This document shows positions 1-18,965 of a stretch of 18,965 bases of DNA, piece by piece. How positions within the stretch are numbered: the stretch's first letter is position 1; every line of letters begins with the position of its first letter. The position numbers were made by a program, and so were the translations under genes. The notes under the pieces are model-generated. The model worked only from the letters and a program-made list of their open reading frames with translations, ran no database searches and was not told the origin of the DNA. Source of the stretch: Terriglobia bacterium (lineage in GTDB: Bacteria > Acidobacteriota > Terriglobia > UBA7540); the NCBI GenBank assembly GCA_041946825.1, contig JBHGBD010000048.1, positions 1 to 18,965 on the forward strand. Direction: 5' to 3'.

Positions 1-272
1 CCGACCTCGACAATGTGCGTAGCAGGCACGAGCAGAGTGCGGAGCAGGAGCGTAGCAGGTGAGAGTCGAAGCGTAGCGGGGTCGTTACGGCGAGTGATTG
101 ACCTTCGGTCTCGGGCAGGGAGACTGCGTGGAACAATCTCACCCTTTAGGGAGCGGGGATCGGACTTCAATTCTCGAAAACGTCGGGAAACAGGCGGCGG
201 AAGATTGCCTCGGGGGTCTTGTACATCTTGAGCGGGGGACAGAGATGCTTAATGGGGCTAAGCAACGCCGAG

Positions 273-297
273 GCGCAGTGACTTAACGTCACTGCGC
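273..297. other. Perfect 10-bp stem hairpin GCGCAGTGAC-ttaac-GTCACTGCGC with no U-tract
   Basis: Read directly. A 7-bp inverted repeat, ATGACGT-N22-ACGTCAT, follows at about 315-350. Confidence 0.5.
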
Positions 298-712
298 TCA
301 AAGACAAACTTCGTATGACGTCCCACTCCATAGGATGAAGGACACGTCATGGAACGCCTTTTGCCTTCCGATGTCCGATCAGGTGTTTGTGTTTATGGGG
401 ATGAAAAGCCAATTTCTTTGAGATGCTCGACGGCAATGTTCAGGGAATACAGGCCCTGATTTCGACCCGTAGACACCTTCCAGCTCGAAGGGCCTGGTTT
501 GCGGTTACGCTAACGCGACTGGCCCATGCCAAATTGGCGAACGTTCTATCGCCTGCCGGGAACGGAATTACCCCTCAGCTAGCGGGTCTCAGATCCCCTA
601 TGCTGAACTCGAACCCGTCCTCCGACACGCGCTGAACGAACCTGCGAGTATTTGGCTGGCGACAACTTCCCTCTTTCCGTGCCGTCGAAGTTCGATCTCG
701 CGCTGAGAGTCG

Positions 713-1036
713 CTATCTGGTCGCGATCTCGGAATTGATTCTGACCACTTTGTTCAATTGCTCGATTTGCGACTTCAGTTCCCGGATTTGCGCCTGCTGC
801 TCTTTCACCGCCTCAACGAGCAGCGCCGTGAGTCGCGCATAGTCCACGGATTTGGCGTCCACGCCGTTCGCTTCATAGGTTACAACTTCGGGAACGACTT
901 CACCCACCTCCTCGGCAATCAATCCGATGTTGTGTTGGCCGTCGGCTTTTGCATCATATGTCACGCCGCGCAGCCGCTCCACGGTTGAGAGCGCCGCGTG
1001 GATCGTTTGTATGTTTGTCTTCCAGCGCCGGGAGCT
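713..1036 (-). other. Peptidase S74 / intramolecular chaperone auto-cleaving domain. The predicted cleavage Ser lies in SSRRWK at about 1034-1036
   Basis: Motif alignment by eye to the S-D-x-R-x-K ... IGxIAQEV ... VDYxxLxxLLVEAIKEL consensus of endosialidase and T5 L-shaped tail-fibre C-terminal domains. Confidence 0.7.
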
Positions 1037-4000
1037 ATAGGTCGTCCACGCATCGGCGATAGGATCGGTGGCCGAAGCCTGCTTCACGGTGAGAATGTTG
1101 CTGGCGTTTGAAATTCCAATCGCCACGTTACCGGGTACGACGAAATCTCCGGAGCTGAGATTCACACTATCTCGCATTACCCTGTAAAGCACGATGGTGT
1201 CAGGAAAGCCGCTGTAGGCGGTCGGTGTAATGCATGCACCACCGGGGTTTCTCCGGCTGAGCACCTGATTCAGAATGAATCCGGTGGTCGTCATGTCGAG
1301 CATCCCGCCCCCGTCCCACGTTCCCAAGTGGCTGTCGGAATAGTTGCTGCTGTATTCTGTCCCAGTACAGCCGGGCACGACAAAATAGGACTCTCCCACG
1401 CCCTGAGGTGCCTGGCAATTGGGGCCTATGCAAACCCCCTTTCTGACCACTAGAGCGTTATCAAAGAGGGCATTTCCACCCGCTACCTGGAACTTCTCGA
1501 CAGGAGAGGCTGTGCCAACTCCGACCTTGTCGCCCGCAAGAACAAGTTGATCCGTCCCTGCTGTCAGGCCGTTGGAGGGCAGGTTCAGTGTTCCCGTCAT
1601 CGTGTCGCCGACCTTGGAGACTTTAGCGAGGTCGAGCGCCGTGTCTGCCGACGTCCGTGCCCCGATTTCAGCGGTATCGCCTGCCTGGCGCGCGCTTGCC
1701 TCGGTCGTGACGTCAGCCGGCATGGCGGGGGTGAAATTCAGCTCTGCGGCTGACACGCACCCGGTGCAGTTCACGTTGTTGGCAGTCCCAACGGGGACGT
1801 TGACGAGACCCGACCCATCGCCGAAGAAGTGTCCGGCGTGGAGGTCATCCGAGAAGAACGCCCCGCCGATGGCGCTCACGTTGAACGTGTAAGGTTGAGA
1901 CGAGGAAAACTCTCCCCGCGAGCCGTCGGACCAGACGAAGGTTTTGTTATGGATTGCCCGGGCGCGGAAGCCGGCGGCAAGGCTCCCTTCGCCCTCCGCG
2001 ATGTTGAACTCACCGCCCGGTACCGTCGATACTCGCCCGCTGGCCGCGTTGTGCTGACCTCCGCCGACGGCGGCATAGGCCCCGTCACCAAATACGTCAT
2101 TGTTGCTTCCCGCTTCGTTATCCGCCCCGCCGGCGACGGTCCCGTAATCGTCCGTCACGCGGTTGGCACCGCTGGTTGCCGAACCGCCCCCGCCGATGGT
2201 TGCACCTCCGTAGGCCCAGCGGACGTAATTCCCGCTCATGCCGCCAATGATATTCGGGCTGTCATAGCCGGACTGGAACACCAGGGCATTGTTGATCGAC
2301 CCGCTCACCCTCAGGTTGCCGTTGACGGTCTGGGTCCCCGTAAAGGCGTTGTCGCCTTGAGTGGTTGCGCGTAGGTCGATTGCAGCTTGAAGCGCCGTGT
2401 CCGCATTGGTGCGGAGCACGGCCTCAGCGTTGAGGTTGCTTTGCAGTGTGATATCGGCACCACTGCGGGCGGTGCTTTCGGCACTATCAGCTGCTTGGAG
2501 CGTTCCGACCTCAGTAGCCAACTGCCCTTGCGTCACCGCGTCTGGAATGTTGCTGATGTTGAGATTGGTCAGCCCCGCCCCATTGCCCGAGAATGAGCCC
2601 GTGAAGGAAGGAGCTGAAATACCACCTGCAGCCCAGACATTCCCACTGCCCTCGACACGGAATTTCTCTCCCTCGCCAGTCGCGCCGCTCAGGATCTTCC
2701 CTCCTTGCTGATTCACGAAGAGTCCGGCGACTCCCGCTGGACTCTCGACGTGCCCCTTTACGCCGATGGTTGTTCCTGTCGTGTCATGTGCCTCGCCGTA
2801 TACGCCTGTACCTGTGGGCCCGTCCGTCATGCCCCTCACGCCAAACGTTGGGCTGGTGCCATCGACTCCCGATCCGTTGCCGGAGGACACAGCATAGATT
2901 GCTGGCGAGTTGCTTACGTTGGTGGCGCGAATCGCGTTTACCCCGTCGGTGTTGAGTTGTTGAGCGATTAGTGCCGCCCCAGAGCCGTTTTGATCCACTT
3001 TGAGTACCTCACTGTCCGTGTTCCCGTACATGCCCTGTTTTCCGTTGAAGTCGTTCCCCACATCCAGCCGCGCGTAGGTCGCGGCGGGGACGTTCCCCAA
3101 AGCAGCCGCGTTTAACGCTTCATTCGCGCTAAGGGCGGACGTGGCTGTCTGGGCGGTGTTGGCAGTCTCTGCGGTTTGTGCTGTCGTCGCGTGCTCAGCA
3201 TTGGCTGCCGTGGCCGCTGTCGTGATACCCGTCAGCCCCGAGCCGTCGCCGGAAAACGATCCGGCCGTGATACTGCCCGGTACTGAGATAGTGCCCTCAG
3301 TCCAGATGTACATCCGGTCTTTGCCGTCTGTCCGGAAAATGAGCGGAGCGACCGTTCCGGGGTCAGTTTGCACCACGCCGTGATCGTTGGCGAAGAACAG
3401 CGACATGGATTTGTTCTCGGAGCTGATGAAATTCAATTGCCTGAAGGTGCCTGAGGGATTCAAGATCTGGATGTCGCTCTGGCCCCTCAGGGTTCCCGTG
3501 AGGTCAAGATTTCCCGAGATGCTCTGGTCGCCTGTGAAGGTGTTGGTCGCAGTGAGTTGCGCAAAGCTGGTAGCAGGTTGCCCGCCCAGCATTTGGGCGT
3601 TTGTGGCGTCGAGCGCCGTAAGCGCACTGGTCGCCGGGCCGTTTTTGGTGCCACTTCCGGCGTAGTTGATTCCCAGTTGCTGATCTACGACACAGTCCGT
3701 GCAGTTGAGCCCTGTCGCTGTCCCGCCTCCGGTTGAAGCGGTTGTCTGCGTAGTGCCGTCGGGAAAGATCAGGCCCGTTCCATCGCCGCTGATTTTCAAA
3801 TTCCCCGCCACCTCCAGCTTTTCCGTAGGAGCGGTTGTCCCGATGCCGACATTGCCGGTCCCCTTGATAAGCATGATCGGGTCTTTGGTGGAGATGTTGA
3901 GGTTGTCTTCCCCTTGAACGGAATCTAGATTCGAGAAGAATCCAATATCGTTCTGCTGGTTGTCGGTGCCCAAAACGACCATATCTTTCTGATCCAGTTG

Positions 4001-7000
4001 CGGACTCGAGTAGCCAAAATAGGCGATCCCGCCTTGGGCCGTGTGCAGTGCCAACCCGGCGCGGCCGTGGGGCATGTCCATGTTGACGTTGAGCCCCGTA
4101 ACGAATTGCGGATAGTCAGTGCCGTCAGGGTTTACACGCAGGCTCCCGCCATCCACATGTAGCCTCTCACCAGGTGCCCCGGTTCCGACGCCTACGTTGC
4201 CGTTGCTCTTCAGGACGGTGAACAACGACTCCCCGTTCCGGTCGATGCTCATATACTGCGGCGCCACACGGTAGAGGAGGCTGAGGCCGACGCCCGACTC
4301 ATCCTCTTCCATGAACTCGATGCCGTTGGGTCCGCCGCCACCGAGGCGTATCTGGGGGTTTGAGCCTCTGATGTCGAGCGCACGCTGCGGGGTGAGTGTG
4401 CCAATCCCCGCCTGTCCAGTCGTCGTCAGGTTACCCGAAATGCTCTGGTCGCCCGAAAAGTTATTGGTGCCGCCCAGGACGGCGGGAGCGAACGCCAGCG
4501 CGCCGCTGGGGATATTCGTCAGCCCCGAGCCGTCGCCGGAAAAGCCCGACGCTGCCACCGTGCCGCCGACCATGAGGTCGTTCGAGAAGAACCCCCCGCC
4601 CTGGGCGCGCACGACAAACTGGTTGTTGCCGGTGGAGGACACGTCGTCATCCGTCGATCTGTCGCCCCAAACGAAAGTGCCGACCTCAATCGCTTTGGCG
4701 TGGTATCCCGCAGCGAAACTGTGTTCGCCAAGAGCCTGGTTGTAAGAACCACCAGGCACAGTGGCGGCATAGGCGCCGGCCAGGTTGTGCTCGCCCCCGC
4801 CCACTGTGCTGTCGTTGCTGTTGGCTTCGTTGTGGTTGCCCCCCGCCACGGTCGACTTGGCGCCGCTGGCCGTGTTATCCGCCCCCCCACCCACGGTCGC
4901 GAAAGCAGCATTGTCGGCGCTTTCGGCATTGTCCCCCGCCTGGTTGTTGACGCCACCCGCGACTGTGCTGAAGTCGTCCGTCACACGGTTGAACCCGAGG
5001 CCCGCGTTTCCACCCCCTCCAATCGCTGCCCCTTGCACGTCTGGCACGACATAGTTGCCACTGGTGCCAGCGATGAAGTTCGCGCCGTACGGGTCGCTGC
5101 CCTGGATTACCAGCCCTCCATTGATTGAGCCAGTCACCGAGAGGTTTCCGCTAATGCTTTGGTCTGCCGTGAAGTTATTAGTGCCGCCCAAGTCGGCGGG
5201 AGCGAACGCCAGCGCGCCGCTGGGGATATTCGTCAGCCCCGAGCCGTCGCCGCTGAACGATGCCGCCGACACGTTGCCCGGCGTCGTGAGGTTGGCCGAT
5301 CCGCTTTCAAAATTCACGGCGGTGAGGGGAGTACCCGAGGCGTCGACTCCAGTAATGAACCTGAAACCGCCCGTGGCGCGGGCGACGAAAGAGTTCCAGC
5401 CGGCGTCGGTGACGTCGGCGTCGGTCTGGTCGCCCCACACGAAGCTTCCACCACTTGTGGCTTTGGCACGGTTACCTGCCGCGAAGCTGGAGAACCCTGC
5501 CGTGTTCTTGAAGCCTCCCGGCACGGTCGCAAAAACGCCATCGGCGATGTTCTGGTCTCCTCCCCCCACGCTGTCGGCCCAGTTCCCGGCGGTGTTGCCG
5601 CTCCCGCCCGCCACCGTCGAAGCCCCGCCCTTCGCGGTGTTGCCCGCTCCACCCGCGACCGTATCGGCCCATGCGCTGGCTTTGTTTCCATCACCTCCGC
5701 CGATAGTTGCGCTCGTCCAGCCAGGTCCCGCCGCAATGTTATTCACGCCCCCGCCGATAGTCGAGCCTCCTGCGTTGGCTTTATTGAATACGCCGCCGGC
5801 CACAGTGGCACAGCAGGCGTCATCGAGCGTTCCCGCGTCGTCCCCCGCCTGATTGCCAGCTCCGCCGCCGATGGTGCTTGTGACGTCCGTGACGCGGTTA
5901 GGGTACAGGACCTCGCCGCCGCCGCTAATCGTGACCGTGTGCAGCCCTGGCGCAATGTAGTTGGCACTAGAGCCGGCAAGTATATTGGGGCCATCTGCGG
6001 TGGTGTCGATCCGCAGTCCGTTGGAGCTGATCGCACCCGTCAGGCTAAGGTTTCCAGTGACGGTCTGGTTGCCGACAAAAAGGTTTGTCCCTAGTGTGGC
6101 CACGCCGGTGACATCGCCTACAGGGTGGGTATGAACAAGCTGTGAATATCGCGCGTCCGTGTAGCCGGTATTGAGATCTAGCCTGCCCGTAGTTCGAATC
6201 GGCCCTCCCGTCAATCCAGGACCGGTCATGATGCTGGTAACGGTTCCGCCCGTTCCCGTGGGGAAGCCATTCAGATCCAGGTAGGAATTGGCGCGCACGT
6301 TGCCCCCACCATCGACGCTGAACATCTCAGTTCCCGGTGCGACGCCAGAACGGCCACTCAGGATCTTGCCGTTCGTGTCGGTGGTCAGGAACGAGCCCGC
6401 GACACCTGTGGCGCTATTCACTTGGCCCCCCACGCCGACGGGGATAGCGGTTGTGGAAATGGAAGAGGCATATCCAAAGATGCCGGTACCAGTCGCGCTA
6501 GTACTGGCCCCGTGGACGCCAAAAGTCTGCCCGCTTACGGCCGTGGCCTGTCCACGGACTGCGGCTTTGCCGCTGGTCGGGCTCACAACGATTGCAGACA
6601 ACGCGTCCCCTGTGCCGTTCTGCTGGACGGATACCACCTGGTTCGTGGTGGTGTCGGCGAAGCTCGTTGCGGGTGTAGTTTTGGGCGCGCCCCCACCGGC
6701 GGCAGCAGGTGCGGCGGCAAGGGCTTTGCCAGTCGAGGCCGCCGTCGTTTGCGCCGGCATGAGCACCGCGACGGCGGTGCGCACTTTCTGCTCAAGTTGC
6801 TCCGCGAGGACGAAATCCGAGGCACGTTTGCCCCCGAGTTTTGCCGCGTCTTCGGCTTTGAGAGCGTAAGGGACACTCACCATCAGGACACGCGGATCCT
6901 CATCGCGATTCTCAACCTGGACACCCAGCCATCGCGCTTTTCCGGCAGGAAAGAGTTCGACGGGAACGCCCGTGTTCGCAGTCGCTCCCAGCAGAACCGT

Positions 7001-7291
7001 GTAGCGGCCCTGCTCATCGAGTTGGATGACCTGGGCTTCATTCCATAGCGCCGTGCCGCCTTGCGGCTCTTCATAAACTGAAAACGTGAGCCGCACAGCA
7101 ACGTTGCCGATCGGTTCGCCGTTGCGATCTCTTACCACGCCGTTGAACTGGATCAACCGCGGCACTGGCGCGACGGAGGTTTGGCTGGTCTCGGCCGTCG
7201 GCTCCGACTGCGCGATCGCCGTAAATGGAAGACCGACCGCCAACAGCAGAAGAATGAATGTCATCCGGAAGACACGTGTAGGGCGACGCAT
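713..7291 (-). CDS. Giant secreted fibrous protein (~2192 aa), phage tail-fibre/tailspike-like. It has Hep_Hag/YadA-head-like 14-residue repeats and a C-terminal intramolecular chaperone (Peptidase S74) domain
   Basis: The ORF 713..7342 is uninterrupted. I place the start at the ATG at 7291 because GGAGGTG sits 5 nt upstream (plus-strand complement cacctcc, 7297-7303). A classic signal peptide follows: MRRPTRVFRMTFILLLLAVGLPFTAIA|QSEP. The C-terminus reads ...YSSRRWKTNIQ...HNIGLIAEEVGEVVPEVV...VDYARLTALLVEAVKEQQAQIRELKSQIEQLNK, which matches the endosialidase CIMCD / S74 consensus (S-x-R-x-K dyad) plus a terminal coiled coil. There are many repeats of the form xTVxGGxxNxAxG and five copies of F(S/F)G(D/N)G(S/A)GL(T/V)N. 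Confidence 0.85.
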   Translation of the reverse strand: MRRPTRVFRMTFILLLLAVGLPFTAIAQSEPTAETSQTSVAPVPRLIQFNGVVRDRNGEPIGNVAVRLTFSVYEEPQGGTALWNEAQVIQLDEQGRYTVLLGATANTGVPVELFPAGKARWLGVQVENRDEDPRVLMVSVPYALKAEDAAKLGGKRASDFVLAEQLEQKVRTAVAVLMPAQTTAASTGKALAAAPAAAGGGAPKTTPATSFADTTTNQVVSVQQNGTGDALSAIVVSPTSGKAAVRGQATAVSGQTFGVHGASTSATGTGIFGYASSISTTAIPVGVGGQVNSATGVAGSFLTTDTNGKILSGRSGVAPGTEMFSVDGGGNVRANSYLDLNGFPTGTGGTVTSIMTGPGLTGGPIRTTGRLDLNTGYTDARYSQLVHTHPVGDVTGVATLGTNLFVGNQTVTGNLSLTGAISSNGLRIDTTADGPNILAGSSANYIAPGLHTVTISGGGEVLYPNRVTDVTSTIGGGAGNQAGDDAGTLDDACCATVAGGVFNKANAGGSTIGGGVNNIAAGPGWTSATIGGGDGNKASAWADTVAGGAGNTAKGGASTVAGGSGNTAGNWADSVGGGDQNIADGVFATVPGGFKNTAGFSSFAAGNRAKATSGGSFVWGDQTDADVTDAGWNSFVARATGGFRFITGVDASGTPLTAVNFESGSANLTTPGNVSAASFSGDGSGLTNIPSGALAFAPADLGGTNNFTADQSISGNLSVTGSINGGLVIQGSDPYGANFIAGTSGNYVVPDVQGAAIGGGGNAGLGFNRVTDDFSTVAGGVNNQAGDNAESADNAAFATVGGGADNTASGAKSTVAGGNHNEANSNDSTVGGGEHNLAGAYAATVPGGSYNQALGEHSFAAGYHAKAIEVGTFVWGDRSTDDDVSSTGNNQFVVRAQGGGFFSNDLMVGGTVAASGFSGDGSGLTNIPSGALAFAPAVLGGTNNFSGDQSISGNLTTTGQAGIGTLTPQRALDIRGSNPQIRLGGGGPNGIEFMEEDESGVGLSLLYRVAPQYMSIDRNGESLFTVLKSNGNVGVGTGAPGERLHVDGGSLRVNPDGTDYPQFVTGLNVNMDMPHGRAGLALHTAQGGIAYFGYSSPQLDQKDMVVLGTDNQQNDIGFFSNLDSVQGEDNLNISTKDPIMLIKGTGNVGIGTTAPTEKLEVAGNLKISGDGTGLIFPDGTTQTTASTGGGTATGLNCTDCVVDQQLGINYAGSGTKNGPATSALTALDATNAQMLGGQPATSFAQLTATNTFTGDQSISGNLDLTGTLRGQSDIQILNPSGTFRQLNFISSENKSMSLFFANDHGVVQTDPGTVAPLIFRTDGKDRMYIWTEGTISVPGSITAGSFSGDGSGLTGITTAATAANAEHATTAQTAETANTAQTATSALSANEALNAAALGNVPAATYARLDVGNDFNGKQGMYGNTDSEVLKVDQNGSGAALIAQQLNTDGVNAIRATNVSNSPAIYAVSSGNGSGVDGTSPTFGVRGMTDGPTGTGVYGEAHDTTGTTIGVKGHVESPAGVAGLFVNQQGGKILSGATGEGEKFRVEGSGNVWAAGGISAPSFTGSFSGNGAGLTNLNISNIPDAVTQGQLATEVGTLQAADSAESTARSGADITLQSNLNAEAVLRTNADTALQAAIDLRATTQGDNAFTGTQTVNGNLRVSGSINNALVFQSGYDSPNIIGGMSGNYVRWAYGGATIGGGGSATSGANRVTDDYGTVAGGADNEAGSNNDVFGDGAYAAVGGGQHNAASGRVSTVPGGEFNIAEGEGSLAAGFRARAIHNKTFVWSDGSRGEFSSSQPYTFNVSAIGGAFFSDDLHAGHFFGDGSGLVNVPVGTANNVNCTGCVSAAELNFTPAMPADVTTEASARQAGDTAEIGARTSADTALDLAKVSKVGDTMTGTLNLPSNGLTAGTDQLVLAGDKVGVGTASPVEKFQVAGGNALFDNALVVRKGVCIGPNCQAPQGVGESYFVVPGCTGTEYSSNYSDSHLGTWDGGGMLDMTTTGFILNQVLSRRNPGGACITPTAYSGFPDTIVLYRVMRDSVNLSSGDFVVPGNVAIGISNASNILTVKQASATDPIADAWTTYSSRRWKTNIQTIHAALSTVERLRGVTYDAKADGQHNIGLIAEEVGEVVPEVVTYEANGVDAKSVDYARLTALLVEAVKEQQAQIRELKSQIEQLNKVVRINSEIATR
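4479..4537. repeat. 59-bp exact intragenic direct repeat, copy 2
   Basis: Identical to 5194-5252 (within +-1 nt). A third partial copy, cgtcagccccgagccgtcgccgg, is at about 3228-3255. Confidence 0.8.
5194..5252. repeat. 59-bp exact intragenic direct repeat, copy 1 (encodes GDGSGLTNIPSGALAFAPA)
   Basis: cggcgggagcgaacgccagcgcgccgctggggatattcgtcagccccgagccgtcgccg is identical at 4479-4537. Each copy is embedded in a roughly 715-bp diverged tandem module. Confidence 0.8.
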
Positions 7292-7296
7292 GGAAT

Positions 7297-7303
7297 CACC
7301 TCC
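7297..7303 (-). promoter_or_regulatory. Shine-Dalgarno GGAGGTG for the giant gene
   Basis: The reverse complement of 7292-7310 is cagtcttGGAGGTGattcc, followed by ATG. Confidence 0.5.
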
Positions 7304-7746
7304 AAGACTGTCAGGCAGCGCGAGTGATAACGCTGGGCACACTTCTGTCTCGCTTGGAGCGAGTTTGATTCACACCGTGCAGTTCACCTGCCATACCGCA
7401 AACTGGTTGCAGGAGAATGTCACAGTGCTGGAATTGTCGCATCGCAGTTAGTATTGTGAGGTTGAGGAAAGACCGATAGCTCTTGGAGCAGGAAGCCTGG
7501 ATTTGGGCGAGTTGCCCTAGTGGAACTCATGGAGCAGTGTGCCTCAAACTGCAACTTAAGATGAAACGTTTTGCGACTGGGTGTTTACGGATGTCATATC
7601 ACTCTACTTACTAAGGATGGAACCAAGGGGCCCGATACGGATCGCCATCACTCAACGAGCGAGAGTCTCTTGCGATTTGTATATTCCCCCGAGCATTATC
7701 TCAACAGATATCATGCTGAATCTTTAGATTATCCATTCGACTCTTA

Positions 7747-7761
7747 GTGACATTGTGTCAC
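7747..7761. promoter_or_regulatory. Perfect palindrome GTGACA-TTG-TGTCAC, a candidate operator
   Basis: Read directly. It is a 6-3-6 inverted repeat in the non-coding spacer. Confidence 0.3.
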
Positions 7762-8285
7762 ATCGACTTTGAGTCCGCGGGTTCGAAGGGAGACGTTAGG
7801 TGATTGTGGATTTGGCCGAGCCAGATCGCGCCCTAGAAAGATGCGACGCAAGTGAAGTACTCCGCTGCTCGCTTTCGCGCTGCGCGAAGTTCCGCCACGG
7901 ACTGAGATGGGATTTCGGTTCGATGTTGCGGAGATGACCTTCACAGTCGGATTTGTGAGCTTGTGCCTTGGGAGGGCGGCGCCCCGAAAGGATGCTCGAT
8001 CGGTTTGGAATTAGAATTCGGTGAAAATCAGGCGTCTGCATTCCATCGACGTCTCTCGCCCGATATATTGTGATCGGCGCAGCCGAATACGCACACCGAA
8101 GTAACGAACTCGTCGCATTACTCGCCGGTGGTGCACACAGCTGGGAGATTTCCTGTTGCGTTTCGTGTCCGTTCGGACCGGAAGCAAGTAAACCACCCGG
8201 CATTTACCGCCAACCCTTCCAGTAGTAGCACCAGAACCTTCACCAGCACAACCATGGTCCCAGGACGAGTTGTGGCGATCGTCAC

Positions 8286-8293
8286 GGGGGGGG
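8286..8293. repeat. G8 homopolymer tract in the non-coding spacer
   Basis: gtcacggggggggcaac. This is a potential slipped-strand site. Confidence 0.4.
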
Positions 8294-8498
8294 CAACAGG
8301 TGCTCGATTTCTGTTCGGGTTGTGTGGTAGGGCCGGGAGGGATCACGCTCAGAAAGTCACGCCGGGACCGAAACCCTAACCCCGTTTCCATTGCCATCCT
8401 GACATCTGACCTACTCCGCCGCCACCAATAGAGAAGGGTCACATGGAATTCTCGGGGATGCCCCGGGAGGGCAAATCTTCTCATCCCAAGTGTCCTCA

Positions 8499-9371
8499 TT
8501 ATGAGAGCCGATGGGCGACTACCGTCATTACGGCGTCCCGCAGTTCAGTGCCCGGCATCAACCGCTGGCTCCACCGCGCGTACCACGTGAAGTAGTAGTT
8601 CATGCAGTCGGGGCTGTACTCCGGAATCAGCCCGTCAGGTCGGGTGGAACGAATGATATCCTTTGGATCTTTGCCAACGGGGATCTGCCAAAGCTCCGGC
8701 GCCTCGTGCCGCATGTCCCACCACCGCGCTCCGTACGGCCCCCAGCGGAGTTCATTAATGAGCTGCTCTCTATAACCATCAGATAGGTCCAAGGATTCGA
8801 TCCATTCCATCGTCGCCGCCACCAGTACGTCGATATATCTCGTGCGCTCTTGCTGGTCTGACTCCAAGCGTTCTTGGTGCTCGCGAACCCTTCTGGCGCC
8901 GCCTATTTTGAGCGCCTGCCGGCAACTGAGCCTTCCCTGCTGAATCAGCAGCTTCTCATCCTTGGTCAGCTCATTCAGCCGCAGGTATTGGCGGACGAGA
9001 CCCTCGGAACAGCCAAGCGCCTTCGCCAACGCTCGTCGCGAATGGCCGGCCTCGGTGAGCAGCGCCAGGCGCAGGCTACGTTCGGATGCTGAAAGGTGGG
9101 CCCATTCGACCCGAAGTTGCTCGATTTCGGCTTCATCCCCGATATCCAGAGGGCGCAGATCATCGCTGACCGTTCGGCCGATTGCCGCACCTGGTGCAGC
9201 GTTCCCCGCAGGCGCGCCAGAGGGCTCGTTCGCCATTTCGCGATGCGCTTGGCAATTAACACCAGACCCAGCGCTACTTCCCGGCGGAGGAGTGGTGGAC
9301 TCCCCCCGCTCGGGCATATCGCACGAACTGGCGCCAGCGTAGGCTGCGCTCGGCGAAGGCCGCCTGCCCAT
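8499..9371 (-). CDS. ParB/KorB-like helix-turn-helix DNA-binding protein with a C-terminal domain of unknown function
   Basis: The ORF 8499..9533 opens with TTG. The first ATGs are at 9371 and 9236 and neither has an SD, so the start is uncertain. The HTH segment HSRRALAKALGCSEGLVRQYLRLNELTKDEKLLIQQGRLS resembles the ParB/Spo0J pattern (LAxxLGxSxxxVxxxLRLLxLxxEVxxLIxxGxLS). The first 50-100 residues are low-complexity (S/P/G-rich). The stop overlaps the next downstream frame as TAATG. Confidence 0.5.
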   Translation of the reverse strand: MGRRPSPSAAYAGASSCDMPERGESTTPPPGSSAGSGVNCQAHREMANEPSGAPAGNAAPGAAIGRTVSDDLRPLDIGDEAEIEQLRVEWAHLSASERSLRLALLTEAGHSRRALAKALGCSEGLVRQYLRLNELTKDEKLLIQQGRLSCRQALKIGGARRVREHQERLESDQQERTRYIDVLVAATMEWIESLDLSDGYREQLINELRWGPYGARWWDMRHEAPELWQIPVGKDPKDIIRSTRPDGLIPEYSPDCMNYYFTWYARWSQRLMPGTELRDAVMTVVAHRLS

Positions 9372-9627
9372 GGACGCGGACGAAGGCTCGCTTGGCACGC
9401 TTACGGATTCGTTCGAGCTTGCGAAGGAGCCGCCCCGCTGCTGCCCCGTGATTGAGTAGCCAGCTTCGAATATGCCGGTGGCGAACGAGCTTGGTCGTGA
9501 CGCGCACCGCCAAGATACAGGCTGCCAGATCAAAGGCGCTCATACTTAGGCGGTGAAGAGGACCTTCCTTGGAGGAAAGACGAGCATGAAGGTCAACCAC
9601 GAAACCGGTGCTCGCGGAAGGCTGCCC

Positions 9628-9676
9628 CGAATTCGTAAACCGTAGGTCGGGGGTTCGATTCCCTTCGCCGGCTCCA
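9628..9676 (+). tRNA. tRNA-like 3' partial, Thr(CGU)-like. It has the anticodon loop TTCGTAA, a variable loop, the T-arm GGGGG-TTCGATT-CCCTT, the acceptor 3' strand CGCCGGC, discriminator T and CCA, but no canonical 5' half. It is a probable att-site remnant or tRNA pseudogene
   Basis: By coincidence the coordinate 96NN equals the standard tRNA position NN. T54-T55-C56-G57-A58 sit at 9654-9658, G53 and C61 are present, and CCA is at 9674-9676. The 5' acceptor strand (9601-9607, gaaaccg) pairs at only 3 of 7 positions, and the D and anticodon stems are broken. The intact part is the roughly 45-nt segment that tyrosine integrases typically duplicate. Confidence 0.4.
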
Positions 9677-9798
9677 ACCTTTCATCTCGACTTTCTAATC
9701 CAAAGGCTCGTGCGCGGGGTTCCCGGCTTTGAGGATTCGCCCTCAACCCTGGGGAGGACACCGGGCATCCGATTTGACTTGGGATTTCCGCGGAAACC

Positions 9799-10077
9799 TC
9801 AGGGTGCGGGCGTGGTAGCTGTAGGCGAGACGGAGCCTTCCTGGGGTTCCTTGAGCTCCCGGTCGTAGGCCTTGCGCGATCGCGGATTACTCAGGACTCT
9901 GTAAGCCTCGGTGATTTCTCGGAAGCGGTTTCCTTCAACCCCAGGGGTCACGTCGGGATGATATTTCTTGACCAACTCCCGAAAACGTTGGCGAATTGCT
10001 GTTCCGGTAGCATTGGCTGGGACACCGAGGAGTTCGTAATGCGTGTACTTCGGCGTTGCCGCCCTGCGCTCCACCAA
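9799..10077 (-). CDS. Small stand-alone J-domain (DnaJ-like, HPD motif) protein, about 92 aa
   Basis: KYTHYELLGVPANATGTAIRQRFRELVKKYHPDVTPGVEGNRFREITEAYRVLSNPRSRKAYDRE is a canonical J domain. The ORF stays open up to 10323. However a strong SD, GGAGGAA (complement at 10084-10090), sits 6 nt before the TTG at 10077 and 9 nt before the GTG at 10074. The stretch upstream of these uses many rare A/T-ending codons. I therefore prefer the short form. GC3 is lower than in the neighbouring genes. Confidence 0.55.
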   Translation of the reverse strand: MVERRAATPKYTHYELLGVPANATGTAIRQRFRELVKKYHPDVTPGVEGNRFREITEAYRVLSNPRSRKAYDRELKEPQEGSVSPTATTPAP

Positions 10078-10083
10078 GAACTG

Positions 10084-10090
10084 TTCCTCC
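10084..10090 (-). promoter_or_regulatory. Shine-Dalgarno GGAGGAA for the J-domain gene
   Basis: The plus strand reads ttcctcc, and TTG/GTG follows on the minus strand. Confidence 0.45.
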
Positions 10091-10512
10091 CCACCGTGAC
10101 CTCTATCCGCGAATGCCCGAAGCCAGGCAGCCGACACGGCATGGCACAAACTTGCCCAAGCCGTATGGCTATGTCGAAAGTTAGTGGGTATATGCAAAAA
10201 AGTCAAGGAAAGAGACGACATGGACTGCGAAGTCCCAACTGCAAATCCTGAGTCGACAGCGCTCTTAAGCAGCCTTGAGTTTAACACTCGATACACATCT
10301 TTCCCTACCCCCAGATCTTTCATCGAGACCTTTCTTGGCCCTCGGAATTTATCGCTCGCGCCTGCAATTCAAGCCTCAGTGCAATTAGCGGATCGACCTC
10401 GGTCGCCCGGCGGTGAACTTGGTCCCCGACCCAAATGGTGTGCTCGGCGTCAGATCCGGCCTCCCTCGTGCTACCCCTTGCGCTTCCCTGCCCGATGCGG
10501 TTTGATAGGGGC

Positions 10513-11688
10513 ATGAAAATCACATGGACTTCCGCGCTACTCCTTGTCCCGTTAGTCACCCAGTTTGATTTAATCTCTGCCGGGCAACTGTCCGCCAAGC
10601 CGCCGGCCAAGGGGAAATATCTCGTCTACATTGGAACCTACACCGGCCAATACAGCAAAGGGATATACGCCTACGAGTTCGAATCGCGTAATGGCCAACT
10701 GAAGCGGCTCGGGTTAGTGGGGGAGACGCCGAACCCTTCCTATCTGGCCATCCACCCCAGCCAACCGTTTCTGTACGCCGTGAACGAAGTGGACAACTAC
10801 GAAGGCAAGAAAGCCGGCTCGATCACTGCATTCGCTTTCGATGCCAGGTCGGGGAAGCTCACCTTGCTCAATGCAAAATCGACACGCGACGCGGATCCAT
10901 GTTATGTGACGGTCGACAAAACCGGGAGATACGCCCTGGTCGCGAATTACGGCGGCGGCAACGTGGCGGCGATTCCGATCGGCAAGGACGGCCGCCTGGG
11001 CGAGGCGTCTGCATTCATCCAGCACACCGGCCACGGCACCAACCCGGAGCGCCAGGAAGGCCCGCACGCACATTCCATCAACCTCTCGCCCGATAACCGT
11101 TTCGCGGTCGCGGCGGACCTCGGACTGGACGAGTTGCTCGTTTACCGCTTCGACCCGACGAACGGCTCCCTTATACCCAATGATCCTCCCTTCGCCAAAG
11201 TCCAACCGGGCGCCGGGCCGCGTCATTTCGATTTTCATCCTCGCGGCAAATTCGCCTACGCCATCTGCGAGATGGGATCCATTATCACCGCGTTTGCCTA
11301 CGACGCGGCGGCCGGAACATTGCAGGAATTGCAGACGATTTCGACCCTACCCAAAGACTACGCGGGCAGCAACGACGATGCCGACATTCATGTGCACCCT
11401 TCCGGCAGGTTTCTCTACGGGTCCAATCGAGGCCACGACAGCATCGCGGTGTTCGCGATCGATCCCGACAAAGGCACGCTGACGCTTGTCGAGCATGTCT
11501 CGACACAGGGCAAAACCCCGCGCAATTTCGGGATCGATCCTTCAGGAAGTTACCTATTCGCTGCCAACCAGGATTCTGACAACATCGTCGTCTTTCACAT
11601 CGATTCCAAAAGCGGGCGCCTGACCCCAACCGGCCAGACAATCGAAGTCCCTTCGCCGGTATGCGTGAAGTTCGCGGCGGCGGAATAG
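10513..11688 (+). CDS. Secreted lactonase-family 7-bladed beta-propeller protein (6-phosphogluconolactonase / 3-carboxymuconate cyclase-like)
   Basis: The ATG at 10513 starts a signal peptide, MKITWTSALLLVPLVTQFDLISA. The sequence repeats the YxxxxxG..P..xxxHPSGRFLY(xN) blade motifs, for example LAIHPSQPFLYAVNE, VDKTGRYALVANY, LSPDNRFAVAADLG, FHPRGKFAYAICE, VHPSGRFLYGSNRG and IDPSGSYLFAANQ. Confidence 0.8.
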   Translation: MKITWTSALLLVPLVTQFDLISAGQLSAKPPAKGKYLVYIGTYTGQYSKGIYAYEFESRNGQLKRLGLVGETPNPSYLAIHPSQPFLYAVNEVDNYEGKKAGSITAFAFDARSGKLTLLNAKSTRDADPCYVTVDKTGRYALVANYGGGNVAAIPIGKDGRLGEASAFIQHTGHGTNPERQEGPHAHSINLSPDNRFAVAADLGLDELLVYRFDPTNGSLIPNDPPFAKVQPGAGPRHFDFHPRGKFAYAICEMGSIITAFAYDAAAGTLQELQTISTLPKDYAGSNDDADIHVHPSGRFLYGSNRGHDSIAVFAIDPDKGTLTLVEHVSTQGKTPRNFGIDPSGSYLFAANQDSDNIVVFHIDSKSGRLTPTGQTIEVPSPVCVKFAAAE

Positions 11689-12125
11689 CGGAATACTTGG
11701 GTTGTCGGTTGTGAGTTCTTAGCTGAGGCTGTTTGACACAGGTTTTCAGCTCGCGATTCGCAACCCTCACCATCGGCGGCTGGCCCCCACGAGCGGTTCG
11801 TGATTCATCCCCCCGCCCTTCGGCGCCCCCGCCATTTGCTTCCGGTTTCTTGCTTCCCTCTCTCGCCTCAAACTCATCATTCCCATAAGAATTTCCGATT
11901 TCCATCCCCCGGGAAACGGGCGCAGTTGTGCATCCACAAAGTCGTTGGGAGCGCTCAAGGATTTGCCCTTATGGTCATACCATTTCCTCGATGGAGCAGC
12001 CGTGCCAGTGCCAACGTGCAACTGGGGTCTGAGTGCCAGGCGATCGGCATTCGGTTGTTGATGTTTGGGGCTGGTCAAGCGGCAACGAGCAGCGCTGACC
12101 CCGGAGTATCGAATCCGCTCTTTAA

Positions 12126-12137
12126 TCCACTGTTCAC
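12126..12137 (+). promoter_or_regulatory. TCCACTGTTCAC, an exact 12-mer shared with the MgtC upstream region. It is a candidate operator about 82 nt upstream of the esterase ATG
   Basis: The identical 12-mer is at 15231-15242. At both sites a second CCACT or CACTGTCCACT half-copy follows 3 nt downstream. Confidence 0.4.
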
Positions 12138-12218
12138 GATCCACTACAACTTCCCCCTTGCCTCCGACCGGTACTCGCCGTTAACATCCGCGCACTCGAA
12201 GAATACTGAGGAGAGCCC

Positions 12219-13790
12219 ATGCGCATATTATCAACCAGGAATTTCACCTTACTGCTGAGCATGCTGGCGCTCATGGCGCCAAGCACCCTCGCGGAGGTCA
12301 AGCTCCCGGCGTTTTTTAGTGACAACATGGTTTTGCAGAGCAGCGCTAAAGACCTGGTCTGGGGCACGGCTGAGCCGGGCGAACAAGTGACCGTATCGAT
12401 CGCGGGCCAGAAGGCCACGGCGGCCGCCGACAGTCAGGGCCGGTGGAGGGTCGAGATAGGGCCGCTCAAGCCCGGCGGCCCCTTGGAGATGACGATCGCT
12501 GGAAGAAATTCCATCACGATTCACAACATCGCGGTCGGCGAAATCTGGATCTGTTCCGGCCAGTCGAACATGGAAATGGCCGTGGGCAACAGCCCGCGCG
12601 CCTGGGGCGGCGTCATGAACTCCGCGCAGGAAATCGCGGCGGGCAATTTCCCGATGATCCGGCAATTCATGGTCAAGCACGCGGTGGCTGGCCGGCCGCA
12701 ATCCGACGTGCAAGGCCAATGGCTGGTCGCAAGCCCGCAGACTGTGGGCGAGTTTACGGCCGTGGGATACTTCTTCGGCCGCGATCTGCACAAGGCCCTC
12801 GGCGTTCCCATCGGCCTGATTCACACTTCCTGGGGCGGGACACCTGCCGAGGCCTGGACGCGAACTTCCACCCTTTCCGCCGATCCTGACCTGGCCTCGA
12901 TGGTCGCCGACTGGTCGCACAAGATTTCCGAATATCCCAGCCTGCTCAGGAAATTCCGCGAGGATTTCGATCAGTGGGAACCGGCCGCGAGCGCCGCCGA
13001 GAGCGAGGGCAAAATTGCGCCAAGACCCCCGCAATTCCCGGAAGATCCCAGGAGCAACCCGTGGCGCGCCGGCGGGCTCTCGAACGCCATGATTGCGCCG
13101 CTCATTCCCTACCGCATCGCCGGAGCGATCTGGTACCAAGGCGAGTCGAACGCCGACCGCGCCTATCAGTACCGCAAGCTTTTCCCCGCCATGATTCAGG
13201 ACTGGCGACAAGCCTGGGACGAAGGCGATTTTCCTTTCCTCTTCGTGCAACTCGCGAATTTCGTGCAGGACGACGGGCCCCCGACTTCCTGGGCGGAATT
13301 GCGCGAGGCGCAGTCCATGGCGTGGTCGCTGCCCAATACTGGCATGGCGACGGCTGTCGACATCGGCAATCCCTACGACATCCATCCCAAAAACAAGCAG
13401 GAAGTGGGCCGCCGCCTGGCGCTGGCCGCGGAAGCCATCGCCTATGGCAGGAAGGTCGTCTATGCCGGACCCATCTATGGATCAATGAAAGTGGAGGGCA
13501 GCGCCATTCGCGTGACCTTCAAGCACGTGTCCGGCGGGCTGGTCGCTAAGGGCGGCACCACAGCGCTCAAAAGTTTCGAAATTGCCGGCGAAGACCGCAA
13601 GTTCGCTCCGGCCGAAGCGACAATCTCGGGCAGGGATGTAGTCGTACGAAGCGCGCAAGTTCCCCGCCCGGTCGCCGTCCGTTACGCGTGGGCAGATGAT
13701 CCCGAGTGCAGCCTGTATGGCAAGAGTGGCTTGCCGGCGTATCCGTTCCGCACCGATAATTGGCCGGGAGTGACGGAGGGAAAGAAGTAG
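12219..13790 (+). CDS. Secreted SASA-domain carbohydrate esterase (sialate 9-O-acetylesterase family, SGNH-like)
   Basis: The SD GAGGAGA at 12208-12214 precedes the ATG at 12219. The signal peptide is MRILSTRNFTLLLSMLALMAPSTLA|E. The hallmark GQSNM motif appears in GEIWICSGQSNMEMAV, a later WYQGESN block follows, and the length of about 520 aa is typical of SASA-domain esterases. Confidence 0.8.
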   Translation: MRILSTRNFTLLLSMLALMAPSTLAEVKLPAFFSDNMVLQSSAKDLVWGTAEPGEQVTVSIAGQKATAAADSQGRWRVEIGPLKPGGPLEMTIAGRNSITIHNIAVGEIWICSGQSNMEMAVGNSPRAWGGVMNSAQEIAAGNFPMIRQFMVKHAVAGRPQSDVQGQWLVASPQTVGEFTAVGYFFGRDLHKALGVPIGLIHTSWGGTPAEAWTRTSTLSADPDLASMVADWSHKISEYPSLLRKFREDFDQWEPAASAAESEGKIAPRPPQFPEDPRSNPWRAGGLSNAMIAPLIPYRIAGAIWYQGESNADRAYQYRKLFPAMIQDWRQAWDEGDFPFLFVQLANFVQDDGPPTSWAELREAQSMAWSLPNTGMATAVDIGNPYDIHPKNKQEVGRRLALAAEAIAYGRKVVYAGPIYGSMKVEGSAIRVTFKHVSGGLVAKGGTTALKSFEIAGEDRKFAPAEATISGRDVVVRSAQVPRPVAVRYAWADDPECSLYGKSGLPAYPFRTDNWPGVTEGKK

Positions 13791-13791
13791 T

Positions 13792-13808
13792 CAGTCGTCA
13801 GTTGCCAG
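13792..13808. repeat. CAGTCGTCAGTTGCCAG. This is one copy of the recurrent CTGGCAAC-TGACRACTG element family (minus-strand sense), in the 3' region between the convergent esterase and MgtC genes
   Basis: Read directly. It shares GTCAGTTGCCAG with 15168-15179 and 15734-15752. Confidence 0.6.
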
Positions 13809-13843
13809 TACGCGCGGGCAAATTTGCGGTTTCGTGGATTTCC

Positions 13844-13868
13844 CCGTCTACCGTATGCCGTCTACCGT
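13844..13868. repeat. Tandem CCGTCTACCGT x2 (plus a degenerate third copy, GCCGTTTACCGG) in the convergent intergenic region
   Basis: ccccgtctaccgtatgccgtctaccgtctcc. Confidence 0.5.
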
Positions 13869-13882
13869 CTCCTGCTTGCCGT

Positions 13883-15142
13883 TTACCGGCTCGCCGCCAC
13901 CAGACAAGACGCAAGGGTCACGATGAATAGCGCGAGGAAAATCGGCGCGATCACCGGGCGTAGCGGCTTGCCGCCGATCACGACGGCGATGCCGCCCTTG
14001 ACCAGCGTATTCATCGCGCAGGCGAGTAGGATGGAAGCGTTGGCGGTCGAGGGCACGAGGACATTCTCGCGTGCCAGGCGCGCCATGGAGACGGTGATAG
14101 CATCCACGTCGGTCAAGCCGGCAAGCGCGCTGGCGATATAAACACCTGCCGAGCCAAAATAATGGTGCGCCGCGGTGGCCACAAAGAGCACGACGGCGAA
14201 CAGCAAGGCGAACTTCAAGGCTTGGCCGAGGTCCATCGGGTTCTTTACTTTCAATTGCGCCTCACCCTCGGCAGCTTTGCTTCTCCATAGATAGACCGCA
14301 ACTCCCACGCCCACCAGCGCGGGCATGCCAATCAACCACACCAGAGCCTGGGCGAGCGATGGGTAAATCACGAGTGCCAGGAACCAGACGCGAAAATACA
14401 TGATGGTCGAGGCGATCACGAGCCCAAGCGCAAAGTAGCGAGCCATGGCCGCCTCGGCTTCGCGTGCCTTCTCCGACAGGCCAAAGGTCACCGCCGTGCT
14501 CGAAGCGAGCCCACCCAGAAATCCGGTTACAGCGATTCCCTGCCGCGCCCCCATGAAGCGCATCAGGACGTAACCCAGCATGCTGACGGCGGAGATAAGG
14601 ACCACCATCCACCAAACCAGACGCGGGTTGAGTACCTCAAACGGCCCAAAGGCGCGGTCGGGCAGAAGCGGCAACACGATGACCGTTACGATCGCGAACT
14701 TCAGGATGGCGTACATCTCCTCTTCCTGGATCTTCTCCGCCAGTTGGTGCAGCGGAGCTTTCATGGAGAGGAGGAGCGTCGTAACGACGGCAAAGATGGC
14801 GGCCGGGATCAAATAGTCGAACGCCGCGAGCGCTCCCAACACAAACGTGAGGATGGCGACGAGCTCCGTCGTCGCACCCTTGTGTTGGCCTTGCGCGGTG
14901 ACGTAATACGCGGCGACGGCCACCGCCGCGACGCCGGCCAGCGCCACCGGCAGGACCCACGGGACTCCGGCGCGCGCCATCAGCGCCGAAAGGAATCCGG
15001 TCAAGGCAACGACGGGAAAAGTGCGGAAGCCCGCGAAAAGCGGCTCATCCTCTTTCTGCGAGTGCTGCCGCTCGAGGCCAATCAGCAGGCCCATCAGCAG
15101 CACCATGGCGCCATTCTGGGCGATTTGCAGGATGCTGGGCAT
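13883..15142 (-). CDS. MgtC/SapB-family membrane protein with a C-terminal DUF4010-type polytopic domain
   Basis: The N-terminus MPSILQIAQNGAMVLLMGLLIGLERQ carries the MgtC signature (LIGLER). About 10 further hydrophobic segments follow. It is the last gene of the minus-strand flotillin operon. Confidence 0.75.
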   Translation of the reverse strand: MPSILQIAQNGAMVLLMGLLIGLERQHSQKEDEPLFAGFRTFPVVALTGFLSALMARAGVPWVLPVALAGVAAVAVAAYYVTAQGQHKGATTELVAILTFVLGALAAFDYLIPAAIFAVVTTLLLSMKAPLHQLAEKIQEEEMYAILKFAIVTVIVLPLLPDRAFGPFEVLNPRLVWWMVVLISAVSMLGYVLMRFMGARQGIAVTGFLGGLASSTAVTFGLSEKAREAEAAMARYFALGLVIASTIMYFRVWFLALVIYPSLAQALVWLIGMPALVGVGVAVYLWRSKAAEGEAQLKVKNPMDLGQALKFALLFAVVLFVATAAHHYFGSAGVYIASALAGLTDVDAITVSMARLARENVLVPSTANASILLACAMNTLVKGGIAVVIGGKPLRPVIAPIFLALFIVTLASCLVAASR

Positions 15143-15150
15143 GGAAGGGC

Positions 15151-15179
15151 GGTTGTCAATAGGCAGTTGTCAGTTGCCA
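15151..15179. repeat. GTTGTCA-ataggca-GTTGTCA-GTTGCCA. This is a CTGGCAACTGACAACTG-family element immediately upstream of the MgtC start. On the minus strand it also contains TTGACA
   Basis: Read directly. Confidence 0.6.
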
Positions 15180-15199
15180 GAAACGAATGGTTTCTTCCG

Positions 15200-15225
15200 G
15201 CTTCTTACTTCCAGCTTCTCACTTC
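15200..15225. repeat. Direct repeat CTTCTTACTTCC-ag-CTTCTCACTTCC in the MgtC leader / CA 3' region
   Basis: Read directly. Confidence 0.5.
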
Positions 15226-15230
15226 CTTCT

Positions 15231-15256
15231 GTCCACTGTTCACTATTCACTGTCCA
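15231..15256. promoter_or_regulatory. TCCACTGTTCAC-tat-TCACTGTCCACT. It holds the 12-mer shared with the esterase upstream region, duplicated, about 90-115 nt upstream of the MgtC start
   Basis: It is an exact 12-mer match to 12126-12137. At the esterase site the motif is on the same strand as the gene, whereas at the MgtC site it is on the opposite strand. Confidence 0.4.
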
Positions 15257-15262
15257 CTCTGC

Positions 15263-15721
15263 TCACACCGGCTCAACAATGACCCGGTCCGACGAATCCC
15301 AACCGGCGTAGTAGAGATCCACGCGCATATCGGGAAATTCTTTGTTCAATACCGTTCTCGCGCGGTGCAGATCCTCCTCTTGGCGGCGCCTCGGGTCCGA
15401 TGTCGTGTGTAAATGCAGCGGCAACTCTTTGTACCAGCCGCAATCCTGGTGCGCAATCAAGATCAGGCGCTTCAACTCGTGGGCATCAACGAGAAAGCGA
15501 AACCACTTCATCCCCGCCCAGGAGAACTTGGGCAGGTATTCGACCAACGTCAGGCATTGCGGCCCGCCGGGGAGCACGAGCAAGTCGTAGTTGCTGCGGA
15601 GATTCAGACCTTGGTTCAAGAAGTCCTGCAGCCCGGCCACGAAGCGGTGGTCGCTGCAATGGACGACCAGCACGTCCGTGTGGGCGTGCTCGACTTTCGA
15701 AGAGGAAGTATATGCAGGCAT
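15263..15721 (-). CDS. Small beta-class carbonic-anhydrase-like protein (152 aa) with CxDxR and HxxCG zinc-ligand motifs
   Basis: VVHCSDHRF matches C-x-D-x-R and IAHQDCGWY matches H-x-x-C-G, with spacing compatible with short Cab-type beta-CAs. It sits in the operon between the flotillin and MgtC genes. Confidence 0.5.
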   Translation of the reverse strand: MPAYTSSSKVEHAHTDVLVVHCSDHRFVAGLQDFLNQGLNLRSNYDLLVLPGGPQCLTLVEYLPKFSWAGMKWFRFLVDAHELKRLILIAHQDCGWYKELPLHLHTTSDPRRRQEEDLHRARTVLNKEFPDMRVDLYYAGWDSSDRVIVEPV

Positions 15722-15728
15722 GGATGTT

Positions 15729-15756
15729 CAGTTGTCAGTTGCCAGTTGCCAGACGC
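15729..15756. repeat. Tandem heptads CAGTTGT-CAGTTGC-CAGTTGC-CAGACGC (CTGGCAACTGGCAACTGACAACTG on the minus strand) between the flotillin stop and the CA start
   Basis: Read directly. Confidence 0.6.
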
Positions 15757-15793
15757 CAGCTATCACTCCCGGAGATTGGAGTCAAAGTTTCCG

Positions 15794-17383
15794 TTACTCT
15801 GCCTTCTTCGCTTTGGCTGCTGGCAGCTCGCCGGGAGTCTTTGCTGCCTCCACAGCTTTGCTCCCATTGGCTGCGCCAAGTTGCGCAAGCACGGTCGGGA
15901 TATCGAGCCCCAGCGCCTGCAGTTGCTGGAGAAGGCTAAACACGAGCGCCGGGCCGGTCTTGGCGATGCGCCCGATGCCGCCCGTGCCGTCGCCCGTGGC
16001 GCCGTTGCCCTGCTCGATGACGACGACCTTGTCAATATTCCCGAGCGGCGCGGCCACGGCGCCAAAGATGCCCGCCGAGGATTGCAGCACGCTCGGCAGC
16101 TTCTCCAGGATTGTCTGAAGTTTGGCCGCGTCGTTGAATTGTTTCCAGGCCTCGGCCTTCTTCAGGATGGCCTGAGCTTCCGCCACACCTTGCGCCTCAA
16201 TGGCGCGCGCCTGCGCCAAGCCCATCGCCTCGATCTTCGCGGCCTCGGCGCGGCCTTCGGCTTCGACGGCCGCGGCCCGGCCCAAGCCCTCCGCCTTCAG
16301 TTTTTCCTGCTGAGCCTGGGCCATGGCGATTTGCGCCGCCTTCTGCCCGTCAGCTTCGAGAATCGCCGCCTGCTTCTTAGCCTCGGCGCGGACAATGGCC
16401 GCCAGTCGCTCGGCCTCCGCTGCCTTCACCACCGAGGCTTCGAGTTCTTTCTGCTTGCGCATCACTTCCTGTTCCTGGACGCCGATCTGCTCCAATGTCC
16501 GGGTCTTCTCGATGCGCACTTCCTCCGCCACCACACTCTGACGGGCCTTGGCATCGGCCTGAGGACCGGCTTGCGCGGCCTTCGCCTTTTCGATCTCAAT
16601 TTCCGCCTGGTAGGCCGCCTGTTTCACCTGGAAGTCGCGCTGCGCGGCGGCGATGTTCGCGTCGGCGTCAAACTTGGCTTTCTCGCCTTCCTGCATGGCC
16701 AGCGCGGACTTGATCTTGGCGTCGCGCATGGCTTCGGCTTCGCCGATGGTGCCGTCGCGCTTGACCTCGGCCGTACGCTTCTTGCCCAGCGCATCGAGGT
16801 AGCCTTCCTCATCGCTGATGTCCTGAATCGTCAGCACGTCCACGCCGATGCCCATGCGCTCCAGGTCCACGGCAGCTTCCGACGTCAGTTTCTGGGCAAA
16901 GCTCTGCCGGTCGCTGTTGACCTCTTCCACGGTCAACGTGCCGAGAATCGAGCGCAGGTGCCCTTCCAGCGTCTGGAAGATGACGCGCTGAATCTGGTCG
17001 TGAGTCATCGCCAGGAAGCGCTCAGCGGCGGCGGCCAGCGAAACGTCGTCGCCTTTAATCTTGACGTTGGCGACGGCCTTGACCGAAATCGGCACACCCT
17101 TGAGCGTGTAGGCGCGCTTGATTTCGAGGGGAATTGTGAAGACGTTCAGAGAAAGGTAATCGACCTTTTCGAGTAGCGGCCAGCGGAAACTTGCGCCGCC
17201 CTTTACCATCCGGTAGCCGACGATCCGGCCATCCGGCAGCTTGCGCTTTCGCCCGCTGAAGATCGCGACCACGTTGGGCGGGACTTTCAGGTAGTTCTTG
17301 CCAAACAGCGCCATCGCCACGATCAGCGCCAGAACCACGAGCATTACGACTATTGGAATAAGGTATTGTTCGAGTGCTTCCAT
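15794..17383 (-). CDS. Flotillin (SPFH/Band-7 domain, FloT/YqiK-like), 529 aa
   Basis: An N-terminal TM helix is followed by an SPFH core (LSLNVFTIPLEIKRAYTLKGVPISVKAVANVKIKGD...). Long EA-rich coiled-coil repeats follow (AEAERLAAIVRAEAKKQAAILEADGQKAAQIAMAQAQQEKLKAEGL), then a glycine-rich tail. The SD GGAGGAA is 4-5 nt before the ATG. Confidence 0.9.
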   Translation of the reverse strand: MEALEQYLIPIVVMLVVLALIVAMALFGKNYLKVPPNVVAIFSGRKRKLPDGRIVGYRMVKGGASFRWPLLEKVDYLSLNVFTIPLEIKRAYTLKGVPISVKAVANVKIKGDDVSLAAAAERFLAMTHDQIQRVIFQTLEGHLRSILGTLTVEEVNSDRQSFAQKLTSEAAVDLERMGIGVDVLTIQDISDEEGYLDALGKKRTAEVKRDGTIGEAEAMRDAKIKSALAMQEGEKAKFDADANIAAAQRDFQVKQAAYQAEIEIEKAKAAQAGPQADAKARQSVVAEEVRIEKTRTLEQIGVQEQEVMRKQKELEASVVKAAEAERLAAIVRAEAKKQAAILEADGQKAAQIAMAQAQQEKLKAEGLGRAAAVEAEGRAEAAKIEAMGLAQARAIEAQGVAEAQAILKKAEAWKQFNDAAKLQTILEKLPSVLQSSAGIFGAVAAPLGNIDKVVVIEQGNGATGDGTGGIGRIAKTGPALVFSLLQQLQALGLDIPTVLAQLGAANGSKAVEAAKTPGELPAAKAKKAE

Positions 17384-17410
17384 GACTTCCTCCGCTGACT
17401 TTGGCTCCCG

Positions 17411-17418
17411 GTTGCCAG
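17411..17418. repeat. GTTGCCAG (CTGGCAAC on the operon strand) copy in the nfeD-flotillin spacer
   Basis: cccggttgccagcagcc. Five copies of this 8-mer lie on the same strand, all in spacers of the minus-strand operon. The chance expectation for the window is about 0.3 per strand. Confidence 0.5.
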
Positions 17419-17512
17419 CAGCCCGTTCCGAGTCGCGCCTGGGGAGTGTTCCTCAGACCAACGCGCGTTGCCGTACCTCTGCCTCTTTCCTCCGGCCTTC
17501 GATTTTCGCTTC

Positions 17513-18058
17513 TTAACTCTTCCTCACAATCATCGTATCTCCGACGACCGCTTCGATTTTGACGAGGGCGTTGGAAGCAATCTCCTCGCCGTCAACGGAG
17601 CGCGCGATCTTCTCAACAACGCTCTCACCCAACTGGCAGCGCACCTGGCCGAGGCCGCCTTTGGGTATGGTCACGGACACGCTGGCCGTACCGCCGATCA
17701 AGTCGCTGACGTGCACCTCGCTCGATGCTTCCTGGCCGTGCAGAAACCTTACGAATACATAGACTATCCCGCCGAAGACAAAGCCGCTGGCCAGGCCCAT
17801 TGCGGTACTGACACCGATACCAAAGCCGGAATGGATCCCGATGGCGCCAAAGCCGCCGAACGCCGTAACGAATACACTGAGAATCCGTCCGCTCAGGAAA
17901 CTCGGACCTCCTCCATGCGTGTCAACATCGTGGTCGCCGAACCAATCCCCGAAATCGAAGATCTCTCCGGCGACGAAGCTGACAACCAAAACGAGGAATC
18001 CAATGGCCGCCAGGCCAAGGAACACACCAAAGGCGGAGAACGAAGCGAGGATGAACAT
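17513..18058 (-). CDS. NfeD-family short membrane protein (YuaF/YqiJ-like), the flotillin partner
   Basis: N-terminal TM helices are followed by a C-terminal OB-fold-like segment (GTASVSVTIPKGGLGQVRCQLGESVVEKIARSVDGEEIASNALVKIEAVVGDTMIVRK). It lies immediately upstream of the flotillin gene, which is the canonical nfeD-flotillin order. The SD GGGGGAGG is upstream. Confidence 0.8.
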   Translation of the reverse strand: MFILASFSAFGVFLGLAAIGFLVLVVSFVAGEIFDFGDWFGDHDVDTHGGGPSFLSGRILSVFVTAFGGFGAIGIHSGFGIGVSTAMGLASGFVFGGIVYVFVRFLHGQEASSEVHVSDLIGGTASVSVTIPKGGLGQVRCQLGESVVEKIARSVDGEEIASNALVKIEAVVGDTMIVRKS

Positions 18059-18190
18059 GGGCCGAAGCCTCCCCCAGAGCGAGGGCGCCGGTCTTGCAGG
18101 CGGCTAACCCGCAGTGCGGACGAAGGTAACTCCAGGCGGCGCTTACTCTAAAGCCCCAATTGACCGAAGTCAAGGAGGTGTCGCAAAGTA

Positions 18191-18218
18191 GACAGTCGGC
18201 AGTCGACAGTCGAAAGTT
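18191..18218. repeat. Tandem heptads GACAGTC-GGCAGTC-GACAGTC-GAAAGTT in the divergent nfeD/VOC promoter region
   Basis: Read directly. It is related to the CAGT[TC]G heptads of the operon spacers. Confidence 0.55.
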
Positions 18219-18380
18219 GAATGCTGGAAAGCGCGCCGCCCCACGCGAGGGCATGAATTGCATGGCGACGCGACAACGGGACACGAAGGCCGTGGACGGC
18301 TGAGGGCGGTGGCCGACAACCATCAATTCACGACGAACGACTGACAATCTGATTGGAGCGCAAACCGCTTGGAGGAAACC

Positions 18381-18851
18381 ATGCCCGACAAAGTAAAACC
18401 CATCCCCGAAGGCTATCACGCTGTAACGCCATACCTGATTGTGAGGGGTGCGGCCGCGGCGCTCGATTTCTATAAGCAGGCGTTCGGCGCCGCGGAACTG
18501 CTTCGCATGCCAGGTCCCGGCGGGCGCATCGGCCACGCGGAAATCAAGGTCGGAGACTCGGTTGTCATGCTCGCCGACGAGCATCCGGAACTCGGCGCGC
18601 GTAGCCCCGAATCCATCGGGGGCACGCCGGTCAGCATCCTGCTCTACGTGGCAGACGTCGATTCGATCTTCGCCCGGGCTGTGGCAGCCGGGGCCAAAGT
18701 TGAGCGTCCAGTGGAGAACAAGTTCTACGGCGACCGCATAGGCGGGATCATCGATCCTTTCGGACACAAGTGGTATCTGGCCACACACGTCGAGGATGTC
18801 TCGCCGGAGGAAATGCAGAGGCGCGCCAGCGCCGCGAAAAGCCAAGCCTGA
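18381..18851 (+). CDS. VOC (glyoxalase/bleomycin-resistance/PhnB-like) family protein, 156 aa
   Basis: The SD GGAGGAA at 18371-18377 precedes the ATG at 18381; the ORF track starts 4 codons earlier at a TTG. The sequence shows PhnB-like motifs: HAVTPYLIV..A..A..FY..AFGA.E..R...PGG.I.HAE...GDS.VMLADE ... G.KWYL. Confidence 0.85.
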   Translation: MPDKVKPIPEGYHAVTPYLIVRGAAAALDFYKQAFGAAELLRMPGPGGRIGHAEIKVGDSVVMLADEHPELGARSPESIGGTPVSILLYVADVDSIFARAVAAGAKVERPVENKFYGDRIGGIIDPFGHKWYLATHVEDVSPEEMQRRASAAKSQA

Positions 18852-18893
18852 GAGGGCGAAGTCGTCCGGATCAATTCCAGAGTCTGAGGCATC

Positions 18894-18965
<72 letters not shown>

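Follow-up and report, generated by a model that had tools for sequence, protein, structure and literature searches.

A 2192-residue protein from a soil Acidobacteriota bacterium as a probable surface fibre of the mosaic adhesive trimer type

Introduction

Mosaic adhesive trimer (MAT) fibres, described in 2024 in the predator Bdellovibrio by Caulton et al. (PMC10769870), are defined by the combination of a signal peptide, an N-terminal domain of ~130 aa, a trimeric fibre, and an S74 domain. In Bdellovibrio, these proteins have been shown at the cell surface and represent the predator's prey-recognition tools; they are usually ~1000 aa in length (a 1915-aa Halobacteriovorax example is included in the table of that study), and S74 MATs carry an SDxxxK catalytic motif (PMC10769870). 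A sequence-only reading of the gene described here had implied that its combination of domains was new. This combination is already the MAT definition (PMC10769870), and both the N-terminal domain and the fibre body are similar in sequence to those of MATs. The protein is most likely a very large Acidobacterial member of this known architecture rather than an unprecedented one.

The gene and its contig

The window analysed is an entire contig of 18,965 nt from a soil Acidobacteriota bacterium (Terriglobia). Its longest open reading frame (ORF) spans positions 713–7342 on the minus strand, and the complete fibre gene occupies 713–7291 (minus strand), with the stop codon at 713–715 and the contig end 712 bp beyond it. 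A Shine-Dalgarno-like GGAGG was read from the sequence at 7299–7303 (minus strand), 7 nt upstream of the ATG at 7291. With this ATG as the start, the ORF list and translation give a protein of 2192 aa that is identical to the NCBI product P0001 ('MAG: tail fiber domain-containing protein [Terriglobia bacterium]'), which bears out the earlier prediction of a real gene of this length. The protein is on record from this single NCBI contig only, and exact-protein look-ups with the query and with P0011 returned no record. An Rfam scan gave no match near the gene, and promoter and terminator scans at the gene were uninformative.

Domain organization of the fibre protein

Residues 1–27 (7211–7291, minus strand) have the features of a Sec-type signal peptide, as called by rule-based inspection of the charge and hydropathy profiles: an n-region (MRRPTRVFR) with four positive charges, a hydrophobic core (residues 10–26), and a predicted cleavage site between AIA and QS. 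The core is the sole strongly hydrophobic segment in the hydropathy profile of the protein, and a hydrophobic leader ahead of the N-terminal domain is also present in relatives.

The signal peptide is followed by a conserved N-terminal domain of ~125 aa (residues ~40–165; 6797–7174, minus strand; alignment A2), which is MAT-like in sequence and a putative cell-surface anchor. This domain is shared by 54 of the 67 other proteins retrieved, and its AlphaFold model (AF2) is a beta-sandwich with pLDDT values >90 across the first 100 modelled residues, so that the globular N-terminal domain proposed earlier is well supported. It matches the NCBIfam model NF053851 (Bdello_MAT_N) in two stretches with an E-value of 7.1e-13 and 48.7 bits. 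The model also recognises 24 of 26 family members, with scores of 40.6–48.7 bits. The curated cutoff of this model (60 bits) is reached by none of the 26 Acidobacterial and none of the nine environmental N-terminal domains; the domain therefore lies outside the Bdellovibrio subfamily as defined by NCBIfam. The environmental domains, which were found with the same family profile, match positions 2–78 of NF053851, i.e. the other half of the model. In total, 36,530 cluster representatives of the N-terminal domain family were identified at E<=1e-3. The domain has no Pfam family, and we therefore flag it as a gap in the domain databases.

The fibre body is rich in Gly (15.4%), Ala (12%), and Thr (10%), and contains 12 xTVxGGxxNxA units and five GDGSGL-type motifs. 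Self-similarity analysis revealed a module of about 125 aa in two copies and a module of about 230–300 aa in three copies. The former (module A; residues 214–334 at 6290–6652 and residues 1424–1554 at 2630–3022, minus strand) is Gly-rich, is predicted to be beta-helix-like in its first copy, shows 42–48% identity between the two copies, and is also found in the homologues P0002 and P0007–P0009. The latter (module B) is similar to the beta-roll heads of UspA1 and YadA. Its copies are located at residues 396–697 (5201–6106; alignment A4), which end with GDGSGLTN, residues 700–931 (4499–5194), and residues 1644–1852 (1736–2362), all on the minus strand. A module B profile covering all three copies matches the UspA1 head (3pr7) with an E-value of 1.9e-20, a similarity that supports an adhesive role. 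Among the individual modules, none scored above the Pfam threshold; copy 2 gave a weak match to UspA1_rep (E = 0.0018). Thus, of the Hep_Hag-like repeats described in the sequence-only reading, the repeat units and their similarity to a known adhesin head stand, whereas the expected match to Hep_Hag (PF05658) was absent from Pfam searches at E<=0.1.

Between the second and third B modules, residues ~1020–1199 (3695–4234, minus strand) form a MAT-type capping-loop/beta-helix segment with an IFPDGTTQTTA stalk, assigned by comparison with MAT crystal structures. The capping-loop motif VG[IV]G..P...L.V is present in four copies, at residues 1033, 1148, 1923, and 2056. The body matches the crystal structures of the Bdellovibrio MATs Bd2133 (8OND, E = 3.6e-16), Bd2439 (8OL4, 1.1e-5), and Bd3182 (8OJN, 3.6e-4), and weakly a fourth, Bd1334 (8OML, 0.019). 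A metagenome scan with the Bd2133 fragment taken from the PDB alignment yielded no close relative of Bd2133: the best match reached 59% across most of the fragment, larger figures being confined to shorter parts, and some of the loci found served as bridging N-terminal domains. A word-indexed search for full-length Bd2133 with the same fragment returned only four short fragments.

The last two capping-loop motifs (1923 and 2056) flank the distal tip (residues 1923–2070; 1082–1525, minus strand), which is the putative ligand-binding region, judging from the motif positions and the geometry of Bd3182 (PMC10769870). The Cys-containing core of the tip (residues ~1935–2030) is an orphan sequence without a homologue; P0069 is the sole protein that aligns at the tip, over the flanks and the S74 domain only. 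Conserved CxxC pairs would be compatible with an oxidising, extracytoplasmic location. An AlphaFold monomer of the tip and S74 domain (residues 1870–2192), built from a single sequence, had a pLDDT of 36.5 and was unusable.

The C-terminal residues 2086–2192 (716–1036, minus strand) constitute a Peptidase_S74 intramolecular chaperone, as identified with PF13884, PHROGs, and structure profiles. The PF13884 match at residues 2086–2137 (E = 1e-12) exceeds the gathering score, in agreement with the domain assignment made from the sequence alone. A Ser-Lys dyad lies in the sequence SSRRWK (Ser2086, codon 1034–1036; Lys2091, codon 1019–1021), and both residues are invariant across 16 S74 domains of the family. 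The residue after the catalytic Ser is Ser, not Asp, in seven of these 16 (this protein and six other relatives). A profile of the family S74 domains matches the chaperones 6f45, 8jov, 7dc3 (MyRF), 8hqz (T5), and 3gud; the catalytic Ser is aligned in 6f45, 8jov, 8hqz, and 3gud, and Ala occupies its place in 7dc3. The last capping loop ends 16–30 residues ahead of the cleavage Ser, and residues 2086–2192 comprise exactly 107 aa, so that the predicted loss of ~107 C-terminal residues is consistent with the position and conservation of the dyad.

The family is mosaic: besides the widely shared N-terminal domain, the S74 domain is present in 16 of the 67 other proteins retrieved, whereas the tip of this protein is present in none of them and tips vary across the family.

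Genomic context of the fibre family

Related genomes carry multiple paralogues, located on at least six contigs in SMAG_U6354 and on at least four in SPRUCE 163, and tandem paralogues were found at 12 or more related loci. No synteny was detected between the window and related loci, and none of the neighbouring genes is conserved across 77 related loci. Ser/Thr kinases, which recur in 23 of the 77, were considered as a partner and rejected because their position, orientation, and architecture vary.

Nature of the fibre

We consider this chromosomal gene to encode a MAT-type surface fibre made by the cell itself, with a probability of roughly 75%. The core of the sequence-only reading, a cell-encoded fibre exported by Sec and matured by its S74 domain, is upheld by an N-terminal domain that is absent from phages, by relatives in housekeeping contexts, and by the lack of a conserved neighbour. 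The last of these also counts against a MAT-type fibre, as does the fact that no outer-membrane route or anchoring partner is evident. Further points against it are the NF053851 score below the curated cutoff and the sequence SSRRWK where MATs have SDxxxK.

In the proposed mechanism, the precursor would be exported via Sec and its signal peptide cut off after Ala27. In the cell envelope, the C-terminal S74 chaperone would align three chains and nucleate an intertwined trimer, and would then cut itself off before Ser2086 by means of Ser2086 and Lys2091, freeing 107 residues. The mature fibre, about 2058 residues in length, would be held on the cell by the N-terminal beta-sandwich domain. Its long shaft would be a mosaic of the two Gly-rich modules and the three beta-rolls resembling the UspA1 head, together with Ala-rich stalks and beta-helices with capping loops, and the unique tip between two capping loops may bind a ligand carried by another cell or by a surface.

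Alternatively, the fibre may be released rather than kept on its producer. It could then kill cells in a bacteriocin-like manner or aggregate them, contribute to a matrix or biofilm, or degrade glycans as a tailspike-like enzyme. Tailspikes with an S74 domain are often depolymerases (endosialidases), the analysis revealed no mechanism by which the fibre would be anchored, and genes for a SASA-family carbohydrate esterase and a lactonase are found nearby in the window, although neither is kept near relatives. However, no catalytic or toxin domain was found by Pfam, NCBIfam, or PHROGs, nor was there any match to the PADLOC defence models. The contrast between a strongly conserved N-terminal domain and variable tips is what one would expect if that domain were a shared attachment module, and the Bdellovibrio MATs have been shown at the cell surface (PMC10769870). 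We therefore regard a released fibre as improbable.

An orphan tail fibre of a phage, prophage, or tailocin, whose structural cluster was lost or sits immediately past the end of the contig, is suggested by the NCBI product name, by the closeness of the gene to the contig end (712 bp), and by matches to tail-fibre PHROGs (E-values down to 3.8e-21) and phage-fibre S74 chaperones. The PHROG matches are, however, confined to the C-terminal ~105 residues, i.e. the S74 region, and the protein has a Sec signal peptide. The N-terminal domain, where virion attachment would be expected, matches none of 50,697 phage genomes and occurs on only one of 2.9 million IMG/VR contigs, which itself contains no structural genes; this agrees with the earlier view that the protein is not part of a phage particle. 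That view had also rested on a lack of phage genes on either side. Upstream, this holds, as the 11.6 kb of sequence contain cellular genes only. Downstream, the 712 bp left on the contig contain no convincing truncated ORF and no match to phage DNA; the absence of phage neighbours is thus checkable on one side only. Four relatives are located among housekeeping genes on contigs of 23–577 kb, and the comparison of genome context proposed earlier therefore also favours a cellular gene. Taken together, these data make a phage origin of this kind very unlikely. A trimeric autotransporter adhesin (type Vc), in which a C-terminal beta-barrel of the protein itself provides both export and anchoring, would account for the signal peptide, the three modules matching the UspA1 head, and the JGI label 'trimeric autotransporter adhesin' on two relatives, but is hardly credible here: a YadA-type anchor is absent, the hydropathy profile showed no further terminal region that is hydrophobic or barrel-like, and the only C-terminal Pfam domain is Peptidase_S74, a soluble, self-removing chaperone.

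Implications

Terriglobia and related Acidobacteriota are dominant soil bacteria that are hard to culture. Given the sequence similarity of the family to MATs, these bacteria appear to harbour a massive expansion of the MAT architecture. Their many paralogues with swapped tips provide a concrete handle on how the hosts contact other cells or surfaces, and the family amounts to an extensive natural collection of putative trimeric binding tips and self-cleaving chaperones. The 2192-aa gene itself is valuable as a well-delimited example and introduces no new principle.

It is tempting to go further, although we hold this only tentatively and consider it rather unlikely. The conserved N-terminal domain may mark out a system that is very large yet essentially undescribed, in which soil Acidobacteriota display arsenals of tip-swapping, phage-like receptor-binding fibres at their surface, either to recognise other cells, be they prey, partners, or kin, or to act as decoys for phages. 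If so, MAT fibres would be a general bacterial cell-recognition device and not a speciality of predators, and the present protein would stand out as an extreme case with several heads, carrying three of the TAA type besides its orphan tip. Terriglobia are not known to be predators, nor is their phylum known for predation, and the function of the Bdellovibrio MATs is therefore not simply transferable to this protein.

Comparison with known systems

Among cellular proteins, the ICA domain of MyRF is likewise an S74-type trimerising and self-cleaving domain that is not viral (family profile against 7dc3, E = 4.4e-14), but MyRF is a membrane-bound transcription factor of eukaryotes that has neither a fibre nor an adhesin role. 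UspA1 of Moraxella catarrhalis (3pr7) has GGxxNxAxGxxSTVxGG beta-rolls similar to modules B1–B3, and both proteins depend on Sec and are presumably adhesive trimers. The present fibre differs from UspA1 in lacking the YadA-type C-terminal membrane anchor and in its polarity, which is reversed, the putatively cell-proximal conserved domain being N-terminal and the distal tip C-terminal. Phage S74 tailspikes and fibres (K1F endosialidase, the L-shaped T5 fibre pb1, S16 gp37, and phi29 gp12) share the Ser-Lys dyad of Peptidase_S74 and a VGIGT..P...L capping motif before the chaperone. In the present protein, a signal peptide and a cellular N-terminal domain replace the virion-attachment domain, and no phage structural module is associated with the gene.

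The closest counterparts are the Bdellovibrio MATs, particularly those of the S74 subgroup such as Bd3182, in which a signal peptide, a beta-rich N-terminal domain, a long fibre, and S74 are arranged in the order predicted for the present protein. Sequence similarity extends over the N-terminal domain (NF053851) and the body (Bd2133, Bd2439, Bd3182, and Bd1334). As here, the tip of Bd3182 is flanked by capping loops, the last of which ends 16–30 residues before the cleavage Ser (PMC10769870), and the many paralogues per genome, swapped tips, and stand-alone chromosomal genes of the Bdellovibrio MATs are also features of the Acidobacterial family. The present protein is distinguished by its host, which belongs to a phylum absent from the example table of PMC10769870, by SSRRWK in place of SDxxxK with the correct Ser-Lys spacing, by a tip core without a homologue, and by a fibre that is about twice the usual length and contains three UspA1-head-like modules.

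The fibre gene and its S74 domain

The longest ORF in the window, an entire 18,965-nt contig of a Terriglobia (Acidobacteriota) MAG, spans 713..7342 on the minus strand, and the start codon of the fibre gene is the ATG at 7291 (minus strand), which is preceded 7 nt upstream by GGAGG. The 2192-aa product is identical in sequence to the NCBI record annotated as 'tail fiber domain-containing protein' (P0001). Its N-terminus is a classical Sec signal with four positive charges, a hydrophobic core (residues 10-26), and AIA|QS; the core is the sole strongly hydrophobic segment of the protein. The four features listed in the sequence-only reading, i.e. the signal peptide, N-domain, fibre repeats, and S74 domain, are all real and had been correctly placed.

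As expected from that reading, Pfam Peptidase_S74 matches the C-terminal part above threshold (residues 2086-2137, E 1e-12), the only Pfam domain of the protein to do so, and residues 2086-2192 amount to the 107 residues predicted to be released. When 16 S74 domains of the family are aligned, neither Ser2086 nor Lys2091 varies. The family S74 profile reaches the solved chaperones S16 gp37 (6f45), 8jov, MyRF (7dc3), T5 pb1 (8hqz), and phi29 gp12 (3gud); Ser2086 aligns with the SD.R.K serine in four of them, and the MyRF chain 7dc3 has Ala there. The catalytic motif of the query is SSRRWK, and Ser instead of Asp occupies the second motif position in 7 of the 16 domains, including that of the query, in which the Ser-Lys dyad is intact. 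Self-cleavage is likely. In one relative, P0021 (residues ~1263-1387), a complete S74-like domain (…TFSDARLK…) is followed by a partial second copy in which the region of the catalytic Ser is missing; this resembles a degenerate duplication or a recombination scar at the fibre terminus.

We infer that the precursor would be exported via Sec, that S74 would nucleate trimerisation of the fibre chains and cleave itself off ahead of Ser2086, and that the N-domain would keep the fibre on the envelope, displaying a shaft of ~2058 residues with three heads of the trimeric autotransporter adhesin type and an orphan tip. Its role could lie in adhesion, in the recognition of other cells, or in predation.

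Genomic context

PHROG tail-fibre families match only the final ~105 residues of the protein. No structural PHROG matches any other gene of the window; these genes are all of cellular type and encode a ParB-HTH-like protein, a DnaJ-domain protein, a lactonase, a SASA esterase, MgtC/DUF4010, and a flotillin. The first upstream neighbour (8499-9533, minus strand; 344 aa) shows no more than a ParB-type HTH of borderline score (22.6 bits, equal to the cutoff), and the second (9799-10323, minus strand; 174 aa) is recognisable solely by a C-terminal DnaJ J-domain; relatives of these two products were not found near other family members. The earlier claim that phage genes are lacking within 9 kb on both sides holds upstream and is verifiable on that side only, because the gene stops 712 bp short of the contig end; within those 712 bp, there is neither a convincing truncated ORF nor a match to phage DNA.

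Genome context in relatives bears out a cellular setting: P0012, P0002, P0021, and P0028 are encoded on contigs of 23-577 kb among ParAB/GidB, FtsK, the nuo operon, URO-D, and similar genes. Searches with the N-domain gave no match across 50,697 phage genomes and a single matching contig among 2.9 million in IMG/VR. This 9-kb contig (L079; IMGVR_UViG_3300047160_023828) encodes a 770-aa fibre with N-domain and S74 beside Uma2, a PD-(D/E)XK nuclease, and MerR, contains no phage structural genes, and was probably classed as viral owing to the S74 'tail fibre' signal. The cellular neighbours, the housekeeping context of relatives, and the absence of the N-domain from phage genomes make a phage fibre very improbable.

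No neighbour family is conserved across 77 related loci. In 23 of 78 loci (L002-L078), Ser/Thr kinase genes lie no more than 10 kb from the fibre gene, with varying distance, strand, and architecture; a functional partnership was rejected since position and orientation are inconsistent, and the recurrence probably reflects the abundance of such kinases in Acidobacteriota.

The fibre gene is bordered by unusually long flanks (1-712, 712 bp; 7292-8498, 1207 bp) without convincing genes or Pfam or Rfam matches, and their GC contents (0.563 and 0.537, respectively) are lower than in the fibre gene (0.613) or elsewhere on the contig (0.604). Upstream of the gene for P0012, too, there are a Y1 transposase and numerous tiny ORFs. 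Such gene-poor, low-GC flanks may mark a rearrangement-prone or recently acquired locus. A tRNA fragment interrupted by the contig end lies at 18897-18965 (minus strand; Rfam 29.3 bits, model positions 20-71), where ARAGORN found no complete tRNA.

The N-domain and its family

The N-domain (residues ~40-165) follows the signal peptide, is 42-75% identical in most relatives, and is modelled as a beta-sandwich (AlphaFold with the family alignment; pLDDT >90 over the first 100 modelled residues). No Pfam family covers it. The single NCBIfam match of the query is NF053851, 'Bdello_MAT_N, mosaic adhesive trimer family chimeric fiber protein', which its N-terminal 185 residues match (E 7.1e-13; 48.7 bits, where the curated cutoff is 60), and which 24 of 26 Acidobacterial N-domains also match. 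Because the Acidobacterial matches are best at model positions 111-161, bridging sequences were sought among environmental fibres retrieved through the Bd2133-like body module. Some of these carry N-domains recognised by the Acidobacterial profile over positions 2-119 (E 1e-15 to 1e-6) and matching Bdello_MAT_N over positions 2-78. Both halves being covered, these sequence matches support homology between the Acidobacterial N-domains and Bdello_MAT_N along the full length. No sequence scored reached the 60-bit cutoff of the Bdellovibrio subfamily, and the query is therefore assigned to the MAT-type fibres broadly defined but not to that subfamily.

The full query retrieved 67 other proteins, of which 54 have the N-domain, 16 have S74, and none has the tip; several unrelated classes of C-terminus occur among them. 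Exhaustive searching by HMMER, with the N-domain as profile, identified 36,530 cluster representatives at E<=1e-3 (3,121 at E<=1e-30). In species-representative genomes, at least 568 loci encode the N-domain, and the best 80 of these are all from Acidobacteriota (Terriglobia, Acidobacteriaceae, Bryobacterales, Acidiferrales, and Sulfotelmatobacter). Several genomes supply 4-6 contigs with such loci, and tandem paralogues are common. Relatives are usually 500-1000 aa long (maximum in the species-representative set, 1959 aa), which places the query at the upper extreme; that still larger forms exist is indicated by a metagenomic open segment (L148, 1407-10088, plus strand), which is at least 2894 aa long and includes the N-domain as well as S74. 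A tentative and rather doubtful proposal is that non-predatory soil bacteria use a fibre-display system, very large and so far undescribed, of which the N-domain is the marker.

In P0074-P0079, the N-domain occurs in 2-5 tandem copies or far from the N-terminus (five stretches in the 780-aa P0074), and it thus does not serve solely as an N-terminal anchor. In place of S74, some family members carry one of at least three further recurrent C-terminal modules that have no annotation (P0004, P0005, P0017, P0018, P0026; P0007-P0009, P0029; P0030, P0033-P0035), namely 'GGFRIDHPLDP.NKYL.HS.VESPDM.N.YDG...', 'GGADFAESV...YEPGDVL...KPGDLLVTS...', and 'KSAVVALPDNRVVELYA.ESPENWFEDFG...'; any of these could represent an alternative tip or chaperone.

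Fibre body, tip, and comparison with Bdellovibrio MATs

The body is modular and rich in Gly/Ala/Thr. Self-similarity revealed a Gly-rich module that is present twice (residues 214-334 and 1424-1554) and three copies, 39-55% identical, of a 230-300 aa module (~396-697, 700-931, and 1644-1852). The repeats had been called Hep_Hag-like; Pfam Hep_Hag has no match, but the wording is right in substance, since the profile of the three modules matches the UspA1 head (3pr7, E 1.9e-20), UspA1 being a trimeric autotransporter adhesin. That the query is itself a trimeric autotransporter is very unlikely, as Pfam detects no YadA anchor in it.

At module junctions, a D[LV]xCxGCV...E[LV]xF motif that includes a CxxC pair is found twice in the query (residues 1197-1200 and 1842-1845; nt ~3692-3703 and ~1757-1768) and 1-3 times in several homologues (P0002, P0006, P0013, P0014, and P0030). 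Speculatively, these motifs would suit an oxidising extracytoplasmic location; in a trimer, each would bring six Cys together close to the axis, a placement that suggests a metal site or disulfide knot. A vicinal Cys-Cys is found at residues 493-494. A search of 5.8 billion proteins gave no homologue of the tip core (~1935-2030, four Cys), and the sole partial match to the tip, P0069, aligned only over the flanking loops and the S74 domain.

The sequence-only idea essentially rediscovers the MAT concept, so the kind is already known; what is new is the host phylum, the size and multi-head composition, and the orphan tip. Within the literature library searched, no paper connects Acidobacteria to S74 fibres, and the table of examples in the MAT paper (PMC10769870) is without Acidobacteriota. 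With PDB codes assigned from that paper, residues ~1120-1199 match the crystal structure of Bd2133 (8OND, E 3.6e-16), significantly also Bd2439 (8OL4/8ONF, E 1.1e-5) and Bd3182 (8OJN, E 3.6e-4), and weakly Bd1334 (8OML, 0.019). The common element is a VG[IV]G..P...L.V capping-loop motif with a FPDG..QTTA stalk. A motif search located four capping loops in the query (residues 1033, 1148, 1923, and 2056), of which those at 1923 and 2056 flank the distal ~130 residues and the last ends 16-30 residues ahead of Ser2086. This loop geometry mirrors that reported for Bd3182, in which the loops lie at 656-669 and 752-765 and cleavage occurs at S782 (PMC10769870).

Follow-up and report, generated by a model that had tools for sequence, protein, structure and literature searches.

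A long interval without genes lies directly upstream of a giant fibre gene in acidobacterial DNA, and the question it raises is whether this interval regulates the gene, encodes an RNA or has no function of its own. The window analysed here comprises an entire contig (18,965 bp) from a MAG of the Terriglobia (Acidobacteriota), with locus tags of the form ACE145_. In the initial annotation, positions 7343-8498 were marked as a coding-free, AT-richer block for which three readings were offered: a long leader or promoter with a homopolymer tract acting as a phase switch, an unannotated structured RNA, or the remnant of a deleted prophage.

Extent, composition and coding content of the gap

The giant gene (713-7291, minus strand) encodes a secreted fibre protein of 2192 aa, in which a signal peptide and a conserved N-terminal module are followed by repeats and, at the C terminus, by a Peptidase_S74 intramolecular-chaperone domain. 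Its start is most plausibly the ATG at 7291 and not the GTG at 7342, as the ribosome binding site GGAGGTGATTCC matches the RBS context of its homologues. The gap is therefore 7292-8498 rather than 7343-8498, so that the block described before is indeed gene-free but its left edge was misplaced. It measures 1207 bp and is bounded by the ATG of the fibre gene and by the stop codon of an HTH gene (8499-9236), which is also on the minus strand and has a marginal match to HTH_ParB. Beyond the HTH gene, ORFs and Pfam matches indicate genes for a J-domain (DnaJ) protein (9799-10323, minus), a lactonase (10435-11688, plus), a SASA esterase (12219-13790, plus), an MgtC/DUF4010 protein (13883-15142, minus), a carbonic-anhydrase-like protein (15263-15721, minus), a flotillin (15794-17383, minus), an NfeD-like protein (17516-18058, minus) and a glyoxalase (18369-18851, plus). 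A tRNA-Ser (18897-18965, minus) is cut by the contig end. The gap is the longest intergenic region of the window, but the range of 40-530 bp given earlier for the others is too narrow, since the region at 9237-9798 measures 562 bp. That region is occupied, with a gene fragment and a tRNA fragment inside it (see later section). The contig end at 1-712 is likewise gene-poor.

The GC content of the gap is 53.7% compared with 60.1% for the contig. The description of the block as AT-richer thus holds for its average, but the AT-rich part is only the half that adjoins the giant gene (7292-7800, 49.5% GC). The distal half (7801-8498) has a near-genomic GC content of 56.7% and is still non-coding. Within the proximal half lie a degenerate trace of the promoter of the fibre-gene family and a probable 5′ UTR (7292-7345, minus strand), where comparison with the promoters of homologues revealed a strong RBS, a degenerate -10 trace and no -35 element. 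Neither the spacer nor its two halves are assigned a strand.

Coding tests were carried out on the whole gap. The spread of GC among codon positions was 0.02-0.10, compared with 0.22-0.32 in the flanking genes. The codon-usage log-likelihood, trained on the genes of the contig, was negative for every ORF in the spacer, and so was that of the best of the six frames in each 300-nt window from 7300 to 8500. Each frame contains 10-18 stop codons. No Pfam match was obtained for nine spacer ORFs and no PHROGs match for the two longest of them. When the concatenated six-frame translation of the spacer was searched against 5.8 billion proteins, nothing was found at E≤1, which suggests that no gene caller represented in this collection called a gene in the gap. 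One ORF of 162 aa (8011-8499, minus strand), with an ATG that overlaps the HTH stop codon (TAATG), was considered and rejected as spurious, having a score of -0.33 bits per codon and no homologue. The gap shows neither the periodicity nor the codon bias nor the homology of a protein-coding gene or recognisable pseudogene. All the tests run classify it as non-coding, and the earlier statement that it holds no plausible ORF was borne out.

The fibre-gene family and its promoter

The N-terminal module of the giant protein (~180 aa) is strongly conserved in a large acidobacterial family, most members of which are proteins of 600-700 aa. A set of 88 loci with homologues of the fibre gene was assembled for comparison, all of them more distant relatives than true orthologues would be; a genome scan for a comparable locus yielded one 37% relative only. 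The spacer was compared with these loci by blastn and nhmmer, and no similarity to any of them was found. The alignment for conservation suggested in the initial annotation therefore returned nothing across the 88 loci, which are distant relatives, and the spacer also showed no similarity to collections of plasmid and phage DNA. A literature search combining Acidobacteria with Peptidase_S74 found no papers.

Where they could be measured, the gaps upstream of the homologues are ~170-570 bp long. Individual values are 173 bp (L001), 205 bp (L002), 201 bp (L003), 371 bp (L005), 433 bp (L007), 304 bp (L042) and 526 bp (L006), the last following a DDE transposase fragment. At L033, the closest relative (61%), the gap is ~300 bp. 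L008 and L043 are also among the closest homologues, at 72% in the best segment.

When the 90 nt that precede the start codons were aligned, a family promoter, cTTGACA-N17 (rarely 18)-(g/c)TAG(a/t)GTcc, emerged in 22 of the 32 non-redundant loci. Its -10 element ends at a fixed distance of 43-45 nt before the ATG. With a PWM of this promoter, genuine sites scored 21-25 bits and the minus strand of the window did not exceed 2.8 bits anywhere in 7200-8700. At the position expected upstream of the giant gene, AAGTGT or CAGCGT is found instead of TAGwGT and the -35 matches at 2 of 6 positions, so that the two hexamers at the fixed distance are not seen together at this locus. The canonical promoter being degenerate in the window, another promoter would have to serve the giant gene. 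L033 also does not carry the canonical promoter, and the subgroup to which the window belongs may use a different promoter instead of having lost this one. Judged from the alignments, the regulatory architecture of the family is short and proximal; the window locus would either have lost this arrangement or never possessed it, and the additional 1.1 kb appears to be specific to this locus. The fixed proximal promoter of these fibre genes, with their signal peptide and Peptidase_S74 domain, offers a ready promoter model for the poorly studied Acidobacteriota.

A broken HTH gene and a tRNA fragment beside the gap

The protein encoded by the HTH gene at the distal border of the gap is 100% identical to NCBI MFB3924266.1, and its match to HTH_ParB, at 22.6 bits, lies exactly at the cut-off. 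It has one close relative, the paralogue P0002 (72% identity; ACE145_06895, MFB3921432.1) on a 283,846-bp contig of the same MAG, which belongs to an open frame of 568 aa, P0123. When P0123 was searched against the window with tblastn, its residues 277-567 matched 9377-8505 in one frame. Residues 48-164 are 70% identical to a fragment of the N-terminal domain at 9307-9654 on the minus strand, which is in a different frame from the HTH half, and residues 165-276 (~110 codons) have no counterpart in the window. P0123, P0124 and P0127 are contiguous proteins with the N-terminal domain followed by the HTH, and P0124 and P0127 hold the segment that is missing here. What survives as the HTH gene of the window is thus the C-terminal half, the only part still annotated, of a longer gene, which is intact in three relatives and broken in this contig. 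The HTH family comprises ~180 representatives at 50% identity, as determined by an exhaustive HMMER search. A search of metagenomes with the HTH protein returned nothing, alignments of the family detected no relatives in viral contigs, and NCBIfam gave no informative match for the family.

A second remnant is found at the far end of the broken gene. The sequence GGTCGGGGGTTCGATTCCCTTCGCCGGCTCCA at 9645-9676 (plus strand) corresponds to the 3′ end of a tRNA, with the T arm, a 7-nt acceptor strand, the discriminator base and CCA, and is read as an integration scar. No D arm or anticodon arm is present upstream of it, and ARAGORN reported no complete tRNA. In a search of 63 nt the fragment was scored as a tRNA-like match truncated at the 5′ end (E = 0.0012), a value that is significant only in such a small search space. 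There is no second copy of the fragment in the window, and hence no element could be delimited. In L089, the contig that carries P0124, a degenerate tRNA-Ser-like 3′ end, identical at 21 of 28 positions, lies upstream of the HTH homologue and is oriented relative to it as in the window. Downstream of this homologue, the DNA of L089 is unlike the spacer and extends for ~870 bp without a convincing gene.

Codon usage at this end of the gap is also atypical for the contig, the HTH gene scoring +0.02 and the DnaJ gene -0.10 bits per codon, where most of the remaining genes reach +0.11 to +0.42. Neither the spacer nor the rest of the window yielded an integrase, a transposase, a recognisable pseudogene or a phage gene. 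Of the marks of an integrative element that targets tRNA genes, the partial tRNA 3′ end at the border is present, at 9645-9676 and as the degenerate analogue in L089. The contig does not contain an integrase together with an att direct repeat beside a complete tRNA; these could lie past its left end. Together, the broken neighbour gene, the tRNA fragment and the atypical codon usage point to the decaying end of a lineage-specific integrated element.

Regulatory readings and the origin of the spacer

The G8 homopolymer lies on the plus strand at 8286-8293, exactly where it had been reported. It is the sole homopolymer of at least 8 bases in the contig and falls within the 162-aa open frame that begins at the stop codon of the HTH gene. 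Slipped-strand mispairing in such a tract could in principle switch the giant gene or a small ORF on and off, and homopolymer tracts underlie phase variation at contingency loci, as in Neisseria or Haemophilus. The G8 tract resembles these loci in its position near a gene for a surface protein. It differs from them in lying outside any coding frame and any pair of promoter hexamers: promoter scans found no recognisable -35/-10 hexamers flanking it, the start codon of the giant gene is 995 nt away, and the surrounding ORFs lack homologues and were scored non-coding in each frame. A first-order Markov model predicts ~1 G8 or C8 run per window and 1 was observed, with P = 0.037 when the gap block is taken alone. 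A phase-variation switch at this tract is scarcely credible.

The two palindromes described previously as perfect are both present, but both are interrupted inverted repeats. The site at 7747-7761, GTGACA-ttg-TGTCAC (6-3-6), overlaps the best promoter-like match on the plus strand, which is sub-threshold at 11.9 bits; the site at 7874-7888, TTCGCGC-t-GCGCGAA (7-1-7), belongs to a class of arm-7 repeats whose number is not above chance (P = 0.22). A third interrupted repeat, CTCGCT-tgg-AGCGAG (6-3-6), is found at 7349-7363, where the interval between the -35 and -10 of the family promoter would fall. No strand is assigned to any of the three. For arms of at least 6 and loops of at most 3, 4 hits at 3 distinct sites were counted against 1.17 ± 1.2 expected (P ~0.05). 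The sequences of the three repeats are unlike one another, and they have no half-site or k-mer in common. No enriched 6- to 8-mers, tandem repeats or iterons were found in the gap. An origin of replication (oriV) with DnaA boxes was also considered and was rejected, as a single 7-of-9 match was seen by eye where ~3 were expected by hand calculation and there were no iterons. The G8 tract and the inverted repeats thus occur at roughly chance frequency and are incidental.

A marginal HTH_ParB protein followed by non-coding DNA with short inverted repeats recalls the parS or centromere-like sites downstream of parB. The likeness does not extend further: ParA is absent, as is the N-terminal domain of ParB, the inverted repeats neither resemble one another nor recur, and the DNA downstream of the homologue in L089 is unrelated. 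Other programmed systems also left no trace. Distant inverted repeats reach at best 14-21 nt with 71-86% complementarity and the window holds no recombinase, as would be looked for in an inverton; the spacer is unlike the giant gene and the window has no reverse transcriptase, as would be looked for in a diversity-generating retroelement.

The length of the gene-free interval would also accommodate a novel structured ncRNA on either strand. Rfam at the gathering score had no match in the gap, and at E≤10 the region 7200-8600 gave only a spurious 14.6-bit fragment of the archaeal SRP RNA, for which the gathering score is 96.5; the covariance-model search recommended in the initial annotation accordingly matched no family to the gap. 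ARAGORN found no tRNA there. For 150-nt windows, the fold z-scores are distributed about 0 on either strand. The lowest, -3.0 among ~80 window-strand tests, belongs to 7600-7749 on the plus strand, and a 171-nt fold around it (z = -2.35) places an 11-bp stem at 7635-7685, with a T-rich tail after it. One z of -3 in 80 tests is near expectation, and no promoter-like site was found upstream of this candidate hairpin. Folds of the whole spacer gave nothing consistent, and as no homologous sequence was found among plasmids, phages and the 88 loci, there is neither conservation nor covariation to set beside the folding energies. The proposal of an unannotated structured ncRNA is therefore not supported by Rfam, by folding or by similarity, and such an RNA is very unlikely, although these negative results do not imply that the gap is untranscribed.

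A long regulatory region or 5′ leader is possible but doubtful. The promoter would then lie within the AT-rich proximal half or where the HTH gene ends, and the HTH protein would bind one or more of the inverted repeats. The positive sequence evidence for this reading amounts to the AT-richness and the gene's need of some promoter. An AT-rich proximal half is usual for promoter regions, and the degenerate family promoter leaves the giant gene in need of another. The minus strand has weak sigma-70-like matches at 7460-7433 and 8528-8498, an HTH gene lies immediately upstream, and no terminator-like site follows it on the minus strand, so that read-through is possible. The interval also resembles the long 5′ leaders of large bacterial surface-protein genes in being a big gene-free stretch that is AT-richer next to the gene for a large secreted fibre. 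The stricter promoter scan, however, was empty on both strands. The inverted repeats share no half-site, and no stable leader structure, riboswitch or conserved motif was detected in the gap. The homologues, in turn, manage with short upstream regions and a promoter close to the gene. No HTH gene is found upstream of the fibre gene in any homologue locus that was gene-called or inspected for ORFs, and the HTH homologue in L089 precedes unrelated DNA, which argues against a conserved linkage between HTH and fibre genes. The form of this reading that was put forward originally, a long leader or promoter with a G8 phase switch, is further weakened by the distance of the tract (~1 kb), its lack of flanking hexamers and its chance-level occurrence, as well as by the proximal promoters of the homologues. 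A combined version, in which the spacer became a lineage-specific leader or ncRNA locus that controls the fibre gene after decay of its promoter, through the HTH protein at the inverted repeats and/or slippage in the G tract, is highly improbable.

An artefact of assembly, either a chimeric join or a collapsed region, has also to be considered for a contig from a MAG, the more so as composition and codon usage shift across 7.3-10.3 kb. Both flanks nevertheless look acidobacterial, and so is the fibre family. The tRNA-Ser at the far end of the contig has an identical counterpart in L042, where a fibre homologue is also found, and there is no repeat that would promote a mis-join. An artefact is thus improbable.

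The reading we favour, with a probability of roughly 55%, is that the gap is non-functional or only incidentally functional DNA, produced when sequence bordering a lineage-specific remnant of an integrated element decayed or was rearranged. Most likely there is no discrete functional element in it, and it is non-coding, non-conserved filler. The remnant would consist, in order, of the tRNA 3′-end scar (9645-9676), the broken two-domain HTH gene (9654-8499) and then the spacer. The rearrangement would have replaced the 170-570-bp upstream region usual in the family, together with its fixed TTGACA-N17-TAGwGT promoter. At present the AT-richer proximal half probably supplies the remaining promoter activity, or else read-through from the HTH gene would transcribe the giant gene. 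On circumstantial grounds, we infer that the spacer itself derives from DNA of the element or from a decayed gene.

Of the three origins suggested in the initial annotation, the last, taken broadly as a remnant of deleted or decayed foreign DNA, is the best supported and the only one to gain support, although indirectly, through the broken HTH gene, the tRNA fragment and the codon usage. As nothing phage-specific was found, the term prophage exceeds the evidence. The neighbourhood of the gap resembles the genomic-island scar of a tRNA-targeting integrative element in its tRNA 3′ fragment, its broken lineage-restricted gene, its atypical codon usage, its lower GC content and its non-conserved spacer; it differs in that neither an integrase nor a second att copy nor a complete tRNA was seen on this contig. 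It also differs in that the spacer has no protein homology and would be former coding DNA only by inference. Bacterial genomes commonly have long gene-free stretches beside DNA that was horizontally acquired or is decaying, and in this respect the gap is ordinary and of little significance. The uncharacterised two-domain HTH family adjoins tRNA-fragment scars in two unrelated genomes, which hints that it may be a module at the end of a mobile element.

The promoter of the fibre-gene family

The ~90 nt preceding the start codons of the fibre genes were compared in loci L002-L044, contigs that carry homologues of the giant fibre gene (713-7291, minus strand). Of the 32 non-redundant homologue loci, 22 have the same promoter, cTTGACA-N17(18)-(g/c)TAG(a/t)GTcc, in a fixed place. 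The distance from the end of the -10 element to the ATG is 43-45 nt, and the -10 element is followed by the ribosome-binding site GGAGGTGCTTCC. This consensus may be useful for modelling promoters in Acidobacteriota.

The window was scored with the position-weight model built from these upstream regions, in which genuine sites reach 21-25 bits. The top match, CCTTGACT-N-TTAGAGTAA at 18142-18175 on the minus strand, precedes the pair of NfeD-like and flotillin genes by ~85 nt. It is plausibly the promoter of this pair, though its score of 19.1 bits is the same as, and no higher than, the maximum in shuffled sequence.

In the search of the protein collection for fibre homologues, no match exceeded 700 aa, and the window's own 2192-aa protein was not recovered. 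This collection seems to lack giant proteins, and the absence of giant homologues in it is therefore uninformative.

The broken HTH gene and its neighbourhood

The annotated 245-aa HTH protein (8499-9236, minus strand) covers the C-terminal half of a longer gene that has two domains and is unbroken in P0123, a 568-aa paralogue from the same MAG, and in the further long-form relatives P0124 and P0127. In the window copy, the N-terminal domain is kept at 9307-9654 on the minus strand, but it is out of frame and ~110 codons are gone. The apparently intergenic stretch 9237-9798 is thus not empty, because this out-of-frame domain remains there. Codon usage in 8499-10323 was scored at +0.02 bits per codon for the HTH gene and -0.10 for the J-domain gene, the other genes of the contig ranging from +0.11 to +0.42. 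These values suggest a foreign origin for the 7.3-10.3-kb segment.

A tRNA 3'-end fragment is present at 9645-9676 on the plus strand, consisting of T arm, acceptor strand, discriminator and CCA, with the 5' half missing. No second copy of it was found within the window. This isolated fragment looks like an integration scar.

A very arginine-rich open frame of 162 aa (8011-8499, minus strand) begins at the HTH stop codon, its ATG overlapping the TAA (TAATG, 8497-8501). The overlap mimics translational coupling, but the frame scores as non-coding and is without a homologue.

The context of the HTH gene was examined in one relative, L089, the locus of P0124. There, as in the window, the HTH gene is followed by DNA without a convincing gene (~870 bp, 2105-2974); the sole ORF called in it, of 171 aa, is non-coding by score. 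This stretch and the window spacer (7292-8498) are unrelated in sequence.

Surroundings of the fibre genes

Downstream of the giant gene, positions 1-712 up to the contig end are also gene-poor (56% GC, only ORFs of 62-72 aa); therefore, gene-poor DNA lies on both sides of the giant gene. Fibre-gene homologues are often located in variable regions.

At the other contig end, a truncated tRNA-Ser(GCU) (18897-18965, minus strand) has, as far as it can be read, exactly the same sequence as the tRNA-Ser of L042 (405-497), a metagenome contig that also has a fibre-gene homologue (62% identity). tRNA genes occur 0.3-2.4 kb upstream of the fibre-gene homologue in five loci (L024, L040, L042, L073 and L083). 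Fragments of a DDE transposase and an rve_3 integrase adjoin fibre-gene homologues in L006 (7418-7795) and L002 (10709-10957), respectively.

Follow-up and report, generated by a model that had tools for sequence, protein, structure and literature searches.

The feature in question is a stretch that reads as the 3' part of a tRNA gene and is joined on its 5' side to DNA of no tRNA character. The question that it raises is whether an integrating element left it behind, or whether it is what remains of a tRNA gene lost in some other way. The window analyzed was a whole MAG contig of 18,965 bp, with its left end inside the presumed island and its right end inside a tRNA gene. The stretch (9632–9676, + strand) is very probably a displaced 3' fragment of tRNA-Thr(CGU) that forms the right-hand end (attR-type junction) of an integrative element. 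This reading is supported because the same fragment and the same break recur in other genomes, because whole islands are found in relatives, and because the DNA on the right is the native flank of the tRNA and that on the left lacks the conserved upstream neighbors.

The 45-nt fragment (TTCGTAAACCGTAGGTCGGGGGTTCGATTCCCTTCGCCGGCTCCA) lies in exactly the register of a tRNA 3' part. From 9632 it comprises a 7-nt anticodon loop (TTCGTAA, or UU-CGU-AA), the 5-nt 3' strand of the anticodon stem (ACCGT), a 5-nt variable loop (AGGTC), a T arm (GGGGG/TTCGATT/CCCTT), the 7-nt 3' acceptor strand (CGCCGGC), the discriminator T and CCA. A preliminary description of this DNA had listed an intact T-arm, 3' acceptor strand, discriminator, CCA and anticodon loop beside an unpaired 5' side, and the sequence is as described there. 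It had also taken the whole of 9601–9676 to be derived from a tRNA, which held for 9632–9676 and failed for 9601–9631, a segment that is not tRNA-derived at all. The intact 76-nt tRNA-Thr(CGU) of Terriglobia consists of GCCGGCGTAGCTCAGTCGGTAGAGCAACGGT followed by the 45-mer, its 3' 45 nt being identical to the window fragment. Compared with this tRNA, the window matched at 45/45 positions in the 3' part and at 11/31, the level expected by chance, in the 5' part (9601–9631), where unrelated sequence occupies the expected place of the tRNA 5' half at the element-side junction. Zero contiguous identity to the tRNA 5' half extended beyond 9632 in the 5' direction. The fragment is terminal rather than internal, matching the tRNA through the discriminator and CCA, and identity to the tRNA sets in with the first anticodon-loop base, which is the anticodon-centered ('A') att sublocation. 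The 45-mer was single-copy in the window and had 0 occurrences in 200 shuffles with up to 3 mismatches allowed, and no other piece of tRNA-Thr of at least 13 nt was found anywhere else in the window.

The window was searched with ARAGORN, a tRNA finder of the kind that had been proposed as a check, and 0 tRNA and 0 tmRNA genes were called, at this site or elsewhere. Rfam models applied at permissive thresholds to 9600–9680 returned nothing beyond a 13-nt T-loop match of 10.9 bits. The predicted fold was not a cloverleaf, and with a 5' half at chance identity and no tRNA from ARAGORN or Rfam, the stretch did not qualify as a functional tRNA. A tmRNA 3' end, or one piece of a two-piece tmRNA, was considered on account of the GGGUUCGAUUCCC T loop and was rejected, as that 13-nt match was the sole one and the full 45 nt are those of tRNA-Thr. 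Two ORFs overlap the fragment (9546–9761, − strand; 9608–9868, + strand); neither had a Pfam match, so no conserved domain is overlapped.

One genome per bacterial and archaeal species was scanned for the exact 45-mer, which yielded 61 loci (given L numbers below), all from Terriglobia or Acidobacteriota MAGs. The 62 copies at these loci were assigned by 5'-half identity to 49 intact tRNA-Thr(CGU) genes, 12 fragments without a 5' half and 1 copy cut by a contig end. ARAGORN called a 76-nt tRNA-Thr(CGU) over the match in 48 loci and called none over the 12 fragments or the contig-end-cut copy. All 12 of the other fragments lost tRNA identity 0–4 nt 5' of the window's break position, a uniformity that is to be read with the design of the search, which demanded the full 45 nt. 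In at least 13 loci, an integrase homolog closely follows the 3' end of the intact tRNA. With no fewer than 12 fragments and 13 sites occupied by integrases among the 61 loci, tRNA-Thr(CGU) is a recurrent integration hot spot in Terriglobia.

The DNA to the right of the fragment was compared with the loci that carry an intact tRNA. Directly after the fragment comes a native intergenic region (9677–9798) in which the spacing from tRNA to DnaJ is as in relatives and which is unlike the element arms; in alignments of the 40 nt after the CCA with the other loci, the best score was 7, against a shuffled mean of 7.6. The first native chromosomal gene encodes a small J-domain protein (9799–10323, − strand; PF00226, E 5e-19), although probably only the C-terminal ~90 codons of this frame are the real gene. 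It is followed by a native block (10513–17383), recognized by Pfam matches and synteny, that encodes a lactonase, a SASA esterase, an MgtC/DUF4010 protein, a putative carbonic anhydrase-like protein and a flotillin. An intact tRNA stands just upstream of the window's right-hand genes in 9 relatives. L039 and L066 have the J-domain gene directly 3' of the intact tRNA-Thr; 3' of it lie the SASA esterase in L021, L040 and L053 and MgtC/DUF4010 in L002, L008 and L023, with the carbonic anhydrase-like gene and the flotillin following in L002 as they do in the window. Closer relatives (78–81% aa identity) were obtained from a metagenome scan with the lactonase as query. The best of these in which the site is visible, L066 (~78% aa identity), has the order amidase, DUF6599, intact tRNA-Thr(CGU), J-domain gene and then, after two further genes, lactonase and SASA. 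Between the end of the tRNA and the J-domain match lie ~161 nt in L066 and in the window alike, and ~177 nt in L039. A comparison with relatives lacking the segment, as the preliminary description had suggested, thus returned empty sites, of which L066 is the closest and L039, L021, L040, L053, L002, L023 and L008 are further examples.

Several other features of the right-hand side were recorded. Between the J-domain gene and the lactonase, 3–4.4 kb is present in L066 (4264–8720) and L064 (203–3130), and the window's counterpart (10324–10512) is without this segment. In L066 it encodes a MacB/FtsX-type permease and a thioredoxin-like protein and represents an indel beside the att site. A C-terminal remnant of the SASA esterase (residues ~435/460–523) stands alone 3' of the fragment in L038, at 5021–5287 in L065 and at 12301–12567 in L066; in L038 it is all that is left of the gene beside the fragment. 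At the far right of the window (18897–18965, − strand), a tRNA gene of the tRNA-Ser type, with the anticodon loop GCU and a long variable arm, is 5'-truncated by the contig end. It was the only feature of the window to pass the Rfam gathering threshold, narrowly (29.3 bits), and was not called by ARAGORN, since its 5' part is missing. The possibilities that the element lies on the right, or that a second island is arrayed in tandem there, were likewise considered and rejected: the right side is native flank, carries no integrase, and has after the CCA 40 nt that resemble no other locus above chance.

On the upstream side of the tRNA, DUF6599 ends ~290–300 nt before the tRNA gene in 6 syntenic relatives (L002, L008, L021, L022, L040 and L053). 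L023 and L039 have the same upstream similarity as the DUF6599-bearing relatives, and the amidase precedes DUF6599 immediately where the order was read. The DUF6599 profile search gave 366 matches. Both conserved upstream genes, DUF6599 and the amidase, were absent from the window, and positions 1–9631 had no similarity to the 61 loci by tblastx or tblastn, the conserved upstream genes of those loci included.

These flanks bear on the possibility that a complete tRNA-Thr decayed where it stood and lost its 5' half through accumulated mutations. The fragment does lie exactly where relatives have an intact tRNA-Thr, and no tRNA was called in the window, both of which would fit. Decay would, however, spread along the gene, whereas identity steps from 45/45 to 11/31 at one position; the same step is found in 12 other genomes, and not only the tRNA 5' half but also the upstream DUF6599 and amidase genes are gone, with unrelated DNA instead. 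Because of the abrupt step, its recurrence in the 12 genomes and the replaced upstream genes, decay in place was rejected as scarcely credible. The decayed pseudogene that the preliminary description had held out as its alternative therefore falls with the 45/45 versus 11/31 step. Intact tRNAs in related genomes had been expected there to speak for simple local decay; such tRNAs were indeed found, but they are what the empty sites of an integrating element should contain.

Since the right flank is the native flank of the tRNA and the left 9.6 kb matches none of the 61 loci, placement of the element on the left is supported, with its putative last base at 9631 and native DNA from 9632. An element on that side had been claimed from the outset, and the claim agrees with a right flank that is native in 9 relatives, L066 among them, and with a left side devoid of the conserved upstream neighbors. 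The fragment thus fixes one boundary of the inserted segment to the base, and it marks the ParB-like gene as accessory rather than core DNA, with the giant fiber gene probably in the same category.

The left side was then described gene by gene, from the fragment outward. From the ParB-like gene to the fragment runs the element-side arm (9237–9631), which showed no similarity to the 61 loci; a 108-codon ORF within it (9274–9600, − strand) is of doubtful reality and had no Pfam or PHROG match. A search of 8400–9900 for repeats that could serve as arm-type integrase sites gave short repeats at chance level only. The last recognizable gene on the element side encodes a 245-aa ParB-type helix-turn-helix protein (ACE145_21300; 8499–9236, − strand; PF17762 HTH_ParB, E 5e-5). 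Among 5.8 billion proteins its sole homolog was a 73% identical, 285-aa paralog from the same MAG (ACE145_06895, on a 283,846-bp contig), so that this ParB-type HTH family is so far known from 2 copies, both in one MAG. No match to the ParB-like protein was found in viral contigs, metagenome contigs, phage genomes or plasmids. A second copy of a related element may be present where the paralog lies. Next comes a 1.2-kb stretch without a credible gene (7292–8498), in which G+C is 49–55% as against ~60% elsewhere. The ORFs there (7796–8203 and 8011–8499) had no significant family match, and neither Rfam nor protein-family searches of the stretch gave a match; a long promoter or leader is one possible role.

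The largest gene of the window (713–7291, − strand) encodes a 2192-aa secreted repeat protein with a signal-peptide-like N terminus and a C-terminal Peptidase_S74 intramolecular-chaperone domain (PF13884, E 1e-12, residues 2103–2154). It is annotated as a tail fiber domain-containing protein, and its PHROG tail-fiber matches fall mainly in the last ~100–130 residues. Several modules are internally repeated, for example a recurring 'FSGDGSGLTNIPSGALAFAP' stretch. The protein is nearly an orphan, with a best homolog that is 43% identical over 19% of its length. In the closest fiber homolog with a readable context (P0004), the gene is located between FtsK/PilZ and YdjC/NADH-dehydrogenase genes, that is, in core chromosome. 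An ordinary chromosomal gene can also encode a giant S74 protein, which counts against the element reading. No counterpart of the giant fiber gene was found near tRNA-Thr in relatives. Position and lost synteny are what point to the fiber gene as a putative cargo of the element, which would then include this gene and be longer than 9.6 kb.

Apart from the weak ParB-type HTH, no classic mobility gene was detected in the left 9.6 kb. The visible 9.6 kb did not read as a prophage, the phage-like matches falling mostly in the C-terminal S74 region of the giant protein. No integrase is encoded in the 9.6 kb visible on the element side, and the position expected for one lies beyond the contig end; the window likewise holds no intact tRNA-Thr and no second att copy. 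The restored tRNA and the integrase would be found on another contig of the same genome. It is a tentative and rather doubtful suggestion that the left-hand DNA belongs to an undescribed kind of Terriglobia integrative element whose cargo is a giant secreted fiber or adhesin capped by a self-cleaving S74 chaperone and whose one visible accessory gene is that of the ParB-type HTH protein. If this were true, giant surface fibers would be able to spread among soil Acidobacteriota by way of tRNA-Thr(CGU) islands.

Composition was compared across the junction for signs of foreign origin. GC3 was 0.69–0.71 for the two left-hand genes and 0.57–0.79 for the right-hand genes; dinucleotide distances between left and right were within the range seen between right-hand segments, and G+C likewise showed no contrast. 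These values are relevant to an artifact of assembly, in which the island end of one Terriglobia population would have been joined to the native tRNA flank of another through the common 45 nt. Such a chimera could arise from a 45-mer that is identical in more than 50 Terriglobia species, in a window that is a short MAG contig, and in one assembly (DASRCX01) two contigs do share an upstream flank and diverge at the tRNA. The final k-mers of common assemblers are longer than 45 nt, however, which counts against a join of this kind, as does the similar G+C and GC3 on both sides. A chimera was judged highly improbable, and even then the fragment and the island-end junction would be real in one genome and the nature of the feature would be unchanged.

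Whole islands bounded by an intact tRNA and the fragment were seen in relatives, which supports integration at the tRNA, the preferred explanation. In L014 (JAKASC010000078.1) the order is intact tRNA, tyrosine integrase, 7,318 bp, fragment; the integrase (PF00589 Phage_integrase, E 2e-26, with SAM-like N-terminal domains) is encoded on the opposite strand. On JAIQGH010000013.1, two 8-kb blocks carry complementary parts: L022 has DUF6599, the tRNA and an integrase, and L038 has the fragment followed by the SASA remnant, MgtC/DUF4010 and the carbonic anhydrase-like gene. A 203-codon recombinase-like ORF spans the join of the two blocks, and because it runs across this junction they are taken to be adjacent, which would give an island of ~6.6 kb. 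L022/L038 then reads as a second complete island, at the window's own chromosomal site. Twelve fragments sharing the break, a complete island in L014 and another, if the blocks adjoin, in L022/L038 support the initial claim that a 3' tDNA fragment here marks the distal end of an element with a tyrosine integrase.

The islands of L014 and L022/L038 use the same target tRNA and the same 45-nt repeat as the window, and L038 also occupies the window's chromosomal position: in both, MgtC/DUF4010 and the carbonic anhydrase-like gene stand on the right of the fragment. They differ from the window in size and content: the two islands are 6.6–7.3 kb long and carry integrases, whereas the window's element would exceed 9.6 kb if it is one unit, and neither their genes nor their island-side arms have any similarity to the window's left side.

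Further observations were made on individual loci. In L022 and L014 the integrase frame runs on without a stop codon across the tRNA gene, on its antisense strand; the end of the L022 ORF overlaps the tRNA (1298–1373, − strand), and its tail reads '...GEGNRTPDLRFTKPLLYRLSYAG...'. The C termini of these integrases may have been annotated too long, or the integrase gene may reach across the att site. Near-identical 45-nt element-side sequences (gccaaccgtgccgcaaaatcaatgagataccc...) were found in 4 assemblies, next to the fragments of L025 (276–320), L035 (3442–3486), L047 (975–1019) and L059 (fragment at 458–502), a likeness in sequence that indicates one widespread, putative family of Terriglobia tRNA-Thr islands. 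In L014, L026 and L038, an inverted repeat (GTTGATTCT..N..AGAATCAG) lies within the island close to its end, ~10–30 nt from the fragment, and may be a candidate binding site of a second element family. L030 has an integrase gene directly 3' of the fragment (6285–6329, − strand) and not of an intact tRNA, which suggests a tandem island array, and L057 has two integrase-like genes in tandem 3' of the tRNA. L001 and L015 (DASRCX010000032.1 and DASRCX010000079.1) have an intact tRNA with an identical upstream flank, and L047, from the same assembly, has a fragment; this is the pattern expected from an assembler fork at the tRNA if the population is mixed for island presence.

The complete islands also bear on whether the tRNA in this genome was disrupted and never repaired, either by an insertion that restored no tRNA or by a rearrangement between copies of the 45-nt repeat that brought another chromosomal region to the left side. 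Loss of tRNA-Thr(CGU) may be tolerable if a UGU isoacceptor is present, and this would count in favor of such a disruption. The contig has no intact copy, as is also true of what is shown by 2 of the 12 fragment-bearing assemblies, and the left side offers neither an integrase nor a compositional contrast. In the other 10 of these 12 comparable assemblies, however, an intact copy is also present, and MAGs are incomplete. The break point moreover coincides with the integrase-type identity block of the complete islands, and in Islander it is restoration of the tDNA that defines the detectable island signature (PMC4383910). An unrepaired disruption was therefore considered quite improbable.

Under the integration explanation, the window would have arisen as follows. 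A circular element would have carried an attP site containing a copy of the last 45 nt of the tRNA. Its tyrosine integrase would have recombined attP with the tRNA gene, with the crossover in or near the anticodon loop. The copy brought by the element would have completed the tRNA at the upstream junction, leaving the cell with a working gene, and the 3' 45 nt of the original gene would have ended up at the opposite end of the element, where the native downstream DNA still follows them. What the window shows of the element would then be its arm, followed leftward by the ParB-type HTH gene, the 1.2-kb spacer and, probably, the giant S74 fiber gene. The fragment itself would have no tRNA function, and its sole role would be that of a recombination site for excision.

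The fragment was compared with two published bodies of work. PMC9897764 deals with non-canonical tRNA gene fragments in prokaryotic genomes that annotation wrongly lists as tRNAs or pseudogenes. Like the fragments treated there, the window fragment is an incomplete, non-functional piece of tRNA-derived DNA that one could take for a pseudogene; it differs from them in being called by neither ARAGORN nor Rfam, so that it carries no risk of mis-annotation with these programs. The second comparison was with genomic islands or prophages that tyrosine integrases have inserted into tRNA genes. The mechanism of tRNA-gene integration is summarized in the Islander paper (Hudson et al., 2015, PMC4383910; Williams, 2002, cited there). 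The signature used in Islander is a tDNA with a downstream 3' fragment in the same orientation and the island between them, and 3' fragments were present in 3760 of 3919 islands and anticodon-centered sites in 2083 of 3919 (PMC4383910).

The window differs from islands of the Islander type in that only the fragment end is visible, the contig being without an integrase and without an intact tDNA, and its ParB-type HTH gene and 2192-aa S74 fiber-like protein are untypical of phage or ICE machinery. It agrees with them in its terminal 3' fragment that extends to the CCA, in a 45-nt identity block that starts in the anticodon loop, and in the direct contact of the fragment with native downstream DNA. 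The relatives supply the rest of the arrangement: intact tRNA, integrase, island and fragment follow one another there and are oriented as Islander requires. L014 shows directly that a full-length cognate tDNA precedes the 3' fragment with matching orientation, and L022 and L038 show the same if the two blocks are adjacent. Integration into a tRNA gene with displacement of a 3' fragment is textbook biology and is used by island-finding software, and the window is a new example of it.

Follow-up and report, generated by a model that had tools for sequence, protein, structure and literature searches.

The recurrent motif CTGGCAAC in the intergenic spacers of a four-gene operon is, taken as a whole, probably the CAACTGR register of a dispersed class of intergenic heptad arrays rather than an operon-specific control site. 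Judged by sequence comparison, this class has the core NNNACTG, read as CAGTNNN on the opposite strand, and extends over many bacterial phyla and phages. The window analyzed here (18,965 nucleotides) is a whole contig from a Terriglobia MAG. An earlier note on this DNA had interpreted the motif as a regulatory element shared by the junctions of the operon; the feature is real, non-random and intergenic only, but it is not an operon-specific cis element, since the same arrays occur in many phyla.

Heptad arrays in the window

A scan of the window against its ORF list places all five exact copies of CTGGCAAC on the minus strand (13801-13808, 15173-15180, 15738-15745, 15745-15752, and 17411-17418), each outside the long ORFs. 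Shuffled sequences average 0.73 copies with at most 3, and 0 of 200 shuffles reach 5, confirming the number, strand, and intergenic placement claimed in the earlier note. Four of its coordinates also stand, whereas the copy before mgtC lies at 15173-15180 and not at 15172-15179. The motif corresponds to a single register of a tandem unit of 7 nt, CTGRCAA (equivalent to CAACTGR), and four of the five copies are inside three short tandem arrays, two of them identified with period 7 by TRF (15729-15752 and 15152-15180) and one added by the lag scan (13786-13810). Arrays of different heptads also fill the same spacers (by TRF, at 18187-18217, 15229-15258, and 13844-13870). Period 7 is the only lag that stands out in the window by TRF and lag scan, with an identity of 0.40 in the operon spacers compared to ∼0.25 for other lags, coding sequence, and other non-coding sequence. 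The spacers of the relatives L121, L124, and L122 are, together with those of the window, at a lag-7 identity of 0.40-0.49, and L123, L126, and L127 are at 0.24-0.26, as are coding and other non-coding sequence. Chance or plain oligonucleotide bias might be suspected for so short a motif, and its plus-strand matches with one mismatch (at 1412, 8399, 8919, and 10581) are indeed at chance level. However, the shuffle result, the specific lag-7 signal, the in-phase extension of 88 of 128 matches elsewhere, and the depletion of the motif from coding sequence leave this explanation with practically no probability, and it can be considered already refuted.

Features of the operon are described in the order of transcription and lie on the minus strand unless stated otherwise. 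A forward-type array of ∼4.4 CGACTGY units (18187..18217; TRF period 7, 4.4 copies, 83% matches; lag-7 scan) stops, on the upstream side, 13 nt short of the −35 box in the putative sigma-70-type operon promoter TTGACT-17-TAGAGT (18145..18173; consensus scan, 9/12 matches), whose elements CCTTGACTTC and TAGAGTA show no variation among 7 relatives. A role at the mRNA level leaves this array unexplained. The first gene (17513..18058), encoding 181 aa, is weakly NfeD-like: its position upstream of flotillin is conserved, a Pfam/NCBIfam search gives no match at E<=0.001, and the NfeD C-terminal domain is found at E=0.02, below the cut-off. A solitary CTGGCAAC (17411..17418), which has no period-7 context in the window, is located immediately 5' to GGAGGAAG, the Shine-Dalgarno sequence of the flotillin gene. 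The flotillin (SPFH/Band_7) gene (15794..17383) is supported by Pfam Band_7 (9e-27) and Flot and by the NCBIfam FloT model (2.6e-97, below its equivalog cut-off), and its product is identical to database protein P0001 ('Terriglobia bacterium').

In the next spacer, the final ACTG of the forward array CTGGCAA CTGGCAA CTGACAA CTGAACA (15725..15760; TRF 15729-15752, period 7, 3.4 copies, 94% matches; lag scan) precedes the ATG of the CA-like gene by 7 nt, and a Shine-Dalgarno sequence is absent. The CA-like gene (15263..15721; 152 aa; weak Pro_CA_2 match, Pfam PF20393, E=3.4e-4, below cut-off) has its stop codon 2 codons earlier than in array-free relatives, within the first degenerate repeat unit. 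A reverse-type array of 4.3 CAGTGRA units (15229..15258; TRF period 7; lag scan) begins 4 nt after this stop codon and is separated from a forward array by 2.4 copies of the period-14 repeat GGAAGTGAGAAGCT (15194..15226; TRF, 89% matches), a degenerate AGAAGNN heptad tract. The forward array CTGGCAA CTGACAA CTGCCTA TTGACAA (15152..15180; TRF period 7, 4.1 copies, 68% matches) extends to 9 nt from the ATG of mgtC, which likewise has no Shine-Dalgarno sequence.

The MgtC/DUF4010 membrane protein gene (13883..15142; Pfam DUF4010 1.1e-64, MgtC 7.9e-19) is followed after 12 nt by 3.9 copies of GACGGTA (13844..13870; TRF period 7), a CGGT variant of the reverse type, and then by the forward array CTGGCAA CTGACGA CTGACTA (13786..13810; lag scan and sequence). 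The latter includes the CTGGCAAC copy at 13801, 74 nt after the mgtC stop, and its last unit abuts and supplies the TAG stop codon (13788-13790, plus strand) of a convergent SASA esterase gene (Pfam SASA 2e-20). Of the GGTTGTC heptads also listed in the earlier note, the one at 15151-15157 is merely the plus-strand reading of the array at 15152-15180, whereas 11700..11713 on the plus strand comprises two real reverse-type units read from the sequence, GGTTGTC GGTTGTG, 11 nt after the stop codon of a lactonase gene (Lactonase Pfam 2.5e-132); with two copies only, they are weak alone.

Turnover of the arrays among relatives

In relatives with 92-94% identical flotillin, the same junctions contain arrays that differ in unit and copy number, and the element is present in orthologous spacers of the closest relatives, where the earlier note had proposed to look for it. 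At the position of 18187-18217, L121 has CCAACTG x4 and L124 has NNNACTG x4, and no array is found there in L122, L123, L126, or L127. L169 and L170 contain 5-6 NNNACTG units at the position of the solitary copy at 17411, which is therefore the relic of a forward array. L121, L124, and L169 have arrays equivalent to the reverse-type array 15229..15258 and show the same three-part layout of the CA-mgtC spacer (reverse array, intervening tract, forward array). The more distant relatives L126 and L127 have no arrays in the operon, orthologous operons at 86-90% flotillin identity are without the motif, and four of the latter lack any CA-mgtC spacer because CA and mgtC overlap by 1 nt (TGATG). These comparisons show that the arrays change by gain or loss of 7-nt units plus point changes, that they entered or expanded at every NfeD-like/flotillin/CA-like/MgtC junction in the Terriglobia lineage of the contig, and that they made a spacer of 111-145 nt where relatives have overlapping CA and mgtC. 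Length-variable heptad spacers, the fallback idea of the earlier note, essentially match this comparison.

Variation of copy number between relatives, and arrays adjoining the promoter and start codons, would also be expected of contingency loci, in which heptad slippage turns the gene downstream on and off or adjusts its expression level, the 7-bp repeats that precede Haemophilus influenzae hmw1A being an example. This is very unlikely to be the case here, considering that no array is within an ORF or between −35 and −10 boxes, that altering an array by 7 nt ahead of its last unit leaves the spacing to the ATG unaltered, that the arrays are short (2-4 units), and that the genes encode housekeeping-type membrane proteins.

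Distribution, polarity, and inverted pairs

The 17-mer CTGGCAACTGACAACTG occurs at no fewer than 120 loci in genome contigs, and is found inside heptad arrays beside unrelated genes in at least 11 phylum-level groups. Among 80 listed titles, 37 are Acidobacteriota, 13 Planctomycetota, 6 Cyanobacteria/Melainabacteria, 4 Chloroflexota, and 3 Bacteroidota, with others besides; one Acidobacteriaceae MAG supplies three loci (L008, L027, and L028). At least 2 more in-phase ACTG units accompany 88 of 128 matches. Since the loci were selected for containing the motif, their unit spectrum is biased toward CAACTGR. (CAACTGA)x3 is found in 41 viral stretches, and related arrays are present in phages. The non-coding bias extends beyond the window, as the earlier note had suggested checking: only 21% of matches are deep in an open frame (>=60 codons, any frame), compared to 67% of random positions. 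Extrapolation from relatives and other Acidobacteriota suggests that such arrays may be dispersed throughout the genome of the source organism as well.

The original proposal was that each cistron junction carries CUGGCAAC as an operon-specific cis element, through which a dedicated RNA-binding regulator or RNase sets the stoichiometry of the four proteins. Although the five copies are all operon-sense and intergenic, and the closest relatives keep arrays at the same junctions, this sequence also adjoins unrelated genes of phages and of many phyla, orthologous operons at 86-90% identity do not have it (four of them being without a CA-mgtC spacer), and units and copy numbers vary even among the 92-94% relatives. 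Moreover, one array is shared with the stop codon of the convergent SASA gene, and another is upstream of the operon promoter and therefore could not act in the operon mRNA. Judged by its distribution, the proposal, dedicated regulator included, is largely refuted and highly improbable.

The arrays have a distinct polarity, ACTG-sense arrays (NNNACTG) reading toward the next start codon and CAGT-sense arrays (CAGTNNN) following the previous stop codon. When the genes of the 120 genome loci and of the viral loci are delimited by a crude ORF caller, 49 ACTG-sense and 7 CAGT-sense arrays are within 40 nt upstream of starts (p=7e-9), and 33 CAGT-sense and 14 ACTG-sense arrays are within 40 nt after stops (p=0.008); with the same crude caller, a comparison for missing Shine-Dalgarno sequences gives 10/40 for array-preceded genes vs 168/648 for other genes and does not discriminate between them. 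Adjacent inverted arrays have the order CAGT...ACTG in a ratio of 38:0, and all 38 pairs fold strongly (z −3.7 to −15), complementary inverted pairs being predicted to form long hairpins between genes. In viral contigs, symmetric pattern scans detect this order in at least 120 stretches (at least 245 sites) vs 0 for the opposite order, and a CAACTG-specific pattern detects 6 sites vs 0. The distances from a viral hairpin to the gene boundaries on its two sides have medians of 8 and 9 nt, and most of these hairpins separate co-directional genes. The opposite order does exist, at 24 sites with a 2+2-unit pattern in the metagenome collection.

The near-absolute arm order, the many near-identical hairpins within single phage contigs, the abrupt appearance in one lineage at a junction where the genes otherwise overlap by 1 nt, and the patchy spread over phyla might alternatively reflect a small mobile palindromic element (REP/REPIN- or MITE-like) of which the arrays are the arms. 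A hairpin-specific enzyme spreading it would explain the fixed arm order, and single arrays of the window would be decayed halves. Nevertheless, this is improbable: arm length varies in 7-nt steps and units drift along one tract, consistent with local slippage, and selection at the mRNA level can also account for the arm order because the favored arrangement reads the same on both strands.

Folding, possible function, and comparison with known repeats

Arrays of the window might still form structured intergenic RNA, the reverse arm after a stop codon pairing with the forward arm before the next start, resulting in a stabilizing stem, a site for RNase III, or translational coupling, in which a ribosome that terminates would open the stem and thereby expose the following start. 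The CA-mgtC spacer has the canonical reverse array, spacer, and forward array, and in L121, L124, and L169 it is somewhat more stably folded than shuffles (z −2.3, −2.0, and −1.7); elsewhere the 38 of 38 pairs and the viral sites share this layout and span stop to start, and the hupS-hupL STRR hairpin provides a precedent (PMC2670836). However, the spacers of the window itself fold no better than shuffles (z 0.02 for CA-mgtC, −0.14 for flotillin-CA, and 0.27), its diverged inverted arms match only in the 4-nt core and give no predicted hairpin, and the flotillin-CA spacer has a forward array alone. A structured RNA in the window is thus rather doubtful, if less so than a mobile element. The forward unit is itself predicted to be unstructured, (CAACUGA)6 having an MFE of 0.0, and this is unexceptional because a third of heptads of the same composition are equally unstructured.

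For the dispersed heptad class, which we favor, we infer the following functional steps. Arrays would originate by slipped-strand mispairing, and selection on mRNA would keep their polarity. The forward sense would offer a G-poor RNA without AUG, GUG, or UUG, with UGA in successive frames and no self-folding, and the reverse sense UUG every 7 nt and no stops. With their arms diverged, the window arrays would therefore no longer form a hairpin and most likely serve as unstructured leaders without a Shine-Dalgarno sequence ahead of CA and mgtC. They probably affect translation initiation modestly, to a degree set by copy number, and would do so without an operon-specific regulator. A general post-transcriptional role of the repeat class, in intergenic hairpins, RNase processing, or translation initiation, is possible.

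The closest known repeats are cyanobacterial STRR heptamers and Beggiatoaceae TAACTGA repeats, and by sequence the present arrays appear to be of the same kind. Mazel et al. in 1990 reportedly described STRR1 as CCCCAGT and STRR3 as CAACAGT, units that contain the same CAGT/ACTG core as the present arrays. Like these, STRR repeats are 7-bp tandem repeats in non-coding DNA able to form intercistronic hairpins, such as those between hupS and hupL for which transcript stability or translational coupling was proposed (PMC2670836); unlike them, STRR repeats are described for heterocystous cyanobacteria, their unit sequences differ, and the window arrays form no hairpin.

As cited in PMC4679880, Mrazek et al. 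(2007) found heptanucleotide units to be the most abundant class of long repeats in many prokaryotic genomes and proposed a slippage origin for long simple sequence repeats; as cited there, this is a length-class statistic that does not describe the shared ACTG core and gene-boundary polarity seen here. REP/REPIN elements, as outlined in PMC3116915, are short dispersed intergenic inverted repeats forming hairpins, with the doublet as the unit and singletons as decayed forms, but their arms are not tandem heptads and REPINs depend on the RAYT transposase, making this an analogy only. The phase-variation heptanucleotides upstream of H. influenzae hmw1A are, in the accounts of PMC8262952 and PMC12721329, long arrays that occur singly beside the surface-protein genes of host-adapted pathogens, whereas the present arrays are short, polar, and at many housekeeping-type junctions.

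The TAACTGA heptamer direct repeats of marine Beggiatoaceae, Thiocystis, Cyanobacteria, and Bacteroidetes (MacGregor, 2015, PMC4679880) are one base apart from CAACTGR, and they share with the present arrays the 7-nt unit, 2-6 copies per array, a nearly exclusively intergenic location, forward orientation a few nt upstream of starts, usually without a ribosome-binding site, a minority pointing at stop codons, a forward sense holding stop codons without self-folding, 7-nt indels between close strains, and a patchy phylogenetic distribution. The present host is instead an Acidobacteriota (Terriglobia) with ∼60% GC, several unit variants are mixed within one array, and reverse and forward arrays are paired in one spacer, compared to one inverted repeat in the BOGUAY genome (PMC4679880). 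Whereas related heptamers were rarely repeated in that study, many NNNACTG variants are repeated here.

Heptad arrays between the genes of the window

The octamer CTGGCAAC, described in the earlier note as recurring only in intergenic spacers, has five copies in the window of 18,965 bp, at 13801, 15173, 15738, 15745, and 17411, all on the minus strand and all between ORFs. Shuffled sequences contain 0.73 copies on average and three at most, and five are reached in 0 of 200 shuffles. The recurrence is thus confirmed and every copy originally listed is real, with one coordinate displaced by a single nucleotide. Its sequence context shows that the octamer represents a single register of head-to-tail repeats with a seven-base unit. 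On the minus strand, the arrays 5' of the CA-like gene (CTGGCAA CTGGCAA CTGACAA CTGAACA; Tandem Repeats Finder (TRF), 15729-15752) and 5' of mgtC (CTGGCAA CTGACAA CTGCCTA TTGACAA; TRF, 15152-15180) are of the forward type, composed of NNNACTG units, as distinct from reverse-type arrays of CAGTNNN units. Another array, CTGGCAA CTGACGA CTGACTA, read in the sequence at 13786-13810, adjoins the SASA gene, and TRF reports at period 7 CGACTGY (4.4 copies, 18187-18217), CAGTGRA (4.3 copies, 15229-15258), and GACGGTA (3.9 copies, 13844-13870). Head-to-tail 7-nt repeats of at least two to three copies are therefore present at five TRF arrays; all arrays in the window lie between ORFs, and they additionally flank the lactonase, SASA, and glyoxalase genes. 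In a lag scan of the window period 7 alone is prominent, along with 14, and lag-7 identity pooled over the operon spacers is 0.40, whereas other lags, coding sequence, and the remaining non-coding DNA of the window all give ∼0.25. The single-register motif, the period-7 arrays, and the lag-7 signal together indicate that the feature is heptad-structured spacer DNA and not an 8-mer site.

The minus-strand operon comprises a 181-aa ORF that is NfeD-like only at E=0.02 (17513-18058), flotillin (15794-17383), a weakly Pro_CA_2-like ORF (CA; 15263-15721), and mgtC (MgtC/DUF4010; 13883-15142). A consensus scan places a promoter, TTGACT-17-TAGAGT, at 18173-18145 on the same strand, and this element, CCTTGACTTC-N-TAGAGTA, is unchanged in seven Terriglobia relatives despite diverged flanks. 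The array at 18187-18217 lies directly upstream of the -35 box and hence outside an operon transcript initiated there. The arrays do not have the placement of phase-variable contingency repeats, as they are located upstream of the -35 box or from stop to start codon, not within an ORF or between the promoter hexamers. The possibility that they are intrinsic terminators is rejected, as a scan for a GC-rich stem-loop followed by a T run finds no such site in any operon spacer; its two sites, against 4.8 expected, are both inside ORFs. The spacers have no match in Rfam 15 at the gathering threshold or in tRNA scans, the sole match being a tRNA gene truncated at the end of the contig, of which the 3' part is present (18897-18965, minus strand; RF00005, 29.3 bits; not called by ARAGORN).

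Several other features of the window may be mentioned. An 8-nt direct repeat, GCGGAATA in two copies, overlaps the lactonase stop codon at 11680-11695, immediately 5' of two GGTTGTC units. One 2209-aa ORF on the minus strand (713-7342) occupies a third of the contig. The adjacent stretch, 7342-10323, has lower GC (0.51-0.57), no long ORF, and no heptad arrays, adjoins a ParB-HTH-like ORF (8499-9533) and a DnaJ-domain ORF (9799-10323), and may be foreign DNA.

Turnover in 7-nt steps and a split gene pair in related operons

The window is an entire contig of a 'Terriglobia bacterium' MAG, as recognized by a homology search with its flotillin, for which an exact-sequence look-up had no match. It was compared with nine related loci. 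Four of them (L121, L124, L169, and L170, with flotillin 92-94% identical) have heptad arrays at matching junctions built of other units in other copy numbers, and at all junctions compared the differences from the window come in 7-nt steps. The ACTG units 5' of CA number three in the window, three in L121, one (within a CTGANNN tract) in L124, and four in L169; those 5' of mgtC number two, four, three, and five, respectively. On the 5' side of flotillin L169 and L170 have five to six units versus the lone CTGGCAAC at 17411 in the window, which, judged from these relatives, is the relic of an array. The fallback reading of the earlier note, that these are length-variable heptad spacers, is therefore right.

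Its principal reading, an operon-specific junction element bound by an RNA-binding regulator or cut by an RNase, is not supported by the comparison. No arrays were found anywhere in the operon in L126 and L127; the operon spacers of L123 have none, although arrays are present just upstream of the operon and elsewhere; and L122 (90%) has unrelated heptads, GAATAGY and AAGGACT, in its flotillin-CA spacer. Conversely, an array adjoins an unrelated gene in L126, array-bearing sites at unrelated genes are seen in relatives, and array units stand beside unrelated genes in many phyla. The tempting inference of a dedicated flotillin-MgtC operon regulator is thereby removed.

CA overlaps mgtC (TGATG) in L122, L123, L126, and L127, whereas the window clade has 111-145 nt of heptads at this junction instead, and its CA stop codon falls two codons earlier, inside the first degenerate repeat unit. 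Considering the array-free overlaps of relatives together with the differing units and copy numbers, the arrays have thus invaded the junctions recently, in a restricted lineage, and continue to change fast. Such an invasion can rapidly remodel an operon, in this case from a 1-nt gene overlap to a long spacer devoid of a Shine-Dalgarno sequence.

In L122 (7574-7611) and L125 (1831-1864), AGAAGNN heptad arrays extend into the flotillin ORF at its 3' end, so that repeats there encode part of the variable C-terminal tail. A three-part spacer layout, with a CAGT-type array followed by AGAAGNN or GTCAG-type units and then an ACTG-type array, is seen in the window (15194-15226), L121 (2941-3034 and 8260-8410), L124 (3177-3313), and L169 (2301-2411), where pairing between the middle tract and the forward arm proceeds in 5-bp steps. 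The contig end of L170 falls inside a heptad array (3425-3441). Arrays of this kind are a probable cause of breaks in short-read assemblies and may account for the many 2-4 kb contigs bearing the operon.

Dispersal and polarity of the repeat class

A scan for the 17-mer CTGGCAACTGACAACTG in one genome per species (596 Gb) returned at least 120 loci, against ∼70 chance matches expected by our own arithmetic. At least two further in-phase ACTG units accompany 88 of 128 matches, indicating that these are true arrays. Among 80 listed titles are 37 Acidobacteriota, 13 Planctomycetota, six Cyanobacteria or Melainabacteria (Anabaena, Tychonema, Microcoleus, and others), four Chloroflexota, and three Bacteroidota, and the rest include Chromatium, Desulfobacterota, Actinobacteriota, Sporomusa, Cloacimonadota, and Verrucomicrobiae; three loci come from a single Acidobacteriaceae MAG. 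BLAST of the window against 120 motif loci reveals no shared DNA homology, indicating that the loci are independent genes. In the fetched DNA, where array density is ∼1 per 4.4 kb, period-7 arrays number 311 versus 12 of period 8, and the ACTG/CAGT core is present in 109 of 292 arrays remote from the seed match, with ∼5% expected by chance. A check against mere coding bias comes out in favor of the motif: 21% of 17-mer matches lie deep in an open frame versus 67% of random sites, a three-fold depletion from open-frame interiors. The repeats extend to phages, as the 20-mer (CAACTGA)x3 is found in 41 viral-contig stretches, and one 42.5-kb contig bears many arrays.

Gene-relative orientation was assessed with arrays masked during ORF calling for symmetry between orientations, because TTG starts and the lack of stops in the reverse sense lengthen called ORFs. 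Within 40 nt upstream of a start codon the sense strand has 49 NNNACTG versus seven CAGTNNN arrays (p=7e-9), and within 40 nt past a stop codon 33 CAGTNNN versus 14 NNNACTG (p=0.008). In the window forward arrays stand 5' of CA, of mgtC, and of the operon promoter, arrays of reverse type come after the stop codons of CA, mgtC, and the lactonase gene, and the 13786-13810 array is of reverse type relative to the SASA gene, supplying its stop codon; it follows that the window arrays obey the same polarity. Upstream of the divergent glyoxalase gene, degenerate heptads (CAGATTG TCAGTCG TTCGTCG and so on, 18320-18360, minus strand) read GACAAC / CGACTGA in the sense of that gene, ∼35 nt 5' of its Shine-Dalgarno sequence; this weak repeat is consistent with the polarity.

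Neighboring arrays of opposite orientation follow the order 5'-CAGT...ACTG-3' in 26 cases to none at genome loci and 12 to none at the first viral loci. This arrangement is identical when read on either strand, and the count is thus independent of gene calls. Scans of the viral collection with symmetric patterns detect six favored sites and no reverse sites with CAACTG-type arms, and with three generic units per arm at least 120 stretches (at least 245 sites) versus none. The viral hairpins of these stretches lie mostly between co-directional genes and occupy the spacer up to median distances of 8 and 9 nt from the gene boundaries on either side. As an absolute rule the arm order is rejected, since a 2+2-unit pattern for the reverse order (CAACTG..CAGTTG) has 24 matches in the metagenome collection, which is much larger and in which the reverse order alone was counted; the rule thus holds as a very strong bias. 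Integron attC sites, with 7-bp cores at palindrome ends, were considered by reasoning and rejected, their core order being opposite and their cores single rather than arrayed. A simple and nearly exceptionless polarity rule of this kind provides a handle for experiments, such as array inversion, and for a search for the responsible protein.

The 24 reverse-order sites (L174-L196) include several duplicates of one locus and some short perfect palindromes, and L185 is a triple reverse-forward-reverse array. Separately, some phage contigs (IMG/VR L197-L272 and others; GC ∼0.58-0.61) have a heptad-array hairpin in nearly every intergenic spacer, examples being L223 (11 sites in 11.5 kb), L237, L270, and L202. 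The typical form is (CAGTRAT)n-AAAGGCAAAA-(ATYACTG)n, with the CAGT arm always first.

Structure, origin, and relation to known heptamer repeats

A strong hairpin is predicted for 38 of 38 inverted pairs elsewhere (z from -3.7 to -15). Four spacers of the window fold no better than their shuffles (z of 0.02, -0.14, 0.27, and -1.47), so that the stable two-arm stem-loop of STRR hairpins or REP/REPIN-like elements is not found there. The CAGTGRA and CTGRCAA arms of the window CA-mgtC spacer agree only in their four-base core, and the matching spacers of L121, L124, and L169 fold marginally better than shuffles (z of -2.3, -2.0, and -1.7); we read the window spacer as a probable diverged version of the hairpin layout.

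A Shine-Dalgarno sequence is absent 5' of both CA and mgtC in the window, L121, L124, and L169, and between the last ACTG and the ATG of either gene stands one further heptad ending in TCC or TTCC. Array-preceded and other genes do not differ in Shine-Dalgarno frequency, in a comparison whose control starts are poorly called (26% with Shine-Dalgarno). The forward transcript (CAACUGA)n contains no AUG, GUG, or UUG, presents UGA in successive frames, and is G-poor, while its complement (UCAGUUG)n has UUG every seven bases and no stops. The predicted self-structure of the CAACTGA unit is 0.0 kcal/mol; however, 33% of heptads of the same composition are equally unstructured and CAACTGG reaches -6.2, so that low self-structure is not a sufficient explanation. 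The lack of predicted self-structure is also given in PMC4679880 (Table 3). From codon content, low self-structure, and the missing Shine-Dalgarno sequence, we favor the proposal that the arrays serve as an unstructured leader or insulator in place of translational coupling. Where the arms still match, an intergenic hairpin would affect coupling, stability, or processing.

The arrays would have originated by slippage, in line with the proposal for heptanucleotide repeats generally (PMC4679880), and their polarity is probably upheld by selection on the transcript. Alternatively, though we consider this rather doubtful, the window arrays may be decayed members of an undescribed cross-phylum class of polar hairpins, the arm order and ACTG core reflecting one conserved reader or writer acting in 7-nt steps and not slippage in each lineage. 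Such a class would have the form 5'-(CAGTNNN)n-loop-(NNNACTG)n-3', spanning stop codon to next start codon, and would be carried by Acidobacteriota, Planctomycetota, Cyanobacteria, Chloroflexota, Bacteroidota, and many phages; candidates for the reader or writer are an enzyme that mobilizes hairpins specifically and a universal protein that binds single strands, such as those of the S1 or Csp type.

Heptamer repeats were already known in 1990 and, to our knowledge, still have no accepted function or origin. A literature search found no paper linking them with Acidobacteria, and soil Acidobacteriota, Planctomycetota, and phages are here added to their carriers. The repeat class itself is already known; what is new is its occurrence in this host phylum, the wide range of carriers (phages among them), the ACTG core that they share, and an arm-order rule supported by counts. 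Among described systems, the TAACTGA repeat of Beggiatoaceae, Cyanobacteria, and Bacteroidetes (PMC4679880) comes closest; it is similar in length, in a unit differing by one base, in position and orientation, in the lack of a ribosome-binding site, and in strain differences by 7-nt indels. The cyanobacterial STRR heptamers come second; their hairpins have long been proposed to act in coupling, stability, or processing (PMC2670836); in Nostoc, deletion of heptamer repeats alters expression of recO and recF reporters, according to a preprint in which the binding partner is not identified (10.1101/2022.06.06.494920). The window units are CAACTGR, CGACTGY, and similar heptads, with the exact TAACTGA unit absent and only the AACTG or ACTG core in common. 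Forward orientation toward a nearby start lacking a Shine-Dalgarno sequence, a trait of the STRR and TAACTGA type, is found at both CA and mgtC, and the window locus is an ordinary, partly decayed instance of this repeat class.
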